A stretch of DNA of 64,000 bases from Gemmatimonadales bacterium (GTDB lineage: Bacteria; Gemmatimonadota; Gemmatimonadetes; Gemmatimonadales; GWC2-71-9). Position 1 is the first letter of the stretch. Each line of letters starts with the position of its first letter. The translations under genes and the position numbers were made by a program. Below, piece by piece: positions 1 to 64,000 of the stretch. The DNA lies in assembly GCA_035763805.1 (NCBI GenBank), contig DASUAL010000039.1, positions 20,465 to 84,464 of the forward strand, in the 5' to 3' direction. Under the pieces are notes generated by a model. That model had not been told where the DNA came from. It saw only the letters and a program-made list of their open reading frames with translations, and did no database searches.

Positions 1-1327
1 ACAGCGCCGCGACGGCATCGCCACAGTACTCCACGAGCTTGCCGATCGCCCGACCGCTCTTCACGTACGGATGGCGCAGGATCTCGAGCATGAAATCCTT
101 CGCCGTTACGTTGGCGGCCTTCCTGCCACGCACGAGGATCTTGACGGTCTCGGGCACGGTGATGCGAACGTCTTTCGTGATCCAGGAGTTGAAGATCGCC
201 GTCGTGCCGACGCCGAACGCCAGGCACCCGACCGCGCCGGCGTGCGGAGTATGCGAGTCGGAGCCGATGATCACCATCCCCGGCTCGGCGTGCCCTTCGA
301 GGATCTTCGAGTGGCAGATCGCCTCGGACCCGTGAGCCCCCAGCCGCAGCTCGCCGTACAGCTTGATGCCCTGCTTGTCCGCGAAGGCGCGCTGCTTCTT
401 CTCGAGTTGGAGCGCGACGTCGAGCAGGCCCTCCTTGACGCGCTCCGGGGTCATCGCTTCGCCGAGGAACGTCAGGTGATCGCGGAACATCAGGATCGAG
501 GCCGGGTCGTGGACCTTCTCGTCCGGTCCGACGAGCTGCTCGAAGAAGATCGCCGCCATCGGCGTCACGTACTCGTGGCTGAACCGGATGTCGGTGACCA
601 CGAAGCCCTCGTCGCCCGGCTTCACCGCGGGCACGCCGACCTTCCCTTGCGACGGATCCACCACCCAGTGCCGGGCGATGAGCTTCTCCCCGAGCGTCAT
701 CGGGCGGCGCGGGGTGTCGGGTGGCGTGAGTACGACGTTCCCCTGCAGCCGGGCGACGTTGAAGTTGAACAGGCCGCCGTACTCGATGATCCCCCGCGTG
801 ATCTCCCCCTCGCCCTCGGTGAAGGCGGCGAGCGGGATCGGGGCGCCGCGCCGCACCCTATCGAGGATCGAGAAGTCGGTGGTCGTGAGCACCCCGAGAT
901 TCTGGCAGTTCTCGCGGTAGATCCGCTCGATGTTCTCCGCGATGACGAGCCTGATCCCGGCGCACATCTCGGCGTACGGCGATTGCTCTCGCGAGGAGCC
1001 CTTGCCGCGCCGCTTGCCGCTCACGGAGGCGACGAAACCGCCCCGCTTCACCGCGCCGCGGGTGATCGGGAACTCGTCACCGCACTTGAGACCCAGGTAG
1101 GGAAAGTCACCCAGGGTTTCGTCGTAGTAGTAGCAGACGTACGCGGGCGTGATCTCGTCGGTGGAGATGTTGTCCCGGAGCTTGATCGAGGGGTCCCACT
1201 CCAGGTCCTCGCCCTCGAGCTGCCGGCGCACCAGAGCGGGATCTTCGGCCAGCAGCAGGACCCTCCCCTCGAACCGCACCTGGTCGGGCAGTTTCTCCAC
1301 GCGACGGGACTTCAAACCAGTGAGCAC
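1..1327 (-). CDS. aconitase/3-isopropylmalate-dehydratase family protein with a LeuD-like swivel domain fused N-terminally; 3' end runs off the window
   Basis: Absent from the ORF track because there is no in-window stop. My reverse-complement translation from GTG 1327 stays open to position 1. It reads ..IKLRDNISTDEITPAYVCYYYDETLG..GKGSSREQSPYAEMCAGIRLVIAENIERIYRENCQNLGVL (small-subunit/swivel-like). It then reads ..RRPMTLGEKLIARHWVVDPS..AICHSKILEGHAEPGMVIIGSDSHTPHAGAVGCLAFGVGTT (catalytic GxDSHT region). The plus ORF 71..1336 is its antisense shadow. Confidence 0.75.
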   Translation of the reverse strand, partial: MLTGLKSRRVEKLPDQVRFEGRVLLLAEDPALVRRQLEGEDLEWDPSIKLRDNISTDEITPAYVCYYYDETLGDFPYLGLKCGDEFPITRGAVKRGGFVASVSGKRRGKGSSREQSPYAEMCAGIRLVIAENIERIYRENCQNLGVLTTTDFSILDRVRRGAPIPLAAFTEGEGEITRGIIEYGGLFNFNVARLQGNVVLTPPDTPRRPMTLGEKLIARHWVVDPSQGKVGVPAVKPGDEGFVVTDIRFSHEYVTPMAAIFFEQLVGPDEKVHDPASILMFRDHLTFLGEAMTPERVKEGLLDVALQLEKKQRAFADKQGIKLYGELRLGAHGSEAICHSKILEGHAEPGMVIIGSDSHTPHAGAVGCLAFGVGTTAIFNSWITKDVRITVPETVKILVRGRKAANVTAKDFMLEILRHPYVKSGRAIGKLVEYCGDAVAAL

Positions 1328-1336
1328 GCGCGAAAG

Positions 1337-2251
1337 ATGACCCCTTGCATACACCCGATCAAGCGGATTTCCTTGTTGACCGTGATTCTCCTGCTGCTGG
1401 CGCTCCAGAATGCCACCGCCACCCCACGCGCGTCGTTGACAGGCAGGTTGCATCCGCGCGTGGCCGAAAGCTCCGGCATTGCCGTGAGCCGCGCACACCG
1501 CGGCGTCCTCTGGACGCACAACGACTCGGGGGACCGGCCCTACGTGTACGCCACAGATCTCGCCGGCACCGACCGCGGGACGGTGGGCATCCGAGGCGCA
1601 CGGGCGGTGGACTGGGAGGACATCGTCCTCGGCCCCTGCTTCGCCGGACGCGGCACCTGTCTCTACATCGCGGACACGGGAGACAACGACGAGAAACGCA
1701 AGTCCGTCGTGATCTACGCGGTCCCCGAGCCGGTTCCCCCCGGCCCAGGGGCTGAGCCCACGCCCTCCGCGCCGCCGGCGACCCTACACCTCAGGTACCC
1801 CGGCGGGCCGGACGACGTCGAGGCCGCATATGTGTCGCCGCGTGACAGCGCGCTCTACCTCGTCAGCAAGGGACGGCGCGGCCCGGTCCAGCTGTACCGC
1901 GTGCCGCGCAAGGCATGGGGATCCGACACGCTCGTGACCGCCTCCCTCGTGCAAACGCTGCCCATCACGCCGCTCGCCGCGCTCGGCCGCCTCGTGACGG
2001 GCGCGGCCATCCGGGCCGACGGACGCCTCGTCGCGGTTCGCACATACTCGGAGATCTATTTCTTCGTGCCGGGCGCTGGGGGGCGCCTCACACCGAGCCA
2101 TCAGCCGGTGTGCAACGTCGCTGGACTCGAGCCTCAAGGCGAAGCGATCGCGTTCCTCGACGACTCCACGCTCGTGCTGACGAGCGAAGGCACCGGCAGC
2201 CGCCGCCGCCGCATCGGCGGGCCGATTCACACCGTGCGCTGCCCGGACTGA
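1337..2251 (+). CDS. secreted hypothetical protein (signal peptide; possible beta-propeller-like fold)
   Basis: Internal ATG at 1337, in frame with track ORF 71..2251. N-terminus MTPCIHPIKRISLLTVILLLLALQNATA looks like a signal peptide. The rest (WTHNDSGD, LYIADTGDND) is not a family I can name. Confidence 0.6.
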   Translation: MTPCIHPIKRISLLTVILLLLALQNATATPRASLTGRLHPRVAESSGIAVSRAHRGVLWTHNDSGDRPYVYATDLAGTDRGTVGIRGARAVDWEDIVLGPCFAGRGTCLYIADTGDNDEKRKSVVIYAVPEPVPPGPGAEPTPSAPPATLHLRYPGGPDDVEAAYVSPRDSALYLVSKGRRGPVQLYRVPRKAWGSDTLVTASLVQTLPITPLAALGRLVTGAAIRADGRLVAVRTYSEIYFFVPGAGGRLTPSHQPVCNVAGLEPQGEAIAFLDDSTLVLTSEGTGSRRRRIGGPIHTVRCPD

Positions 2252-2270
2252 GGGGCTGGAGGACTTCGCA

Positions 2271-3881
2271 ATGTTCTTGAGATTGTCCGCTGCTGTCGCG
2301 ATGCTGTCGCTCGGCTGCCGCGCCCCAGAACCGGGGCTCCCACCGGTGAGCACGGCGGCGATCGATGCGCACATGCGGTCGCTGGCCCACGACTCGCTCG
2401 AGGGGCGCGCCCCCGGGACCCGCGGGGAGGAGCGCGCCACCCGCTACATCGCGGCGCAGTACCGGACGCTCGGACTGGAGCCCGCCGGGCCCGACAGCTC
2501 TTACTTCCAACCCGTGGCGCTCGTGGGAATGACGCCACGCCCGTCCCTCGCGTGGGGGAGGGCGGGCGCGACCCGAGCGCTCAAGTACCTCGACGATTTC
2601 GTCGCCTGGGCCGAGCGGCCCGAGTCACGCGTCGCGGCCGGCGGCGACGTCGTATTCGTCGGCTACGGCATCCGCGCACCCGAGTGGCAATGGGACGACT
2701 ACAAGGACCGGGACGTGCGGGGGAAAGTGTTGCTGATGCTCGTGAACGACCCCGGGCTGCAGGACTCGACCGTGTTCGACGGCCCGGCGCTCACGTACTA
2801 TGGCCGCTGGACCTACAAGCTCGAAGAAGCGGCCCGCCGCGGCGCGGCGGGGGCGATCCTCGTGCACACGACGGAGAGCGCGACGTACCCGTGGGACGTG
2901 GTGCGCGCGTCGTGGTCGGTCGAGCAGTTCAAGCTCGACCGCCCGGCGGCCCAGAGCATCGCATTCGCCGCGTGGGTGACGCACCAAGCGGCGCAGGTCG
3001 CCCTCGCCCGCGCCGGCTTGAACCTCGACTCGCTGACGCGCAGGGCCGCGCGGCGCGACTTCCGTCCGGTGGACACGGGGATGCACGCGGCCGTGCAGGT
3101 CACGAGCGCGCTGAGGCGCGTCGTATCGGCGAACGTGGTGGCGCGCCTCCCAGGCAGCGACCCGCGATTGGCCGGGGAGGTGGTGCTGTTCACGGCCCAC
3201 TGGGACCACAAGGGGATCGGCCCCGCGGTGAACGGCGATTCGGTTTACAACGGCGCGGAGGACAACGCTTCCGGGGTGGCGGCGATCCTCGCCGCGGCGC
3301 AGGCGATGACGCAGGTCAGTCCGCGGCCGAAGCGCTCGGTGCTGTTTGTCGCGACGACCGCCGAGGAGAGCGGGCTGCTCGGCAGCGAGGCGTACGTGCG
3401 GGCGCCGCTCGTGCCCCTCGAGCGCACCGCTGCGGTGCTCAACCTGGACGTGATCAACGTGCGCGGCGCGACCCGAGACATCGATGCGCTCGGCATCGAG
3501 CGCTCCACGCTCGGGCCGGCGTTCGCGACCGCGGCGCGCGCCGAGTCGCTGGTCGTGGTCCACGAGCCGGATGTGCGCGGGTCGTTCTACCGGTCGGATC
3601 ACTTCCCATTCGCGCGCGCCGGCGTGCCCGCGCTGTCATTCAGGCCTGGGAAGGACTTCGTCGGCCGGCCGCCGGGATGGGGCAAGGAACAGGAGGAGCT
3701 GTACAACCAGGAGCGCTACCATCGGCCAAGCGACGAATACCGACCGACGTTCACGTACGAGGGCACGGCCCAGGAGGTGCGCGTGGTGCTGCGCGTGGCG
3801 CTCGCCGTGGCCAGCGCGTCCGAGCTGCCACGCTGGCTGCCCAATGCCGAGTTCCGCCGCCCCGACCGGGGCACACCTTGA
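2271..3881 (+). CDS. M28-family metallo-aminopeptidase lipoprotein with PA domain
   Basis: Lipobox MFLRLSAAVAMLSLGC. M28 motifs HWDHKGIG, YNGAEDNASGVAAILAAAQ, FVATTAEESGLLGSEAYV, SDHFPFARAGVPAL. Confidence 0.85.
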   Translation: MFLRLSAAVAMLSLGCRAPEPGLPPVSTAAIDAHMRSLAHDSLEGRAPGTRGEERATRYIAAQYRTLGLEPAGPDSSYFQPVALVGMTPRPSLAWGRAGATRALKYLDDFVAWAERPESRVAAGGDVVFVGYGIRAPEWQWDDYKDRDVRGKVLLMLVNDPGLQDSTVFDGPALTYYGRWTYKLEEAARRGAAGAILVHTTESATYPWDVVRASWSVEQFKLDRPAAQSIAFAAWVTHQAAQVALARAGLNLDSLTRRAARRDFRPVDTGMHAAVQVTSALRRVVSANVVARLPGSDPRLAGEVVLFTAHWDHKGIGPAVNGDSVYNGAEDNASGVAAILAAAQAMTQVSPRPKRSVLFVATTAEESGLLGSEAYVRAPLVPLERTAAVLNLDVINVRGATRDIDALGIERSTLGPAFATAARAESLVVVHEPDVRGSFYRSDHFPFARAGVPALSFRPGKDFVGRPPGWGKEQEELYNQERYHRPSDEYRPTFTYEGTAQEVRVVLRVALAVASASELPRWLPNAEFRRPDRGTP

Positions 3882-3961
3882 GTGCAGCTGGTTGCACGCT
3901 CCTTAACGCGCTGCGGTAAAAGCAACTAGGACGGATCCCGTCGGTGCCTCTGGCCTATTGT

Positions 3962-3993
3962 CGGGTACGCGAATAAGTTTGCGCCCGCTTTTT
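3962..3993 (+). terminator. possible weak intrinsic terminator downstream of the M28 gene
   Basis: CGGG(TA)CGC 3962-3970 pairs with GCGCCCG 3981-3987 (7 bp, 2-nt bulge, 10-nt loop), followed by C-TTTTT 3988-3993. Positions are anchored to track ORF 3958. Confidence 0.35.
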
Positions 3994-4055
3994 GACAGCA
4001 TCTCCCGCACTCGACACCGCGGAGCGAGCACCTGGAACTCCCGACGTCCCATCGG

Positions 4056-5174
4056 TTGCCGCTGTCCTGGCTGCTCGAAGCGGCGAGCCCGACGATCATC
4101 TATCGGGCCTATGCCGAGATCGTGCCGGAAGGCGATCGTGATCCTGAACGACTGGCCGCGCTGCGCCAGGCCGTGCTCGACTACAAGATCGCGCAGGCCA
4201 TCGCTCGGAAACAAAAGGCAGCGACCGGCCTGTGGGGTGGGAACCTGCTCGGACCGGTGGCCTCGAAGGCGTACGGTTGGACCGAGACGGGGACGGTGTA
4301 TCAGTACCGCCGACTGCTCGAGCTCGGGTGGCCTCCGTCCGAGCGGCCCTTCAGGCTCGCGGACCGATTCCTGTTCCAGATCTTGTCGCGCATCGAACCC
4401 GACGACCCCGACCGGATGATCGCCCAGCGAGCGCAGGAACTGCTTGTCGAGTTCCAGAAGCCGGCAAAGACGGATGTCGGCTTGGCTCGCTGGGCGCGGC
4501 GGATGGGCCGGGAGGCGGCGGCCTGTGCGCTCGCCCGCGGCGTGCACGGGGACGATCCGCGGGTTCGGGGAACGGCACACAACATCGCAAGCAGCATCTC
4601 GCAGTACCTGCGCAGCGAGCTCGTCGCGAAGCCCTTCAAGAAGGTGCAGGGGAAGACGGTCCTCGATCCGGCGGCGTACCCACCCACGATCTTCGCGATC
4701 GAGATGCTGGCGTTCCTCCCGCCGGTGCAGCGCGAGCGGGCCGGGTTCATCGAGCGTCTGGGGCACTACTTCTCCTCGCCCGCACCGCGCCGGGTCCTCT
4801 ACATTCTGGCCGGCAAGAAGCTCTTCAAGCCGCTGTTCGAGCTGCTCGGCGACCCCTTGCGTGCGGACGCCGCGGGGCACGTGACGGATGTCCCCTTCGC
4901 CTTCTACTGGCTCGAGCTGATGGCCCGGCTTGGCCTGGTCCGTCAGATGCCGAGCGCCTCCCGCGTGCTCGCCCGGCTCTACAGCGAATGCGACGACGCC
5001 GGGATCTGGAGTCCCAAGAGCCTGCGCGCCGCGCCCAAAGCGACCAGCCCCCTTACGGCGCACTACTTCCCGCTGGAGGGGCCAGGGAAGAGCCCCGCCC
5101 AGCGGCAGACCGACGCGACCTTCCGGTTGGGCCTGATTGCCAAACTCATGGGGATCCCGCTGGAAATCGGGTGA
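4056..5174 (+). CDS. hypothetical protein, 372 aa, no family recognised
   Basis: Track ORF with a TTG start. Codon usage and composition look coding (the 484-aa minus ORF over it is Arg/Gly/Pro-rich shadow). Helix-rich sequence with no motif I can assign. Confidence 0.55.
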   Translation: MPLSWLLEAASPTIIYRAYAEIVPEGDRDPERLAALRQAVLDYKIAQAIARKQKAATGLWGGNLLGPVASKAYGWTETGTVYQYRRLLELGWPPSERPFRLADRFLFQILSRIEPDDPDRMIAQRAQELLVEFQKPAKTDVGLARWARRMGREAAACALARGVHGDDPRVRGTAHNIASSISQYLRSELVAKPFKKVQGKTVLDPAAYPPTIFAIEMLAFLPPVQRERAGFIERLGHYFSSPAPRRVLYILAGKKLFKPLFELLGDPLRADAAGHVTDVPFAFYWLELMARLGLVRQMPSASRVLARLYSECDDAGIWSPKSLRAAPKATSPLTAHYFPLEGPGKSPAQRQTDATFRLGLIAKLMGIPLEIG

Positions 5175-5206
5175 CGTAGTCCGCGGGCTGGCCTCAACGG
5201 TCGTGG

Positions 5207-5228
5207 AGTAGTAGTATCTGCTACTACT
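5207..5228. promoter_or_regulatory. perfect 8-bp inverted repeat AGTAGTAG-N6-CTACTACT abutting the TrmB-like regulator start codon; candidate operator
   Basis: AGTAGTAG 5207-5214, spacer tatctg, CTACTACT 5221-5228, ATG at 5230. This is an AT-rich island in GC-rich sequence. Confidence 0.35.
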
Positions 5229-5229
5229 T

Positions 5230-5895
5230 ATGAGCAAAGTCGATCTCACACCGTTCGGCTTTACCCCTACTGAGTCGCTGGTGTACGGAGCCCTCGTGCA
5301 GCTAGGGCCGTCTACCGGGTATGCGGTCGCGCACGCCACGCGGCTCGCCCGCGCCAATGCCTACGGCGCGCTGGCGGGGCTGGTGAACCGCAGCGCTGCC
5401 ACGCGCCAACCCGGACGCCCCGCCCGCTACCGCCCGGCCGATCCCCCGGCGCTCCTCGCCCAGCTCGCCGCCCAGCAGGGCGAAGCGCTCGACCGGCTGG
5501 CGCACACGCTCCAGGAAACCGCCCATCCGGTCGAGCCGGAAACGCGCGGCGTGGTCGGCGCACGCGCGCTGGGCAACCTGATCCTCCAGCTCGTCGCCCG
5601 CGCGGAGCGCCGTGTCGTGGGCGTGATCGCGCCCGAGCTGCTCCGCCCCACCTTGCCGGCATGGCGCCGCGCGGCGAGCCGCGCGGAGGTCGAGCTCCGG
5701 GTCGCGGGCGAGGCCCCGGCCGATGCAGACACGCTGCTCGCAGGCGTTGTCGCGGCAGAGAGCCCCACGCTGCTGGTGATCGACGAGGCGCACACGGTCG
5801 CCGCGACCGGTGCCGGCGACCGGATCATCGGCATGTGGAGCTCCCATCCCGTGGTGCTGGTCCTCGCGCGGGCGGCCCTGCGCAGCTTCACGTGA
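5230..5895 (+). CDS. TrmB-like winged-helix transcriptional regulator
   Basis: N-terminus LTPFGFTPTESLVYGALVQLGPSTGYAVAHATRLARANAYGALAGLVNRSAA matches the TrmB-type HTH pattern as I recall it. The C-terminal domain is unassigned. Confidence 0.65.
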   Translation: MSKVDLTPFGFTPTESLVYGALVQLGPSTGYAVAHATRLARANAYGALAGLVNRSAATRQPGRPARYRPADPPALLAQLAAQQGEALDRLAHTLQETAHPVEPETRGVVGARALGNLILQLVARAERRVVGVIAPELLRPTLPAWRRAASRAEVELRVAGEAPADADTLLAGVVAAESPTLLVIDEAHTVAATGAGDRIIGMWSSHPVVLVLARAALRSFT

Positions 5896-6896
5896 CCCGC
5901 CGGCTCGCACTGCTGCTCGCCCTCACCACCGGTTGCCGCGCGGCGCCGCTTCCCCAAGCCGAGCGCTTTCCCTCCGGGACCCGGTTCGCCGCGCGCCACG
6001 TGCGGGTAGATGACACCAGCATCCGGTACCTCGACGCCGGTGCGGGCACACCCGTGATCTTCATCCACGGCCTCGGCGCGTCGCTATACACATGGCGCGA
6101 GAACCTCGATGCCGTCGCTACGGCCGGCTTCCGCGTGGTCGCCTACGACAACCGCGGATTCGGTTCGTCCGACAAGCCGGCGCATGGCTACACCAACGCC
6201 GAGTACGCCCGGCTGCTGATAGCACTGATGGACTCGCTCCGCATCACCGACGCCGTCCTGGTCGGCCACTCCATGGGCGGGGCGATCGCCGCCGAAACGG
6301 CAATCCGCTATCCCGAGCGAGTGCGCGGGCTCGCGCTCATCGGTTCGGCGGGGCTCGGGATCCGCGAGCCGACGCTGTTACGCCTCGCTCGCTGGCCCGT
6401 GGTGGGACCCGTCCTGCTGGGGTTCCGGGGACGCGGGCTGGTCGAGCGGCTGCTGAAATCGACCTACGCGGATCCGAGCAAGGTGACCGACTCGGACGTA
6501 GACCAATACTACGCGCCCGTCGCCGACCCTGCGTACGGCCGGGCGCTGCGTGGCGTGCTCCGCCAATTCCGGCTCGACGGCCTCACCGGCAGGCTCGACC
6601 GCATCGAGGCACCGGCTCTCGTTCTGTGGGGCGAGGCGGATCGCTGGGTGCCGCTCGCCCTTGGCCGCGCGCTCGCCGCGCAGCTCGCCCGCGCGGCGTT
6701 CCTGGCCGTGCCCCGCGCCGGGCACGCGGTGCATGAAGAGGCGCCCGCCGAGGTGAACCGCCTGCTGATCAAGTTTTTGAAGGAAGGCTTGCCACGCATT
6801 CCGGAGGATCTCGCATGGTCCGCAGGCTGGCGTGCCAGTGCGGATGACATAGATTTCATCAACCATCTGGTTGAGGAACGGGCCTTTGCGACCTAA
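5892..6896 (+). CDS. alpha/beta-hydrolase-fold lipoprotein
   Basis: GTG 5892 overlaps the upstream TGA (GTGA) and is in frame with track ORF 5661..6896. Lipobox LALTTGC, HG box VIFIHGLGAS, nucleophile elbow GHSMGG, C-terminal AGHAVHEE. Confidence 0.85.
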   Translation: MTRRLALLLALTTGCRAAPLPQAERFPSGTRFAARHVRVDDTSIRYLDAGAGTPVIFIHGLGASLYTWRENLDAVATAGFRVVAYDNRGFGSSDKPAHGYTNAEYARLLIALMDSLRITDAVLVGHSMGGAIAAETAIRYPERVRGLALIGSAGLGIREPTLLRLARWPVVGPVLLGFRGRGLVERLLKSTYADPSKVTDSDVDQYYAPVADPAYGRALRGVLRQFRLDGLTGRLDRIEAPALVLWGEADRWVPLALGRALAAQLARAAFLAVPRAGHAVHEEAPAEVNRLLIKFLKEGLPRIPEDLAWSAGWRASADDIDFINHLVEERAFAT

Positions 6897-7479
6897 GCTG
6901 TGCAATACCAGGGCATTGCGTATCATGGCAGCGGCCCAGGACGAGTTCGCTAGCCGGGGGTTTGAGGGGGCTCGGGTCGACCAGATCGCCCGCCGCGCCG
7001 GCGTCAACAAGCAGCTGTTGTTCTACTACTTCCACTCGAAGCGCGGGCTGTTCCACGCGGTGCTCGCGCGCGGCGCGGCGGCGCTCGAGGAGGCGCTGGG
7101 CCGGCTCGACGCCCCCGACGGCCAGCCGCTCGACCGGTTGCGGGCGACCCTGGAAGCCCAGTTCGACTTCCTCGTCCGGAGCCCTGCCCTGGTGACGCTG
7201 CTCAGCCAAGCCGGCCGCTCGGACGCCCGCCCGTTCGCGCCTGCGATCAAGCGGCTCGTCGTGCTGCTCGCCGAGGGCCAGGGCCGGGGAGAGGTGCGGG
7301 ACGACGTGGACCCCCACCTCGCCGCGGCTCAAGCGCTGGTGCTCATGGTCGCGTATCTCGGCCTCGAGTCACTGATCGCGGCAAGCGCGCCGCCACTCGG
7401 CGCCGACGAGCCGGCCCTCCGGGAGCGCTGGAAGGACGCTGCGGTGCAGCTGGTGCTCGAGGGCGTGGCGACGCGCTAG
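6871..7479 (+). CDS. TetR/AcrR family transcriptional regulator
   Basis: RIMAAAQDEFASRGFEGARVDQIARRAGVNKQLLFYYFHSKRGLF is a canonical TetR HTH. The TTG start at 6871 overlaps the hydrolase 3' end. Confidence 0.8.
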   Translation: MRNGPLRPKLCNTRALRIMAAAQDEFASRGFEGARVDQIARRAGVNKQLLFYYFHSKRGLFHAVLARGAAALEEALGRLDAPDGQPLDRLRATLEAQFDFLVRSPALVTLLSQAGRSDARPFAPAIKRLVVLLAEGQGRGEVRDDVDPHLAAAQALVLMVAYLGLESLIAASAPPLGADEPALRERWKDAAVQLVLEGVATR

Positions 7480-7486
7480 CGGCGCC

Positions 7487-10042
7487 TCACCAGTTCAGCC
7501 AGTACGACGCCTTCACGAGGAAGGTGTTGTCCGGATGCAGGTTGAAGAGGTCCCGGAAGTCTCCCGAGAACGACCGCGTTCCCACCCTCGGCAGGAAATC
7601 ATCGCGTCCCTGCGTCCATACGACGAACAGCGTTGAGCCGGGACGGTACTCCCACCGCAGCACGACGTTCGATCGGAACTGCTTGAAGTTCAGTCCGCCG
7701 GGATTGTTGGCGACGGCCGTGTCGGCGTACGGCTGCCAGCGCTCGGCGTACGCCGGCGCGCGGGTGTCCGCGAGTTCGACGACGTTCGAGTACGTCCCCT
7801 TGCTCACGAACGGCTGGGCGTACAGCTGCACGGTCAAGTCGGGCGTGGCGGTATAGTCCACTCGCCAGGTGAGGGACGCGGTTCTCCGGTGGAGGCGGGC
7901 GAAGGTGTAGTGCGTGACGCCCGCCGTGTCGGTGATGTTCCTGAACCACTGCGTGTCGTTCCGGTCGCGCGAGAGGTTGAGGGAGAACGAGGTCGAGAAG
8001 CGGGAAGCCAAGCGCAGAATGAGCTCGGGATTGACGCTCAAGTAGTCCGAGCGCCCCACGTCGCCGCGCCAGTAGTTGATCCACAGGAACGGCACCAGTC
8101 GGTACCGGTCGTCTCCCTCGAACCCGATCCAGGGGGCGATGTACGGATCGACTCGGACCGCCGGCCCGCCGCGCGCGCAGCGATCACAGAACGTCGTGCC
8201 GAGCTGCCCGAGCGTGCCGCCGGCGTGGAGCCACCAGCGATTGTTGAGCTGCACGTGGGCGTTGCTGTTCGCGGCGCGCTCCAGCGCGAGGCCCCCGGCC
8301 GTCCAGTGCTGCCACCAGTTGAAGTTCCAGAACGCCTGCCGGTAGAAGGACCGTGGGCGGTTGAACTGGAAGGCGAACCAGTTATTCCAACTCTGCTGGT
8401 CCGCGCGCAGCAGGAAGCCGAGATCGTTGATCTCGAAACCCGCCGAGCGACGCTGGTAGCTGGTCTCGAAGCGCGTGATCCCCCCGCCCACCTTGGCGAA
8501 GAACAACTCCTGCGCATTCCCCAAAAGCGAAGTCCGGGTCCGGTCGAAGCCAAGCCGTGCGTCGGGCCGCTGGTAGTAGTGCACCGGGTCGAGCTGGGTG
8601 CGCGCGATCGCGCTCGGGCTGCCCGCGACTCGGCTGAAATCGAGCGACCCCGCGATCTGGTATCGGCTCTTCGCGAAGCGGTGCCGGAAGTCAAGGGCTC
8701 CCACGTACGCGCTGCGCCGCAACGAGTCCTCGGTCCAAGAGTCGAGGCTGCGGTTCACCGCCGTCATCATGACGCCGACGCCGCTCTCTCCCTTGCGGAA
8801 GTCCTGCTGAGCACGCGCGGCCGCATAGTTGGTGGTAGGCTCGATGGTACGGTCGAGCACGCCGGCCGCGCGTCCGGTCACAGCCTCCAGCAGACCCAGC
8901 GTGAGCCCGCTCGGCAGGCGGCCGGTCAGTTTGCCGGCCCCGATGATCGTAGTCGCCGTAGGCGAGCTGGCATCCCCGTAGGAGTCCGAGAGCTGGGGTG
9001 ACCGGCCGATGCGCCGGGAATAGAACAAGCCTTCGTCGCTGCAGTTCACCACACTGCAGTTCACGGGGAAGCGGAAGATGCCGGTTCCCTCGACGAAAAA
9101 CGGCCGCCGCTCCGGGAAGAACGTCTCGAACGCCGTGAGGTTCAACACCGCGGGGTCCGCCTCCACCTGCCCGAAATCGGGGTTCGCGGTGGCGTCGAGC
9201 GTCAGGTTGGACGTCAGCCCGTACTTGATGTCCGCGCCGGCCGCGACCCTCTGGGCGCGCTCGAACCCGGTCGCCGTCGCCACCGAAACGTTCTTGGTCA
9301 CGCCGTACGGCGTCACCTCGACCCGGCGCGGCGCGGGCAGCCCCACGAGGCCCGTGAGTTCCCCGAGCTGCGAGGCCAGCCCCGCGCGCGACGGCCGATA
9401 CACCGGCCAGCTCAGGCGCTCCGTGAAGCGCTGGATGTCGCGCCACACCGCGAACCCGAACGTGTTCCTCTGGGAACGCGCGTAGCGCAGCTGCGACAGC
9501 GGGATCCGGAACTCGGCGGTCCAGCCCAGCGAGTCCACTGTCGTCGCCACCTCCCAGACGCCGTCCCACGCGTCGTCCTCATTGGAGTCGTTGTAGATCG
9601 CGTAGTCGCGTTTCACGCCGGCCGGATTCACGGCGAACTCGTAACCGGTGCGCCGGTCGTGGTAGGAGTCGATGATGATCTTGAGCTGGTCCGTCGGAGC
9701 CCGGACGTCGCGCCGGGCGAAGCGCTTCAGGATGCTGTCCGGGCGGGGATCGAAGGCGCGAATGTATACGAAGAAGTTGTGGTCATCGTAGGCGACCTTC
9801 GCCTCCGTGGGGAAGCGGGGATCTCCGTCCTCCCGCGGCGAAAACTCCCGGAATGCCGTGATCGCCGGTGCCTCGCGCCACACCTCGTCGAGATCCTTGC
9901 CGTCGATCACCAGGGGCCGCGGCGCTCGCAGGGCGGCAGCCGTGGTGACCGTCGCCGCGGGCGTCACTTCGTTCCCACGGGGCGGGCTGGCGTACGTTTG
10001 AGCGGCGGCGATGACGGCGAGCGCGGCAACGGCCGGCGCCAT
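7487..10042 (-). CDS. large secreted/outer-membrane protein, CBM9-like N-terminal domain plus DUF5916-like beta-rich region
   Basis: Signal peptide MAPAVAALAVIAAAQTYA. N-terminal segment IDGKDLDEVWREAPAITAFREF..YHDRRTGYEFAVNPAGVKRDY..DDAWDGVWEVAT..WTAEFRIPLSQLRY. C-terminus ends ..FLVKASYWLNW (beta-barrel-like aromatic terminus). Confidence 0.7.
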   Translation of the reverse strand: MAPAVAALAVIAAAQTYASPPRGNEVTPAATVTTAAALRAPRPLVIDGKDLDEVWREAPAITAFREFSPREDGDPRFPTEAKVAYDDHNFFVYIRAFDPRPDSILKRFARRDVRAPTDQLKIIIDSYHDRRTGYEFAVNPAGVKRDYAIYNDSNEDDAWDGVWEVATTVDSLGWTAEFRIPLSQLRYARSQRNTFGFAVWRDIQRFTERLSWPVYRPSRAGLASQLGELTGLVGLPAPRRVEVTPYGVTKNVSVATATGFERAQRVAAGADIKYGLTSNLTLDATANPDFGQVEADPAVLNLTAFETFFPERRPFFVEGTGIFRFPVNCSVVNCSDEGLFYSRRIGRSPQLSDSYGDASSPTATTIIGAGKLTGRLPSGLTLGLLEAVTGRAAGVLDRTIEPTTNYAAARAQQDFRKGESGVGVMMTAVNRSLDSWTEDSLRRSAYVGALDFRHRFAKSRYQIAGSLDFSRVAGSPSAIARTQLDPVHYYQRPDARLGFDRTRTSLLGNAQELFFAKVGGGITRFETSYQRRSAGFEINDLGFLLRADQQSWNNWFAFQFNRPRSFYRQAFWNFNWWQHWTAGGLALERAANSNAHVQLNNRWWLHAGGTLGQLGTTFCDRCARGGPAVRVDPYIAPWIGFEGDDRYRLVPFLWINYWRGDVGRSDYLSVNPELILRLASRFSTSFSLNLSRDRNDTQWFRNITDTAGVTHYTFARLHRRTASLTWRVDYTATPDLTVQLYAQPFVSKGTYSNVVELADTRAPAYAERWQPYADTAVANNPGGLNFKQFRSNVVLRWEYRPGSTLFVVWTQGRDDFLPRVGTRSFSGDFRDLFNLHPDNTFLVKASYWLNW

Positions 10043-10152
10043 GGCGGTCCTCCCGGGTGTCCGGAGACCTTAGACGCTCCGGCGGGAAAAAAGGTTGCAG
10101 GGAGGGACACGAAGCCTCCGGGACGGGCGCCCGGGGGCTGGGGGGACTGCGG

Positions 10153-12582
10153 TTAGTGCTCTTTTGCCACCAGGCTGGGCTCGATTGGCGCCTCGCCTTC
10201 GAACACCAGGTGGCCCGCCTCGAATCGGGCGCCGCGCAGCGCCAGGCTCAGCACCTCGCCCAGCTCCTCCACGAGGTGGATGTCCAGCGCCTTGCGCACG
10301 TCCTCGGGCAGGTCGTCGAGGTCGGCCTCGTTCTCCCTGGGGAGCACGATCGTCTGGATCCCCGCCCGGACGGCGCCCAGCACCTTCTCCTTCACGCCAC
10401 CGATCGGAAGCACCCTGCCACGCAGCGTGATCTCGCCGGTCATCGCGACGTCGTGGCGCGTCGGTCGCCGCGACAACGCGGAGACGAGCGCGGTCGCCAT
10501 GGTCACGCCCGCTGAGGGACCGTCCTTCGGGATGGCGCCTGCCGGCACGTGGATGTGGACGTCGATGTCGACGAGCGCTTCCTCCGGAATGCCGAGCTGG
10601 TCCGCGTGACTCTTCGCGTAAGTGAGCGCCGCGCGCGCAGACTCCTTCATCACGTCCCCGAGCTGGCCCGTGAGCACGAGCTCGCCCCTGCCGCGCATCA
10701 CGCTCGCCTCGACGAACATGATGTCGCCGCCTACCGGGGTGTAGTACATGCCCGTCGCGACGCCCACCTGGTCCTCGCGCGCCTTGCGCTCGGGATGGAC
10801 CTTGGGACGGCCGAGGAGGTCGTCCACATCTTTTGCGTCCACGGTCAGGCGCTCCGCCTCGCGGTCGGCGATCTTGCGCGCAACCTTGCGGCCGAGCTTG
10901 CCGATCTCACGCTCGAGCTGGCGCACGCCCGCCTCACGCGTGTAGCTCGTGATGATCTCGCCCAGCGCCGCGTCGGTGATCGCCAGCTGCTCCGGGCTGA
11001 GGCCGGTCTCAAAGAGCTGTCGCGGCACGAGGTAGCGTTTCGCGATCTCGAGCTTCTCGCGCTCGGTGTAGCCCGCGAAGTTCACCGTCTCGAGCCGGTC
11101 GAGCAGCGGCGCCGGGATGGATTGGATGAAGTTCGCCGTCGCGATGAACAGCACCTCAGACAGGTCGAACGGCACCCCCAGGTAGTGGTCGGTGAACGAA
11201 TCGTTCTGCGCTGGATCCAACACCTCGAGCAGCGCCGCCGCGGGGTCGCCCTGGAAGGACACGCCCAGCTTGTCCACCTCGTCGAGCAGGAAGACAGGGT
11301 TCTTCGCACCGGCCTGCTTCATCCCCTGGATGATCCGCCCCGGCATCGCGCCGACGTAGGTGCGCCGGTGGCCGCGGATGTCCGCTTCATCGCGGGCGCC
11401 ACCCAGGGAGATGCGAACGTAGGGGCGACCGCTCGCGCGCGCGATCGACTTCGCGATCGACGTCTTGCCCACGCCCGGTGGTCCCGCGAACAGCAGGATC
11501 GACCCCTTCGGCTGCTTGTCGTCCTCGTTGCCCCGGGCCTCACCCTGCGGCGTCCGTTGCCGCAGCTGCCGCACCGCCAGGAACTCGAGCACCTGGTCTT
11601 TTACGTCCTTCAAACCGTAATGGTCCTCCTCGAGGATCTCGGCGGCGCGCTTCAGGTCGAGCGACTCCTCGGCCCGCTTGTTCCACGGCAGCTCGGCCAT
11701 CGTTTCGAGGTACGTGCGGATGACCTGGGCCTCCATCGAGTCCCGGCTCGCCCGCTCGAACCGGTGGAGCTCACGCTCCACTTCCTTCTTTGCCGCCTCG
11801 GGGAGCTCCAACGCCGCGAAGCGCTTGCGCAACTCCTCGACCTCGCTCGCCTCGTCCTCCTCACCGAGCTCCTTGCGGATCGCCTTCATTTGCTCGCGCA
11901 GGAACATCTCACGCTGGCGCTCGCCTAGTTCCTCCTGCACCTGCGACTTGATCTGTTCCTGGGCATCGAGCACGCCGATCTGGCGCTGGACCAGCACGAG
12001 CACGCGACGCAGCCGGTCCTCGACCGACAGCGTCTCGAGCAACGCCTGCCGCTCGGGGGACTTCACGTCGAGGTAGCCCGCGACGAGGTCCGCGAGACGG
12101 CCCGGATCAGTCACGCCCTCGAGCACCTGGCGCACGACCTCCTCCGGGAGCCCGGACTTCTGGCCCAGCTCCGCGGCGCGCTCACGCGCCTCCCGGTGCA
12201 GGGCGACGAAGGCGGGGTCGTCGGGGTTGACCGGCGGGAGGTCCGCCACTTCGCGCACGTCGGCCTCCACGTAGCCACCGGTCTCGACGTAGTGGAGCGC
12301 GGTGCCCCGCGTCTCGCCGTGCAGCAGCAACTGCACGCCGCCGAGCCCGCGCTGGATCTGGCTGATCTTGGCGACGGTCCCCATGGTGTACAGCATGCCG
12401 GGAGTCACGGGGTCGACGTTCTCGCGCTGCGCGACGGCGAAGATCAGTCGCGACTCGCCCTTGAGCGCCGCCTCGATGGCGCGGAGCGTAGCCGGGCGCC
12501 CCGCGCCGATGGGCGTGGCGACGCCGGGGAATAGCACGACGTCCCGGAGCGGGAGCACAGGGAGCGTCATGCGCTCAGACAC
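10153..12582 (-). CDS. lon: ATP-dependent Lon protease (endopeptidase La)
   Basis: LPVLPLRDVVLFPG N-domain, Walker A GPPGVGKTS, protease motif DGPSAGVTMATALVSAL, full-length 809 aa. Start is GTG 12582 (alternative ATG 12570). Confidence 0.95.
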   Translation of the reverse strand: MSERMTLPVLPLRDVVLFPGVATPIGAGRPATLRAIEAALKGESRLIFAVAQRENVDPVTPGMLYTMGTVAKISQIQRGLGGVQLLLHGETRGTALHYVETGGYVEADVREVADLPPVNPDDPAFVALHREARERAAELGQKSGLPEEVVRQVLEGVTDPGRLADLVAGYLDVKSPERQALLETLSVEDRLRRVLVLVQRQIGVLDAQEQIKSQVQEELGERQREMFLREQMKAIRKELGEEDEASEVEELRKRFAALELPEAAKKEVERELHRFERASRDSMEAQVIRTYLETMAELPWNKRAEESLDLKRAAEILEEDHYGLKDVKDQVLEFLAVRQLRQRTPQGEARGNEDDKQPKGSILLFAGPPGVGKTSIAKSIARASGRPYVRISLGGARDEADIRGHRRTYVGAMPGRIIQGMKQAGAKNPVFLLDEVDKLGVSFQGDPAAALLEVLDPAQNDSFTDHYLGVPFDLSEVLFIATANFIQSIPAPLLDRLETVNFAGYTEREKLEIAKRYLVPRQLFETGLSPEQLAITDAALGEIITSYTREAGVRQLEREIGKLGRKVARKIADREAERLTVDAKDVDDLLGRPKVHPERKAREDQVGVATGMYYTPVGGDIMFVEASVMRGRGELVLTGQLGDVMKESARAALTYAKSHADQLGIPEEALVDIDVHIHVPAGAIPKDGPSAGVTMATALVSALSRRPTRHDVAMTGEITLRGRVLPIGGVKEKVLGAVRAGIQTIVLPRENEADLDDLPEDVRKALDIHLVEELGEVLSLALRGARFEAGHLVFEGEAPIEPSLVAKEH

Positions 12583-12674
12583 GGGTTGTATCTCGCATAG
12601 ATGGGATCATAGCATCGTCCGTGCCATCAATGAACGCTAACGAGGGCGACCCTGTTCCGGTCGCCGCGGCCAAT

Positions 12675-12771
12675 TAGGCAGAGACTGCCTATTAGCCATC
12701 AGCCTCTAGCCCATGAGCCGTCAGGCTGGCACTCGCCGTTGCCTGCTGAAGGCTGAGAGCATGATGGCTAA
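12675..12771. other. nested inverted repeats (structured element) in the lon / kinase divergent intergenic region
   Basis: Hairpin TAGGCAG-aga-CTGCCTA (12675-12691). Long-range IR TTAGCCATCAGCCTCT (12692-12707) versus AGAGCATGATGGCTAA (12756-12771), 14/16 complementary. Inner pairs CAGGC/GCCTG and TCAGCCT/AGGCTGA. Confidence 0.3.
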
Positions 12772-12866
12772 TGGCCCGCTACACTGACGTAAGTCCAGAC
12801 CCATCGAAAGGTTGCACGCTCGCGTCGCCGCGGCTAAATCTATGCGCGCACGTTTCACGAACCGGG

Positions 12867-14693
12867 ATGAACGAAGCCGATAGGTCGCTATTCGCCCGCC
12901 TGATCCAGGCGCTGGGAAGCTCGTACACCGTCGACGGGGAGATCGGCCGCGGGGGGATGGGCGTTGTGTACAACGCCCGCGACGAGCGGCTCAAGCGGCA
13001 GGTGGCAATCAAGGTGCTCCCGCCCGAGCTCGCCTTCCGCGAAGAGATCCGGATGCGCTTCTTGCGCGAGGCGGAGACGGCCGCCCGTCTGTCGCACCCT
13101 CACATCGTGCCGATCTATTCGGTCGGAGAGGGTCCGGACGGACTCGTGTATTTCATCATGGCGTACGTAGACGGCGAGTCCCTCGCCGCCAAGCTCAAGC
13201 GCCGCGGCCGGCTGCCGCCCGATGAAGCACGCCGCATCATGCTCGAGACCGCCGACGCGCTGGGCGCCGCGCACGCATTCGGCATCATCCACCGCGACGT
13301 CAAGCCGGACAACATCCTGCTCGAGGGCAGCCGCGGCCGGGTCGTCGTGACCGACTTCGGCATCGCCAAGGCGCTGTCGTCCAGCACCGGCCCTCAGACG
13401 CTGACGGCGACGGGGGTGGCCATCGGAACGCCACACTACATGAGTCCCGAGCAGGCCGCGGGCGACCGCGAGATCGACGGGCGTTCGGACATCTACAGCC
13501 TCGGCGTGGTGAGCTTCCAGATGCTCGCGGGCGAGCTGCCGTTTCACGCGCCGACCGTGCCCGGAATCTTGATGAAGCACATCACCGAGCAGGCGCCGCT
13601 CGTCTCGGAGAGGCGTCCGGACGTCCCGGAGGACCTCGCCGCATGCGTGATGCGCTGTCTCGAGAAGGAGCCCGACGACCGCTGGCCCACGGCCGACGCC
13701 CTGCGGCGCGCCCTCGAGGCGCGCAGCGCCACGATGTACCGCTCGCGCCGCCCGGCCGCCGCCTCGCGCGGGCCGCGACTTCCGCGGCCCGCGGCCGCTC
13801 CGCTTCCCCGGAGCCCGGACATCGGGCGTCGTCCGAGCCGCCGGCAACGTGAAACGCCGCAACTCGCGCCTGGGGGCGAACCCGCGATCGTGCGCAAAGC
13901 CCGCTCGAGTATCGTGTCGTGGGCATCCGTGGCGGGCGGCTGCATGCTGTTCGACGCCGCCACGGGCTGGAACGGGTGGTCGCTGTTCGTTGCAGTTCCG
14001 TGGGGTGCCTTCGGCATCCTGCCGATGTACATGAAGCTATGGAGTGCGGGCTACTCCTGGCGTGACGTGCTGCATCGCCCCGCGGCGCCCGAATCGGCCG
14101 AAGCGCAGCTCGCGGCGGCTGGATCGCGGCCCCTGGACCTGCCGCAGGCGACAACCGGCGAGTTCGGCCGACAGGCGGCGGCCGTCCAGCAGGCCCGGAG
14201 CGACCGCAAGGCGATCCTCAAGATCATGGAGCGCCTGCCCAAGTCCGAGAGGAAGCTGCTACCGGACGTCGTCGCCACGGTGGACGGTCTGCTCAAGCGG
14301 GCCGAGGACCTCGCCAGGACCCTGCACGCGATGAGCGCCGACGTGGACGAGGGCGCGCTCGCGCGCCTCGAGGGGAAGATCGGGGCGACCAAGCAGGAGC
14401 CCGAGAGCCCGGAGCGGGAGCGCCAGCTGAACCTGCTGCAGCGGCAGCGTCAGGCGTTGACCGACCTGCTCACGCGCCGGCAACTCGTGGAGGACCAGAT
14501 CGAGTCGTGCATGATCGCGATGCAGAACGTCCGGTTCGACCTGTTGCGGCTCAGGTCGGCGGGCGTGGCGGCGGTGCTGGACGACCTCACCCACGCCACC
14601 CAGCAGGCGCGCGCGCTGTCGCGGGATGTCGACCACGTGATCGCGGCCGCGGGCGAAATCAAGCAGGCGCTAGGGGAGCAGAGGGGCGTCTAA
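12867..14693 (+). CDS. Ser/Thr protein kinase with Pro/Arg-rich linker, two TM helices and C-terminal coiled-coil domain
   Basis: ATG 12867 (in frame with track ORF 12771). GEIGRGGMGVVYNARDERLKRQVAIKVL, HRDVKPDNILL, DFGIAK, MSPEQ. TM pair near SWASVAGGCMLFDAATGW / SLFVAVPWGAFGILPMYMKLW. C-terminal heptad-rich about 180 aa. Confidence 0.85.
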   Translation: MNEADRSLFARLIQALGSSYTVDGEIGRGGMGVVYNARDERLKRQVAIKVLPPELAFREEIRMRFLREAETAARLSHPHIVPIYSVGEGPDGLVYFIMAYVDGESLAAKLKRRGRLPPDEARRIMLETADALGAAHAFGIIHRDVKPDNILLEGSRGRVVVTDFGIAKALSSSTGPQTLTATGVAIGTPHYMSPEQAAGDREIDGRSDIYSLGVVSFQMLAGELPFHAPTVPGILMKHITEQAPLVSERRPDVPEDLAACVMRCLEKEPDDRWPTADALRRALEARSATMYRSRRPAAASRGPRLPRPAAAPLPRSPDIGRRPSRRQRETPQLAPGGEPAIVRKARSSIVSWASVAGGCMLFDAATGWNGWSLFVAVPWGAFGILPMYMKLWSAGYSWRDVLHRPAAPESAEAQLAAAGSRPLDLPQATTGEFGRQAAAVQQARSDRKAILKIMERLPKSERKLLPDVVATVDGLLKRAEDLARTLHAMSADVDEGALARLEGKIGATKQEPESPERERQLNLLQRQRQALTDLLTRRQLVEDQIESCMIAMQNVRFDLLRLRSAGVAAVLDDLTHATQQARALSRDVDHVIAAAGEIKQALGEQRGV

Positions 14694-17600
14694 GGTCGTT
14701 CCCCGCGGCTGCAGCGCGCCACCGACTCCGGCGCTTCCGCCACCCGAATCCCGAACTCCAGCAGCGCGAGAAAATGCGCACTTGCCTCGGAGCATTGACC
14801 GAGGCGCAGAGCCGCGGTGGCCCGCAGCGCGTACAAGCGCGCCCACCCCGGCCGCACCGCCAACGCCTCGACCAGCAGGCTGTCCGCGAGGTCGGGCGGC
14901 CCGTGGTTGGCGAACCGCCTCAGAACTTCGCCCAGCGCGTCGACCGGCAGCGGACGTCGATAGGTGCCCGAACCGACCGCGAGCGCCGCCCGCACGCCCC
15001 GCCCCGCCTCGGCCCAGCGGCCCTCCACGGCGGCGAAACCCGCGAGCTTGGCCCGGACCGCCGCGGTGTCCCCTCCGCGCGCGAGGGCGGCGGTGAGCAG
15101 CTCGCGGGTTCGTACGGTGTCCCCGCGCCGCTCCGCCACGGCGGCGGCCACGCGCAACGCCTCCGGGTGCCGAGCGCGTGTCAGAAGCGCGGGGAGGACG
15201 CTGTCGGCGTACGTACTGTCGCCCAGTTCCAACCGCACCTGCGCCACTCGCACGGCCCAGATCGGGTCCTCCGGGCGGGATTGATGCGCCGCCTCGATCA
15301 CCGCCCGGCGGGCAGGCGACACGCCCGGCGCCGTCACGGCCCTCGCCAGCTGGACCGGCGAGCCACCGGGCGTCTCGCCGGCCGAGGCGGCGATCGCGAG
15401 CAGGGAATCGAAGACCGGCCCGGCACCGGGCGGATCGAGGAAGCGGCGCGCGGCGACGAACTCGAGCTCGGGCCGATCGTCCCGGTGGACGAGGGTCGCC
15501 CGGGCGCTGAGCCATGCGGCGCCCGCGTCGCCGAGCAAGCGGCGCCCGAAGTAGTCGCCCACCGAATCGATCCCCAGCCATTCATGACCCAGCTCGCCGA
15601 TCGACGTGGCCGGGGCGAGCAGCCGTTCGAGCCACGTCCGGTCGTAGCGGATGGGGCGGCCGGAAGCGATGATCAGCACATCGACACTGTTCGAAAACCA
15701 GAGCTCCACCTGGGGAAACACTTCGCGCACGTTGCGCACGATCCCGGCGACGATGGGCAGCGGAAGCTGATACAGCTGCATCCACTGGCAGAATACGCCG
15801 TCGTCGGCGAGCCGGGTCCGCAAGAGGTGGAAGAACTCGGGTGTGTAGAGCGTCGCGACCCCTGCAACCCAGGGGTTTGACGGCTCGGAGGTGATGACGT
15901 CGAAGCGCTCGTCGTGCAGCTGCAGAGCGCTGCGTGCATCGTCCGCCACGACCGTGACCTCCGGGCGCTCCAGCACGGAGTGGTTGACGCTGGCGAAGTA
16001 CGGGCTCGCCCCGAGCACGGCGGGCTCGATCTCCACGATGCGCAGCCGCCGCATGCCGGGGACGTCCGCGAGGACGCGCGCCGTGACGCCGCTGCCATAG
16101 CCGATCACCAGGGCTGAGGACGCGCCTGCGCGGGCGGCCGCCGGCGCCAGCCCGGAGAGGATCTGGGTATTCATGTCCGCGTAATCGGACGCGTCGACCT
16201 TCCCGTTCACCCGCAGCGAGCGACCAATCGACGTCTCCCACACGCTGACCGTGGCGTTCCAGCCTTCCTGGAAGGCGAGCTGACGGGAGCCGGCATGAGT
16301 GAGGAACGCCTGCCGCTCGGCCGCGTTCATCGGCGCGCGTCCGTAGATCGTCGGAGCCAGATCGATGAGCCTGCTGCTCCACCCGGGGGCGGCGAGCGCG
16401 ACTCCGAGCGCGACGCTCGCGAGCGCGCCGGCCCCGAGCACCCGGACGCGCAGCGCCCGGTGCTCGGCGGACCGTTCTGCGACGCCGCGCGCGGCGAAGC
16501 CGGCGAGCACGAGCGCGGCGACGCCGTTGATGACGAGGCCGATGCGGAGCGTGGTCTCGCTGCCGAGCGCGACGACCAGCACGAAGCCGGTGAGCACGGC
16601 GCCGGCGATGGCGCCGAGCGTATTCAGGCCGTAGGCCCGGCCTACGTCTGCGCCGCGTGCCGCGTCCGGGCGGGCGGTGAGATCCGTCAACAGCGGGAAG
16701 GTCAACCCCATCCCGATGGCGGGGATCAGCACGACGCTGCCGACTGCTACACCCATGAGCAACAGGCGTGTCGACGCGTCGAAGCCTTGGTGCTGGAATA
16801 CCGCAAGGACGTATCGGGGAAGGACGCTGAAGAACAGCAGGAGCAAGGCGGCACCCGCACCGGTGACGCCCTGCGCCAGCGCCGCAGCAGCGGCGGTCTC
16901 CGAACGGGCCGTAGCCCGTCGTCCGACCAGCGCGCTCCCGAGGCCGATGCCGAGCAGGAACACCAGCAGCACCAGGGTAAACGCGTACGTTGACCCGCCG
17001 ACGACCATGACCAGCACCCGGGTCCAGGCGATCTCATTGAGGAGCGACGCGAACGCCGTGCAGGCAAGCAGTGCGAGCGCCGTGACCGCCAGCGCGTCGC
17101 GACGGCCGGCTGGGGCGACGGCGGGGAGCACGGGGGGGGGCGGCTCGGGACTGGGCGGGAGGGGCCGCGCCAACGCGATCGCCGCAAGCCCGAGGATGAT
17201 GTTAATGGCCGCCGTGCCCCAGAGCGAGAGGCGGATCCCCGCGAGCTCGATCAGGACGAACCCCGCGAGGGCCGTGCCCGCCATGGCACCGAGCGTGTTG
17301 AGGCCATACAGCCGTCCGAGCGAAGGTTTGAGCGCCCCGCGATCCACGCCCGTGAACGCGCGCGTCAGTACGGGAAGCGTGCCACCCATGAGCGTCGTGG
17401 GGACGAGGAGCACGAGCGCGGCGAGCCCGAACCGCAGGGCGACACTCGCCCCGCCTGAGAGCGGCCACGCGCTCGCGGCGCCGACGTAGACACGGTGCGC
17501 GAGCCCCAGCACCAGCGGCGAGACGAGGCCGAAGACGCCGATCGCGATCTCGAGCACACCGTACAGGGCGGCGGGCCGCGGGTGCCGGTCGACGTGCCGT

Positions 17601-17782
17601 CCCAGCAACCAGGCGCCCAGGCCGAGGCCGCCCATATAGGCGGCCACGACCGTCGTCACCGACTGAATGGTGGAGCCAAACGTCTGGTACAGGAGCCGAA
17701 CCCACAGCAGCTCGTAGACGAGCCCCGTGGCCCCTGACAAGAAGAAGAGGAGTCCGAAGGCGCGAGCGGCACTAGAACGCAT
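14690..17782 (-). CDS. fused MFS-like membrane domain / spermidine-synthase-like domain / C-terminal TPR protein
   Basis: ATG at 17782 (codon 55 of track ORF) gives [36 protein letters not shown]. There are many TM segments. The aminopropyltransferase-like core has [14 protein letters not shown] and [25 protein letters not shown]-terminal repeats are Ala/Leu/Arg-rich and TPR-like. Confidence 0.8.
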
Positions 17783-19892
17783 GCAGCTCGCGCATGGCCT
17801 GCGTGAGATCCTCCGTCTGCGGCAGGATGAAATCCTCGAGGTCCGGTGCGTAGCCGACGAACGTGTCGGTCGACGCGACCCGTCGTACCGGCGCGTCGAG
17901 CCAGGGGAAGCACGCGTCGCCCAGCGTGGCCGCGATCTCCGCACCGTAACCCCAGGAGAGCGCGTCCTCGTAGGCGACGAGCACCTTGCCGTTCTTCTTG
18001 ACCGACGCCCCGATCGCGTCCCAGTCCACCGGCGAGAGGCTGCGGAGGTCGATCACCTCCACGCTCAGGCCGTCCTTCTCCTCGAGCTCTTTCGCGGCGA
18101 CGAGCGCGCGCTGCACGACGGCACCGTAGGTCACGATCGTCAGGTCACGACCCTGCCGCACCACCTTCGCCTTGCCGAACGGAATCATGAAGTTCGGGCC
18201 CGGGTTCGGGGCCTTGTTGTAGGTCTGTCGGTAGAGGTGCTTGTGCTCGAGGAACAGCACCGGGTCGTCGCAGCGGATCGCGGTGCGCAACAGGCCGTTC
18301 GCGTCGAGCGCCGTGCTCGGGCAGACGACGCGCAGCCCGGGGATGGACGTGAAGACCACCGCGCCGGTCTGCGAGTGGTAGATCGAGCCGCCCTTCAGGT
18401 AGCCGCCGTAGGTCACCCGCACGACGGCCGGTGCACTGAACGCGTTACTCGAGCGCCAGCGTATGGTGGCGAGCTCGTTGCGAAGCTGATGATACGCGGG
18501 CCAGATGTAGTCGAAGAACTGGATCTCGACGACGGGCTTGAGCCCTCGCGTCGCCAGCCCAATCGCGCGGCCCACGATGTTTGCTTCGGCGAGTGGGGTA
18601 TTGTAGACGCGGTCGCTCCCGAACTGCCGTTGCAGGCCCCACGTGACCTTGAACACGCCGCCCTTCCCCTTCACCTCACCGAGGTATTGCTCCCGGCTCA
18701 CGTCGGCCACATCCTCGCCGAACGCGATGATGCGCGCGTCGCGCGCCATCTCGTCCTTCAGACAAGCATTGAGCAGGTCCACCATCGTCGTGGGATCACC
18801 CGTGAACTGAGGATCGTCCTCGGTGTCGAACTGCTCGGAGGTAGGATCGACGTCCGGCGAGTAGACGTACAGCAGGGCCGACTCGGGCTTCGGTTGGGGC
18901 GAGGCCAGCGCCATGTCGGCGGCCACGGTGACCTCCTCCTCGACCTGCCGCTTGATCTCTTCGATCTCCGCTTCGCTGGCGACGCCGTCGGCGATCAGGT
19001 GCTTCGGGAAGGTGAGCGTGCAGTCACGCTTCGCCTCCTCTTCCCGCTCGCGCGGCGGTTTGTAGAGCACCTCGTCGTCGGACAGCGAGTGCGAGTAGGG
19101 CCGCGTGACGTGGGCGTGCACGAGCGCAGGGCCGCGGCGCTCGCGGCAGTGTTGCGCCGCGCGGGCCAGCACGTCGTAGCACGCGATCGGGTCGCAGCCG
19201 TCCACCTCCTCCACCAGGAGGTCGGGGAAGTTACGCACCAGCTTGGACACGGAGCCGCCCGCGGTCTGGACCTCGACCGGCACCGAGATCGCGTACTTGT
19301 TGTCCTCGATGAGGAACAACACCGGGAGCTTGAGGTTGCTCGCGCTGTTCAGGGCCTCCCAGAATTCCCCTTCGCTGGTGGTGCCGTCCCCGGCGGAAAC
19401 GTACACCAGCTCATCGCCCTTGATGGGCTTCTCGGCGATGGCATCGATGCGGTCATAGCGGAGCCACGCTTCGGCGCAACCGACCGCCTGCAGGAACTGC
19501 GTGCCGGTGGGGCTCGACTGGCTGACGATGTTCAGCGCCTTGTGGCCCCAGTGTGACGGCATCTGCCGACCGCCCGAGTTCGGGTCCTCGGCGGCGCCGA
19601 CGGCCGAGAGGAGCATCTCGGTCGGCGTCATGCCGAGGGTGAGGCAGAGGGCGCGGTCGCGGTAGTACGGGTAGAACCAGTCGTAGGCGGGGCGGAGCAC
19701 CTTGCCCGCCGCCACCAGCACCGCTTCGTGCCCGGCGCCCGAGATCTGAAAGAAGATCTTGTTCTGGCGCTTGAGCTGGATCTCCTTGTCGTCGATCCGG
19801 CGCGACAGGAGCGTCAGCCGGTACATGTCGAGGAGATCCGCTTTCGGGAGGGCCTTAGCGGCCTTGGATCTGGGGTGGGTCCGGGTCGCCAT
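17772..19892 (-). CDS. thiamine-diphosphate-dependent 2-oxoacid dehydrogenase E1 component, alpha and beta subunits fused
   Basis: Alpha part: [35 protein letters not shown], with TPP motif [21 protein letters not shown]. Beta part: [41 protein letters not shown]. Its stop overlaps the downstream start by 11 nt. Confidence 0.85.
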
Positions 19893-19907
19893 AGGCTGAA
19901 AGATAGC

Positions 19908-21515
19908 TCACTCCGGGCCGGCTAGAAGCTCCGGGAGCCTGGGGAAGTACGTGAGGGCGGCCCGGATGTCCGGATCATTCCGAATCCTGAGCTGCACCCC
20001 GCCGTCCGGCGGCCAGCGCACGTCCGCCGCGCGCCCCGCGAGCGATAGCGCGAGCCGTTCGGCGACGAGGCTATCGGGCCGTGCGTTCACGTGAAGACGC
20101 CTGCGCACGCGCTCAAGGAACGGCGCGAGCAACCTCTCGTGCCACTGCGCCCGACCCGCGAGCCATTGCGCGCGAGCCACGGGTGTCGCGGGCAGGGTCA
20201 ACGCGACACTGTCCGCGACAGCCACGTCGAACCCGCTATCGGTGGCGACGCTCCACCACACCGGCAGCTCGGCTGGCGCAGGGAGCGGCACATCAGGGAC
20301 GATCCCGCCACCCCCACGCACCTCGCGTCCCCGGCCGGTTCTAAAGACGACAAGCGTATCCTCCTCGGCGCCCGACTTCCCCGCAAACGACCGATACTGC
20401 TGCACGCCGATGCCCTTGTAGCGGCGCTGGATGACGCGGCCGCTCGGCGTATGGACCCGCGCGATCGTGAGCTCCACCATGTCGCCGGATGGCATGATGA
20501 AGAACCCCGTTTGCACCAACGCCTTCCCGAAGGTGCGGCGTCCGAGGACGAGGGCACGGTCATGGTCCTGGAGCGACCCCGCCACCGCCTCGGACGCGCT
20601 CGCGCTGCGCGAATTGACGAGGGCGATGAGAGGCATCTCGCGGAAATCGCCATCCCGCCTGGTCACGTAGTCCTGGCTCGCGCCCTTCTTTCGTCCTTTC
20701 GTCCGGAAGATCACGGTACCCTTGGGGAAGAACTCGGCGGCGATCTCCACCGCCGCGTCCACGACCCCACCAGGGTTGCCGCGGAGATCGAGGATCACCT
20801 GACGCGCGCCTTGACGCTTCAGCTGGTTGACGGCGTCGTGCACCTGATCGCCCGCTTTCGGGCCAAACCACGCGAGCCCGACGTACCCGGTGACCGAGTC
20901 GGCCATGCCGGACATCTGGACGGCGGACTCGGCTTCAAGGAAGGTGCGCTTCAATGTAACCGCGAACGTGTCCGGCTCGAGGCGCGGCCCGCGCTCGAGC
21001 TCGACGCGGACTTTCGACCCCTTCGGCCCTGCCAGGTGGCGCTCGAGCTCCTCAATCTTGAGCCCGACGACGGAAGTGTCGTTGATGCGTACGACTCGAT
21101 CCCCCGGGAGCACGCCCCCCTTGGCGGCCGGGCTGTCGCGCCGCACGCTCAGGACCGTTGCCGTGCTGTCCTCCTCCGCGAGCTCCATGCCCGTGACCGC
21201 CAACTCGCCTCGCTCCAAAGCGGAACGCGTCTCCCAGTCTCGCCGCGACACGAAATAGCTGTGCGGATCGAGCGAGCGGAGCATCCCGTCGATTGCCGCA
21301 CGCACGAGCCCGGTATAGGTGACGGAGTCGGCGTAGTTCAGACGGATATGGTTGAGCACGGCGGAGAAGATCTGCAGCTCCTCGTAGGCGGGGGTCTGCT
21401 GCGCGCACAGGCCGTTGGGTGGCAACGCAGCGAGCGACAGCGCCGCCAGCGCCGCAACGACTGCTTTACTGCAGTGAGGCGAGGCGCTGCTTCGCGTCCG
21501 CGATTTGTCGGTCAT
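19908..21515 (-). CDS. S41-family C-terminal processing (tail-specific) peptidase with PDZ domain
   Basis: ATG 21515 (codon 106 of the track ORF; upstream codons are out-of-frame overlap with the TPR gene). PDZ segment VLSVRRDSPAAKGGVLPGDRVVRINDTSV. Catalytic LVNSRSASASEAVAG and GRRTFGKALVQ. Confidence 0.8.
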   Translation of the reverse strand: MTDKSRTRSSASPHCSKAVVAALAALSLAALPPNGLCAQQTPAYEELQIFSAVLNHIRLNYADSVTYTGLVRAAIDGMLRSLDPHSYFVSRRDWETRSALERGELAVTGMELAEEDSTATVLSVRRDSPAAKGGVLPGDRVVRINDTSVVGLKIEELERHLAGPKGSKVRVELERGPRLEPDTFAVTLKRTFLEAESAVQMSGMADSVTGYVGLAWFGPKAGDQVHDAVNQLKRQGARQVILDLRGNPGGVVDAAVEIAAEFFPKGTVIFRTKGRKKGASQDYVTRRDGDFREMPLIALVNSRSASASEAVAGSLQDHDRALVLGRRTFGKALVQTGFFIMPSGDMVELTIARVHTPSGRVIQRRYKGIGVQQYRSFAGKSGAEEDTLVVFRTGRGREVRGGGGIVPDVPLPAPAELPVWWSVATDSGFDVAVADSVALTLPATPVARAQWLAGRAQWHERLLAPFLERVRRRLHVNARPDSLVAERLALSLAGRAADVRWPPDGGVQLRIRNDPDIRAALTYFPRLPELLAGPE

Positions 21516-22650
21516 ACCGGCTCGGGGCGAGCGCAAGGAAGCGAGTGAAGGCAGCGCGAGCGTCGTCTCTCTTCTGTAGCAACTGCGCCACCACGCCCAG
21601 GTAGTACGGAACGCGCGAATCGCGCGGGCTCGCATCCATGGCCTGACGCAGCGTCTCCTCCGCTTCGGCCAAGCGGCCGGCGCCAGCGTAGGTCTTGCCG
21701 AGGTCCAGCAACAGGCTCGGATCGTCGGGGTTCGCGTTCGCGGCGTTTCGCCGCTCCACGATCGCCTGGTCCCAGTTCCGATGCATCTCGGCGATCTCGG
21801 CAAGGCGTACGTGCGCCATATACAGGCCAACGTCGTTCTCGAGCGCCTCGCGGTAGAGCTGCACCGCCTCCTCGAGCGTCCCGGCTCGGTGCTTCAGGAC
21901 AGCGAGCATGTATCGATACTGGTTCGTCTCCATGGGGATGTAGTAAGTGAGCGAGTCGGGATTCTGGTGTCGCGACATGCGCTCGAACAAGAAGCTGAAA
22001 TCCCGGATCGCGTCGTCCCACCGGTAGATGTGGGCTGCCGCGAGGCCGCGGTAGTAATACACGAAGTTCGCCATCCCCTCCCGTTCGACTTTGGTCGGTG
22101 CGTCGTCGATGAGCCGGTTGAGGCGGTTGTACGCGGCTTCGTAGCGACCTGCCTCGATGTCCTCGAATCCGCCAAACACATAGTCGTAAATCCGGCTAAG
22201 CGCGTCGGTGGCGGTCCAGTAGACGGATTTTGGCGGCCGGACCGCAGCCTCGATCCGCAGCTCCACCAGGGGATCGATCAGGAACGCCCGGCGGTACAGA
22301 CGGTCCGCGTCACGCAGGGTGTTGCGCACGGAATCCGACACCCGGCCGTCGTGGATCTCCTCCCACAACCGGTCGCTTCTCGCGAACGGCATCCGACCGA
22401 GAGCAAGCCAAGCGGCGGCGAGTTGCGGCTCGATGGTCACCGCCGTCCGCAAGGCTCGCTCCGCGTCGTCGTAGCGGTTGGCCGCGAGGTAGCCGAGCGC
22501 CACGTTGTAATGCGCAGCGGCGTCGTTCGAGTCCTTGTGAACGCGGTCCTCCAGCTGCGGTAGCTTCACCGGTAGCTTGATGCGTTGCGCTGCCAACGGC
22601 CCGACCGCGACCGTGGCACCCAGCAGCGCCAGCTTTAGGCTCCGCAGCAC
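21466..22650 (-). CDS. secreted TPR-repeat protein
   Basis: Signal peptide MLRSLKLALLGATVAVGPLAAQ. Repeated AxxYNVALGYLAANRYDDAERAL-type TPR units. Strong SD AAGGAGG lies 4 nt upstream of the GTG start. Confidence 0.75.
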   Translation of the reverse strand: MLRSLKLALLGATVAVGPLAAQRIKLPVKLPQLEDRVHKDSNDAAAHYNVALGYLAANRYDDAERALRTAVTIEPQLAAAWLALGRMPFARSDRLWEEIHDGRVSDSVRNTLRDADRLYRRAFLIDPLVELRIEAAVRPPKSVYWTATDALSRIYDYVFGGFEDIEAGRYEAAYNRLNRLIDDAPTKVEREGMANFVYYYRGLAAAHIYRWDDAIRDFSFLFERMSRHQNPDSLTYYIPMETNQYRYMLAVLKHRAGTLEEAVQLYREALENDVGLYMAHVRLAEIAEMHRNWDQAIVERRNAANANPDDPSLLLDLGKTYAGAGRLAEAEETLRQAMDASPRDSRVPYYLGVVAQLLQKRDDARAAFTRFLALAPSRYDRQIADAKQRLASLQ

Positions 22651-22665
22651 GGCTCCTCCTTGACC

Positions 22666-23412
22666 TCACGACCAGCGCGCGCGTGCAGGAATGTTGACCC
22701 AGAGCCAGCCAGCTGTATAGGGCGGTTTTGCGGCACGCTGGGCCTGATTTGCGACATCCCGGGCACACGGGTGGAGTGCCCCCCGCCTTTCGGACCAAGG
22801 GGACCACTGGGACGTACAGGAAAGCAGTCGGTTGGGGCTGGGAATGAAGCGGCCACCTCCGTGATGTTCGGCTGGCGAGCGGTTGGCTAAGCTGCGATGG
22901 GGCCGCTCGGTGTTGTAGTCCACCCGCCAGCCGTCGAGAATCTGCTGGGCCTCGGCGATCGAGGCAAACCAATGTTGCGAGAGGCACTCGCGCCGCAGCG
23001 AGCCATTGAAGGCCTCGATGAGGCAGTTGTCCCCGGGTTTGCCTGGGCGACTGAAGTCGAGCTGGACGTGATTCCAGTACGCCCAGGCATCAAGTGCCCG
23101 CGAGGTGAACTCCGTCCCGTTGTCCACGGTGATCCAGCGGGGCAGTGCGCGCTGGGCGCCGACGTCCTGCAGCACGCGGGCCACGGCCTCGCCGCGGAAG
23201 CGCGCCTGGGCCACGAGCGCCAGACTCTCGCGCGTGTAGCTGTCGATCAGCGTCAGCACCCGGACGAGCCGTCCGTCGGCCAGGGTGTCGTGCATGAAGT
23301 CCATCGCCCAGACTTCGTTCGGCTGCGTCGCGATGCGGCGCGGGCCGCGCGGTACGGCGCTCCGCCGGCGGCGAGGCCGCTTGCGCCCCGGAGCCGACGG
23401 CCCAGCCCGCAA
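22666..23412 (-). mobile_element. 5'-truncated IS3-family (IS407-group-like) transposase OrfB remnant; no OrfA and no N-terminal part
   Basis: rve/DDE core: NEVWAMDF..LIDSYTRESLA..WITVDNGTEFTSRALDAWAY..LDFSRPGKPGDNCLIEAFNGSLRRECL..YNTERPHRSL. The ORF starts inside the usual OrfB (about at the KRPRRR segment) and has an unnatural C-terminal read-on. No orfA-like coding lies upstream of 23412. Confidence 0.75.
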
Positions 23413-23544
23413 CCTATCGCTTTCTGTTAGTCCTCGTGGTCCGAGAATCCGGGAGCCCCGCCGGTTCCTATCTTGGCACCGCGCCAGCCCAGGTCAATAT
23501 TTCAGGCCGGGTACCACCGTCACTCGACGAGCGAGAGCGCTGCC

Positions 23545-24027
23545 ATGGATGACGCGGCCAAGAAGACCGTCCTGCGCCACTTCCCCTACGGCCTCTACGC
23601 CCTGACCGTGAAACACGGCGGCGAGGAGCACGGCATGACCGCCAACTGGGTCACCCAAGCCTCGTTCGAGCCACCGATGGTCGCCGTCGCGGTCGAGAAC
23701 ACGTCCAAGACCATCGGCATGATCCGCGACGCGCACCATTTCGCGATCAACCTGTTCCAGCAGGGCCAGCGCGAGCTCGCCGGGAAGCTCGGCCGCGCCT
23801 CCGCCAACGCGCCTCAGAAGTTGAAGGGCATAAAAACGAAACCGGCGCCCGTTTCGGGGGCGCCGATCCTGGCCGACGCGCTAGGGTGGGTCGAATGTCG
23901 CGTGGTCGCAACCCTCCCCAGCGGGGACCACACGCTGGTGCTGGGCGAGGTGGTGGAGGCGGGCGCAGAGCACGAGGGCGCACAGCCGCTGACGCTCCAG
24001 GAGGCGGGATTCAAGTACTCGGGCTAG
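23545..24027 (+). CDS. flavin reductase-like domain protein
   Basis: ATG 23545 (codon 25 of the track ORF). VLRHFPYGLYALTVKHGGEEHGMTANWVTQASFEPPMVAVAV..HTLVLGEVV is typical of the flavin reductase family. Confidence 0.8.
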   Translation: MDDAAKKTVLRHFPYGLYALTVKHGGEEHGMTANWVTQASFEPPMVAVAVENTSKTIGMIRDAHHFAINLFQQGQRELAGKLGRASANAPQKLKGIKTKPAPVSGAPILADALGWVECRVVATLPSGDHTLVLGEVVEAGAEHEGAQPLTLQEAGFKYSG

Positions 24028-25682
24028 GGCCGGTCGTACACGACCTTCCCTCCGACGATCGTCATGCGCACCTTCGCCTGGTCGAGCGACTCCGGCGGGA
24101 TCGTGAAGAGATCGCGGTCTAGCACCACTACGTCCGCGTAGTACCCGCGTGCGAGCGCGCCCCACTTCCCCTCGTTGAACGTCGCGTAAGCGTTGCCGCC
24201 AGTGTAGGCCCGCAGCGCCTCGCCCACGGTCATCTTCTGGTCAGGCACCCACCCGCTCGGGTTCCTGCCGTCGAGCGTGCGCCGGGTGACGGCGGCGTAG
24301 ATACCTGACATGGGATCGAGCGGTGCCACGCTCCAGTCGGACCCGAACGCTGGCCGCGCGCCCGTATCGAGGAGTGTCCGGAAGGCGTAGGTCGTCGTTA
24401 TGCGCACCGGGCCCACCCGCTGTTCCACCCAGCGCCCGTCGTCGATCGCGTGGTAGGGTTGCATCGAAGGGAGTACGCCGAGCTTCCCGAACAGCGGGAT
24501 CTCCTGCGGCCGCAGGTGCTGGGCATGCTCCACGCGAAATCGTCGGTCGCGCGGCCCATGGGCCCGTGCCACACTGTCGAAGATCGAAAGAAGAATGGCG
24601 TTGGCGCGGTCGCCGATGGCGTGGACCGCCACTTGAAGCCCGGCTGAGTCCGCGCTGCCGACCCAAAGGGCGAGGTCCTGCGCCGAGGTCTGCATCAGCC
24701 CCACGTACCCCGCCGAGTCGGCGTAGGGCTCGAAGAAGTAGGCCGTGCGCGACCCGGCCGAGCCATCCACGTAGCCCTTGAGACCGCCGATCCGCACCCA
24801 GTCGTCGCCCTGTCCCGAGCGTCGCACCGTGTCCGCGACATCGCGCCAGCGCTCGAGCGGCAGGTAGAGCGCCACCCGCGCCGTCATTCGGCCGGCTTGC
24901 GCCAGCCGCCGGTAGGTCGCGAGATCGGCCCACGACGCCGACATGTGAGCAATAGCCGTAACGCCCACGGAGGCAGCGTGGGCCAGCGCGCGCGCCAGCG
25001 CCGAGTCGCGCTGCTCCGGCGACGGCGCCGGCACGGCCCGCCCGATGAGGCCCAGCGCCTGGTCCTTGAAGATGCCGATCGGCTCGCCGGTCTTCAGATC
25101 GTGCAGGATCTCTCCGCCCGGCGGGGTGGGAGTGTCTCTCGTTACGCCGGCGGCCCGCAGCGCAACGCTGTTGGCGAGCGCCTCGTGCCCGTCCAGCCGG
25201 CTCACAAACACGGGATTGCTCGGCGTAACCGAGTCGATCCACTCACGCCGCGGGAGCGGCTGGCCGGGCCAGAGCGTGTGGTCCCAGTCGCCGCCCAGGA
25301 TCCACTCCCCAGGCTTGAGCGTCTTCGCCTGTTCCTTGAGCCGCCGGACGAACTCGCGCGGCGTCGCTGCGTCCCGCAGGTCCACCGAAGCCAGCTGGAA
25401 CCCGCCGTCGATGAAGTGCGCGTGTCCGTCGGCGATGCCGGGCATCACGAGCCCGCCGTCGGCACGGATGATCCGAGTCTTCGACCCCACATAGGGGGCG
25501 ACATCGGCCGAGTCGCCGACGGCAAGGATTCTCCCTCCCCCGATAGCCACTACACCTCGCTGCGGCTGCCCGCTCGAGAGCCCGGTCCACACCAACCCAC
25601 CGGCGATCACGGTGTCCGCCTTCCGGCCGCAGGCGGCGAGCGGCAGGCACAGCAATCCCATGACGAACCGGCGTCGGATCAT
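24024..25682 (-). CDS. amidohydrolase-family (Amidohydro_3-like) metal-dependent hydrolase lipoprotein
   Basis: Lipobox LCLPLAAC. MPGIADGHAHF (HxH), VAVHAIGDRA, RVEHAQH, FGSDWSVAP. Confidence 0.85.
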   Translation of the reverse strand: MIRRRFVMGLLCLPLAACGRKADTVIAGGLVWTGLSSGQPQRGVVAIGGGRILAVGDSADVAPYVGSKTRIIRADGGLVMPGIADGHAHFIDGGFQLASVDLRDAATPREFVRRLKEQAKTLKPGEWILGGDWDHTLWPGQPLPRREWIDSVTPSNPVFVSRLDGHEALANSVALRAAGVTRDTPTPPGGEILHDLKTGEPIGIFKDQALGLIGRAVPAPSPEQRDSALARALAHAASVGVTAIAHMSASWADLATYRRLAQAGRMTARVALYLPLERWRDVADTVRRSGQGDDWVRIGGLKGYVDGSAGSRTAYFFEPYADSAGYVGLMQTSAQDLALWVGSADSAGLQVAVHAIGDRANAILLSIFDSVARAHGPRDRRFRVEHAQHLRPQEIPLFGKLGVLPSMQPYHAIDDGRWVEQRVGPVRITTTYAFRTLLDTGARPAFGSDWSVAPLDPMSGIYAAVTRRTLDGRNPSGWVPDQKMTVGEALRAYTGGNAYATFNEGKWGALARGYYADVVVLDRDLFTIPPESLDQAKVRMTIVGGKVVYDRP

Positions 25683-25693
25683 GCGGTGCTCCT

Positions 25694-25966
25694 TCAGCGC
25701 AGCTTGGTGATGCGGCGGATCGTCTCGAGCGCGCTGATCGGGTCGGCCACCGGGTTGTTGGTGGCATGCCCCTCCGCCTGCGCCGGCGACGCCGTCAGCC
25801 CGTCACGAATGTCGAGCAGCACCTCGAGGAGCAGCTGCTCGCGCTGGTAGGCGGCGTCGAGGTCGGCCATGCGCGCGGGGTCCCCGGCCGCCTTCGCACG
25901 CTCGTATGCCTCTCGGTAGATCGCCTCGAGATTATCGAGGATGCGTTGTCGCGGCCGTGGACTCAT
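25694..25966 (-). CDS. small hypothetical protein (90 aa)
   Basis: Track ORF. Helical, charged sequence with coding-like composition. No family recognised. Confidence 0.45.
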   Translation of the reverse strand: MSPRPRQRILDNLEAIYREAYERAKAAGDPARMADLDAAYQREQLLLEVLLDIRDGLTASPAQAEGHATNNPVADPISALETIRRITKLR

Positions 25967-25992
25967 GAACGCGAAAGATATAGCTTGGCCGG

Positions 25993-26523
25993 ATGAGTCT
26001 CAAAGGCAAGAAGGTGCTGTTCTTCGCCGGGCCGCTGTACGAAGACCTCGAGCTCTGGTACCCGAAGATCCGACTGGAGGAAGAGGAGGCCACGACGACC
26101 GTGGCCGGGCTGGGCGAACGCACGTATCAGGGAAAGCGCGGCTACCCGGTCACCGTGGACGCGAACGTCGACCAGCTCGACGCGGCCCGCTTTGACGGGC
26201 TCGTCATCCCGGGTGGGTTCGCCCCCGACCAGCTCCGCCGCTACGATCGGGTGCTTCAGATCACGCGCGAGATCTACCACGCGGGAAAGCCCCTGGCGTT
26301 CATCTGTCACGCTGGCTGGGTGCCGATCTCCGCGAAGATCCTCAAGGGCAAGCGCGCGACGAGTGTGCGGGCGATCAAGGATGACATGGAGAATGCCGGC
26401 GTAATCTGGGAGGACGCACCGGTCGTGGTAGACGGGAGTCTCATTTCCTCCCGCACTCCGGCCGACCTGCCCCACTTCTGCAGGGCGCTGATCGCGGCGT
26501 TACGCCAGCGGCCGCAGGACTAG
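25993..26523 (+). CDS. DJ-1/PfpI family protein (class I glutamine-amidotransferase-like)
   Basis: KKVLFFAGPLYEDLELWYP..FDGLVIPGG..KPLAFICHAGW (nucleophile Cys-His)..VVVDGSLISSRTPADLPHF. Confidence 0.85.
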   Translation: MSLKGKKVLFFAGPLYEDLELWYPKIRLEEEEATTTVAGLGERTYQGKRGYPVTVDANVDQLDAARFDGLVIPGGFAPDQLRRYDRVLQITREIYHAGKPLAFICHAGWVPISAKILKGKRATSVRAIKDDMENAGVIWEDAPVVVDGSLISSRTPADLPHFCRALIAALRQRPQD

Positions 26524-27753
26524 TCCGCTCGGCACCTTCGGAACGAAGTACGTGGACTTCGGGGGCATCGCGTCTCCCGCGTCCGCCACCGCGAACACCT
26601 GCTCCACCTTCGTCGGATTCAAGAGCACCGCGGCCGCCGCCTTGCCGAGCCGCACGGCGTCGAAGGCAGCGTGCGGATCCCCCGTGTAGGCGAGCGTCGG
26701 CGTCACGGTCCCGGCCCCGAGGATGTGCTGCACCACGAGCGCCTCGATGCGCGCCACGTCGAGCGCGCGCACCGCCGGGGTGCGGCCCAGCTCGGCCACC
26801 TCGTCGAGCGGCGCGTCTCGCTTGAGGACGAGCGTGACGTCGTATTCGTGGGGGAAGGCGACGATGCAGGCGGTGCGGCCCCGACCGAGCTCCGCCAGGC
26901 GCTCGATCCGGTCCATGCACGGTGCCACCCGCCCGATCTCGAACCACGGGCGCCACCCGGCGATCAGCCTCGCGGCGTCCCGCTCCGCGCCGAAGATGAT
27001 GCGGTGCGTCGGGAGGATCGTGAGCCCGGGGTCGCTCGCGGACACGATGAACGAAAGCACCCGGTCGGCCGACGGATTCTCTTGCGCGTACGCAACTGCG
27101 GTCTCGTAGCGATGATGGCCGTCGGCGATGTACAGCTGTGCCCGCCCCGCGAGCTCGGCCAGCCCAGCCGCATCCTGACCGGACACGGCCCACAGGCGGA
27201 TCCCCACGCCATCGAGTTCCGCCCGCGCCGCGGGCACGCCGCGCCCCGCTCGGGCCAGCGCCATCGCCAGCGCGCCGTCGGGGTCGGGGGCGAGCACGAA
27301 GATCGACTCGAGGCTGGTGCCGGTGGCGCGGAGCAGCGCCAGCCGGTCCGCCTTCGGGGCCGCGTGGGTTCTCTCGTGTGGTCGCACCCGCCGCGTGCCG
27401 AACGGCTCCGCCCGGACGCCCGCAAACATGCCAGTGCGCGTGCGCCGGTCGCCCGAGGGAAGCGCGTAGTCCTGGGCGACGATGTAGACCGAGTCGGCGG
27501 CGTCGACGCGCAGGACGCCTTCCCGGCGCCAGGCCGCCAGCAGCCCGGCGGCGCGCGCGTAGCGGTCGCCCTCCGCCGGCGCTTCCGGCAGGGTGAGGTG
27601 GACGATATTGTGGAGGTCGTGCGTGGCGTAGCGCCCGCGTTCCTCCGGCGGGATCACGTCGTACGGGGGGGCGATAAGCGCGCTCAGCCGGTCCTTCGCG
27701 ACGTAGCGCTCGCCACGGAACGGGGTTACCAGCGGCGGCAGATCGGCGTTCAC
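26500..27753 (-). CDS. DUF1015-family protein
   Basis: PFRGERY..LSALIAPPYDVIPPEE..NIVHLTLPE..YIADGHHRYETA. I prefer GTG 27753 (in frame). The track start 27930 would overlap the divergent ypjD-like gene. Confidence 0.7.
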   Translation of the reverse strand: MNADLPPLVTPFRGERYVAKDRLSALIAPPYDVIPPEERGRYATHDLHNIVHLTLPEAPAEGDRYARAAGLLAAWRREGVLRVDAADSVYIVAQDYALPSGDRRTRTGMFAGVRAEPFGTRRVRPHERTHAAPKADRLALLRATGTSLESIFVLAPDPDGALAMALARAGRGVPAARAELDGVGIRLWAVSGQDAAGLAELAGRAQLYIADGHHRYETAVAYAQENPSADRVLSFIVSASDPGLTILPTHRIIFGAERDAARLIAGWRPWFEIGRVAPCMDRIERLAELGRGRTACIVAFPHEYDVTLVLKRDAPLDEVAELGRTPAVRALDVARIEALVVQHILGAGTVTPTLAYTGDPHAAFDAVRLGKAAAAVLLNPTKVEQVFAVADAGDAMPPKSTYFVPKVPSGLVLRPLA

Positions 27754-27771
27754 GATTGCCTGGAGCCTTCC

Positions 27772-28092
27772 TTGTCCCTGCGCCAAGCTCAACAGACGGT
27801 CGATCGCTGGATCGGCCAATATAAAGAAGGATACTTCTCCCCGCTGACGAACCTCGCCCGGCTCACGGAGGAAGTGGGCGAGCTTGCCCGGGAAATCAAC
27901 CACCGCTTTGGGGAGAAGACCAAGAAGCAAGAAGAGGCAGAGGGCTCGTTGGCCATGGAGCTCGCCGATGTCCTGTTCGTCGTGATCTGCATCGCCAACT
28001 CACAACGGATCGACCTCGATCAGGCGTTCGAGGCGATGATGCGGAAGGTCACCGCCCGCGACGCCGACCGCTGGACCAGGAAGGAACGCTGA
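27772..28092 (+). CDS. MazG-like nucleotide pyrophosphohydrolase (YpjD-type, about 106 aa)
   Basis: TTG 27772, in frame with track ORF 26671..28092. (M)SLRQAQQTVDRWIGQYKEGYFSPLTNLARLTEEVGELAREINHRFGEK..ELADVLFVVICIANSQRIDL..RDADRWTRKER closely recalls Bacillus YpjD as I remember it. Confidence 0.7.
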   Translation: MSLRQAQQTVDRWIGQYKEGYFSPLTNLARLTEEVGELAREINHRFGEKTKKQEEAEGSLAMELADVLFVVICIANSQRIDLDQAFEAMMRKVTARDADRWTRKER

Positions 28093-28981
28093 CTTCTTCA
28101 CAGATCCGCTGGTAGGAGACCAGCCGGTCGGGGTCGAACTGCCCTGCTTCCACCGCCCGCCGCACCGCGCACCCGGGCTCGGCCAGATGGCGGCAGTTGT
28201 CGAAGCGGCATTGATCGAGCAGGCTTCGGAACTCCGGAAAGCAGCCTCCGAGCACGTCCGGGTCCACGCCCCACGTCGCCAGCTCCCGCAGCCCGGGCGT
28301 GTCCACCACGTACCCGCCGCCAGGCAGCGGCACGAGCAGTGCCGCGCGCGTCGTGTGTTTCCCGGCGCCCCAATACGCGCTGATCTCCCCGATCCGCAGG
28401 TTGAGGCCGGGCTGGATCGCGTTGACCAGGCTGGACTTCCCCACTCCGGACGGACCTGTGAGCACCGATGCGCGGCCACGCAACAGGTCGCGCAGCGCCG
28501 GCAACCCCTCGGCGAGCGTCACCGAGGTCGGCAGCACCTGGTAGGCGGCAGGCCCGTACCGTCGGAGCAGGCCCTCCAGGGCGCTGCGGTCGAGGTCGAT
28601 CTTGTTGAGGATGATCACCGGAGGAATGCGGTTTGCTTCGGCGATGACGAGGAAGCGGTCGAGCATCCGGAGGTTCGGTTCCGGGTCGCGCGCCGACGCC
28701 ACGACCACGACTTGGTCGACGTTGGCCGCGATGGCTTGGGCGCGGGGACTGCGCCGGGCGGCTGCCCGCCGGGCCAGCACCGAGCGCCGCGGGCGCACGC
28801 CCGTGATCGTCGCGGGACCGTCCGCCCGTAGCTCCAGCTCGACGATGTCGCCCGCCACCACCCGTTCATCGTCCCGCCGCTTGAACCTGCCGCGGAGCAC
28901 GGCGGTGACTTCACCCTCATCGCCGTGGACGCGGTAGGTCGAGCCCGTCCGCGCCAGCACGACCCCGATCGTCAAGGCCAT
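28049..28981 (-). CDS. rsgA: ribosome small-subunit-dependent GTPase A
   Basis: OB-fold N-terminus, NKIDL (G4 first, circularly permuted), GPSGVGKSSLVNAI, zinc knuckle CRFDNCRHLAEPGCAV. Confidence 0.9.
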   Translation of the reverse strand: MALTIGVVLARTGSTYRVHGDEGEVTAVLRGRFKRRDDERVVAGDIVELELRADGPATITGVRPRRSVLARRAAARRSPRAQAIAANVDQVVVVASARDPEPNLRMLDRFLVIAEANRIPPVIILNKIDLDRSALEGLLRRYGPAAYQVLPTSVTLAEGLPALRDLLRGRASVLTGPSGVGKSSLVNAIQPGLNLRIGEISAYWGAGKHTTRAALLVPLPGGGYVVDTPGLRELATWGVDPDVLGGCFPEFRSLLDQCRFDNCRHLAEPGCAVRRAVEAGQFDPDRLVSYQRICEEVSVPSWSSGRRRGR

Positions 28982-29271
28982 CTCACGTGCTGCAGGCCGC
29001 CCCCCGCCTGATCGAGGCAGCGGTCGAGGTGGCGCTTGATCTCATGGAGGGTGAGGGCAAGGATCGGCGTAAGCGCTTCGGCGGGCGTCTTTCCCCACGC
29101 GAGATACTCGGTCTCGAGGTGTCCGACCGGCCGGTCTCCGGCGTCCGACCAGCGGACGAACAGCAGGGCCGCGCCGTAGAGGCCCCGCGCGTCCGGCGCA
29201 TCGTCCACGAACGTGGCCACTGAGTAGGCCCGCCCGTCCTTGCCGCCGAACGCCGGCGCCCGCTCGTGCAC
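28972..29271 (-). CDS. small hypothetical protein (99 aa), overlaps the rsgA start by 10 nt
   Basis: Track ORF with coding-like composition. No family recognised. Confidence 0.45.
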   Translation of the reverse strand: MHERAPAFGGKDGRAYSVATFVDDAPDARGLYGAALLFVRWSDAGDRPVGHLETEYLAWGKTPAEALTPILALTLHEIKRHLDRCLDQAGGGLQHVRWP

Positions 29272-29300
29272 CCGCTGGTAGCCGCCGAGGGTGTCGTCCG

Positions 29301-30233
29301 TCAGCTCCGCCGTAGCGACTCTCTCACGATGTTGCCGAGCAGGAACACGATGTTGGCCGGCCGCTCGGCGAGCCGGCGCATGAGGTACGGATACCAGTCG
29401 TCGCCGAAGGGGACGTACACGCGAACGCCATACCCATCGCGGCGCAGCGTCTGTTGCAGGTCGCGTCGCACGCCGTACAGCATCTGGAACTCGAAACGCC
29501 CCGCTGCGATGCCCCGGCGGCGCACGAAGTCCTTCGCGTGCGCGATGATCCTCGCGTCGTGCGTGGCGATGCCGGGATAATGCCCTTGCTCGAGCAGGCG
29601 CTCCATGCAGCGGACGTAAGTCGCATCCACGTCTCGTTTGTCCGGGAACGCGAGGGTCGCCGGCTCCTGATAGGCCCCCTTGCAGAGCCGCACCCGTGCC
29701 CCCAAGGCGATCATGTCTTCCACGTCTCGTTCGGTGCGACGCAGATACGACTGCAGCACGACCCCGACGACGTTCCCGAACTCACGGTGGAACGTCTGCG
29801 TGAAGAGTTGCAGGGTCCGCTCGGTGTACTCCGACTGTTCCATGTCGATGCGTACGAACGACCCATAGCCCTTTGCCTTCGCGATGATCGCCCGCGTATT
29901 CTCGACGCACAGCGCTTCATCGATGCCGAGCCCCATCTGCGTCAGCTTGACCGAGACGTTCGCATCGGCACCGACGAGCCGGATGCGGTCGAGTGTCTGC
30001 AGGTAGAGATCGCGAGCGGTGCGCGCCTCGGCAGCGCTCCGCACCGCCTCGCCCAACAGGTCGAGGCTGACCGTGACCCCCGCCGCGTTGAGCTCCTTGA
30101 GGGCCGCCACGGCGGAGTCTACCGTCTCCCCCGCCACGAAGCGCGACGCCAGGCGCCGGGCGAGGCCGTTGGCGCGAATGAAATGGAAGATCCGGGGTTG
30201 CTCGCTGAGCCAGAGAAGGCCGGCGCGTAACAT
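29301..30233 (-). CDS. proline dehydrogenase (monofunctional PutA-like)
   Basis: RFVAGETVDSAVAALKELNAAGVTVSLDLLGE..VSVKLTQMG..VRIDMEQS..RLCKGAY..ATHD..FQMLYGV. Confidence 0.8.
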   Translation of the reverse strand: MLRAGLLWLSEQPRIFHFIRANGLARRLASRFVAGETVDSAVAALKELNAAGVTVSLDLLGEAVRSAAEARTARDLYLQTLDRIRLVGADANVSVKLTQMGLGIDEALCVENTRAIIAKAKGYGSFVRIDMEQSEYTERTLQLFTQTFHREFGNVVGVVLQSYLRRTERDVEDMIALGARVRLCKGAYQEPATLAFPDKRDVDATYVRCMERLLEQGHYPGIATHDARIIAHAKDFVRRRGIAAGRFEFQMLYGVRRDLQQTLRRDGYGVRVYVPFGDDWYPYLMRRLAERPANIVFLLGNIVRESLRRS

Positions 30234-30260
30234 CAGGTGCCAGGTGCCCGGTGTCGGGTG

Positions 30261-32396
30261 TCAGGGATAGAACTTGCCACCCTGTCGCGCCTGCTCCAGC
30301 AGCGTCTCACTGGGCGCGAAACGCGAGCCGAGGCGTTCGGCAAGCCGTTCGAGCTCGCCCACGAGTCGCGCGGCGCCGAGGTCGTCGGCATGACGTAGCG
30401 GCCCGCCGCGGAACGGAGGAAACCCGAAGCCGAAAATGGCGGCGACGTCGCCGTCGCGCGGACTTCTCACGATGCCTTCACCGACCGCGCGCGCGGCCTC
30501 GTTGAGCATCACCAGGACGAGCCGCTGGATGATCTCCGCGGCGCGAGGGCCGCCGTTGGGTTGTGTGCCGATGAGCTGATACACGGTCGGATCGACGTCG
30601 CCCTTCTTGCCGCCCGAGTACGTGTAGAAACCCTTCCCCGCCTTGCGCCCGAAGCGCCCGGCCTTCACCATGCCGGCGAACCCGGGTGGCGGGGCGAAGC
30701 GCTCCCCGAACGCCCCGTGCATCACGCCCACCACCTTCTCCCCCACGTCCAGGCCGACTTCGTCGAGCAGCGTGATCGGCCCGACAGGGAAGCCGAACTG
30801 CACCATCAAGTGGTCCATCTCCTCGATCGCGACCCCTTCCTGCAAGAGATGGCCCGCCTCGTTCATGTACGGCGTCAGGATGCGGTTGATCCAAAAGCCG
30901 GGGCTGTCCTTCACCACGACCGCCGTCTTTCCCATGCGCCGCCCGAAGGCGACCGCCGTGCTGGTCACCCAAGGAGCGGTGTGCTCGGACGGGATTACCT
31001 CGACCAGGGGCATGCGAGCGACGGGCGAGAAGAAGTGCATCCCGATCACCTGCTGCGGGCGCCGCCCCGCCGCGGCGATCTGCGCGATCGGAATCGTGGA
31101 CGTGTTGGATGCGAACACGACCCTGTCGTGCGTCGCCGCCTCGACCTCGCGCAGCACCTGCTGCTTCACGGCGAGGTCCTCGAACACCGCCTCGATGACG
31201 AGGTCGGCGCGTCCGAAACCCGCGTAGCTGTCGCCGCCGGACAGCAGCGCCACGAGGCGCGCGTGCTCGTACTTCGTGATGCGACGCCGCTTCAGGCGCT
31301 CGTCCGGGATCTCGCGCGCGGCGACCAGGCCCTTATGCACGCGGGGCAGATCAGCGTCCTTCAACCGCGCGTCTACGCCCGCCTGGGACACCGCCGTCCC
31401 GGCGATCCCCGACCCCATGAACCCGGCTCCGACGACGCCGAGCCGCCGCACCTCCACCGGCGCCGGGGCGTTCGCCACGCCGAAATCCTTCTTGAGCTGG
31501 GTGGTGGCGAAGAAGATCTGGACGAGCTTGCGGGACACATCGGTGACGGCGAGCTGTCCGAAGAGCTGCGCCTCGCGCTTCAATCCCGCGGCCATCCCGC
31601 GCCGCAGCCCATACTGGACCGCCTCCAGCGCGGCGAGCGGGGCGGGATAGTTGCCCTTGGTCTGGTTGAGCACCTGTTTGCGGGCCGTCCGGAACACGAG
31701 ACTTCGTCCGAGCGGGTTGGCGTCGAGCAGCCAGCCGACGAAGCCCCCGCGACGCCTTCGCCGGGGCCGCCAGCCCGTCGCCATGCGCTTGGCGGCGGCG
31801 ATCGTCACGTCCCTCAGAGTCGCCGGGTGAACGAGTTCGTCGACGATGCCCAACCGGAAGGCCTTCTGCGCCGGCTCGGTTTTTCCCGCCAGAATGATGT
31901 CGAGCGCCGCCCGCGCGCCGATCAGGCGCGGCAATCGCTGGCAGCCGCCCGCGCCCGGGAGGAGGCCCAGCTGCACTTCGGGGAGACCGAGTTGAGTCTT
32001 CGGATGGTCGCTGGCGACGCGGTAGTGGCAGGCGAGCGCGAACTCGAGCCCGCCGCCCAAGCAGGCGCCGTGGATGCCGACGGCGATCGGCTTCGGAAGC
32101 CGGGCGACGCGCTCGAGCAGCTCCTGGCCGTCCGCCGAGAGCCGCTCGGCTTCGGCGGCGGTGGTCAGCTTGACGAATTCCTCGATGTCCGCGCCGGCGA
32201 TGAAGTTCTCGGGCTTGCCCGAGAACAACGCGACGGCCTGCACCGCGGCGTCGCGCTCGAGGCCGGCGAACGTGACCAGGAATTCGTCCTTCACGGCGCG
32301 CGAGATCTTGTTGACCGGCTCGCCCTTCAGGTCGAGGGTGACGAGCGCGATGCCGTCGATGAGCTCCCAGGTGAGGGCGGACCCGGGTGGAGGCAT
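30261..32396 (-). CDS. multifunctional enoyl-CoA hydratase / 3-hydroxyacyl-CoA dehydrogenase (FadB/FadJ-type)
   Basis: ATG 32396 (codon 26 of the track ORF), 1 nt after the thiolase stop. Crotonase part FIAGADI..GACLGGGLEFALAC. NAD fold LGVVGAGFMGSGIA. C-terminal HCDH repeats. Confidence 0.9.
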   Translation of the reverse strand: MPPPGSALTWELIDGIALVTLDLKGEPVNKISRAVKDEFLVTFAGLERDAAVQAVALFSGKPENFIAGADIEEFVKLTTAAEAERLSADGQELLERVARLPKPIAVGIHGACLGGGLEFALACHYRVASDHPKTQLGLPEVQLGLLPGAGGCQRLPRLIGARAALDIILAGKTEPAQKAFRLGIVDELVHPATLRDVTIAAAKRMATGWRPRRRRRGGFVGWLLDANPLGRSLVFRTARKQVLNQTKGNYPAPLAALEAVQYGLRRGMAAGLKREAQLFGQLAVTDVSRKLVQIFFATTQLKKDFGVANAPAPVEVRRLGVVGAGFMGSGIAGTAVSQAGVDARLKDADLPRVHKGLVAAREIPDERLKRRRITKYEHARLVALLSGGDSYAGFGRADLVIEAVFEDLAVKQQVLREVEAATHDRVVFASNTSTIPIAQIAAAGRRPQQVIGMHFFSPVARMPLVEVIPSEHTAPWVTSTAVAFGRRMGKTAVVVKDSPGFWINRILTPYMNEAGHLLQEGVAIEEMDHLMVQFGFPVGPITLLDEVGLDVGEKVVGVMHGAFGERFAPPPGFAGMVKAGRFGRKAGKGFYTYSGGKKGDVDPTVYQLIGTQPNGGPRAAEIIQRLVLVMLNEAARAVGEGIVRSPRDGDVAAIFGFGFPPFRGGPLRHADDLGAARLVGELERLAERLGSRFAPSETLLEQARQGGKFYP

Positions 32397-32397
32397 G

Positions 32398-33657
32398 TCA
32401 GCGGCGCTCCAGCACCATCGCGAAGCCCATCCCGCCCTGCGCGCAGATCGAGAGCAGCCCGAACTGCACATCGCGCCGCGACATCTCGTTCGCGAGCGTC
32501 GTGACGATGCGACCCCCGGTGGCGCCGAACGGGTGCCCGATCGCGATCGAGCCGCCCATGACGTTGATGATGTCTTCGTTGATCTCCCACCCCTTCTCGG
32601 CGAAGCCCTTCAGGTTCGAGAGCACCTGGGCCGCGAACGCCTCGTGGATCTCGATGAGGCCGAGGTCCTTCCACTGCACGCCCGCGCGCTCGAGAACCTT
32701 GGGGACGGCGAAGATGGGCGCCTGAAGCAGCTGCCAGCCGGGGTCCACCGCCGCCACGGCATAAGCGCGGATGTAGGCAAGGGGCGGGTAGCCATGCGCG
32801 CGTGCGGCGTCGTCGCTCATGAGGAGCACGGCGGACGCTCCGTCGGTGAGCGGCGAGGAGCTCGCGGCCGTGACCGTCCCGTACTTGCGGTCGAACACCG
32901 GCTTGAGCTTCGACATCTGCTCGAGCGACGTGTCGGTCCGGATGCCGTTGTCCTGCGTGACGACGGGCGCGTTGAGCTTCGCGGGAAACCAGGGCACGAT
33001 CTCCTGCGTGAGCCGGCCGTCGGCCGTTCCCTGGGCCGCGAGCTGGTGGCTGCGGAGCGCCCAGCGGTCCTGCGCCTCGCGCGGGATGTGGTTCTCCTTC
33101 GCCATCTTCTCGGCCGACTGCCCCATCGTTTCGCCGGTCGACGGCTCGGCGATCGCGGGCGAGACAGGCATCAGGTCGCGGATACGGAGCCGGCTGAAAG
33201 TCCGGAGCCGCGCGCCGAGGCTCTTCGCCTTGCTCGCCTCGACCAGGGTGTCCGCGAGGCGGCGGGAGGCGAGGATCGGGATGTCCGAGAGCGACTCGAC
33301 ACCGCCCGCGATCACGACGTCGGCGTTTCCGAGCGCGATCTGATCGTGCGCACTGGAGACGGCTTGGCCGGCTGAGGCGCAGGCGCGGTTGAGCGAGTAG
33401 GCGGGAATCTCTTTCGGGAACTGGGGGAGGAGGCTCACTTCGCGGGCGACGTTGGGCACGAGCGCCGACGGCACGACCTGTCCGAAGACCACCTCATCCA
33501 CGTCCGCCCCGTCCAGACTGGTGCGCTCGAGCAGCTCGCGCGTGACATAACGGGCGAGATCCACGGCGCGCGCGTCCTTCAGCGCGGTTCCCGATTTGCA
33601 GAACGGCGTGCGGCAACCGGCCACGACGGCTACGCGCCGCCCATTTCCCACCGGCAT
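32398..33657 (-). CDS. acetyl-CoA C-acyltransferase (thiolase, FadA/FadI-type)
   Basis: ATG 33657 (in frame), preceded by SD AGGAGA. NRACASAGQAV (Cys), GGSIAIGHPFGATGGRIV, CAQGGMG. Upstream codons of the 712-aa track ORF are shadow. Confidence 0.9.
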   Translation of the reverse strand: MPVGNGRRVAVVAGCRTPFCKSGTALKDARAVDLARYVTRELLERTSLDGADVDEVVFGQVVPSALVPNVAREVSLLPQFPKEIPAYSLNRACASAGQAVSSAHDQIALGNADVVIAGGVESLSDIPILASRRLADTLVEASKAKSLGARLRTFSRLRIRDLMPVSPAIAEPSTGETMGQSAEKMAKENHIPREAQDRWALRSHQLAAQGTADGRLTQEIVPWFPAKLNAPVVTQDNGIRTDTSLEQMSKLKPVFDRKYGTVTAASSSPLTDGASAVLLMSDDAARAHGYPPLAYIRAYAVAAVDPGWQLLQAPIFAVPKVLERAGVQWKDLGLIEIHEAFAAQVLSNLKGFAEKGWEINEDIINVMGGSIAIGHPFGATGGRIVTTLANEMSRRDVQFGLLSICAQGGMGFAMVLERR

Positions 33658-33723
33658 TACATTCTCCTGCGTGATGCGAGCGTGAAAGCTACCACGGGGC
33701 ACGCAGGCCGGCCAAGACACCGC

Positions 33724-35412
33724 ATGCCGACGGACACAGAGTTCTCCCAGCGCACGCGCGCCGCGGCGCTCGCGTCGATGGTCGCCGAGCCGGTGGACGT
33801 CCTCGTCATCGGCGGCGGGATAGTGGGCGCCGGCGTCGCTCGCGACGCGGCGCTGCGCGGTTTCCGCACCGCGCTCGTGGACAAGGGCGACTTCGGAGGC
33901 GGCACGTCGTCCCATTCGTCCCGCCTGATTCACGGCGGTATCCGGTACCTCGAGCAACACGACTTCCGCCTGGTCCTCGAGGCGAGCCGCGAGCGGCGCG
34001 TGCTCATGAACATCGCGCCGCACCTCGTGCGCCCACTGCCTTTCCTGTTCCCCGCCTACCGGGGGGCGCGTGTCCGGGCGTGGCAGCTCCGTGCCGGGTT
34101 GTGGCTGTACGACCTGCTGGCCGCGTTTCGGAACGTCCGCCGCCACCGCTGGCTCGGGCGCAGGACCGTGCTGCGGCTGGAGCCGGGGCTCCGCGAGAAG
34201 GACCTCCAGGGCGCCGGGCTCTATTACGATGCCCAGACGGACGATGCCCGCCTCGTGATCGCCACGACGCGGAGCGCGGCGCAGGCGGGCGCGCTGGTCG
34301 CGAACTACGCCGAGGTCGTCAGCCTCCTTAAACCCGACGGGCGCGTGCGCGGGGCCACGGCTCGCGACGCTCTGACCGGCAGGACCCACACGGTGCGCGC
34401 GCTCGTGGTCGTGAACGCTACCGGGCCGTGGGTGGACCGCGTGCGCCGGCTCGACGACCCGCAGGCCGAGCCGCTGCTGCGGCTCACCAAGGGCGCGCAC
34501 GTCGCCGTGCCGCGCCAACGCGTCGGGAATACCCACGCCGTGACCATCACGTCCCCGATCGACGGCCGGGTGATGTTCGTGCTGCCGTGGGGAGAGCAGA
34601 GCTACGTCGGGACGACCGATACCGAAGACGCCGCCTCCCTCGACGACGTGCGGACCACGGCGGAGGACGTCATCTACCTCCTCCGGTCGGCGAACGCGTT
34701 CTTTCCCCAGGCCCGGCTGGCGCCCCAGGATGTTGTCGCGACGTGGGCGGGGCTGCGCGCGCTGCTACAACCGGATCAGTCCCTCTCTCCGTCCGAGGTC
34801 TCGCGCGAGCACCGGATCGTGGAGAGCCCGAGCGGACTGCTCTCGATCGCTGGCGGCAAGCTCACGACTTACCGCGTCATGGGGCGCGAAATGGTGGATC
34901 GCGTCGCCGCGCGGCTCACGGCCCTCGACGGCCGCCCCAAGGCGCCACCACCGCCCACCGACCGGCTGCCGCTCCCAGGCGGTGAGCCGGCGGACCTCAC
35001 CGTGCTCGTCGAGGCAGCCCGGGGACGCGGGGCGTCCGAGTCGACCGCACACCACCTCGTGGCCAGCTACGGTAGCGAGTCGGCCGGCGTGCTCAACCTC
35101 GCGGACCGCGATCGCAGGCTCGGCCGGCCGATCGAGAGCGGCCACCCGGAGATCTGGGCCGAGGTCGTGCATGCCGTGGAGCGGGAGATGGCGGTGCGGC
35201 TCGACGACGTGCTCGTCCGGCGGCTGCATCTCTTCTATCAAGACCGCGATCACGCGGCGCGCGCCGCGCCCGCCGTCGCCAAACACATGGCCGAGCTGCT
35301 CGGTTGGGACGCGGCGCGCGTGGAGGAGGAGCTCGACGAGTATCGGGGGGCGGTCGAGCGGGCCGGAGAGTTCCTGCGCCGGATCGCTCGTCCGAGCAAC
35401 GAAGTCGGCTGA
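33724..35412 (+). CDS. glpD: FAD-dependent glycerol-3-phosphate dehydrogenase
   Basis: DVLVIGGGIVGAGVARDAALRGFRTALVDKGDFGGGTSSHSSRLIHGGIRYLE. C-terminal GlpD alpha-helical domain. Start is ATG 33724 (alternative GTG 33682). Confidence 0.85.
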   Translation: MPTDTEFSQRTRAAALASMVAEPVDVLVIGGGIVGAGVARDAALRGFRTALVDKGDFGGGTSSHSSRLIHGGIRYLEQHDFRLVLEASRERRVLMNIAPHLVRPLPFLFPAYRGARVRAWQLRAGLWLYDLLAAFRNVRRHRWLGRRTVLRLEPGLREKDLQGAGLYYDAQTDDARLVIATTRSAAQAGALVANYAEVVSLLKPDGRVRGATARDALTGRTHTVRALVVVNATGPWVDRVRRLDDPQAEPLLRLTKGAHVAVPRQRVGNTHAVTITSPIDGRVMFVLPWGEQSYVGTTDTEDAASLDDVRTTAEDVIYLLRSANAFFPQARLAPQDVVATWAGLRALLQPDQSLSPSEVSREHRIVESPSGLLSIAGGKLTTYRVMGREMVDRVAARLTALDGRPKAPPPPTDRLPLPGGEPADLTVLVEAARGRGASESTAHHLVASYGSESAGVLNLADRDRRLGRPIESGHPEIWAEVVHAVEREMAVRLDDVLVRRLHLFYQDRDHAARAAPAVAKHMAELLGWDAARVEEELDEYRGAVERAGEFLRRIARPSNEVG

Positions 35413-35443
35413 TCCCCGCCACCCAGCAGTGGCCTTCCTCCTT

Positions 35444-35881
35444 CTATCGGCGCGCCTCCTGCAGCCGCGCACGGTAGTGTGCCAGGTTTTCGTGACTGAT
35501 CCGCGTCAGGTCGCCGGGCATCTCGTCCGGCCCGAACCAGCGGATTTCGGCGCACTTGTCCGGTTCTCGAATCACCGGCTCACCGCCTGTGCGTCGGCAG
35601 ATGAACGTGGGCGACACCCAATGCTGTCCCTCGTCCGGGAGGATGTGGTCCACGACGTCGAGCAACGCGCCAACATCAATTTCGATGCCGTATTCTTCCT
35701 GCATCTCGCGCTTCAGGGCATCGGCGAGCCGCTCGCCGAACTCGACGGAGCCGCCGGGGAACTCCCACAGCCCCCGCTCGTTCTTCGCCTTCGGGCCACG
35801 ACGCGCCAACAGCAGCCGGCCATCGTCGGCGACGATGATCGCGCCGACGCCGACGCCGACGTAGTCCACGCCGCGCTTCAT
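35444..35881 (-). CDS. NUDIX hydrolase
   Basis: ATG 35881 (codon 44 of the track ORF). Nudix box GGSVEFGERLADALKREMQEEYGI. Confidence 0.8.
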   Translation of the reverse strand: MKRGVDYVGVGVGAIIVADDGRLLLARRGPKAKNERGLWEFPGGSVEFGERLADALKREMQEEYGIEIDVGALLDVVDHILPDEGQHWVSPTFICRRTGGEPVIREPDKCAEIRWFGPDEMPGDLTRISHENLAHYRARLQEARR

Positions 35882-35885
35882 TGGA

Positions 35886-36899
35886 TCAGACCCATCCCCG
35901 CAGCGATCGTACGAAGTCGTGCACGACCAGGAATTTCTCGAACACCGGCACGCCCTTGCGCTTCCGACCGAACTCCGCGAACAGCTCTCGTAGCCGGCCC
36001 CGCCGCGCAACGTAGAACCGAAACGTTTCCGCGAAGTCCTCCTGCGGGTGCGTCGCGGCGTACGCCGTGACGTAATTCGGCAGCGTCGTCGTCACGCCGC
36101 GGCGCTCGAAGTCCACCCACTTCGAGTCGGCGACGCGGTATGCCTTGCGTACCTCCCCGAACGCCCGTCGGAAACGCCCCGTGCGGGTGAGCGACCAGTT
36201 GTGATACAGGAACGAGTGCCCCAGCTCGTGCAGGATCAGCCCCGTGAGCATGTTCCAGGAGATCTCGTCCCGCCATCGCTTACCGGTGACGTACCGGCGC
36301 TCGATTTCGATCACCTTGGGCGAGCGGTGCGTGACACCCGACACGCCGGGCCTCAGCAGCACGCGGTAGTTCCAATCCTTGATGCGCGCGACGACGAGGA
36401 GCTGTCGCACGCGCCGCAGCGCCTGACGGATGAGGTCGCGCCCCGACGCGTCCTCGCCGCACCACGGACAGACGTCCATCCAGTCGTCCACACCTTTGCT
36501 GCAGTGCGGGCAGATGTTCTGGTAGTCGTCGTACCGCCACTTTTGCGGCCGCCCGCACCACGGGCAGTGACGCATCGGGTACATCACCCCGCCGCCACAG
36601 CCCCAGCGGCAGCGCCGGTCGTACCGGAATCCTTTCGGCGCCTTGAGCGGCTCCGGACTCGAAGCCGGATCTTCGATTCTGCGCCCGCACCAGGGGCAGA
36701 ACGAGAACGCATCCGACACGACCCAGCCGCAGTAGTAGCACTCGGCGCCCGTCTCTTTCCGGGTGTCGCGCCACTCGAGACGCCGGCCGCAGTTGGAGCA
36801 GTGCGACCAGAAGCGCTCGAGCTCCGCGCCGCACGTCGGGCAGCGCAACTCGGGAGTCGGAACCTCGCGGCGGCGGCGCGGCCGCTTAGCCGTGGTCAC
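35886..36899 (-). CDS. four tandem zinc ribbons fused to an HExxH putative zinc-metallopeptidase-like domain
   Basis: GTG start overlaps the ATP-grasp stop by 14 nt. Ribbons: CPTCG..CSNCG, CYYCG..CPWCG, CRWGCG..CPWCG, CPHCS..CPWCG (aa 20-148). C-terminal LILHELGHSF and THPQEDFAETF. Confidence 0.7.
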   Translation of the reverse strand: MTTAKRPRRRREVPTPELRCPTCGAELERFWSHCSNCGRRLEWRDTRKETGAECYYCGWVVSDAFSFCPWCGRRIEDPASSPEPLKAPKGFRYDRRCRWGCGGGVMYPMRHCPWCGRPQKWRYDDYQNICPHCSKGVDDWMDVCPWCGEDASGRDLIRQALRRVRQLLVVARIKDWNYRVLLRPGVSGVTHRSPKVIEIERRYVTGKRWRDEISWNMLTGLILHELGHSFLYHNWSLTRTGRFRRAFGEVRKAYRVADSKWVDFERRGVTTTLPNYVTAYAATHPQEDFAETFRFYVARRGRLRELFAEFGRKRKGVPVFEKFLVVHDFVRSLRGWV

Positions 36900-37890
36900 G
36901 AGTGAGCGCCTCGTCGACGATCCGCTGGATGAAGTCCTCGTAGCTCATCCCCGCCTTCTCGGCCGCGTTGGCCATCTCGTGCTCGTAGGCGATGAAGGGG
37001 TTGGGGTTCACTTCGAGCACATAGACTTCGTCGTGCGTCAACCGCAGGTCCACGCGCCCGTAGTCCTGGAGCCAGAGCGCATGGAACGCCGTCGTGCAGA
37101 TGTCCGCGATCTTCGCCGTCACGTCCTCGGACAGCCCTTTCGCGAACACATTCTTGATCTTCTTCCGCTTGCGGTAGTCCTCATCCCATTTCGCCTTGTA
37201 GGTCGCGATGCGGTGCTCCGAATCATCTGCCTCGCCGAACATCATCTCGATGATGGGGAGCACCTGCAGCCGCTCGTTGCCGAGCAGTCCGACGTACAGC
37301 TCCCGCCCCTCGATCAACTCCTCCACGATCGCCGCCTGGCGGAACTTTTCGTGGATGAACGTGACCCGCTGCACGAGGCCCTCATCGTCCTCCACGACCG
37401 ACGCCTGCGCGATGCCCACGGACGCGTCCTCGAGCAGCGGTTTCACGATGAGCGGGAACCGGAGCTCGGATGGACGGACCGGCTTCTCCCCCGGATGGAA
37501 CTCGGCGAACGCCGACACCCGGATCCCGTGAAAGGCGAGAACCTTCTTGGTGAGCGACTTGTTCCGCGCCAGGAGCAGCGCCGTCGGAGACGAACCGGTG
37601 TAACGGTACCCATGCATCTCGAGCACCGCCGCGAGCCCGTACTCGTGGCGCGCATGGCCACGAAAGGCCTCGCACCCGTTGAACACCAGCTTCGGCTGGA
37701 ACTTCGCGAGGCGCTCGAGCATCGGTGCGAGCTCTTCGCCGACCCCGACCATGAGTACGTCGTGCCCCCGCGCCACGAGTGCCCGCGCCACGTCGTACTC
37801 TGCCTCCCGCACCTTCGCGTCGACTTCCTTCTTGTAGTCGGCGTCTTCCCAGTCGGGGTGCGGGGAGTCGAACAGAACGGCGATCTTCAC
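36886..37890 (-). CDS. ATP-grasp ligase, D-alanine--D-alanine-ligase-like family
   Basis: GTG 37890 (in frame), SD GGGGAGG upstream. VKIAVLFDSP.., ARNKSLTKKVLAFHGIRV, FPLIVKPLLEDASVGI, IVEELIEGRELYVGLLGN, GRVDLRL..VYVLEVNPNP. Confidence 0.8.
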   Translation of the reverse strand: MKIAVLFDSPHPDWEDADYKKEVDAKVREAEYDVARALVARGHDVLMVGVGEELAPMLERLAKFQPKLVFNGCEAFRGHARHEYGLAAVLEMHGYRYTGSSPTALLLARNKSLTKKVLAFHGIRVSAFAEFHPGEKPVRPSELRFPLIVKPLLEDASVGIAQASVVEDDEGLVQRVTFIHEKFRQAAIVEELIEGRELYVGLLGNERLQVLPIIEMMFGEADDSEHRIATYKAKWDEDYRKRKKIKNVFAKGLSEDVTAKIADICTTAFHALWLQDYGRVDLRLTHDEVYVLEVNPNPFIAYEHEMANAAEKAGMSYEDFIQRIVDEALTRDHG

Positions 37891-37910
37891 CGCCCCGCAC
37901 CTCCCCGCCC

Positions 37911-38015
37911 AATGCGGAATGCGGAGTGCGGAATGCGGAATTGAAATGGGAGGTCGATCACCGAACGACGCCCGACCTGACATTCCGCCTTCCCCATTCC
38001 GCATTCCGCATTCAT
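37911..38015. repeat. inverted arrays of the heptamer AATGCGG (about 32-nt arms) with an inner hairpin; likely terminator/processing structure after the MFS stop
   Basis: Left arm: AATGCGG AATGCGG AGTGCGG AATGCGG AATTG (37911-37943). Right arm: CATTCCG CCTTCCC CATTCCG CATTCCG CATT (37981-38012), reverse complement AATGCGGAATGCGGAATGGGGAAGGCGGAATG, about 28/31 match. Inner stem AGGTCG 37951-56 / CGACCT 37973-78. The right arm abuts the MFS stop at 38012-14. Confidence 0.8.
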
Positions 38016-39514
38016 GCTCTCACCCGCGCCATATCTCTTGCCACCGTCGTCAGCCCGATCAGGATCACCAGCCCCCCCACCGCTCCCGCAGTCGGAAGCA
38101 GCAGCATCGCCGGCCGGAGCCCGAACCGGTCGGAGAGGTACCCGACCAAAGGGGGTGCAATGGCGTCACCCGCGAGATGCGAGAACAGCACGTAGGCGCC
38201 GAGTACGGAGGCGCGGACCGCGGCCGGCACCACGTCCAGAATCACCGCGGAGAGCGGTCCGTTGTACCAGGTGTACAGGAAGAACGTCGCGAACAGAAGA
38301 GGCACGAACAGCTGCAACTCGTCGACTAGGAGCAACGCGGCGCACACCGGCCCGCCCAGCACGAATCCCGCTCCGCTCACGACGACGCGACCCCCAGGCC
38401 ACCGCTGCAGCAGCCAGTCGCCGACCCGGCCGCCGAACAGCGCCCCGAGGGCGCCCCCCGCGAGCCCCCAGAGCCCGAACTGGCGCCCCACCACCGCCAC
38501 CGAGAGGCCGTGCGTGCGCTGCATGAAGCTCGGTGCCCACGCGATGAGCCCGTTGACCGCAAACGTCACGAGCGCTCCGCCCAGGAACATCCAGATGAGC
38601 GTGGGCGTGCGGAGCACCGTGGCCGCCGCGTGCAGGAACTCGCCGTACGCCGTCGCCGCCACTTCCGTCGCTTCCGTGGTGCGCTGCACCGCGGCGGGAA
38701 TGAGTCGCACGACCGTCCAGACGATCCCGGCCGTGAGAAAGACGGCGAACACCCCTGTCTCGACCTCCGGAGGCGCGCCGAGCAGGTCGAGCACGCCGCT
38801 CAGCAGGGCGCCCACGAGCGCGAGGAGGATCATCGGTCTGCCGAGCTCCAGGGCCTGCCGCACTCCCCGTTCGGTCCAGCTCCGCACCGTCGCCGCGAGT
38901 GGCGCGGGCGGACGCCGGCGCGGCTCGCGCAGCCGCGACGCCAGGATCGTCAGGATGAACCCCGGCACGCCCATCGCCACGAACGCCGTCCGCCAGCCAT
39001 AGCGCTCGGCCAACACACCGCCCAGCCAGATCCCGAGCACGCCGCCGAACGCCATACCCACCGAGTAGATCCCGATGGCGAATGCCCGCCGGCGTCCTTC
39101 GTAGAACTCGGCGATGAGCGCCTGCGCCGCGGGCCCGTACCCTGCCTCGCCCACGCCCACCAGGGCGCGGCAAAACAGCAGCTGCCAAAACCGGTTCACC
39201 ACGGCGCCCAGCGCGGTGAAGGCGCTCCACAGCCCGACGCCGAACGCGATCACCGCGCGGCGGGAGCGCAAGTCGCCGATCACGCCGAGTGGCAGCGCCG
39301 CGAGCGACAGCACGATGACGTAGGCCGAGCCGAGCCAGCCGAGCTGCTGGTCGGAGAGCACGAGCTCGCGCTTGATGTGCTCGAACAGCGCGAAGATGAC
39401 GTTGCGATCGGTGTAGTTGAGGATGTTGATCAGCGTGAGGAGGGCCAGGGCGTACGCCGCATACGCCCCGGCGCCGCTCCCCCCGCGGGCGGGGCTAGGG
39501 TCTACGCCCGACAG
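38012..39514 (-). CDS. MFS transporter; true start upstream of the track start, probably CTG 39514
   Basis: The track ORF starts at GTG 39361 (..[14 protein letters not shown]). The in-frame upstream 51 codons encode ..[35 protein letters not shown], which is TM1 plus the MFS D-R-x-x loop. No ATG/GTG/TTG lies between that and the upstream stop. Body motifs [10 protein letters not shown] and 11-12 TM segments. Confidence 0.7.
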
Positions 39515-40634
39515 ACGTCGCCTCCGCGCGCGCGTCGCGGTCCGCCTTCGCCTCCTGGTAAGCCTGGGTCAGCTCCCGCATCATCGCGTCGCGACGGTGA
39601 TACAGGCGCTTCAGCCGACGCGGTTTGTGCTTCGCCAGTGCGTACGCGGCGAGGATCGGGAAGGCCACGGTGTTGTCGAGGTAGCACACCACGGTGTCGG
39701 GCAGCTTGTCCGGGTCCACCTTCCCCCAGCTCACCGCTTCGGCGGGCGTCGCCCCGGACAGGCCGCCCGTGTCGGGCCGGGCGTCGGTGATCTGGAGGTA
39801 GTAGTCGTGCCCCTTCTCGCTGATGCCGAGCACCTCCTGGATTTGCGGCTCGGTCTGGAGCACGAAGTTCTTCGGGCTGCCGCCCCCGATGATCAGCACG
39901 GCACTCTTGCCGCCGTGGGTCTTGGCGTCGAACACGATCGCGGAGGTCTCGTTCACGTCGGCGCTCACGTCGAACCGCAACTTCGACCCCGTCAGCGCCT
40001 GCTCGGCGACGTTCATGCCGATCGAGGAGTCGCCGGGGGACGAGGTATAGATCGGGACGCCGCACTCGTGCGCCACGCCGAGCACCGACTTGCGCGACAG
40101 GCCCAAGGCCTTCTCGCGCTCGCCGACGTAGCCGCCGAGCAGGTAGTGATACTCGGCGGTGCTCATCGGCCGCTGGAACTCGGGCGCCGACGACACCTCA
40201 CGGACGTACGCGTCGGTCGAGAGCAGCACCTCATAGTCGAAAAAAATGTCGTAGATGCGGACCACGCCCTCCTCGCGCAGCTCGACGTCGTTCGCGAACG
40301 GCGTGCCCCGGTGCATCGACAGTCCCAGACCGAAGTGCGCGTCGTGATACAGATTGGCGCCGGTCGACACGATCCAGTCAATGAAGCCCGCCTCGATGAG
40401 TGGATTGATCGTCGACATGCCGAGCCCCGCTGGCGTCATGGCGCCGGTCAGGCTCATCCCCACCGTGACGTCGTCCTCGAGCATCCGCTGGGCGAACAGC
40501 CGGCAGCCCTCGGCGAGCCGGCCGGCGTTATACGCGAGGAACGCATTGTCCACCAGCTCGGCGACGGACTCGCGGTCCGTGATCGGCCGGGGATCGATGC
40601 GTTGCCCGCGCAGGAGGTCCTTGCGTGTCGTCAT
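39495..40634 (-). CDS. deoxyhypusine synthase family protein (bacterial DHS-like / homospermidine-synthase-like)
   Basis: [62 protein letters not shown]. Confidence 0.85.
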
Positions 40635-40638
40635 GGTC

Positions 40639-41388
40639 TCACGTGTCTGGCTCGGCGATGGCCGGGAGCTCCTTGGCGCGGCGCTCCCGTGCCTCCCGGA
40701 TGATCGCGACCGCCTCGCGCGGGTGGTCGGTGATGTGGAGCAGGTCCAGGTCCGTCGTGGCGATCTTCCCCTCCCCCGCCACCCGCTCGCGCAGCCAGTC
40801 GACCATCCCCTGCCAGTACTCGCTGCCGAACAGGATCACGGGAAAGTGGCGGACCTTGCCGGTCTGGATCAGGGTCAGCGCCTCAAACAGCTCGTCCATC
40901 GTGCCGTAGCCGCCGGGGAAGACGACGAAGGCCGTCGAGTATTTCACGAACATCGTCTTGCGCACGAAGAAATAGCGGAAATTGATCGCCCGCTCGACGT
41001 AGGAGTTCAGCCCCTGCTCGAACGGGAGCTCGATGTTGCAGCCGATCGAGAGCCCGTTCCCCTCCTGACAGCCGCGATTCGCGGCCTCCATGATGCCTGG
41101 GCCGCCCCCGGTGATGATGGGAAACCCCTCCCGCGCGAGCATCCGCCCCGTCTCCACCGCCTTTTCGTAGAACGGATCGTCGGGCGGCGTGCGAGCGGAC
41201 CCGAAGACCGTCACCGCGTTGTACACGTCCGACAGGGTGTCGAACCCCTCGACGAACTCCCCCATGATGCGGAGCACGCGCCACGAGTCGGTCTTGACGA
41301 ACGGCCGCCGTTCGCGGGGGACCTGCGTGAGGAACTGTTCGTCCTCAGTGACTGCTTTGTGATGCGAGTCGCTCAAGCGCTGCGACAT
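40639..41388 (-). CDS. LOG family protein (TIGR00730-type Rossmann fold nucleotide N-glycosidase)
   Basis: ATG 41388 (codon 15 of the track ORF). [44 protein letters not shown]. Confidence 0.85.
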
Positions 41389-42526
41389 GGTCGTCCTGGA
41401 TGTTATAGAAGAAGGGAGAGAGGCGGACATGCCCCGGCCGCGCGTCCGCGATGATCCCGGCCGCCGCGAGGTGGCGCACCACCGCCGCAGGATCCTCGGC
41501 CGGGACCATCACGATCGCGGAGCGGTCGTCCGCACGGGGCGCTACCTTGGGCTCGAACCCGAGGCCCCGGGCGCGCGCGATCAGGTCTTCGGTGAGCTCC
41601 GCCGTGACCTCCCGGATCGCCGGCACGCCGATCTCCTCGATGTACCCGAGGCCGCCGAGCTGCGCATAGATCGCGGCGACGGACGGGGTGCCCAGCTCGT
41701 AGCGCCGCGCATCGTCGTGCAGGTCGAGCACGCGCGGCTCGAAGGCGAACTGGTCCTTGTGCCCAAACCAGCCCGCGATGCCCGGCGCGAGCCGGCGCGC
41801 GAGCGCCTCCCGCACGTAGAGGAACGCGATCCCCGGGCCGCCGAGCAGCCACTTCAGACCACCCGCGGTGAGGAAGTCGACGCCCGTGGCCTGCACGTCG
41901 AGCGTGACCTGCCCCACCGACTGGTAGGCGTCCACCAGGCAGAGGGCGCCCTGCGCGTGCGCCGCGTCCGCCACCGCGCGGATGTCCTGGATCGCGCCGC
42001 TCGTGAAGTACACGTGCGACGTCGCGACCAGCGCCGTCCGGTCGTCCACCGCCCGCGCGATCGCCTCGACGGGCACGGAGATCTGGTCGGGGCTTTCCAC
42101 CACCACGACCTCGACGCCCCGCAGCCGCTTCGCCAGCCACTGATAGGCGACCGTGGGAAAGTCCAGCGAGGTGACGACGACCTTCGGTCTCCGGCCGTAG
42201 TCGAGCGCCTCGGCGACCGCCGACAGCGCCACCGAGATGCTCGGGGCGAGCGCGATCTCCGCCGGGGCTGCCCCGATCACTCGGCCATAGCGTTCGCGCA
42301 GCTCGGCGAGCGCAGCCCACCACACGTCGTACCACGCGGACGCGCCCCGCGCCTGCCATAGCTCCAGAAACTCCGCCACCTTGATACGTGTGCGCTGCCC
42401 CAGGGCGCCGAGGGAGCAGGTGTTCAGATAGATCTGGTCCCGAAAGATCGGAAATTCGCTCCGATAGCCCGCGAGAGGGTGAGGCCCGGCCCGAGGGCCG
42501 GTTTGCAGGCCGCTTGCCAGCGTCAT
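41345..42526 (-). CDS. class V aminotransferase-fold PLP-dependent enzyme
   Basis: FRDQIYLNTCSLGAL.., TSHVYFTSG, LVDAYQSVG, FLTAGGLKWLLGGPG (PLP Lys region). Confidence 0.8.
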   Translation of the reverse strand: MTLASGLQTGPRAGPHPLAGYRSEFPIFRDQIYLNTCSLGALGQRTRIKVAEFLELWQARGASAWYDVWWAALAELRERYGRVIGAAPAEIALAPSISVALSAVAEALDYGRRPKVVVTSLDFPTVAYQWLAKRLRGVEVVVVESPDQISVPVEAIARAVDDRTALVATSHVYFTSGAIQDIRAVADAAHAQGALCLVDAYQSVGQVTLDVQATGVDFLTAGGLKWLLGGPGIAFLYVREALARRLAPGIAGWFGHKDQFAFEPRVLDLHDDARRYELGTPSVAAIYAQLGGLGYIEEIGVPAIREVTAELTEDLIARARGLGFEPKVAPRADDRSAIVMVPAEDPAAVVRHLAAAGIIADARPGHVRLSPFFYNIQDDHVAALERLASQSSH

Positions 42527-42593
42527 AGGCGGTCAATATACAGAATACAGAAGGAAAAGCGCGCTTGACACGTCCCAAAGTACATTCCATCGC

Positions 42594-42856
42594 ATGCAGG
42601 CTTCCGTCGGCTGGCCCGCTCTGTTCGCGCGGCTCACACTTCGAGCCCTCGTGAACCCACGGGTCGCGCTCGACCTCGCGCGCCTGACGTGGAGTTTCCG
42701 GGCTCGCGACTGGTACCGCCGACCGCCGTTCCTGCCCCTGCCGCCGCGCGACTACATGCGCTGGCGGATGTTCACCGCGTACGGCGACGAAGGTGCCGTG
42801 CCCCCTGTCGAGGACGTGATCAACTTCGCCCGCTGGCGCCGAGAAACCATGCATCT

Positions 42857-42860
<4 letters not shown>
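42594..42860 (+). CDS. small hypothetical protein (88 aa), ATGA-coupled to queG
   Basis: Track ORF. Trp/Arg-rich (..RRPPFLPLPPRDYMRWRMFTAYG..). Its TGA overlaps the queG ATG. Confidence 0.45.
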
Positions 42861-43833
<973 letters not shown>

Positions 43834-43837
<4 letters not shown>

Positions 43838-44124
43838 GCGAGACGATCCCCGGTGCGCGCAGCGAACAGATCAACGAGATCCAGCGGCGGCTGGCGGACG
43901 GCCTCGGGAAGATCGACCCCCACCACCGGCTGCTGGGACGCCCCATCGCCTACCGCATCATCGACGGGACGACGCTGGAGATCACATACCGGGACGTGCC
44001 GGGGATCGCCGAAGCCGAGGTGCTCGGCGTGAAGCGGCTGATCGGTGTCGAATGCTTCTGCACGGTGTCGCCGCAAACGGCGGAGTGCGTCACCGTGCGG
44101 TTCATCGTGTCGCTGAGACAGTGA
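43834..44124 (+). CDS. small hypothetical protein (96 aa), ATGA-coupled to the queG stop
   Basis: ATG 43834, in frame with the C-terminal part of track ORF 43003..44124 (MSETIPGARSEQINEIQRRL..). No family recognised. Confidence 0.5.
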
Positions 44125-44150
44125 GCCCGCCACCCACTCTAGGAGGCCCC

Positions 44151-44555
44151 ATGGCGGAGCGCGTCACGGGCATCGGCGGAGTGTTTTTCAAGGCCAGGGA
44201 CAAGGAGAAGCTGCTGGCCTGGTACCGCGACCGGCTCGGCATCGACGTCCAGGGCTGGGGCGGCGCGACGTTCTCGTGGCGCGACGCGCAGGACGGCGCC
44301 CGCCGCAGGCACACCGTCTGGAGCGTGTTCAGGCACGACGCCGACTATTTCGACCCCTCCTCCGCCCCGTTCATGATCAACTACCGCGTCGCGAACCTCG
44401 ACCGGATGCTCGCGCAACTGCGGGCCGCGGGCTGCCAGGTGGACGACCACATCGAGGAGTCGGAGTACGGGCGGTTCGGGTGGGTGATGGATCCGGAGGG
44501 GAACCGGGTCGAACTGTGGGAACCGCCCGAGACGGGACCACTGGGGACACAGTGA
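44151..44555 (+). CDS. VOC (glyoxalase/bleomycin-resistance) family protein
   Basis: ATG 44151 preceded by AGGAGG (44141-46). GIGGVFFKARD..YRDRLG..FGWVMDPEGNRVELWEP. Confidence 0.8.
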   Translation: MAERVTGIGGVFFKARDKEKLLAWYRDRLGIDVQGWGGATFSWRDAQDGARRRHTVWSVFRHDADYFDPSSAPFMINYRVANLDRMLAQLRAAGCQVDDHIEESEYGRFGWVMDPEGNRVELWEPPETGPLGTQ

Positions 44556-44589
44556 ATAGGCAGCAGAGCCCGAGGGCTTGCCACGACTG

Positions 44590-44648
44590 GACGCACAGGC
44601 GCGCAGCGGTGAACAGTGAGGTGTTTCCTGCGCTGCGCACTGTGCGTC
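44590..44648. other. long GC-rich hairpin (about 17 bp) between convergent genes; no U-tract
   Basis: GACGCACAG-GC-GCGCAGCG (44590-44608), 22-nt loop, CGCTGCGC-A-CTGTGCGTC (44631-44648). Confidence 0.4.
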
Positions 44649-44658
44649 TCTCCGCAGC

Positions 44659-45543
44659 CTATCCTGCTCTCTCCAGGTTGATTACCGGTAACTCCGGCGG
44701 GTTGCCCCATCTGATCGCGATCGGCGCCGTCCCCACTCCCGCCGACACGTACAACCACGTGTCGCCTACCCGTTTCAGGCCCTGCAGGTAGCGGCTACCG
44801 AACTGCGACGGCACCGTGAGCGGGCCGACCAGCGGGATATGCAACTGTCCGTTGTGCGTGTGCCCGGACAACATCACGTCCACACGCAAACCGGCAGGCA
44901 GGTACTCGATCAAATCGGGGTTGTGGGAGATGAGCACGCGCGGAACGTCGGGCCGGACCCCGCCGAGCGCTTCGTCGAGGCGGATGGCGCCGTGAGTGAA
45001 ATCGTCCACCCCGGCGACCGCAAGCGCCGCCGACTTGCGCCACAGCATCCGGCGCTGGTTCACGAGCATGGTGACGCCCGCGCGCTCGACCGCGGCGGCG
45101 ACGGCCTCGGCTCCGACCCAATGGTCGTGGTTGCCGAGCACCGCGACCACGCCGTCCGGCGCCCGGAACCGCGCGAGCACAGGTTCGAGCCCCTCGAGAT
45201 CGCTCCGCGCGTGGGACACGAAGTCGCCGCCCAGCACCACGAGATCGGGCTCGAGCGCGGCCGCGCGCTCGGCGACGCGCTCGAGCCACGCGGCAGGGAC
45301 GACCGGACCGTGGTGCAGATCGGCGACGAGGGCGATGCGGTAGCCGGCGAACTCCAGGGGGAGACCGCGGATCGGGACCGCGACTTCAGGCGTCTCGAGC
45401 CGGGCGCGATCCCAGCGCACGAACGGCGCGGCCAGCCGCTCCACGACCCAGCCAATGGGCAGCTTGACGAGCCGTGCCGCTATCGGGGGGCGCCGTTCCC
45501 GGCCGGGCGGGTACCGCCGCGGATGGAGGAGCGGCCCGATCAC
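44659..45543 (-). CDS. metallophosphoesterase
   Basis: VADLHHG, VLGGDF, LGNHDHW, SHNPD, SGHTHNGQ. Confidence 0.85.
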   Translation of the reverse strand: MIGPLLHPRRYPPGRERRPPIAARLVKLPIGWVVERLAAPFVRWDRARLETPEVAVPIRGLPLEFAGYRIALVADLHHGPVVPAAWLERVAERAAALEPDLVVLGGDFVSHARSDLEGLEPVLARFRAPDGVVAVLGNHDHWVGAEAVAAAVERAGVTMLVNQRRMLWRKSAALAVAGVDDFTHGAIRLDEALGGVRPDVPRVLISHNPDLIEYLPAGLRVDVMLSGHTHNGQLHIPLVGPLTVPSQFGSRYLQGLKRVGDTWLYVSAGVGTAPIAIRWGNPPELPVINLERAG

Positions 45544-45562
45544 CGCGTGCCGCCCACTAGGG

Positions 45563-46993
45563 TTACGCCCAGATGATCACCGCGATCGTAATCACCCCTG
45601 CGCCCGTTATGTCCAACCACACTCCCGCCCGAGCCATCTCCCCGGCAGTGACCGCGCCCGTCCCGTAGGCGAGCGCGTTCGGCGGTGTGCCAACGGGCAG
45701 CATGAAACCGAGGGCCGACCCCAGCGCCGCCGCGGCCATGAGCCCGACGGGCGGGAGTCCGAGCGCCGGGGCGAGCGAGGCGGCGAGCGGCATCCCCATC
45801 GCGGCCGTCGCCGTGTTCGACGTGAGCTCCGTCAGGAGGACGAAGAACAGCGCGACCGCGCCCGTCGCGGCGATCGTCGGCGCTCCGCGCAGGATCTCCA
45901 GCCGCCCGGCGAGCCAGGCCGCGAGGCCGCTGGCTTCGAACCCCGTCGCGAGCGCCAGCCCGCCACCGAACAGGATCAGCACGTCCCAGGGGATCCGCCG
46001 GGCGGCCTCCCAGTCGAGCGCGAACCGCCGCTCCACGAGAGACACCGGGATCGCGAACAAGAGGAGCGCAGCGGCGATCGCGATCCCAGCGTCGGAAGTC
46101 GCGGACAGCACGGTCGTGAGTCCCGGAAACACGACGCTCCCGAGCGTCTTGGGCTCACGGAACACCCAGCACAGCGCCGTGACCGCCAGTACGACCACGG
46201 TCGTCCGCTCGCCAGCGCTCCACGGTCCCAGCGCCGCGCGCTCCCGCGCCACCAGCTCCGCCACACCGCCGAGCGGTCCGCGGACGGAGAACATGACGCG
46301 CACGAGCAGCACCCAGCAAACGGCGAGCATGACACCCGACACGGGGACGCCGATCCCCATCCACTCGGCGAAGCCCACCGGGCGGCCGGCGAGGCTCTTC
46401 GCCGCCGCCGCGAAGATGGCGGTGGGGGGGGTCCCGATCAGGGTCGCAACGCCGCCGATTGAGGCGGCGTAGGCCATGCCGAGGACGAGCGCTGTGCCGA
46501 ACGCTTTCGCGCGCTCGGGCGCCTCACGCCGCGCCAGCGCGACCAACGCCACCGTGATCGGGAGCATCATCGCAGCGGTCGCCGTGTTCGAGATCCACAT
46601 ACTGACGAGCGCCGTCGCGAGCATGACGGCGAGCACCACGCGCGACGCCTCCGTGCCTACCAACGCGATGACCGCGAACGCGAGCCGCCTGTGCAGCCCC
46701 CAGCGCTCGCTCGCAGCCGCGAGGAAGAACCCACCCATGAACAGGAACACGATCGGGTCGGCGTAGCGGCGCGACACCTCCTCCACCGAGCTTACGCCGG
46801 CGAAGGGGAGAAACACGAGCGGTAGCAACGCCGTGGCGGCGAGGGGCACGGCACCGGTGAGCCACCACGCGACCATCCACACAGCGAGCGCCGCGACGCG
46901 TCGCGCCGGCTCCGCCATCCCGGCCGGCCCCACGAGCACGACGATGAGGTAGAGGAGCGGCCCCGCCGCCAGCGGGGCCCAGCGTCGGATCAC
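45563..46993 (-). CDS. DASS/SLC13-family anion:sodium symporter
   Basis: GTG 46993 overlaps the M20 stop (GTGA), in frame with track ORF. Paired hairpin motifs WISNTATAAMMLPI and LTSNTATAAMGMPL. About 12 TM segments. Confidence 0.85.
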   Translation of the reverse strand: MIRRWAPLAAGPLLYLIVVLVGPAGMAEPARRVAALAVWMVAWWLTGAVPLAATALLPLVFLPFAGVSSVEEVSRRYADPIVFLFMGGFFLAAASERWGLHRRLAFAVIALVGTEASRVVLAVMLATALVSMWISNTATAAMMLPITVALVALARREAPERAKAFGTALVLGMAYAASIGGVATLIGTPPTAIFAAAAKSLAGRPVGFAEWMGIGVPVSGVMLAVCWVLLVRVMFSVRGPLGGVAELVARERAALGPWSAGERTTVVVLAVTALCWVFREPKTLGSVVFPGLTTVLSATSDAGIAIAAALLLFAIPVSLVERRFALDWEAARRIPWDVLILFGGGLALATGFEASGLAAWLAGRLEILRGAPTIAATGAVALFFVLLTELTSNTATAAMGMPLAASLAPALGLPPVGLMAAAALGSALGFMLPVGTPPNALAYGTGAVTAGEMARAGVWLDITGAGVITIAVIIWA

Positions 46994-48474
46994 TTCGCGA
47001 CGACGCGCGACACCACGTCGTACAGGAAGCGGACGCCGAACGTCAAGTCGGTGAGGCTCACCCGCTCGTCGTTGCCGTGCACGCCGCGCGACTCGGCCTG
47101 GCTGAGCGGGAACGGCGACAGGCCGTAGCTCAGGATTCCGAGGCGCCGGAAGTAGTGGCTGTCGGTAAACCCGGTCAGCGGTGGGGTGGTCACGAGCGCC
47201 TTGGGGTCCCGACCCCGCGCGGCAGCCACGATCGCGCGAAACAGCTCCGTGTCGATCGGGCTTTCGGTCGCGGACCAGCTGGGCCCCTGCGGCGCGATGG
47301 TCACGGCCGTGTCGTTCACGACGCGCACCAGGTCCGCGAGAAACGTCTGGGGGTCCTGTCCCGGGAGCAGCCGCACGTCGACCGCGGCTGTTGCCGTCGG
47401 CGGAATCACATTCGTCTTGTCGCTCCCCTTGAGCCCCGTGATCGAGATCGTGTTGCGCAGCAAGGCGTTGTAGGTGAGATCGCTCGTGAGCGCCCGGACC
47501 GCCGTCGAGTCTCGGAGCGCCGCCCGCACGTCCGCGAGCCAGGCCCGCCGGGTCGCATCGCTCTCGATGGTCGAGAGGTCGCGCATGTAGCGCTCCACGG
47601 TCGGCGTGACGACGAGGGGCGTCTGATAGTTCGCCATCCGGTCCAGCGCGCGGACCAGCCTGTGGACCGGGTTGTCCGGCGTCGGGCGCGAGCCGTGCCC
47701 CGGTGTTCCCTTCGCCGTGACGTCCAACCAGAATGGTGACTTCTCCGTCGTGCCGACGCCGTAGTACTCGATCCGCCCGCTCGCGTCGGCGCGGATCGTC
47801 CCGCCCTCGTTGAGGAGAAACTCCGCGTCGCTCACCAGCTCCGGATGGCGCTCGACGAACCATGCCGCCCCGACGCCGGCGCCGATCTCCTCGTCGGACG
47901 TCGCGAGGAATATGACATCCCGCTTGAGCGGCATTCCGGCTCGTTTGAGGATGATAAGCGTCATCAGCTGCACGATCGCCTCGCCCTTCATATCGAGCGC
48001 GCCGCGCCCCCAGATGTAGCCGTCCTGCTCGACGCCGCCGAACGGATCGACCTTCCAGAACTCGGGGCTCGCGAGCACCACGTCCATGTGGTTCAGCAGG
48101 ATGAGCGGGCGCGAGCTCCCATCGCCCTGCACCCGGGCGTAGAGATTCGCCTTGCCGGACCGGGGCTCGAAGATCCGAACCTCGATCCCCTCGCGCCCGA
48201 GCACGACCCGCAGCCACTCGGCGGCCTGCCGCTCGTTGCCCGGCGGATTCGTCGTGTTGATCGCGAGGTACTGCGACAGCAACGAGGCGGCCTCCCGACC
48301 CGCCGCCCGCCATTCCTCGTCGGTACGGGGAACGGTGCCGCCGAACAACTGCGGAGGCAGCATGACCGGCCGGGACGACGGGCCGGCGAGCGACGGCGGC
48401 GGATGGCGGGCCGTGGCGGGGGCGCATCCCACGAGCCAGAGACATGATAGGCCGACGAGCCCTCGACGACGCAC
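46990..48474 (-). CDS. M20/M25/M40-family metallopeptidase lipoprotein
   Basis: GTG 48474 with SD GGGAGGA. Lipobox LWLVGC. LLNHMDVV, GRGALDMKG, ATSDEEIG. Confidence 0.85.
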   Translation of the reverse strand: MRRRGLVGLSCLWLVGCAPATARHPPPSLAGPSSRPVMLPPQLFGGTVPRTDEEWRAAGREAASLLSQYLAINTTNPPGNERQAAEWLRVVLGREGIEVRIFEPRSGKANLYARVQGDGSSRPLILLNHMDVVLASPEFWKVDPFGGVEQDGYIWGRGALDMKGEAIVQLMTLIILKRAGMPLKRDVIFLATSDEEIGAGVGAAWFVERHPELVSDAEFLLNEGGTIRADASGRIEYYGVGTTEKSPFWLDVTAKGTPGHGSRPTPDNPVHRLVRALDRMANYQTPLVVTPTVERYMRDLSTIESDATRRAWLADVRAALRDSTAVRALTSDLTYNALLRNTISITGLKGSDKTNVIPPTATAAVDVRLLPGQDPQTFLADLVRVVNDTAVTIAPQGPSWSATESPIDTELFRAIVAAARGRDPKALVTTPPLTGFTDSHYFRRLGILSYGLSPFPLSQAESRGVHGNDERVSLTDLTFGVRFLYDVVSRVVAK

Positions 48475-48532
48475 GATTCCTCCCTCACGTGACGAGTGGA
48501 CCGCCGAAACTACGGAGTGCGGCCGGGCAGGG

Positions 48533-49510
48533 CTAGAGCGCGCGGGATTCGCCGTGGGCGAGGAGCCAGAACCGCTCGGGGGGGAGCGCGGCCGCCTGCC
48601 ACGCCGCTCGGGCCCGCACCGGCGGCTCGTCCATGGCTTCATCGGTCAGCTTGAAGGTCCCCCAGTGCATCGGGACCAGCACTGTGCGGCTGCCGCCCAG
48701 ATCCAGGAAGGCGCGCACCGCTTCCTCGGGATTCATGTGCACTCCCCGCATGAACCAGCGAGGCTCGTAGCCGCCGATCGGCAGCAGGGCGACGTCGAAC
48801 GGCCCGTAGCGCTCCCCGATGCGACGGAACTCAGGGTGGTACGCCGTGTCCCCCGCGAAGAACACGCGATGCGCGTCCGTGATCACCGACCACCCGCACC
48901 ACAGCGTGGCGCCCCGGTCCCCAATGCCGCGCGAGCTGAAGTGCTGGGCAGGGGTGCACGCCACCAGCGCGGGGCCGATCCGCGTCTCCTGCCACCAATC
49001 GTGCTCGCTCACGTCGCGCGCACCACGCCGGCGCGCGAACTCCGCGAGCCCGAGCGGCATCAGCCACGCCGCGCGCGGGTCGCGCGCGGCCAGCCTGCGG
49101 ACCGTGCGCCCGTCGAGGTGATCGTAGTGGTTGTGCGAGATGAGGACGACGTCGATCGGCGGGAGCGCGGCGAACTCGATTCCAGGCGCCATCCAGCGTC
49201 GCGGGCCGGCGAACCGCACGGGCGACGCGCGGACGCTCCACACAGGATCGGTGAGCACGTTGAGCCCGCCGACCTGGAGCAGGAAGCTCGAGTGGCCGAC
49301 CCACGTGACGATGAGCCGGTCCGGGGCCGCTCGCGGCGCCGCGAACAGCGGCTCAAGCAGCCTGAACGCCAACGGGTCCGGATCCACCGGCAGCGGCCGT
49401 GTCGTGCGGTGCACGAGCACCCACTTGAGAAAGCCGCCCAACGCGGGCGCAGCCGCGTTGGCCCACGGGTTGCGGAAGCCGCCGCCAGGGCGATGATGCA
49501 CCGGAACCAC
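48533..49510 (-). CDS. MBL-fold metallo-hydrolase (NAPE-PLD-like)
   Basis: VTWVGHSSFLLQ.., DVVLISHNHYDHLD. Confidence 0.85.
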   Translation of the reverse strand: MVPVHHRPGGGFRNPWANAAAPALGGFLKWVLVHRTTRPLPVDPDPLAFRLLEPLFAAPRAAPDRLIVTWVGHSSFLLQVGGLNVLTDPVWSVRASPVRFAGPRRWMAPGIEFAALPPIDVVLISHNHYDHLDGRTVRRLAARDPRAAWLMPLGLAEFARRRGARDVSEHDWWQETRIGPALVACTPAQHFSSRGIGDRGATLWCGWSVITDAHRVFFAGDTAYHPEFRRIGERYGPFDVALLPIGGYEPRWFMRGVHMNPEEAVRAFLDLGGSRTVLVPMHWGTFKLTDEAMDEPPVRARAAWQAAALPPERFWLLAHGESRAL

Positions 49511-49523
49511 GACTCGTCGCGCC

Positions 49524-50732
49524 CTAGCGCCGCCCGCCCGCGAGCGCGGTCGCCTCCGGCCGGCGTCGCAAGGCGAGCATCGCCCACACGCCGCCCACCG
49601 GCCCCAGCGCCAGCACTGTCATGCTCCAGCGCCAGCCGATCCGCGCCGCCACCGCGGGGAGGAGATAGATCGTCAAGCAGGTGAGTAAGAAGCCCAGGCT
49701 GGTCTGCAGCGTGAGCGCGGTGCCGACGAGGTCGCGCGGCGCCAGTTCGCTCACGGCCGTTGAAAACTGGGCCGAGTCGGCGACGACCGTCACGCCCCAG
49801 ACGAGCAGCACCGGCACGAGCACCGCGAGGGAGCGTCCGAACAGCGTCCCGGCGGCGAGACAGCACGCGCCCGAGATCGCCATCGCGATGCTGGTCACGA
49901 GCGTGCGCCCCCACCGGTCAGCGTACCTCCCGCCCAGCCAACATCCGATCGCGCCGATCCCCACCACCGCGAAGGTAACGAGCGCCGGGCCGCCGGTGCC
50001 CGTGCCATCGCCACCGCTGCGGGCGCGCTCGCTCTCGGCGACGAACACCGCCATCCACGTCCACATCGCGTACAGCTCCCACATGTGGCCGAGGTAGCCG
50101 AGGTTGGCTAGTGACACGGCGCGGTCCCGGAGGATCCCGGGCGCCGCGCTCCACCTGAACCGCGGCGCGGGCGCGGCGAACGGTCCATCATGCGGGACGC
50201 GCAGCACGAGCAGCCCGCCCACGATGGCCGACGCCGCGGCGACCACGAGCACCGGACGCCAATAATCGGCCGGCACGGCCCAGCGCACCAGGTGGGGGAA
50301 CGCCGAGCCGAGCGTCAGCGCGCCGACGAGGATCCCGATCGCCCCGCCCCGGCCCTCGCGAAACCACCCCGCCGCGATCTTCATCCCCGGAGGATACACG
50401 CCGGCGAGCGCCGCCCCGGTGAGGAGCCGCAGCGCGATGCCGATGGTGGGACTGGGAGCGAATGCCACGCCCAACGTCGCTGCGGCGGCGAGCGCGGCCG
50501 ACCACGCGACGAGCCGCCGCGCGGACCAGAGATCGCTGAGCGTGAGGATCGCGGATACGAGCGCACCCGCCACGAAACCGAGCTGCACGGAGATTGTGAG
50601 CCAGGCAGTGCCGCCGGGGCCGAGCTGCCACAGGCGCGACAGCGCGGGCCCGACGGCCGATGCGCTGAACCACGGTGCCATCGCGCACAGCTCCGCCAGC
50701 GCCAGCACTCCCAAAACACGCCGCGCGCTCAC
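49524..50732 (-). CDS. MFS transporter
   Basis: 12 predicted hydrophobic segments; 4-nt overlap with the Nif3 gene stop. Confidence 0.75.
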   Translation of the reverse strand: MSARRVLGVLALAELCAMAPWFSASAVGPALSRLWQLGPGGTAWLTISVQLGFVAGALVSAILTLSDLWSARRLVAWSAALAAAATLGVAFAPSPTIGIALRLLTGAALAGVYPPGMKIAAGWFREGRGGAIGILVGALTLGSAFPHLVRWAVPADYWRPVLVVAAASAIVGGLLVLRVPHDGPFAAPAPRFRWSAAPGILRDRAVSLANLGYLGHMWELYAMWTWMAVFVAESERARSGGDGTGTGGPALVTFAVVGIGAIGCWLGGRYADRWGRTLVTSIAMAISGACCLAAGTLFGRSLAVLVPVLLVWGVTVVADSAQFSTAVSELAPRDLVGTALTLQTSLGFLLTCLTIYLLPAVAARIGWRWSMTVLALGPVGGVWAMLALRRRPEATALAGGRR

Positions 50733-51484
50733 AGGCCGGTCGGATGGTCGAGGAACGTCCAGGGAAGCCCGAATCTCGCGCTGACATGTTCGGCCAGTGC
50801 CTTCACGCCGACCGTCTCCGTCGCGTAGTGCCCGGCGTAGAACACGTTCATCCGGAGCTCTTCGGCGTCGAAGAACGTGTGGTGCGCGCCTTCCCCGGTG
50901 ATGTAGGTGTCCAGACCGGCAGCCGCAGCCTGTGGGATCATCGAGCCTGCTCCCCCCGTGACGATCCCGACGCGCCGCACCCGCTCGGGCCCGAACGCCA
51001 TGACACGCGGCGCCGCGCCCAGCACGGTGGCGAGCTGCTGCTGCAACGCGGCGCGCGGAACGTCCAGCTCACCCCACACGCCAATCCGCACGCCGTATTC
51101 CTCCCCGAACTCGCCGCGCGCCGTCACGCCCAGCTGGCGCGCCAGCATGGCGTTGTTACCCACGTCCGGGTGGAGATCGAGCGGGAGGTGCGCGCTGTAG
51201 AGCGCGATGTTCTGCCGGATGAGCCCCGCCACGCGGCGGTAGGCGGAACCGGTGAGCGGCTTCGGCCCACCCCAGAACAAGCCGTGGTGAACGAGCAGCA
51301 GGTCGGCCCCCTGCTCCGCCGCGAGTCGCACCGTGGCTTCACACAGGTCGACAGCCGCACCAACGCGCGTTACGTCACCGGCGTTGGCGACCTGGAGTCC
51401 GTTCACCGCCTCGGCCGCGTCCGGCACTTCCCGGACGCGCAGGTACCCGTCGAGGTAGCTCGCGAGGTCGCTCAGTCGCATCAC
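50729..51484 (-). CDS. Nif3-like dinuclear metal centre protein (GTP cyclohydrolase 1 type 2 homologue)
   Basis: LLLVHHGLFWGG.., ITGEGAHHTF... Start is GTG 51484 or ATG 51481. Confidence 0.85.
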   Translation of the reverse strand: MMRLSDLASYLDGYLRVREVPDAAEAVNGLQVANAGDVTRVGAAVDLCEATVRLAAEQGADLLLVHHGLFWGGPKPLTGSAYRRVAGLIRQNIALYSAHLPLDLHPDVGNNAMLARQLGVTARGEFGEEYGVRIGVWGELDVPRAALQQQLATVLGAAPRVMAFGPERVRRVGIVTGGAGSMIPQAAAAGLDTYITGEGAHHTFFDAEELRMNVFYAGHYATETVGVKALAEHVSARFGLPWTFLDHPTGL

Positions 51485-51584
51485 ATCCGCCGGCGACAGT
51501 ATGACGACATTGTCTCAACAGCCGGTGGCCAGCGCCGTGAGATTCCCACATTGCTGAGATTGTAACTCATAACCGGTCTTGGGG

Positions 51585-51621
51585 ATAAAAAATCCACACG
51601 CAGGAAACGCGAGCGTGTGGA
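51585..51621 (-). terminator. Rho-independent terminator of the parA-parB-M23-bactofilin unit
   Basis: Minus-strand read: TCCACACGC-tcgcgtttcct-GCGTGTGGA followed by TTTTTTAT. The 9-bp GC-rich stem (51593-51601 / 51613-51621) lies 14 nt after the bactofilin stop. Positions are anchored to track ORFs 51579 and 51617. Confidence 0.7.
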
Positions 51622-51634
51622 AATCTCGCTGCAC

Positions 51635-52054
51635 TCAATACGATCGTTGCGATCCGGCTGCCGCACCCGCCTTCACGGGCTCCGTCTCGACAGCAGCCTC
51701 GCCCATGCGAACCACGCCGTTGATCTCGCCTCCTTCCTGCACCAGGAGCCGCTTGGCGGCGATGTCGCCGTGGATCACGCTGGTGGCCTGAACTTCGACG
51801 CGCTCGTCGGCGCGGACGCTGCCGCGCACTTCGCCGCCGATGATCGCCTCGCGGGAGATCACGTCGCCCTCCACTTCCCCACCCTTCCCGACCAGGACCT
51901 GGCGGCCGGCGCGCACAGTGCCGACGACGGTCCCTTCGATCTTCACCACTCCGTCGGCGTTGATGTCTCCGACGACCCGCATGCCGGCCCCGATGATCGA
52001 CAGGCCGGCTTCGGTTTCCGGGGTGGCGTGATCCTTGTCGGTGAAGATCGTCAT
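51635..52054 (-). CDS. bactofilin (polymer-forming cytoskeletal protein)
   Basis: ATG 52054 with SD AGGAGA (in frame with the track ORF). Beta-helical repeats IIGAGMRVVGDINADGVVKIEGTVVGTVRAG..VEGDVISREAIIGGEVRGSV. Confidence 0.85.
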   Translation of the reverse strand: MTIFTDKDHATPETEAGLSIIGAGMRVVGDINADGVVKIEGTVVGTVRAGRQVLVGKGGEVEGDVISREAIIGGEVRGSVRADERVEVQATSVIHGDIAAKRLLVQEGGEINGVVRMGEAAVETEPVKAGAAAGSQRSY

Positions 52055-52055
52055 T

Positions 52056-52844
52056 TCAATTCTCCTGTTTCGCGACCGTGACGGGATCGAGCGACCTGCC
52101 CTCGCGACGGACTTCGAAGTGCAGATGGGGCGCCGTGGAGCGCCCCGAGCTCCCGGACAGGGCGATGATCTGCCCACTCTGGATCGAGTCGCCCTCCTGC
52201 ACGAGGAGGCGCGAGGCGTGTCCATACATCGTCTCATACCCGCCCGTGTGCCGCAAGAGCACGAACAGCCCGTAGGCAGGATCGGTGCCGGCCCGCCGGA
52301 CTTCGCCGTCGCCTGCTGCCCGAACCGGGGTGCCGACAGGGACGGCAATGTCGATCCCCGGGTGCGACTCGGCGGGATCCCCGGGCCGCACCTGGCCCCG
52401 GGTGACGAATCCGCGCACGTCAAGCGGCCAGTGGAGGGGCGTCACGGAATCGGGCTGAGCGCGCGGGGCTGCGTTGGGTGCCCGCGCGCGCACCGGAACC
52501 GTGCGCGCGAGATTGGCGGTCACCAGGACCTTGTCGGGCGGCGCCTTCACGCCGAGCAGCTGGCGCAGCTCCTGATAGTTGGCCTCGGCTCGGCTGAGCG
52601 CGGCCGCCAGCTGCTGGACGCGGCTGTTGTCCTCCTTGAGCCGGGCCACTTCGCGATCGAGCACCTGGGCGCGCACGGCCTCTTTGGTGAGCCACGAGCC
52701 ACGCGCCACGAAGAACAAGGTCAACACCGCGAGAATGGGCGCGCCCCACCTCCCTCCCTCGAGCACCCACCACGGCACGCGGTACTGCCGTGAGTTGAGA
52801 TCGCCGTCCCTGTGGACGACGATCGTGACGTCGCGCCCCTTCAT
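52056..52844 (-). CDS. M23-family (LytM-type) peptidoglycan metalloendopeptidase with N-terminal TM/coiled coil
   Basis: HPGIDIAVPVGTPVRAAGDGEV.., GHASRLLV.., GSSGRSTAPHLHFEV. The ATG overlaps the parB stop (ATGA). Confidence 0.85.
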   Translation of the reverse strand: MKGRDVTIVVHRDGDLNSRQYRVPWWVLEGGRWGAPILAVLTLFFVARGSWLTKEAVRAQVLDREVARLKEDNSRVQQLAAALSRAEANYQELRQLLGVKAPPDKVLVTANLARTVPVRARAPNAAPRAQPDSVTPLHWPLDVRGFVTRGQVRPGDPAESHPGIDIAVPVGTPVRAAGDGEVRRAGTDPAYGLFVLLRHTGGYETMYGHASRLLVQEGDSIQSGQIIALSGSSGRSTAPHLHFEVRREGRSLDPVTVAKQEN

Positions 52845-53737
52845 CCGTCGAACGGCGTGCCCAACATCAGCTCGAGCAGTCGCGCGAGATCGTCGTTCGA
52901 ATAGAAGTTGAGATGGATCTGCCCCTTGCCCTTGGCGCGCAACGTCACGCGCACGTCGGTGCCCAGCCGGCGGCGCAGCGCGTCCTCGATGCGGCGCACC
53001 TCGGGCGCCTGCCCCACGCCCTTCTTGAGTCGCGGGCGCCGCACCGGCGCCCTGCCGCCGCGCACGCGATCCTCGACGTCACGCACCGACAAGCCGAGGT
53101 CCACCGCCTCCTTGGCGAGCGTGGTCGCGGCCCGCGGATCGTCGAGCGCGAGCAGCGCGCGCGCGTGCCCGACCGAGAGTCCGCCCTGATGCAACAGCGC
53201 CAGCACCGCCGCGGGGAGCTTCAGCAGCCGCAGGGCGTTCGCTACCGTCGAGCGATCGCGCCCCACGGCGTCCGCCACGTCCTGCTGGGTGAGACTGAAC
53301 TCCGCGATCAGCCGCTCGTAGCCGCGCGCCTCGTCCACGGGAGACAGATCGTCGCGCTGCAGGTTCTCGATCAGCGCGAGCGTCAGCACCGTGCGATCAT
53401 CTACCTCGCGCTTCACTGCAGGGATCCGCTCCCAGCCGAGCGACTGGCAGGCGCGCAGCCGCCGCTCCCCGGCGATCAGCTCATAACCCCCGTCGTCACG
53501 CGCGGCGCTGGCGCGGACCACGACGGGCTGGAGCAGCCCGGCCTTCAGGATCGACGCCTTAAGCTCTTCGAGCGCCGCCGGGTCCACGTCACGGCGTGGC
53601 TGGTACGGGTTCGGCCGAATCTCGGCGATCGGTAGCTCGACCAGGCTCCCTTCGCGCTCGGCTTCCTCGCGCGTGGGTCCCAGCAGGGCTTCCAGTCCCC
53701 GGCCGAGGCGACGGCGACCAGCGATGGTTTCCGTCAT
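52841..53737 (-). CDS. parB: chromosome partitioning protein ParB
   Basis: ATG 53737 overlaps the parA stop (ATGA). RGLEALL.., IRPNPYQPRR, LLQPVVVR, ELIAGERRLRA, LIENLQRDDLSPVDEA, HTH TQQDVADAVGRDRSTVANALRLL. Confidence 0.9.
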   Translation of the reverse strand: MTETIAGRRRLGRGLEALLGPTREEAEREGSLVELPIAEIRPNPYQPRRDVDPAALEELKASILKAGLLQPVVVRASAARDDGGYELIAGERRLRACQSLGWERIPAVKREVDDRTVLTLALIENLQRDDLSPVDEARGYERLIAEFSLTQQDVADAVGRDRSTVANALRLLKLPAAVLALLHQGGLSVGHARALLALDDPRAATTLAKEAVDLGLSVRDVEDRVRGGRAPVRRPRLKKGVGQAPEVRRIEDALRRRLGTDVRVTLRAKGKGQIHLNFYSNDDLARLLELMLGTPFDG

Positions 53738-54564
53738 GCGGGCACCTCCGGCAGCGGTTCGGTGGTGGGCGGGGCAGGGGGCGCCGGAGCCCCGGCGCGC
53801 TCGACGCGGCGAATCAGCTCCTGCGCCACCGCCAGGTAGCTCTTCGCGCCCACCGACTGCACATCGTACAGCAGGATCGGCTTGCCGAAGCTCGGCGCCT
53901 CGGCAAGCCGCACGTTGCGCGGGATCGTCATGCTGAACACTTGGGAGCCGAAATATTCCTTCGCCTCTTCGGCCACCTGCTTGCACAGGTTGAGTCGCGC
54001 GTCGTACATGGTCAACAGCACTCCGTCGATCGCGAGCGCAGGGTTGAAGTTGCGCTGCACGAGCTTCACGGTGTTGAGAAGTTGCGAGAGCCCCTCGAGC
54101 GCGTAGTACTCGCACTGGATCGGGATCAGGACGCTGTCCGCCGCGGTCAGCATGTTGAGCGTGAGCAGCCCGAGCGAGGGCGGGCAGTCGATGACGACAT
54201 ACTGATATTGGTCGCGGATGTCGCGCAGCGCACGGCGCATCATCGTCTCGCGCGCCTGCTTGTCGACGAGCTCCAGCTCCGCGCCGACCAGATCCTGCGT
54301 CGCCGGCACGACGTCGAGGTACGGGAAGTGGACATGGGGGAACAGGGTGTCCGCGAGCGCGCGACCATCGAGGAGCGCGTCGTACAACGACTGCCGGATG
54401 CGATCGCGCTCGATGCCGATACCACTCGTCGAGTTCGCCTGCGGATCGGCGTCGACAAGCAGCGTTTTGCGCTCCGCGGTCGCGAGCGACGCGGCGAGAT
54501 TGACGGCCGTCGTAGTCTTTCCGACGCCGCCCTTCTGATTGGCGATGGCGATGACGCGGGACAT
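53734..54564 (-). CDS. parA: chromosome partitioning ATPase ParA/Soj
   Basis: MSRVIAIANQKGGVGKTTTAVNLAASLA (deviant Walker A), VIDCPPSLG. Confidence 0.95.
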   Translation of the reverse strand: MSRVIAIANQKGGVGKTTTAVNLAASLATAERKTLLVDADPQANSTSGIGIERDRIRQSLYDALLDGRALADTLFPHVHFPYLDVVPATQDLVGAELELVDKQARETMMRRALRDIRDQYQYVVIDCPPSLGLLTLNMLTAADSVLIPIQCEYYALEGLSQLLNTVKLVQRNFNPALAIDGVLLTMYDARLNLCKQVAEEAKEYFGSQVFSMTIPRNVRLAEAPSFGKPILLYDVQSVGAKSYLAVAQELIRRVERAGAPAPPAPPTTEPLPEVPA

Positions 54565-54591
54565 ACTCTAACTTGTTATTTCACAATCAGT

Positions 54592-54619
54592 TATATAGCT
54601 TGGTACTCAGAGGGGTCAA
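54592..54619 (-). promoter_or_regulatory. near-consensus sigma70-type promoter for parA
   Basis: Minus-strand TTGACC (54619-54614), 16-nt spacer, TATATA (54597-54592), 27 nt upstream of the parA ATG. Confidence 0.5.
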
Positions 54620-54652
54620 ATATACGGCATCGGTCCGCCGCGGTAAAGCCTC

Positions 54653-54668
54653 AGTTTCACGTGAAACC
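54653..54668. promoter_or_regulatory. parS centromere-like site 1
   Basis: aGTTTCACGTGAAACc contains the full 14-bp palindromic core of the conserved tGTTtCACGTGAAACa parS consensus. Confidence 0.85.
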
Positions 54669-54671
54669 GTG

Positions 54672-54687
54672 AGTTTCACGTGAAACA
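54672..54687. promoter_or_regulatory. parS centromere-like site 2
   Basis: aGTTTCACGTGAAACa, 15/16 to the consensus, 3 bp from site 1. Confidence 0.85.
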
Positions 54688-54705
54688 ACTGTTTGAGGAG
54701 TCGCT

Positions 54706-56577
54706 CTAGGCCACACGTCGACGCCAACGGGCCGTCTCGACCACGAGGTTGTGGAGATCGCTTGGCGACACGCCGGGAATCCGCGAGGCCTGGGCCAACG
54801 ATGTGGGGCGCACGCAGTCGAGCTTCTGGCGCGCCTCGGTCGCGAGGCTCTGGAACTCGAGGTAGGGGAGGTCGCCGGGAAGCGCGAAGGATGCCAACTC
54901 GGCCAGCCGCTTCGCCGCCTCCCGCTCGCGCGCCAGATAGCCGTCGTACTTGAGCTCGATCTCGGCGCTCGCGACGATTTCATCATCCTCTCCCGCAATC
55001 GCCACTCCCGCGGCCTCAAGCAGCGTGCGCAATACGACCCCGGGGCGACGCGCCACGCTCGCCACGCGCTCCGGCTCAGCCAGCCTCGTACCGGTGAGCG
55101 CGAGCGCTGGTCCTGCAGCGGCGGGCGTGATCGTCGTCCCCCGCGCCGTCTCAAGCAGCCGCTCCTCGGCCTCCAGCCGCCGCTCGCCCGTCCGCAACTC
55201 CGCGGCCGTCAGCAGGCCGAGCCGATCCGCGAGCGGGGCCAGCCGACGCAGCGCGTTGTCCTGCCGGAGCAGCAAACGGAACTCCGAGCGCGACGTGAAC
55301 AGGCGGTATGGCTCGTCCACGCCACGAGTGATCAGGTCGTCGACCAGCACCCCGATGTACGCATCGTCCCGGCCGAACACCACCGGCTCCTGCCCACGGA
55401 TGCGGCGCACCGCGTTGAGCCCCGCGACGATTCCCTGACCGGCCGCCTCTTCGTAGCCCGTGGTACCGTTGATCTGACCCGCGAAGAACAAGTGCTCGAT
55501 CGCCTTCGTCTCGAGCCAGGGCGTGAGCTGCGTCGGCGGGTAGTAGTCGTACTCGATCGCGTACCCGGGGCGAGTCATCTTCGCGCGCTCGAGCCCGGGG
55601 ACCGCGCGCAAGAACTCGAGCTGCACGGGGACGGGCAGGGAAGTGGACAGCCCGTTCACGTACAGCTCGTGGGTGTCCAGCCCCTCCGGCTCGAGAAACA
55701 CCTGGTGCCGCTTGGCATCGGGGAACTTGACGATCTTGTCCTCGACGGACGGACAGTAGCGCGGGCCCCGAGAGCTGATTGCGCCGCCGTAAAGCGCCGA
55801 CTCCCGCAGGTGCCGGGAGACGATGTCCTTCACCGCCTCGCCCGCCCATGTAATCCAGCACGGCCGCTGCGGTGGCAACTCGACCCGTTCGTAAAACGAG
55901 AAGTGGTAGTCCGTGCCGTCGCCGTCCTGCCGCTCGACCTGGGACCATTCCACGGTGCGGCCGTCCACGCGAGGCGGCGTTCCGGTCTTGAAGCGCGACA
56001 CTGTAAGTCCAAGTGATTCAATGTGTTGTGCGATCTGCACCGCGGGCTGGTCGCCCGCACGGCCCGCGGGAATCTGCGTGTCCGTGCCGAGGTGAATGCG
56101 CCCTCGCAGAAAGGTGCCGGCCGTGATTACCACGGCCCGCGCGGTGAAGCGGCGGCCGTCGGCGGTCTCGACGCCGCCCGCTCGCACGCCGTCGATCACG
56201 AGGCCCGACACCATCCCTTGCGCGAGCTCGAGCGTCGCGAACTCCTCGAGCAGCCGTCGCACGGCGCGCCGATACAGCGCACGATCGCACTGCGCCCGCG
56301 GAGCCCAGACAGCGGGGCCCTTCGAGCGGTTGAGCATGCGGAACTGAATCATGGCGCGGTCGGCCGCGCGACCCATGATGCCGCCGAGGGCATCGATCTC
56401 GCGCACGACGGTTCCCTTGGCGATCCCACCGATGGCGGGATTGCAGCTCATCTGGCCGATGGTGTCGAGGTTGGACGTGAGGAGGAGCGTCCGCGCGCCG
56501 AGGCGGGCCGCCATCACCGCCGCTTCGGAGCCGGCGTGGCCGGCACCGACGATGATCACGTCATAGTCGAAAGGCAT
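54706..56577 (-). CDS. mnmG: tRNA uridine-5-carboxymethylaminomethyl(34) synthesis enzyme MnmG (GidA)
   Basis: ATG 56577 (codon 15 of the track ORF). YDVIIVGAGHAGSEAA, SCNPAIGG, GQINGTTGYEEAA. Confidence 0.95.
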   Translation of the reverse strand: MPFDYDVIIVGAGHAGSEAAVMAARLGARTLLLTSNLDTIGQMSCNPAIGGIAKGTVVREIDALGGIMGRAADRAMIQFRMLNRSKGPAVWAPRAQCDRALYRRAVRRLLEEFATLELAQGMVSGLVIDGVRAGGVETADGRRFTARAVVITAGTFLRGRIHLGTDTQIPAGRAGDQPAVQIAQHIESLGLTVSRFKTGTPPRVDGRTVEWSQVERQDGDGTDYHFSFYERVELPPQRPCWITWAGEAVKDIVSRHLRESALYGGAISSRGPRYCPSVEDKIVKFPDAKRHQVFLEPEGLDTHELYVNGLSTSLPVPVQLEFLRAVPGLERAKMTRPGYAIEYDYYPPTQLTPWLETKAIEHLFFAGQINGTTGYEEAAGQGIVAGLNAVRRIRGQEPVVFGRDDAYIGVLVDDLITRGVDEPYRLFTSRSEFRLLLRQDNALRRLAPLADRLGLLTAAELRTGERRLEAEERLLETARGTTITPAAAGPALALTGTRLAEPERVASVARRPGVVLRTLLEAAGVAIAGEDDEIVASAEIELKYDGYLAREREAAKRLAELASFALPGDLPYLEFQSLATEARQKLDCVRPTSLAQASRIPGVSPSDLHNLVVETARWRRRVA

Positions 56578-56596
56578 GAGGACAAAGCTACGGGAC

Positions 56597-56629
56597 CAGG
56601 CAAGGCAAAAGCTAGACACGCAGACGCAC
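56597..56629. repeat. left inverted repeat flanking the four-helix-bundle gene
   Basis: CAGGCAAGGCAAAAGC-TAGACACGCAGACGCAC. The core at 56613-56629 is 16/17 complementary to 57106-57122. Confidence 0.7.
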
Positions 56630-56641
56630 GGCGGAGAACCG

Positions 56642-57055
56642 TCAACCGAGTTTGGTCGGCTTCGAAGCCAACTGGCTCACCTTCCGGAGAAGCCCGAACA
56701 GCGTCTTGCTGGTCTCCGTCGCGAGCGCTTCGAGACGCCCGTAGTCCGCAGGCTGCACATAGCCAACATTCCGAGCGATCGCCAGCACGGTCTGGACTTC
56801 GGCCAGCGATCCCCATGCGGTGTCGAGGAACTTTCGGCGCTCTCGCGTCCCTTTGCGGCTCGTGCCTTCTGCGATGTTGAGCGGAACGCTGTAACAAGCT
56901 CGACGAAGCTGGTCCGCGAGCGCGCCCTGCTCATATTCCGGAAAACGGCTCGCCGCCTTCACACATTCGACAGCGAGCCGCTGTGCGTGCTGCCAAGCTT
57001 TGAGGGTGTGGTGAATGGGCATGAGCACATGATGAGCATAATTCCGACGGGGCAC
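56642..57055 (-). CDS. four-helix-bundle protein (23S rRNA intervening-sequence protein / Avd-like family)
   Basis: ..LKAWQHAQRLAVECVKAASRFPEYEQGALADQLRRACYSVPLNIAEGTSRKGTRERRKFLDTAWGSLAEVQTVLAIARNVGYV.. is the characteristic pattern of this family. Start is GTG 57055 or ATG 57022. Confidence 0.8.
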   Translation of the reverse strand: MPRRNYAHHVLMPIHHTLKAWQHAQRLAVECVKAASRFPEYEQGALADQLRRACYSVPLNIAEGTSRKGTRERRKFLDTAWGSLAEVQTVLAIARNVGYVQPADYGRLEALATETSKTLFGLLRKVSQLASKPTKLG

Positions 57056-57105
57056 CCAACCGTTTCTACGCGAAGGGTGCCCCGTTTACGCGACGCTGCT
57101 TGCCT

Positions 57106-57135
57106 GTGCGTCTGCGCGTCTACCCTATGCCTGTC
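57106..57135. repeat. right inverted repeat flanking the four-helix-bundle gene
   Basis: GTGCGTCTGCGCGTCTA-CCCTATGCCTGTCC. The reverse complement GGACAGGCATAGGG-TAGACGCGCAGACGCAC matches the left repeat. It ends 1 nt before the ABC permease stop codon. Confidence 0.7.
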
Positions 57136-58404
57136 CTATCCGGCTCTCACCCACCTCACTATTTCCCCAAGACTCGGTCGCTTCCCCGTCATCAGAATCC
57201 CGACTCTGTAGATCCGCGCCGCCACCCAAGTCACAACGACGATCCCTAGTACGAGCAGCACAAGCGATGCGACCAGCTCGTTCGGCCCCACGCTTCCGGC
57301 CGCCCACCGCACCGGCATCGCGATCGGCGCCGTGAATGGGATCAGCGATAGCGCCACCGCGTACCCCGAGCCCGGGTCGTTCGCCAATGCGAATACCGAC
57401 AGGTACGCGATCATCAACAGGAACATCACGGGCTGCTGCGCCTGGCGCGCCTCCTGCTCGTTCGATGACATCGCGCCCACCGCAGCGAACATGGCGGAAT
57501 AGAGGAAGAACCCGCCGAGGAAGTACGCGAGAAAGACAGCGACCGTCGTGGCCGCGACGTGCGGCAACTGCAACGCGACCTGCTGGGTGGCGGCGTCCTC
57601 CGGTCCGAGATTCCCCAGGAGCGCGGCACGCTGCGTGAGCACGAGGCGTCCCCCCACTCCCCAGATCACGAACTGAAAGATCGACACCGCCCCCACGCCC
57701 ACGACCTTGCCGAGCATCAGCTGGAACGGCTTGAGCGATGATACGAGGACCTCGACGATGCGTGTCGTCTTCTCCTCCAGCACGGAGCTCATCACGTTCA
57801 CCCCGTACACCGCGATCACGACGAACAGCACGATCGACATGACGTAGGCGAGCCAGAAGGATTGCGCCGAGCTCTCCCCCGTGGTCTTGAACCCCGAGAT
57901 CTTCTTCGTCGCGAGATTGACGCTGATCTGCGCCCGGCTTACGGTGCGCGGATCCACGCCGGCGCGCTCGAGCCGCGCGTTCACTGCTAGCCGGCCGAGC
58001 ACGCCTCGCAGCTCGTCGATGTCTCGGAACGACGAAATATTCGACGCGCGGTATTCAGCCGCTCCGCCCTCCACCGTCGTGTCGCTGACGATGAGGAACC
58101 CGTGCAGCCGGTTGGCGCCGACCTCGCTGGTCAGCGAATCGAGCAGCCCGGCGCGCGGCGGTGTCCGGGCCACGATCCAGAATGTCCGGCCCCGCATGAG
58201 GGTGTCCGCGACGCGCGCCCCGAACCCCGTGTTGGTGCCGTCCACGACCACGATGCGCTTCGCGCCGCCCGAGGCCGCGAGCCGAAGCGGGATGATGATG
58301 ATCGCGCCGAAGAACACGGGCCCCAGCACGGCCGAGATCCAAAACCACCTGCTCCGGATCCGCTCGACGAACTCGCGCCGTACCACGGCCCAAACCTTAC
58401 GCAT
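57136..58404 (-). CDS. ABC-2-type transporter permease
   Basis: N-terminal TM, large extracytoplasmic loop, then 5 C-terminal TM segments (NatB-like layout). 8-nt overlap with the ATPase gene. Confidence 0.75.
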   Translation of the reverse strand: MRKVWAVVRREFVERIRSRWFWISAVLGPVFFGAIIIIPLRLAASGGAKRIVVVDGTNTGFGARVADTLMRGRTFWIVARTPPRAGLLDSLTSEVGANRLHGFLIVSDTTVEGGAAEYRASNISSFRDIDELRGVLGRLAVNARLERAGVDPRTVSRAQISVNLATKKISGFKTTGESSAQSFWLAYVMSIVLFVVIAVYGVNVMSSVLEEKTTRIVEVLVSSLKPFQLMLGKVVGVGAVSIFQFVIWGVGGRLVLTQRAALLGNLGPEDAATQQVALQLPHVAATTVAVFLAYFLGGFFLYSAMFAAVGAMSSNEQEARQAQQPVMFLLMIAYLSVFALANDPGSGYAVALSLIPFTAPIAMPVRWAAGSVGPNELVASLVLLVLGIVVVTWVAARIYRVGILMTGKRPSLGEIVRWVRAG

Positions 58405-59365
58405 CCGGCCGTGCCTCGGCCCGGGCCGCGTCGGGACCCACGAGGTCGATGAAGATCTTGTTGAGCGACGGCTCCTCGAGCTCGAACTTGGCGAGCCGCG
58501 CCCCCGACGCGACGAGCGCCTGCAGGATCTGCTGCGGGTCGGCGCCGGGTGCGAGCTCCAGCTCGGCGTACTGGCCGTAGTCGTCGGCCTTCTTCACAAG
58601 TCGTGTGTCGGCAAAGACTTGTGCCGCAGCCCCTGAACTGCCGTCGAACCCGATGATCAGATGCTGTCCGCCGTGTGTCCGCTTGATGTCGCCAAGCGCG
58701 CCGTCCACGACCTTCCTTCCCCGCGCGATGATGCACAGCTGGTCGCACAGCTTCTCCGCCTGCTCCATGATGTGGGTCGAAAAGAGCAGGGTGACCCCGC
58801 GGCGCCGCAGCTCGAGCACCGTATCCTTCAGCACTTGCGCGTTGACCGGATCGAGCCCCGCGAACGGCTCGTCCAGGATCACGAGCTCCGGCTCGTGCAG
58901 CAAGGTGGCGATGAACTGAACCTTCTGCTGCATCCCCTTTGACAGCTCGTCGATCCGCCGCAGTCGCCAGTCAGCGAGCCCGAGCCGCTCGAGCCACGCG
59001 AGCCCTTTCGCCCGCGCGACACGCCGCTCGACACCCTTCATTTCCGCGAGAAACACGAGCACGTCCAAGACCCGCATCTTGCGGTACAGGCCGCGCTCCT
59101 CGGGGAGGTAGCCGATCCGTGCGGTCTGCGTTCGCCCGCCGCCGCACTCGCCGAACAGCCGTACGGTTCCCTCGTCCGGCTCGATGATGTCCATGATCAT
59201 GCGGATCGAGGTGGTCTTCCCGGCGCCGTTGGGTCCCAGCAAGCCGAAGATGACCCCGGGCTGCACAGCGAGGGCCAGCCCGTCCACTGCCGTGTGGCCG
59301 GCGAACCGCTTGGTGACGCGGTCGAGAACGACAATCGGTGCGGGGGCGGGGGCGGGGGCGGGCAC
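58397..59365 (-). CDS. ABC transporter ATP-binding protein
   Basis: GTG 59365 (in frame) gives (M)PAPAPAPAPIVVLDRVTKRF. Walker A GLLGPNGAGKTT, signature LSKGMQQK, Walker B LVILDEP. Confidence 0.85.
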   Translation of the reverse strand: MPAPAPAPAPIVVLDRVTKRFAGHTAVDGLALAVQPGVIFGLLGPNGAGKTTSIRMIMDIIEPDEGTVRLFGECGGGRTQTARIGYLPEERGLYRKMRVLDVLVFLAEMKGVERRVARAKGLAWLERLGLADWRLRRIDELSKGMQQKVQFIATLLHEPELVILDEPFAGLDPVNAQVLKDTVLELRRRGVTLLFSTHIMEQAEKLCDQLCIIARGRKVVDGALGDIKRTHGGQHLIIGFDGSSGAAAQVFADTRLVKKADDYGQYAELELAPGADPQQILQALVASGARLAKFELEEPSLNKIFIDLVGPDAARAEARPDA

Positions 59366-59421
59366 GGCGAAGGCTAATCTCCAGCGGAGGAGGGGAAGAG
59401 GGAAGGGGACGCGCTCGGCGC

Positions 59422-59865
59422 CTACGTCTTCACGGCATCGGTCAGCGCATTCCAGGGCAGAAGCGCGCACTTGATGCGCACCGGGAACTTGGACACACCG
59501 GCGAGCGCGCGCAGCTCGCCCAGCGCCTTGTCCCGCGCCGCCGCGTCGTCCCCCTGCATCATCGCGCTCATGCGCTCGGCCAGGGCGACCGCCTGTGGAA
59601 TGGACTTGTCCTTCAGGAGCTGAGTCATCATCGACGCCGACGCCTGGCTGATGGAGCAGCCTCGGCCGATGAAGCGCGCGTCCTTGATCACGTCGCCGTC
59701 GACCCGCAGCTGCAGGTCGATCTCGTCGCCGCACAGCGGATTGTTGAGCGACACCGTGTGCGTCGCGTCATCGAGCGTCCCCTTGTTGCGAGGACGCCGG
59801 TAGTGATCGAGAATCAGCTCCTGATAGAGCGCACTGAGCCTGGGCTCAGGCGGGGACGTATCCAA
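59422..59865 (-). CDS. sufU: SUF-system NifU/IscU-like Fe-S scaffold (SufU-type)
   Basis: TTG 59865 (in frame), 20-nt overlap with sufS. LYQELILDHYRRPRN, NPLCGDEI, GRGCSISQASASMM. Confidence 0.8.
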   Translation of the reverse strand: MDTSPPEPRLSALYQELILDHYRRPRNKGTLDDATHTVSLNNPLCGDEIDLQLRVDGDVIKDARFIGRGCSISQASASMMTQLLKDKSIPQAVALAERMSAMMQGDDAAARDKALGELRALAGVSKFPVRIKCALLPWNALTDAVKT

Positions 59866-61075
59866 ACAGGGCTCCGGCCTTGACGAGCGAGCCGGCGAGG
59901 GCCTCGACGTCCTCAAGATCGTTGTAGATGTAAAACGACGCGCGCGCCGTTGCCGCCACGTTGAGCCGCCGCATCAGCGGCTGGGTGCAGTGGTGCCCGG
60001 CCCTGATGCAGACGCCGTCCTGATCGAGGATGGTCGCGATGTCGTGCGGATGGATGTCGCCGTAGGTGAACGACACCACGCCGGCGCGGTGACCGCGCGG
60101 CCCGTACACCGTCACACCCTCGATCCCCGTGAGCTTCTCGATCGCGGCCCGGGCGAGTGCTTGTTCGTGCTCGGCGATGCGGTCGGGGTCGATCCGCTCG
60201 AGGTAGTCGACCGCTGCGGCGAGTCCGACCGCGCCCTCCACGTTCGGCGTCCCAGCCTCGAACTTGTGCGGGATCATGTTGTAGGTGGAGTGATCGTCCC
60301 ACACGCGCGAAATCATCTCGCCGCCCCCATGGTACGGCGGCATCGCCTCGAGCAACTCGGGCTTCGCCACGAGCGCGCCCGAGCCCATCGGTCCGAGCAT
60401 CTTGTGACCCGACAAGGCGTAGAAGTCGCAGTCGAGCGCCTGGACGTCCACCTTGAGGTGCGGGGTGGACTGCGCCCCGTCCACCACCACCACCGCCCCG
60501 ACTGCGTGCGCGAGCTTCGCGAGCTGCGCCGCCGGGTTCACCGTGCCGAGCGCATTCGAGACGTAGGGGAAGGCCACGATCTTGGGCCGCCGCTCGAGCG
60601 CCGCGCCGAAGTCCGATAAATCGATGCGGCCGTCCTCGGTGATCTCCACCATCCGGAGCGTCGCCCCCTTCTCCTGACACAGGATCTGCCACGGAACGAG
60701 GTTGGAGTGGTGGTCCATCGCCGTCACCACGACGGTGTCACCCGGTCGCACGTTGGCCCGGCCGTAGGACCCCGCGACCAGGTTGATCGCCTCCGTCGTG
60801 CCCCGCGTGAAGACGACCCCCTCCGTCGCCCACGCGTTGACGAAGCGCGCGATTCGCGCGCGCGCGCCTTCGTAGGCCTCCGTGGCCCGGATGGCGAGAC
60901 CGTACGCCCCGCGGTGCACGTTGGCGTTGGTCGTGCGATAGTACTCCTGGATGGCCGCGAGGACTGGCTCGGGCTTCTGGGTCGTCGCCGCATTGTCGAG
61001 GTACACCAACCGGCGGCCGTTCTCCGGTCGCTCGAGCAGGGGGAAGTCGGCGCGGATCCGCGCGGCGTCGAGCAT
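59846..61075 (-). CDS. sufS: cysteine desulfurase, SufS subfamily
   Basis: YLDNAATTQKP, SGHKMLGPMG (PLP Lys), RAGHHCTQPL (catalytic Cys). Confidence 0.9.
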   Translation of the reverse strand: MLDAARIRADFPLLERPENGRRLVYLDNAATTQKPEPVLAAIQEYYRTTNANVHRGAYGLAIRATEAYEGARARIARFVNAWATEGVVFTRGTTEAINLVAGSYGRANVRPGDTVVVTAMDHHSNLVPWQILCQEKGATLRMVEITEDGRIDLSDFGAALERRPKIVAFPYVSNALGTVNPAAQLAKLAHAVGAVVVVDGAQSTPHLKVDVQALDCDFYALSGHKMLGPMGSGALVAKPELLEAMPPYHGGGEMISRVWDDHSTYNMIPHKFEAGTPNVEGAVGLAAAVDYLERIDPDRIAEHEQALARAAIEKLTGIEGVTVYGPRGHRAGVVSFTYGDIHPHDIATILDQDGVCIRAGHHCTQPLMRRLNVAATARASFYIYNDLEDVEALAGSLVKAGALFGYVPA

Positions 61076-62381
61076 CAGGCGAGGCCGGCGCGCACCAGGC
61101 GGTCCAGGTGGTCTCGCAGGTCGGCGCGCTGCATGCGCCCGAGGATCTCGGCCGCGAACCCATAGGTCAGGAGACTCCGCGCCGTCTCGGGCGACAGGCC
61201 GCGGCTGCGGAGGTAGTGGACCGCGGTCTCATCGAGCGGCCCGACCGTCGAGCCGTGGGTGCACTTTACGTCGTCGGCGTAGATCTCGAGTTGGGGCTGG
61301 CTGTCCGCGCGCGCTTCAGTCGACAGGAGGAGGTTGTTGTTCGTCTGCTTCGAGTCGGTGCGCTGGGCGCCGGGCCGCACGATGATCCGGCCGTTGAACA
61401 CCCCATGGGCCCGCTGGTCGAGCACGCCGTTGAAGAACTCGTGACTCGCGCAGTGGGGCTTGGCGTGGTCGATGACCGTGTGGTGGTCCGCGTGCTGGGT
61501 CCGCCCGAGCAGGTAGAGACCGTTGAGAATCAGCTCGGCGCCGGCGCCGTCGAGCACCGTGTGGATGTCGTGTCTCGCGAGCAACCCGCCCAGGGTGACG
61601 GTATGCAGTCCGAGGAAGCTGTCCCGCCCCTGCTGCGAGTGCGTCGTGGCAACGTGGTAGGCCCGCCCGCCCTCGCGCTGTACGCGATAATACTCCGCCC
61701 GCGCGCCGTCGCCCACGACCACCTCCGTCACCGCGTTGGTCCAATAGACGCGGTCAGCAAGCGCAACGTAGCTCTCCACTACCACCGCCTGGGCCCCGGG
61801 CTCGATCACGATGAGGCTCCGCGGGTGGGCCACGGTGGGCCCCTCGTTCCCCTGGGCCGTCGCGACGAACAGTACCTCGAGGGGTTGCTCGAGCACGGTC
61901 TGCGCCGGGACGTACACGAAAGCCCCGTCGGCGAGGAACGCGGTGTTGAGCGCCGCGAAGGCGCTCTCGCGCCAGCGGGCGTAGCCGGCGAGGTGCTGCC
62001 GCGCGAGCTCGCCGAGCGGGCCAACCTGGAGCGCCGCGGCCAGGCTGGTCACCTGCACGCCTGCGGGCAACCCGGCGGCCCACGACAACTCGGGCGCGAA
62101 CTTCCCGTCGATGAACACAATCGTCGGGCCGGTGCCGAGCAGCAGCGGCTCGATGTCGCGCGGACTGGGGAGCGACGAGCGGGGACCAACGTGCGAGAGC
62201 TTGAACCGCGTCTCCGCGATCGGCGCCACGCTCGTGAAGCGCCACTCCTCCTGCTTCATCGTCGGGAAGCCAAGCTCGGCGAAGCGGGTGATCGCGCCTT
62301 CGCGCATTTCCTTGAGCCACGACGGGGCGCTGCCGGCGCCGTTGCCCGCAAACGCGCGGAAGTCCGCGACGTACTGTTCCG

Positions 62382-62385
<4 letters not shown>
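61075..62385 (-). CDS. sufD: Fe-S cluster assembly protein SufD
   Basis: Position between sufC and sufS. C-terminal beta-helix LEIYADDVKCTHGSTVGPLDE..YLRSRGL. Confidence 0.9.
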
Positions 62386-63136
<751 letters not shown>

Positions 63137-63137
<1 letters not shown>

Positions 63138-64000
63138 TAACCGACGCTCCCTTCGAGACTGATGCCGAGCAGGCGCTGCGCCTCGACCGCGAACTCCATA
63201 GGCAACTCCTTGAAGACTTCCTTGCAGAAGCCGTTGACGATCATCGAAACCGCGTCCTCCGCGGACAGACCCCGCTGCTTCGCGTAGAAGATCTGGTCCT
63301 CCCCGATCTTCGACGTGGACGCCTCGTGCTCCATGATCGCGGTGCTGTTGCGCACGTCGATGTAGGGGAACGTGTGCGCCCCGCACCGGTCGCCGATCAG
63401 CATGGAGTCGCACTGTGAGTAGTTCCGCGCATGCTCCGCGCCCTTCATGATCTTCACGAGGCCGCGGTACGTGTTCTGCCCGCGGCCGGCCGAGATGCCC
63501 TTGGACACGATGGTGGAGCGCGTGTTCTTCCCGAGATGGATCATCTTGGTGCCCGTGTCCGCCTGCTGGCGGTGGTTGGTCACGGCCACCGAGTAGAACT
63601 CGCCGATGGAGTTGTCGCCCTGCAGGATGCACCCCGGATACTTCCAGGTAATGGCCGAGCCGGTCTCGACCTGGGTCCAGGAGATCTTCGAGTTCCTCCC
63701 CAGACACTTCCCGCGCTTGGTGACGAAGTTGAAGATCCCGCCCCGGCCCTCCTCGTCGCCCGGATACCAGTTCTGGATCGTCGAGTACTTGATCGTCGCG
63801 TCGTCCAGCGCGACAAGCTCGACCACCGCCGCGTGCAGCTGGTTCTCGTCCCGAACCGGCGCGGAGCAGCCTTCGAGGTAGCTCACGTAGCTCCCCTCGT
63901 CCGCGATGATGAGCGTGCGCTCGAACTGCCCCGTGGACGACGCGTTGATCCGGAAGTAGGTGGACAGTTCGAGCGGGCAGCGCACACCCTTGGGGATGTA
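63137..64000 (-). CDS. sufB: Fe-S cluster assembly protein SufB (5' end beyond the window)
   Basis: ..[60 protein letters not shown]... The reading frame stays open to position 64000. Confidence 0.95.

Follow-up and report, generated by a model that had tools for sequence, protein, structure and literature searches.

Background

In the SpeY/CdmS pathway for homospermidine, the bacterial homologue of deoxyhypusine synthase (DHS) known as SpeY joins two agmatine molecules to N1,N9-bis(guanidino)homospermidine, which is then processed by a ureohydrolase or an iminohydrolase (PMC13625781, PMC10981699). Another kind of described system is represented by the glutathionylspermidine synthetase/amidase (GspSA) and the Ddl/VanX couples, in which an ATP-dependent amide-bond former is encoded together with a hydrolase able to reverse its reaction, an arrangement resembling one gene pair of the locus described here. 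This locus belongs to a 64-kb stretch of DNA ("the window") from a soil Gemmatimonadales MAG. The Gemmatimonadota are abundant in soil and have very few cultured members.

Organisation of the gene array

Seven ORFs were confirmed on the minus strand at positions 35444-42526, as described in an earlier note on this DNA, and the families assigned there agree with the Pfam and NCBIfam results. From its 5' to its 3' end the run comprises:

41345-42526, minus strand: class-V aminotransferase-fold PLP enzyme, with which the run begins (Pfam Aminotran_5, 129.9 bits)
40639-41388, minus strand: type-II LOG-family protein (TIGR00730, 150.9 bits, cut-off 96.35)
39495-40634, minus strand: DHS-like "homospermidine biosynthesis protein", bacterial relative of SpeY (NF001980)
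38012-39514, minus strand: MFS transporter (Pfam MFS_1, 169 bits; proposed start CTG 39514)
36886-37890, minus strand: Ddl-like ATP-grasp ligase, first gene of the pair (Pfam Dala_Dala_lig_C, 94 bits)
35886-36899, minus strand: protein with four CxxC...CxxC zinc ribbons and a C-terminal HExxH/EDFAETF zincin, second gene of the pair (Peptidase_Mx, DZR)
35444-35881, minus strand: MutT-like NUDIX hydrolase, added sporadically at the 3' end (Pfam NUDIX, 83.5 bits)

The six junction distances given earlier were each recovered, that of the DHS-like and MFS genes on the condition of the CTG start:

PLP enzyme/LOG: stop 41345, ATG 41388, overlap of 44 nt
LOG/DHS-like: stop 40639, ATG 40634, gap of 4 nt
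DHS-like/MFS: stop 39495, overlap of 20 nt if MFS starts at CTG 39514
MFS/ATP-grasp: stop 38012, GTG 37890, 121-bp spacer with an inverted heptamer repeat
ATP-grasp/zincin: stop 36886, GTG 36899, overlap of 14 nt
Zincin/NUDIX: stop 35886, ATG 35881, gap of 4 nt

The overlap of 44 nt was also present in the independent gene calls of two relatives (L003 and L115), and the GTG start at 37890 is supported by the alternation of GTG and ATG at the equivalent position in relatives. For the MFS gene no in-frame ATG, GTG or TTG was detected between the upstream stop at 39569 and GTG 39361, yet a start at GTG 39361 would cut the conserved first transmembrane segment, which is encoded further upstream; the CTG start is thus a candidate only.

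The only obvious place for a putative promoter of the run lies directly upstream of the PLP gene:

42527-42593, no strand assigned: divergent intergenic region of 67 bp, AT-rich, containing TTCTGTATTCTGTATATTGAC

A simple sigma-70 scan of this region gave nothing convincing. Judging from their spacing the seven genes are probably co-transcribed. Since supported ORFs also line up on one strand elsewhere in the window, in runs of 6 and of at least 13, and since unrelated genes overlap equally tightly in relatives (17 and 4 nt in the functionally unrelated purD/fpg/ATP-grasp genes of relative L002), the packing of the array is no more than expected by chance. In compact high-GC genomes such tight co-directional packing should be regarded with caution, as weak evidence for a shared function.

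The DHS-like protein and its neighbours

The DHS-like protein scored 558.6 bits against NF001980 (cut-off 450), covering positions 1-349 of the 350 profile positions, and 233 bits against the Pfam profile DS. Its catalytic-lysine motif EAVSWGK aligns with those of human (K329) and archaeal DHS, and K305 is invariant with the SpeYs. Furthermore, it has the motif GGGxPKNF in common with the SpeYs of NF002699, whereas true DHS has KHH. A true deoxyhypusine synthase was rejected, the best DHS equivalog reaching 232.6 bits (cut-off 434) and KNF replacing KHH (His288). Membership in NF002699, the model that the SpeYs of Sphingomonas and Nostoc match with 564 and 591 bits, was also rejected (161.4 bits, cut-off 500).

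The cleavage of spermidine, which the earlier note had expected of the DHS family, does not describe the bacterial homologues that have been studied, as SpeY couples two agmatines and does not cleave spermidine (PMC13625781, PMC10981699). No supported ORF in the 64-kb window was found to encode an arginine decarboxylase, agmatinase, agmatine iminohydrolase or diagmatine ureohydrolase. Similarly, the association with arginine decarboxylase and diagmatine ureohydrolase/iminohydrolase is absent from the loci of the close clade. Such genes could be located in other parts of the genome. According to the family assignments the DHS-like gene is the only member of the array that is demonstrably related to polyamines. 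In the 20 distant DHS-like loci examined, 2 from plasmids and 18 from viruses, the other six array families are all absent.

The LOG protein exceeds the TIGR00730 cut-off and contains both nucleotide-binding motifs of the LOG family, GGGxGxM (GGGPGIM) and PGGxGTxxE (PGGYGTMDE). It scored 289 bits against PDB 5zi9, a cytokinin riboside 5'-monophosphate phosphoribohydrolase; the equivalog for this activity, NF058542, was rejected (54.6 bits, cut-off 300). An alternative start exists at ATG 41430. In the close clade the LOG gene always adjoins the DHS-like gene, and this neighbourhood is not mentioned in the literature searched. The adjacency may be either functional or inherited.

The PLP enzyme reached no NCBIfam equivalog cut-off (SufS 102 versus 475 bits, kynureninase 95 versus 246). 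Its identification as SufS was rejected, the true SufS of the genome being encoded at 59846-61228 (475 bits). The MFS protein is 60-97% identical in relatives. The NUDIX protein contains the NUDIX box GX5EX7REUXEEXGU and scored 58.8 bits against the MutT equivalog TIGR00586 (cut-off 97.9); relatives with 74-77% identity occur in Chloroflexi/Anaerolineae, one of them in an unrelated context.

The ATP-grasp/zincin pair

According to a BLASTP alignment with E. coli DdlB, whose sequence was verified against PDB 2dln, the ATP/Mg residues K97, K144, E180, E187, K215, R255, D257, E270 and N272 (DdlB numbering) are all conserved in the ATP-grasp protein, which points to an active ligase of the ATP-grasp superfamily. 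The D-Ala site, which in DdlB includes the E15/S150/Y216 triad, H63, G276, S281 and L282, differs by the replacements H63R, S150A, Y216W, G276F, S281H and L282E, and the N-terminal GGxSxE motif has no alignable counterpart. All Ddl equivalog scores in NCBIfam were below the cut-offs (130.5 versus 243 and 117 versus 245.65). With the D-Ala-binding residues lost and the Ddl/Van equivalog scores far below cut-off, a D-alanine--D-alanine ligase was rejected.

The zincin belongs to Peptidase_Mx (PF15887) by its score of 45.9 bits (gathering cut-off 27), its HExxH motif and the downstream glutamate predicted as a ligand, and matches DZR with 44.7 bits. All 16 cysteines, HELGH and EDFAE are invariant in 40 homologues and also down to 30% identity, including the residues H224, E225, H228 and E287/D288/E291. 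The family is narrow; 34 representatives reached E<1e-30 in a set of 1.84 billion. An AlphaFold2 model had a pLDDT of 74 and gave only weak matches to PDB zincins. An assignment to the substrate-import-associated zinc metallohydrolase lipoproteins (TIGR04549) was rejected (25.5 bits, cut-off 75), and PDB 9urd matched at E = 0.21 only. Since the protein has no lipoprotein signal and its basic N-terminus is followed by the four zinc ribbons, it is probably cytoplasmic.

Outside the close clade the two genes still overlap in six more distant Gemmatimonadota genomes. Their neighbourhoods there are six different ones, and a range of 8-10 kb around the pair contains no DHS-like, LOG, MFS, PLP or NUDIX gene. 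Within the clade the ATP-grasp gene adjoins the zincin gene in 68 of 74 loci. Across the contexts examined the overlaps amount to 2-20 nt, and this apparent translational coupling suggests a fixed stoichiometry of the two proteins, which are 58-96% identical across the sampled Gemmatimonadota genomes. A PADLOC search gave no match to anti-phage defence models for the pair, the MFS, the DHS-like or the LOG protein, and only generic matches for the NUDIX protein (PDC-S07) and the class-V PLP fold (DndA/SspA).

Conservation of the array in related loci

The comparison set consisted of about 90 related loci. The close clade is represented by 80 species-level loci, in which the block is syntenic. 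Upstream gene order was scored in those 56 clade loci whose upstream flank spans 7 kb or more. It is complete in 48 of them, as is the order SpeY-like/MFS/ATP-grasp/zincin; the exceptions lack the ATP-grasp gene (3), the PLP gene (2) or both the PLP and MFS genes (1), or have a truncated MFS gene (2). The flanking genes encoding QueG (56/56) and a glycerol-3-phosphate dehydrogenase-like protein (50/50) are always retained. Since these unrelated flanking genes are at least as stable as the array members, we interpret the synteny of the block as common ancestry.

Across the clade the ATP-grasp gene is absent from 6 of 74 loci, which retain the zincin and polyamine genes. The PLP gene is absent from three (L028, L039 and L040). 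The MFS gene is missing in two to four (absent from L040 and L042; truncated in L077, L031, L015 and L069). A NUDIX gene accompanies the pair in only 6 of 73 clade loci, and relative L115 has all seven array genes.

A hairpin between the MFS and ATP-grasp genes

The inverted repeat of the spacer forms a predicted hairpin:

37917-38013, minus strand: long hairpin with arms of four tandem heptamers of the AATGCGG type

The structure extends from the stop codon of the MFS gene to a point 26 nt short of the ATP-grasp start codon, with a folding energy of -65.2 kcal/mol (z = -3.8). Compensatory double changes were detected in 9 of its 34 pairs. At least 16 relatives have it too, always at this site and nowhere else; many other relatives lack it and have MFS/ATP-grasp gaps of 0-40 nt or overlapping genes. 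No U-tract follows the stem, no Rfam family was matched, and no second copy was found in the 64-kb window or in about 1.3 Mb of related loci. As read from the sequence, the 121-bp spacer has no room for a promoter.

Proposed organisation and alternative explanations

We consider the array to be a co-directional and probably co-transcribed mosaic that is specific to one Gemmatimonadales lineage and combines three or more modules of independent function, with a probability of roughly 70%. The first module would consist of the LOG and DHS-like proteins, to which a PLP enzyme and an MFS transporter, both dispensable, are added. By analogy with its family the DHS-like protein would use NAD in transferring a four-carbon amine unit via a lysine-imine intermediate, with either homospermidine or the bis-guanidino precursor of this polyamine as product. 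Presumably the LOG protein acts as a nucleoside 5'-monophosphate N-glycosidase; it would be tied to this module by ancestry rather than by demonstrated chemistry. The second module would be the self-contained, translationally coupled two-gene unit, in which the ATP-grasp protein may convert a carboxylate other than D-alanine via an acyl-phosphate to an amide and the four-zinc-ribbon zincin may hydrolyse this or a related bond. The MutT-like NUDIX gene, as the third module, appears to have landed in a variable downstream region. The hairpin between the first two modules may act on the RNA without being a full terminator, whether by attenuating transcription in part, by marking a processing site or by serving as a stability barrier. 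The two halves of the array would then be expressed at different levels.

The earlier note had favoured a pathway for the synthesis, export and turnover of a polyamine conjugate. By analogy with GspSA, all seven genes would then cooperate, the DHS-like protein aminobutylating a polyamine, the ATP-grasp protein conjugating it, the zincin deconjugating it and the MFS transporter exporting it, with the LOG, NUDIX and PLP proteins supplying or cleaning up cofactors. The ligase and hydrolase logic is enzymologically sound, and the tight junctions, the probable single transcript, the order kept in 48 of 56 close relatives and the same seven genes in L115 are in line with such a pathway. However, unrelated flanking genes are equally syntenic and unrelated genes of the phylum overlap as tightly, and the other families are absent from all 20 of the distant DHS-like loci. 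The proposal fails for lack of conserved linkage, which the note itself had named as a refutation: the pair occurs independently of all other members in 6/6 contexts outside the clade, the NUDIX gene is present in 6/73 loci, and the PLP, MFS and ATP-grasp genes are individually lost, the last from six clade loci in which zincin and polyamine genes remain. We therefore regard a single pathway as quite improbable. Nevertheless, the array genes may have a recently evolved functional link within the close clade, and the pair and the DHS-like protein could possibly share a substrate without gene adjacency.

The second suggestion of the earlier note, two unrelated operons that merely abut, agrees closely with the comparisons. 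In a stricter version the hairpin would be a factor-independent terminator of the PLP-LOG-SpeY-MFS genes, and the ATP-grasp, zincin and NUDIX genes would have their own promoter. The very stable hairpin, located precisely at the module boundary and conserved with compensatory changes, would fit a terminator, as would the autonomy of the pair elsewhere. But the stem lacks a following U-tract, many relatives have no hairpin and closely spaced or overlapping genes instead, and the 26 nt after the stem are taken up by the ribosome-binding site, so that a second promoter would have to sit inside the MFS gene; separate operons seem unlikely. About equally unlikely is a role of the heptamer repeat at the DNA level, where it would be a palindrome bound by a protein or what is left of a small mobile repeat, its arms in either case being kept complementary by intrastrand repair. 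The tandem 7-bp repeats of its arms are typical slippage products, the palindrome is identical on both strands, and its occurrence in only part of the clade resembles a gain or loss event. Its single orthologous site argues against a mobile repeat, and compensatory changes are also predicted by selection on RNA. The DNA-level and RNA-level readings are mutually compatible.

Under the mosaic organisation the array as a whole points to no new polyamine-conjugate pathway, and the conserved ligase/zinc-hydrolase pair is the only part that is left unexplained. It would be a long shot that this pair represents a previously undescribed ligase-hydrolase system widespread in Gemmatimonadota, with zinc ribbons recognising a macromolecular or polycationic substrate, which was recruited here under hairpin control for the modification or recycling of homospermidine.

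Comparison with known systems

The window LOG protein has the same motifs as the type-II LOGs (PDB 5zi9, 5wq3 and Thermus TT1465) and scores above the TIGR00730 cut-off. The DHS-like protein is 30-34% identical to the Sphingomonas and Nostoc SpeYs and falls into NF001980 rather than NF002699. Published SpeY clusters include agmatine-pathway genes, and a type III PLP decarboxylase is encoded directly upstream of a Sphingomonas SpeY, whereas the neighbours of the DHS-like gene are the LOG, class-V PLP enzyme and MFS genes. This NF001980 clade without the usual agmatine-pathway neighbours provides one lead, and its substrate would bear on whether homospermidine synthesis in bacteria depends either on agmatine and SpeY or on putrescine and HSS, as has recently been proposed.

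The other lead is the conserved, translationally coupled pair, since for a Peptidase_Mx-type zincin combined with four zinc ribbons no characterised or solved counterpart was found in the searches run. The ATP-grasp protein belongs to the same ATP-grasp subfamily as E. coli DdlB (28% identity over 263 residues), but is encoded beside a predicted cytoplasmic zincin and outside any cell-wall cluster. The zincin resembles the Peptidase_Mx/TIGR04549 proteins in its HExxH and downstream EDFAE glutamate motifs, yet unlike TIGR04549 it is partnered with an ATP-grasp gene and not with a TonB-dependent transporter. The hydrolase of the pair is related in sequence neither to VanX nor to the GspSA amidase of the CHAP type, being instead a Peptidase_Mx-type zincin behind four zinc ribbons.

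Organisation of the gene array

The region 35444-42526 is filled by seven ORFs on the minus strand, predicted to encode, in 5' to 3' order, a PLP enzyme, a LOG-family protein, a DHS-like protein, an MFS protein, an ATP-grasp protein, a protein with four zinc ribbons and an HExxH zincin domain (hereafter ZNR) and a NUDIX protein. The seven family assignments of the earlier note were borne out by Pfam and NCBIfam, and all six of its gene junctions by a base-by-base check of the sequence. On the PLP side the array is flanked by a divergent 88-aa ORF, and next to this ORF lies a QueG-like gene.

Features of the array and its convergent boundary (junctions from base-by-base reading)
33682-35412, plus strand: FAD-dependent glycerol-3-phosphate-dehydrogenase-like gene, convergent boundary of the run
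35886-36899, minus strand: ZNR gene
36886-37890, minus strand: ATP-grasp gene
PLP/LOG junction, minus strand: 44-nt overlap
LOG/DHS-like junction, minus strand: 4-nt gap
DHS-like/MFS junction, minus strand: 20-nt overlap if CTG 39514 is the start
MFS/ATP-grasp junction, minus strand: 121-bp spacer
ATP-grasp/ZNR junction, minus strand: 14-nt overlap
ZNR/NUDIX junction, minus strand: 4-nt gap

Elsewhere in the window there are same-strand runs of six and of 13 or more ORFs with support from their third-codon-position GC content, and equally tight overlaps join unrelated genes in relatives (purD/fpg/ATP-grasp in the related locus L002). The arrangement of the array is therefore statistically unremarkable. 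The remaining window carries ordinary chromosomal housekeeping genes (Lon, suf genes, mnmG, parA-like and beta-oxidation genes).

The 88-aa ORF between the PLP gene and QueG (region 42527-42860, plus strand and intergenic) has no Pfam match, and in the related locus L003 two 88-aa ORFs flank QueG. The 67-bp divergent intergenic region by the PLP gene contains a TTCTGTA direct repeat.

A fused MFS/spermidine synthase had also been proposed in the window. The stop-to-stop ORF of 1120 aa at 14690-18052 (minus strand) does contain a spermine/spermidine-synthase domain, confined to residues 640-784 (48 bits), but an MFS domain was not among its matches at E<=1e-5. This ORF lies 20 kb away from the array and shows no link to it in the 10-kb flanks of the relatives.

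Conservation of the array in related genomes

The close clade comprises 80 species-level GTDB loci with a ZNR identity of 77-96%, in which the genes follow the syntenic order QueG<>PLP-LOG-DHS-MFS-ATP-grasp-ZNR. The full upstream order was found in 48 of the 56 loci whose upstream flank is 7 kb or longer; the others lack the ATP-grasp gene (three loci, in which the MFS gene abuts ZNR), the PLP gene (two) or both the PLP and MFS genes (one), or carry a truncated MFS gene (two). When every locus with a sufficient flank is counted, 6/74 lack the ATP-grasp gene and 6/73 carry the NUDIX gene. LOG and DHS-like are the sole members never apart in this clade sample. The unrelated flanking genes are no less stable than those of the array, QueG being present in 56/56 loci and the glycerol-3-phosphate-dehydrogenase-like gene downstream in 50/50, so that the synteny within the clade is what shared ancestry alone would give.

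Neighbourhoods outside the clade were inspected after a search with the ZNR protein, chosen as the most distinctive array member. In six genomes with a ZNR of 58-66% identity (loci L001, L002, L085, L086, L087 and L091/L092) the ATP-grasp gene lies directly upstream of ZNR and overlaps it, except in L087 with a 31-nt gap. The genes around the pair differ in each of these contexts, and neither inspection nor tblastn detected homologues of PLP, LOG, DHS-like, MFS or NUDIX within 8-10 kb of the pair in the six genomes.

The spacer hairpin and transcription of the array

The 121-bp spacer between the MFS and ATP-grasp genes is predicted to form a hairpin of about 97 nt (37917-38013, minus strand; -65.2 kcal/mol, z = -3.8) with four tandem heptamers in each arm. 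At least 16 relatives, including L009, L013, L016-L018, L020-L023, L030, L031, L033, L037 and L079, carry it at the one orthologous intergenic site and at no other place. The heptamer varies by lineage (AATGCGG, AACGCGG, ATTGCGG) and the opposite arm changes to match, with compensatory double changes in 9/34 hairpin pairs. An Rfam search with the hairpin gave no family, only spurious microRNA-hairpin matches far under the gathering scores. In L012 (~8958-9090) the 3' arm and the first dozen or so ATP-grasp codons are gone, either by deletion or as an assembly artefact.

The MFS stop codon marks the start of the hairpin, and 26 nt separate its end from the ATP-grasp start. Since these 26 nt are taken up by a GGGAGG ribosome-binding site, and since MFS and ATP-grasp overlap or lie 0-40 nt apart in relatives that lack the hairpin, the ATP-grasp/ZNR pair is unlikely to have a promoter of its own. 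No U-tract follows the hairpin in the sequence; the hairpin most likely would modulate read-through, processing or stability of one transcript.

The earlier note had proposed that the seven genes make, export and turn over a polyamine conjugate, and had suggested examining whether DHS-like, LOG and MFS travel with ATP-grasp, ZNR and NUDIX. They do so in the close clade, NUDIX in only 6/73 loci, but in the six distant genomes only ATP-grasp and ZNR stay together. Given that the pair occurs there without the other members and that synteny in the clade is no tighter than that of the flanks, the comparison does not support a single polyamine-conjugate pathway. The alternative of two unrelated operons that merely abut comes nearer to the truth, with the proviso that the units probably share a transcript in this genome. 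The array is an ordinary lineage-specific mosaic operon. Three of its parts deserve attention: the pair of ATP-grasp protein and zinc-ribbon zincin, which is uncharacterised, the hairpin of covarying heptamers, and the DHS-like clade NF001980, constantly accompanied by LOG.

PLP, MFS and NUDIX proteins

The PLP enzyme has a class-V aminotransferase fold and reaches no equivalog cut-off; SufS of this genome is encoded elsewhere. CTG 39514 is a candidate MFS start, as no in-frame ATG, GTG or TTG precedes the conserved first transmembrane segment in the window or in the relatives. In this region (39361-39569, minus strand) the MFS frame stays open across the DHS-like 3' end in all relatives, and a 612-aa DHS-MFS 'fusion' (P0134) is among the public gene calls.

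The NUDIX protein contains a complete NUDIX box and scores below the MutT cut-off. Proteins labelled Chloroflexi or Anaerolineae share 74-77% identity with it, and one of them is encoded in an unrelated context (L113, 6001-6441). This identity is unusually high between two phyla and suggests that soil bacteria have recently exchanged the gene horizontally. Between ZNR and the glycerol-3-phosphate-dehydrogenase-like gene the sequence forms a variable region; the Gemmatimonadales relative L115 has all seven genes and, behind NUDIX, an additional BaxI gene.

The ATP-grasp/ZNR pair

The ATP-grasp protein shares 28% identity with E. coli DdlB, whose reference sequence was verified to be identical to PDB 2dln. 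It retains the DdlB residues K97, K144, E180, E187, K215, R255, D257, E270 and N272, while H63, S150, Y216, G276, S281 and L282 are all replaced and the N-terminal GGxSxE motif is missing. Because the first set is kept and the second lost together with the motif, the protein should be an active ligase with a product other than D-Ala-D-Ala.

ZNR combines four CxxC...CxxC ribbons with a zincin domain bearing HELGH and HPQEDFAETF. In 40 homologues, and also in relatives of 30% identity, neither the metal ligands nor any of the 16 cysteines varies. The family is narrow, with 34 representatives at E<1e-30 among 1.84 billion searched. The AlphaFold2 model of ZNR (pLDDT 74, pTM 0.70) gave only weak zincin matches in the PDB, namely anthrax lethal factor, BlaR1 and minigluzincins, and none of them reached E<1e-3.

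A LysW-type carrier ligated by the ATP-grasp protein was considered for ZNR and rejected, its C-terminus not being acidic and its zincin site being intact. DNA-repair neighbours in L002 raised the idea of a SprT/Spartan-type DNA-protein crosslink protease, which was dismissed on account of the gluzincin-type motif HExxH...EDFAE and of the six contexts having no neighbour in common. An apparent ATP-grasp/zincin fusion (P0261) is a contig-edge fragment, for which an indel within the 14-nt overlap is the best explanation. PADLOC gave no defence-system match for the pair, and literature searches for Peptidase_Mx with ATP-grasp, or for zinc ribbon/ATP-grasp/metallopeptidase neighbourhoods, brought up no relevant work. 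We infer that the pair is a ligase/hydrolase couple acting on some carboxylate-amine substrate; its only tie to polyamines is its position in this one clade.

The zincin can persist without an adjacent ligase gene, since the sub-clade L048, L049, L061, L078, L080 and L081 shows a clean absence of the ATP-grasp gene, with MFS overlapping the zincin gene directly. A 30%-identical ZNR homologue (L088, 8001-8987; L089, 1439-2425) is located downstream of three dynamin-like GTPase genes, with all cysteines and metal ligands kept and no ATP-grasp neighbour.

The DHS-like and LOG proteins

LOG is a type-II LOG (TIGR00730, 150.9 against a cut-off of 96.35) with both signature motifs, and matches PDB 5zi9 with 289 bits. 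A literature search linking LOG with DHS-like genes found no relevant report.

The DHS-like protein scores 558.6 bits against the NCBIfam model NF001980 'homospermidine biosynthesis protein' (cut-off 450). A homologue search returned only relatives at >=86% identity. A plasmid tblastn and viral-contig scan detected 20 distant DHS-like loci (27-34% identity), which do not belong to the subfamily of the window protein and have no other array member, including LOG, as neighbour. The two plasmid proteins that were classified, from Sphingomonas and Nostoc, belong to NF002699, on which they reach 564-591 bits, and are 30-34% identical to the window protein. The gene of SpeY, the bacterial DHS homologue, is preceded in Sphingomonas by a type III PLP decarboxylase, which is the alphaproteobacterial SpeY arrangement (PMC13625781). 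The usual SpeY partner genes are absent from the window; arginine decarboxylase, agmatinase and agmatine iminohydrolase were not detected among the supported ORFs scanned in its 64 kb.

The catalytic-lysine motif EAVSWGK is kept in the window protein, which shares GGGxPKNF with the Sphingomonas and Nostoc SpeYs (alignment A4) where true DHS has GGGxxKHH. The replacement is seen in both bacterial DHS-like families, and GGGxPKNF may be a simple marker distinguishing SpeY-type enzymes from DHS. All SpeY homologues tested convert two agmatines to bis(guanidino)homospermidine, from which homospermidine is formed via a ureohydrolase or an iminohydrolase (PMC13625781; PMC10981699). The cleavage of spermidine with aminobutyl transfer, which the earlier note gave for DHS-family enzymes in general, fits the eukaryotic DHS and not the bacterial enzymes studied so far.

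Follow-up and report, generated by a model that had tools for sequence, protein, structure and literature searches.

A four-helix-bundle gene boxed by inverted repeat arrays in the spacer upstream of mnmG in Gemmatimonadales

The four-helix-bundle gene and its surroundings

In the window, by which we mean the whole 64,000-nucleotide stretch of Gemmatimonadales DNA that was analysed, a small gene encoding a four-helix-bundle protein lies between an ABC-2 permease gene and mnmG and is boxed by two inverted repeats, here called arms (Table 1). The neighbours of this cassette in the window are sufS, nifU, an ABC pair, mnmG, parA, and parB. The encoded protein matches PF05635 with 102 bits against a cut-off of 33.8 (E 2.7e-29) and TIGR02436 with 97.3 bits against a cut-off of 24, and residues 3-92 are matched by phmmer (E 2.1e-15) to XCC0516, a solved pentameric four-helix bundle (PDB 2GSC). 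An earlier note on this DNA had given the product as 126-137 aa; the 126-aa form holds, and the 137-aa form that an in-frame GTG at 57055 would yield is an upstream extension, to judge by the orthologues, which begin at the ATG. Within the core R..YS.PLNI.EG, the residues R40, Y43, S44, P46, L47, N48, I49, E51, and G52 are invariant in eight divergent members, agreeing with the RxxxSxxxNxxE motif of the family (PMC3936711). The family is termed uncharacterised (PMC11270868, PMC4990558) and has an assigned function only in the Avd proteins of diversity-generating retroelements; annotations name its members "four helix bundle protein" or "S23 ribosomal protein". The cassette protein is under strong purifying selection (median dN/dS 0.033 over 322 pairs), and a search with the PADLOC defence models gave zero matches.

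The lower GC content that the earlier note had seen in this block is confirmed: GC is 0.616 in the block versus 0.688 in the window, and GC3 is 0.69 in the gene versus 0.86-0.91 in mnmG, the ABC permease gene, parA, and sufS. The lowered GC3 is a family-wide property, found in 90% of loci.

Several features precede the gene. The -10-like hexamer has counterparts elsewhere: of 79 loci, 45 have an exact TAnnnT whose first base falls at -11 to -15 relative to the start codon, CAnnnT can be seen by eye in further loci, and the consensus has T at -12 (0.61), A at -11 (0.58), and T at -7 (0.67), while a scan for standard sigma-70 promoters returned 0 sites. The gene stays intact in both orientations of the cassette and also at a paralogue locus, where it is antisense to its neighbours and the arms are retained. 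As far as these motifs can tell, the cassette most likely has a promoter-like -10 element of its own, and the protein is probably translated from a leaderless mRNA that starts there. Farther upstream, the 7-bp hairpin reported earlier over the GTG is present and is in fact longer, with 11 perfect pairs. It is not generally conserved as a structure, being only 64% paired in an alignment of 45 cassettes, and we rejected it as a generally conserved RNA structure because the region has a median z of -0.23 versus shuffles across loci. A direct repeat, CCGTTTCTACGCGA / CCGTTTACGCGA, had also been described near the gene's 5' region and is indeed there; the related motifs GCGnGTAAACGG ... GAAATGG stand at the same alignment columns in orthologues (by eye).

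Table 1. Coordinates of the features at the cassette locus (window numbering).
Feature	Position	Strand	Remarks
mnmG	54706-56577	-	Pfam GIDA, E 1.6e-155; constant downstream neighbour; own TAGCTT hexamer 7 nt before ATG
3'-side arm	56598-56643	.	core 56613-56629; starts at the gene's stop codon
Four-helix-bundle gene	56642-57022	-	ATG at 57022, 126 aa; PF05635 / TIGR02436
-10-like hexamer CATCAT	57029-57034	-	6 nt before ATG; no Shine-Dalgarno sequence
Hairpin / palindrome	57047-57085	-	11 perfect pairs, 57047-57057 with 57075-57085; upstream of the -10-like element
Direct repeat, 12-14-nt motif	57060-57094	-	gene sense GCGTAAACGG ... GCGTAGAAACGG
5'-side arm (gene sense)	57092-57137	.	core 57106-57122; about 2 copies of the AGACGCNC octamer
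ABC-2 permease	57136-58404	-	Pfam ABC2_membrane_3, E 8e-39; variable upstream neighbour

Paired arms of tandem repeats

The 17-mers that the earlier note had described as boxing the gene, TAGACACGCAGACGCAC in the 3'-side arm and its complement in the 5'-side arm, are both present and match at 16 of 17 positions; an inverted-repeat search extends the pair beyond the ~30 bp given there to 46-nt arms that are 74% complementary. The extended 3'-side arm lies 20 nt from the mnmG ATG (56575-56577); on the other side, where the earlier note had the repeat end 1 nt from the ABC permease stop codon (57136-57138), the extended arm overlaps this codon and the core 17-mer ends 13 nt away from it. With up to 3 mismatches allowed, the 17-mer occurs within the 64-kb window only at the two arm sites (shuffle control: mean 0.24 matches, with 2 matches reached in 2 of 100 shuffles), and it is almost absent outside the arms in 6-kb orthologous loci. 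In ~35 orthologous loci, a homologue of the 5'-side arm is placed at -93 to -125 relative to the start codon; the homologous 3'-side arm of orthologues lies at +12 to +21 past the stop codon. The arms consist of tandem octamers in variable copy number, and arm length differs by 22-nt multiples in L023, L032, L035, L042, and L047. The repeat unit is specific to each protein clade (AGACGCAC, GCCGAGNC, GGGGCTAA, and AAAGCNN), and within one clade the arm sequence (CTAGACGCACAGACGC) is conserved far better than the ORF, which falls to ~70% nucleotide identity. A paired heptamer array that encloses no ORF also occurs in the window, at 37911-38012.

In the minimum-energy fold of the minus-strand RNA from 56570 to 57145, the two ends pair (z = -4.6, with none of 100 shuffles as stable), and at almost every one of 77 loci, second-locus paralogues included, the flank-to-flank duplex is stronger than in shuffled sequence (median z -6.9). 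RNAalifold recovers only 7 long-range stem pairs from full cassettes because of indels in the arms, and the stem was therefore set by hand and tested against shuffled and slid controls. Its core helix is 86% paired across 45 aligned cassettes, with changes on both sides at 14 of 25 pairs; in the same alignment, all five measures of co-variation lie above 500 of 500 shuffles, and sliding the partner columns lowers pairing from 78% to 32-42%. The arms change jointly, and their complementarity is kept through double changes. In the core stem, G·U mismatches (56) are as common as A·C mismatches (55), although selection for a helix in the sense RNA should favour G·U, so selection on the sense-strand RNA is not demonstrated and the arms may have a role in the DNA itself. 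Of 65 same-orientation loci, 45 have the more stable duplex on the strand transcribed with the host operon (Wilcoxon p 0.0016, relatedness not corrected), and this preference is flipped in 3 of 5 inverted loci, with one tie.

Occupancy, inversion, and exchange in Gemmatimonadales

In ~170 Gemmatimonadales loci, mnmG has the boxed gene immediately upstream of it, and this spacer is occupied in every sampled Gemmatimonadales lineage carrying the cassette. Its upstream neighbour changes: L001 and L002 lack the ABC permease gene, and there the NifU stop codon adjoins the cassette. The earlier note had presented the block as inserted exactly between the ABC exporter and mnmG; a recent insertion is refuted, since the sampled Gemmatimonadales MAGs, ABC-less genomes included, have the cassette upstream of mnmG throughout. 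Vertical conservation of the block had been named beforehand as an outcome that would count against that reading. A clean empty site, sought through MnmG homologues, was not found, and only decayed cassettes turned up: of five MnmG relatives looked up, two no longer have the complete gene, owing to an internal deletion in L189 and with just a remnant left in L191, where the 3'-side arm survives although the gene is deleted. In L034, one arm has been lost.

Twelve loci (5 of 76 from genomes and 7 of 80 from metagenomes) have the cassette in inverted orientation with unchanged neighbours on either side, and the inversions are bounded by the arms. For example, the flanks of L081 and L080 are collinear at 85.5% and 86% identity, and the ~580 bp between them are inverted. 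Inverted cassettes are only 69-80% identical to the nearest same-orientation cassette, whereas the flanks are up to 98% identical, and for this reason we rejected simple inversion as the whole story; to judge by this divergence, the opposite orientations, which are seen between lineages, are probably old alternative states or replacements rather than an active switch. Cassettes can also be out of step with their hosts: L049 and L112 are 98.4% identical in mnmG and 97.2% in the ABC gene but only 71% in the cassette gene, and the window and its relative L034 are 95.4% identical in mnmG, 92% in the ABC gene, and 76% in the cassette gene. Conversely, cassette genes 92-93% identical occur in hosts whose mnmG genes are only ~82% identical, and the Spearman correlation is only 0.32. 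The breakpoints of the replacements lie at the ends of the flanking genes and not inside the arms, so the element itself may have no active part in the exchange, which homologous recombination of the ordinary kind could bring about. The cassette evolves as a block apart from its neighbours, being flipped, exchanged between hosts, and sometimes decaying, and the earlier description of it as self-contained is borne out, since gene and arms are inverted and replaced as one unit.

Kinship with 23S intervening sequences and possible roles of the arms

A metagenome scan with a diverse alignment, aimed at other phyla, gave only close orthologues, and generality was tested through plasmid records and look-ups in Bacteroidota. 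All 15 relatives examined outside the clade have 7-8-nt repeat arrays on both flanks, in clearly inverted order in most; at two sampled loci, in Pseudanabaena and on a Gemmatirosa plasmid, the nearest flanking arrays are in direct order. Plasmid 1 of Gemmatirosa kalamazoonensis carries a family member with octamer arrays at its flanks. The sources of these outside relatives are cyanobacterial plasmids (cas and par operons), Chitinophagaceae arginine operons, and an intervening sequence in helix 45 of the Azospirillum 23S rRNA (L186). The last is a true 23S intervening sequence with the same arm design, and it upholds the kinship with ORF-bearing 23S intervening sequences that the earlier note had drawn. 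Family members of other phyla, including the one in a genuine 23S intervening sequence, likewise form an ORF between inverted repeat arrays; the literature searched, which took in few subscription journals, does not describe such arrays for members located outside rRNA.

We consider it moderately probable that the unit is a guest cassette of the intervening-sequence type, residing in an mRNA spacer, with arms that pair in read-through RNA. It is made of three parts: a 5' arm of tandem 8-nt units, a short control region with the -10-like element and after it the 126-aa gene of the Avd / XCC0516 fold family, and a 3' arm reverse-complementary to the first. In a transcript crossing the cassette from the neighbouring gene, the arms would pair in a duplex of ~35-45 bp and loop out the guest gene; the cassette's own transcript, if it starts at the ATG, is without the 5' arm, and so the stem could form only in read-through RNA. 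By analogy with 23S intervening sequences, where cutting has been shown experimentally, we infer that RNase III, which is double-strand-specific, cleaves the arm duplex, and such cutting would detach the guest from the host RNA and thereby render its residence between co-transcribed genes or in rRNA harmless. The probable binding target of the protein is its own element's repeat arms, as might be expected from the Avd protein of diversity-generating retroelements (DGRs): segments of DGR RNA upstream and downstream of the template form a duplex, and Avd contacts the RNA (bioRxiv 10.1101/2023.10.23.563531), which can serve as a model of how a protein might hold RNA segments that flank its element. 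In DNA, the arms would be short inverted homologies permitting inversion of the cassette.

The 23S intervening sequences of Leptospira, Coxiella burnetii (S23p), Brucella, and Xanthomonas resemble the cassette in several ways. They contain a PF05635 ORF in the loop of an inverted-repeat stem, and a long inverted-repeat stem encloses the ORF here as well; their arms hold short tandem repeats, for example GAGGACG / GTCTTCT in Azospirillum L186 and GACAGAT three times in the 5' arm of Coxiella (PMC4990558); their ORF is sense to the host transcript; and they are regarded as selfish, horizontally moved elements. The Coxiella intervening sequence is excised by RNase III at the stem, and the origin and purpose of rRNA intervening sequences in general are still called unclear (PMC4990558). 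The differences concern residence and the state of the gene. Whereas 23S intervening sequences sit in helix 25 or 45, this cassette occupies an mRNA spacer upstream of mnmG; the window contains no rRNA and no Rfam family reaching threshold, and Rfam searches of the paralogue loci at the gathering threshold and of the cassette at permissive E-values found nothing relevant. The Coxiella ORF is decaying and probably untranslated, whereas the ORF here is intact and strongly selected (dN/dS 0.03). Unlike 23S intervening sequences, the cassette most likely has its own promoter, takes both orientations, and occupies a single fixed locus in each of the Gemmatimonadales lineages sampled that carry it.

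Possible, if rather unlikely, is that the arms act on DNA, as terminal inverted repeats or iteron-like protein-binding arrays that mediate inversion, capture, and exchange. Their binder would perhaps be the four-helix-bundle protein itself or a recombinase encoded elsewhere, and their complementarity would be a by-product of one shared binding specificity or of gene conversion between arms. The equal numbers of G·U and A·C mismatches would fit such a role, as would tandem 7-8-nt units that vary in copy number and are clade-specific, the coincidence of arms and inversion boundaries, and the greater conservation of the arms than of the ORF within a clade, which suggests sequence-specific recognition over mere pairing. 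Arms are also kept at the paralogue locus, where the gene is antisense to its neighbours, and two loci have direct-order arrays; both observations speak against an RNA stem. However, no recombinase or transposase gene travelling with the cassette was found among the neighbours, no target-site duplication was identified at the cassette, the window has no further copy of the arm 17-mer, and the replacement breakpoints fall outside the arms. The deep divergence of the opposite orientations likewise argues against active switching, the same design within 23S rRNA is known to work as an RNA stem (PMC4990558), and the modest strand bias of duplex stability follows the direction of host transcription.

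Comparison with DNA elements of known type gives partial likenesses. Invertons and phase-variable promoters, like the cassette, are segments bounded by inverted repeats that occur in both orientations between the same genes, but no invertase adjoins the cassette and its opposite orientations always differ by 20-30% in sequence. The Correia elements of Neisseria and REP or MITE-like elements are also intergenic and have terminal inverted repeats that fold in read-through RNA, and Correia elements are cut by RNase III; in contrast to the cassette, which carries a conserved protein gene, these elements are short and encode no protein, and a genome has many almost identical copies of them; within the 64-kb window the arm sequence occurs at the two arms only. 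As for integrons, the candidate cores GTAAAC and GTTGAC near the ORF ends misfit attC RYYYAAC / GTTRRRY (by eye), and there is no neighbouring integrase.

It is improbable that the gene belongs to the host in the ordinary sense, inherited vertically and serving a cellular function linked to mnmG or the par locus, its inverted repeat being a regulatory region such as an operator, terminator, or insulator and its discordant phylogenies reflecting normal homologous recombination among soil Gemmatimonadales. The fixed position upstream of mnmG across the sampled MAGs, the low dN/dS, the breakpoints of exchanged segments in flanking genes, and the Chitinophagaceae homologues, which are likewise tied to one operon, are what such a gene would lead us to expect, but the boxed design recurs in unrelated contexts in other phyla and within rRNA, and the position within the arginine operon differs between genera. 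Loss or truncation of the gene in L189 and L191, a GC3 persistently below that of its neighbours, the occupation of both orientations, and a divergence of ~30% in the cassette gene between hosts whose flanks differ by 2-3% also tell against a host gene. The one terminator-like match, a weak one, is a 5-pair stem within the arm.

That the protein is an orphan Avd, a relic or trans-acting part of a DGR, is very improbable: although it shares the four-helix-bundle superfamily with bAvd (PDB 4DWL), shows distant Avd kinship (NF033474 at E 0.0047), and has some Bacteroidota homologues with weak PF22296 bAvd matches, we rejected this identity, in agreement with the absence of DGR parts asserted earlier, because the Avd equivalog model NF033474 gives 17.2 bits versus a cut-off of 80 and the window has no template/variable repeat pair and no long direct repeat, and in addition no reverse transcriptase occurs among the neighbours in ~170 loci (those with precomputed Pfam calls show NifU, ABC, MnmG, ParA, and ParB) and the sampled Gemmatimonadales MAGs have kept the gene at a single locus throughout.

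We offer tentatively, and regard as doubtful, a wider proposal: PF05635 genes with inverted 7-8-nt arrays would form a widespread, unrecognised class of guest cassettes, with the 23S intervening sequences as an rRNA-resident minority; the protein would recognise its own arms, as RNA or as DNA, and so aid persistence or spread; and the paired heptamer arrays of cyanobacteria, Xanthomonas, and Gemmatimonadales, that at 37911-38012 included, would be footprints or empty cassettes. The ORF-in-repeat-stem design occurs in mRNA spacers of Gemmatimonadota, Bacteroidota, and Cyanobacteriota (the three phyla sampled) and in the Azospirillum 23S intervening sequence, and this sharing ties the puzzle of the protein family to that of the intervening sequences; the unit is both strongly selected and exchangeable. 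The cassette also suggests a source for unexplained heptamer arrays. Paired inverted arrays of GGGAATC and GGGGAYT are known from Xanthomonas and Nostoc (Rehm et al., 2015, PMC4692102). Like the arms, these are intergenic 7-nt tandem repeats, often two convergent arrays able to form a stem-loop, whose length differs between close relatives, and the STRR heptamers of cyanobacteria are comparable; unlike them, the arrays here enclose a PF05635 gene and travel with it, and PMC4692102 makes no mention of an enclosed gene or of this protein family (S23, four helix, intervening: 0). Gene callers extend neighbouring ORFs into the arrays, and cassettes can resemble members of an operon or a cas locus in which they may be guests.

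A probable intervening-sequence-type element outside rRNA

The observation upstream of mnmG is genuine, and there is more to it than one stray insertion: the cassette is most likely an element of the type of the 23S rRNA intervening sequences (IVS), found here outside rRNA, and combines a strongly selected four-helix-bundle gene, its own control region and co-evolving inverted octamer arrays. Its home in Gemmatimonadales is the spacer upstream of mnmG, where it flips, is swapped between hosts, and decays. Its protein belongs to PF05635 (E 2.7e-29) and TIGR02436 (97 bits, cut-off 24), matches the solved four-helix bundle XCC0516 (PDB 2GSC; E 2e-15), and is on record in identical form from one Gemmatimonadales MAG. 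With a median dN/dS of 0.033 over 322 pairs, it is functional and strongly constrained, whereas the ORF of the Coxiella IVS is decaying (PMC4990558). The cassette does not lie in rRNA, no Rfam family having reached threshold in the window, and the PADLOC defence models gave no match. The protein is not the accessory protein (Avd) of a diversity-generating retroelement: it reaches 17 bits with the Avd model, whose cut-off is 80, no template/variable repeat pair was found in the window, and no reverse transcriptase among the neighbouring genes.

Features of the window discussed in the text
Feature	Position	Description
ORF-less hairpin of tandem repeats	37911-38012	(AATGCGGA)x4 facing (TTCCGCAT)x3, 40-nt loop
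MFS-like gene	38012-39361 (-)	
GTG-extended mnmG ORF (ORF list)	54706-56619	reaches into arm
Regions with TAnnnT-like hexamers	56575-56600 and 57020-57034	6-7 nt before start codons of mnmG and cassette gene
Extended 46-nt arms	56598-56643 and 57092-57137	74% complementary (repeat search)
Core 17-mers of inverted repeat	56613-56629 and 57106-57122	match at 16/17 positions
Four-helix-bundle gene	56642-57022	126 aa, ATG start, start site as in orthologues
ABC exporter pair	57136-59734	2.3 kb

The 17-bp inverted-repeat pair and the lower GC content noticed in the earlier note both hold (GC 0.616 in the cassette block vs 0.688 in the window; GC3 0.69 in the gene vs 0.86-0.91 in its neighbours). 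The minimum-energy fold of minus-strand RNA 56570-57145 pairs both ends (z = -4.6; 0/100 shuffles as good). Within 64 kb, the 17-mer (<=3 mismatches) occurs at the two arms only, with a mean of 0.24 matches in shuffled sequence, which speaks against a multi-copy MITE. An inner 5' hairpin is present as had been claimed, with 11 perfect pairs rather than 7 bp; at 64% pairing in an alignment of 45 cassettes and a median z of -0.23 across loci, it is rejected as a general feature.

The arms recur and change together. With <=3 mismatches allowed, about 35 orthologous loci contain the motif TAGACGCACAGACGCAC: its plus-strand copy precedes the start codon by 93-125 nt, its minus-strand copy follows the stop codon at 12-21 nt, and the rest of the 6-kb loci almost never has it. 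In 77 loci, second-locus paralogues included, flank-to-flank duplexes are nearly always better than shuffled controls (median z -6.9). With the stem specified by hand on the 45-cassette alignment and its pairs then counted, the core helix is 86% paired and both sides have changed in 14/25 pairs; all five measures exceed 500/500 shuffles, and sliding the partner columns lowers pairing from 78% to 32-42%. Matched changes can be read directly in, for example, L039 (CTAGGCCACAGACGCAC / GTGCGTCTGTGGCCTAG) and L036 (CTAGACGGACAGACGGCC / GGCCGTCTGTCCGCCTAG). Each arm is built of tandem octamers. Their unit is clade-specific, AGACGCAC in the main clade, GCCGAGNC in a second clade at the same locus, and GGGGCTAA in the paralogues, and their copy number varies (22-nt multiples in L023, L032, L035, L042, and L047). 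Mechanically derived ORFs and gene calls run into the repeats that flank family members, making start and stop annotations beside cassettes unreliable; besides the mnmG ORF tabulated here, this is seen in L093 and in L198, where the argD and argF calls overlap the repeats.

Residence, exchange, and decay upstream of mnmG

Context look-ups, a scan of species-representative genomes (76 loci), and a metagenome scan (80 loci) recovered homologues at 56-90% amino-acid identity, and according to tblastn mapping, mnmG-parA-parB follows immediately downstream of the gene in almost all loci. The usual upstream neighbour is an ABC-2 permease; in L001 and L002 the ABC pair is absent and NifU stands upstream. 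Wherever a sampled Gemmatimonadales lineage carries the cassette, it is linked to mnmG, also without the ABC pair; it is therefore no recent arrival between two genes, which does not support the insertion exactly between the two that the earlier note described. Vertical conservation, which that note itself had named as speaking against its proposal, is accompanied here by a composition unlike that of the neighbours, GC3 being lower in 90% of loci. At 85% nucleotide identity, the gene forms 77 clusters among 177 loci, nearly all at the mnmG site. In L001 and L002, the stop codon of NifU adjoins the cassette at the CTAGGAC boundary seen in the window, and the ABC exporter pair, absent in some lineages, amounts to an indel placed precisely at the edge of the cassette. 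Two MAGs hold two to three complete abc-cassette-mnmG loci of differing sequence (L060, L061, and L092, the last with frameshifts in abc and mnmG; L055 and L058), more likely mixed bins than true paralogy. A second conserved locus (L088-L091, L093) carries a paralogue of 57-64% identity beside DUF2203-like and patatin-like genes, antisense to its neighbours and with arms of its own.

The cassette has evolved separately from its surroundings. The gene has the opposite orientation, with unchanged neighbours, in 5 genome and 7 metagenome loci, and pairwise BLAST (for example, L081 vs L080) shows collinear flanks around an inverted block of ~560-600 bp that begins and ends at the arms. On present evidence, this does not look like an active inverton. 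Inversion as the whole story is likewise rejected, since the cassette genes are far more divergent than the flanks: nucleotide identities for mnmG, the ABC gene, and the cassette gene are 98.4%, 97.2%, and 71% between inverted L049 and L112, 93.3%, 96.4%, and 69.7% between inverted L047 and L132, and 95.4%, 92%, and 76% between the window and its relative L034. Conversely, cassette genes 92-93% identical occur in hosts whose mnmG is only about 82% identical, and across 108 non-redundant loci the rank correlation of cassette and mnmG distances is only 0.32. Between L049 and L112, high identity breaks off in the final ~20 nt of the ABC gene and is back precisely from the mnmG ATG onward, so the exchanged block is the whole spacer; homologous recombination of the usual kind, between the conserved ends of the genes, could account for the exchange.

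The cassette gene is dispensable. Five MnmG homologues 85-95% identical to that of the window, picked irrespective of the cassette, gave seven loci. An intact gene was found in 3 of the 5 look-ups (L192-L195); in L189/L190 (MnmG 95% identical) ~52 aa have been lost from within the gene, in frame, and both arms are retained; L191 keeps only the last ~45 nt of the ORF and the mnmG-side arm, behind unrelated upstream genes. The search for an empty site that the earlier note called for thus turned up decayed cassettes and, among these loci, no clean empty site. L034 has lost the upstream arm and retains the gene.

Expression and the level at which the arms act

The start codon of the cassette gene, ATG or GTG, is preceded at 6 nt by the end of a TAnnnT or CAnnnT hexamer in most of 79 loci, and a Shine-Dalgarno sequence is absent, a pattern suggestive of transcription from an internal promoter into a leaderless mRNA. 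A standard sigma-70 scan found no promoter. An internal promoter would explain the survival of the gene in both orientations and its antisense position at the paralogue locus. mnmG carries a similar hexamer, TAGnTT, and in the window it too lacks a Shine-Dalgarno sequence, which suggests leaderless mRNAs in the source organism.

Within a clade, arm sequence is much better conserved than the ORF (down to ~70% nucleotide identity), and because the arms also co-vary, they are constrained in both sequence and complementarity, which fits an RNA stem as well as recognition of DNA or by protein. A serious rival to any RNA mechanism is that the arms act at the DNA level, like terminal repeats. A sense-strand RNA helix under selection should show an excess of G·U over A·C mismatches; in the core stem of same-orientation loci the two are equally common (56 vs 55), which keeps the DNA-level reading a serious one. 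Pointing the other way, whole-flank duplex energy favours the strand transcribed with the host operon in 45/65 same-orientation loci (Wilcoxon p 0.0016, relatedness uncorrected), and in the five inverted loci this preference is reversed in 3, kept in 1, and tied in 1. By analogy with the Coxiella IVS, in which RNase III cuts in the stem and the 5' arm holds three GACAGAT heptamers (PMC4990558), the arms would most likely pair in read-through RNA and be cut by RNase III, which would keep the guest cassette insulated from the RNA of its host; the probable binding partner of the arms is the Avd-like protein.

Relatives and a gene-less array

Tandem arrays of 7-8 nt flank the gene on both sides in 15/15 family members examined outside the clade, in clear inverted order in most. 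In Chitinophagaceae, the arrays are (AAAGCNN)n or (TAATGCN)n, sometimes overlapping the called ends of neighbouring ORFs; on cyanobacterial plasmids, 7-8-nt arrays accompany members at cas6-x-cas4, cmr2-x-cmr3, integrase-x, and parA-like-x-parB (for example, GGGTGTA / CTACACC in Calothrix; GGGAAAA / CCCTTTTC in Nostoc and Geminocystis); and on an Azospirillum plasmid, a true 23S rRNA helix-45 IVS has GAGGACG / GTCTTCT around its ORF. In Pseudanabaena and on a Gemmatirosa plasmid, the nearest arrays are in direct order, with opposite-orientation arrays nearby. We found no earlier description of repeat arrays around non-rRNA members in the literature searched; that coverage was incomplete, so we hold them to be new with only moderate confidence.

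The Chitinophagaceae homologues (L098, L196, L197, L198-L202) always lie in the arginine biosynthesis operon, in a spacer that differs by genus (argG-x-argC, argC-x-argD, or argD-x-argF), and L098 has two copies (argC-x-argD-x-argF), a picture suggestive of movement from spacer to spacer inside a single operon, or of several captures. A statistical association of the PF05635-family domain with CRISPR-Cas loci has been reported (PMC3936711, PMC10910872). Three members on cyanobacterial plasmids (L182, L185, L187) sit between cas6 and cas4 or cmr2 and cmr3, and the association may stem from guests lodged in the spacers of operons and not from a function in Cas systems.

Gene-less paired inverted heptamer arrays, with no function assigned, occur in Xanthomonas and Nostoc, and their report draws no link to PF05635 (PMC4692102). 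The ORF-less hairpin of the window, whose arrays are its two top-scoring of period 7/8, begins where the MFS-like gene has its stop codon, with an ATP-grasp gene downstream of it, and may represent the cassette design in an empty or gene-less form. In L093 this repeat recurs upstream of a patatin gene, where its translation reads IPHSAFRIPH.
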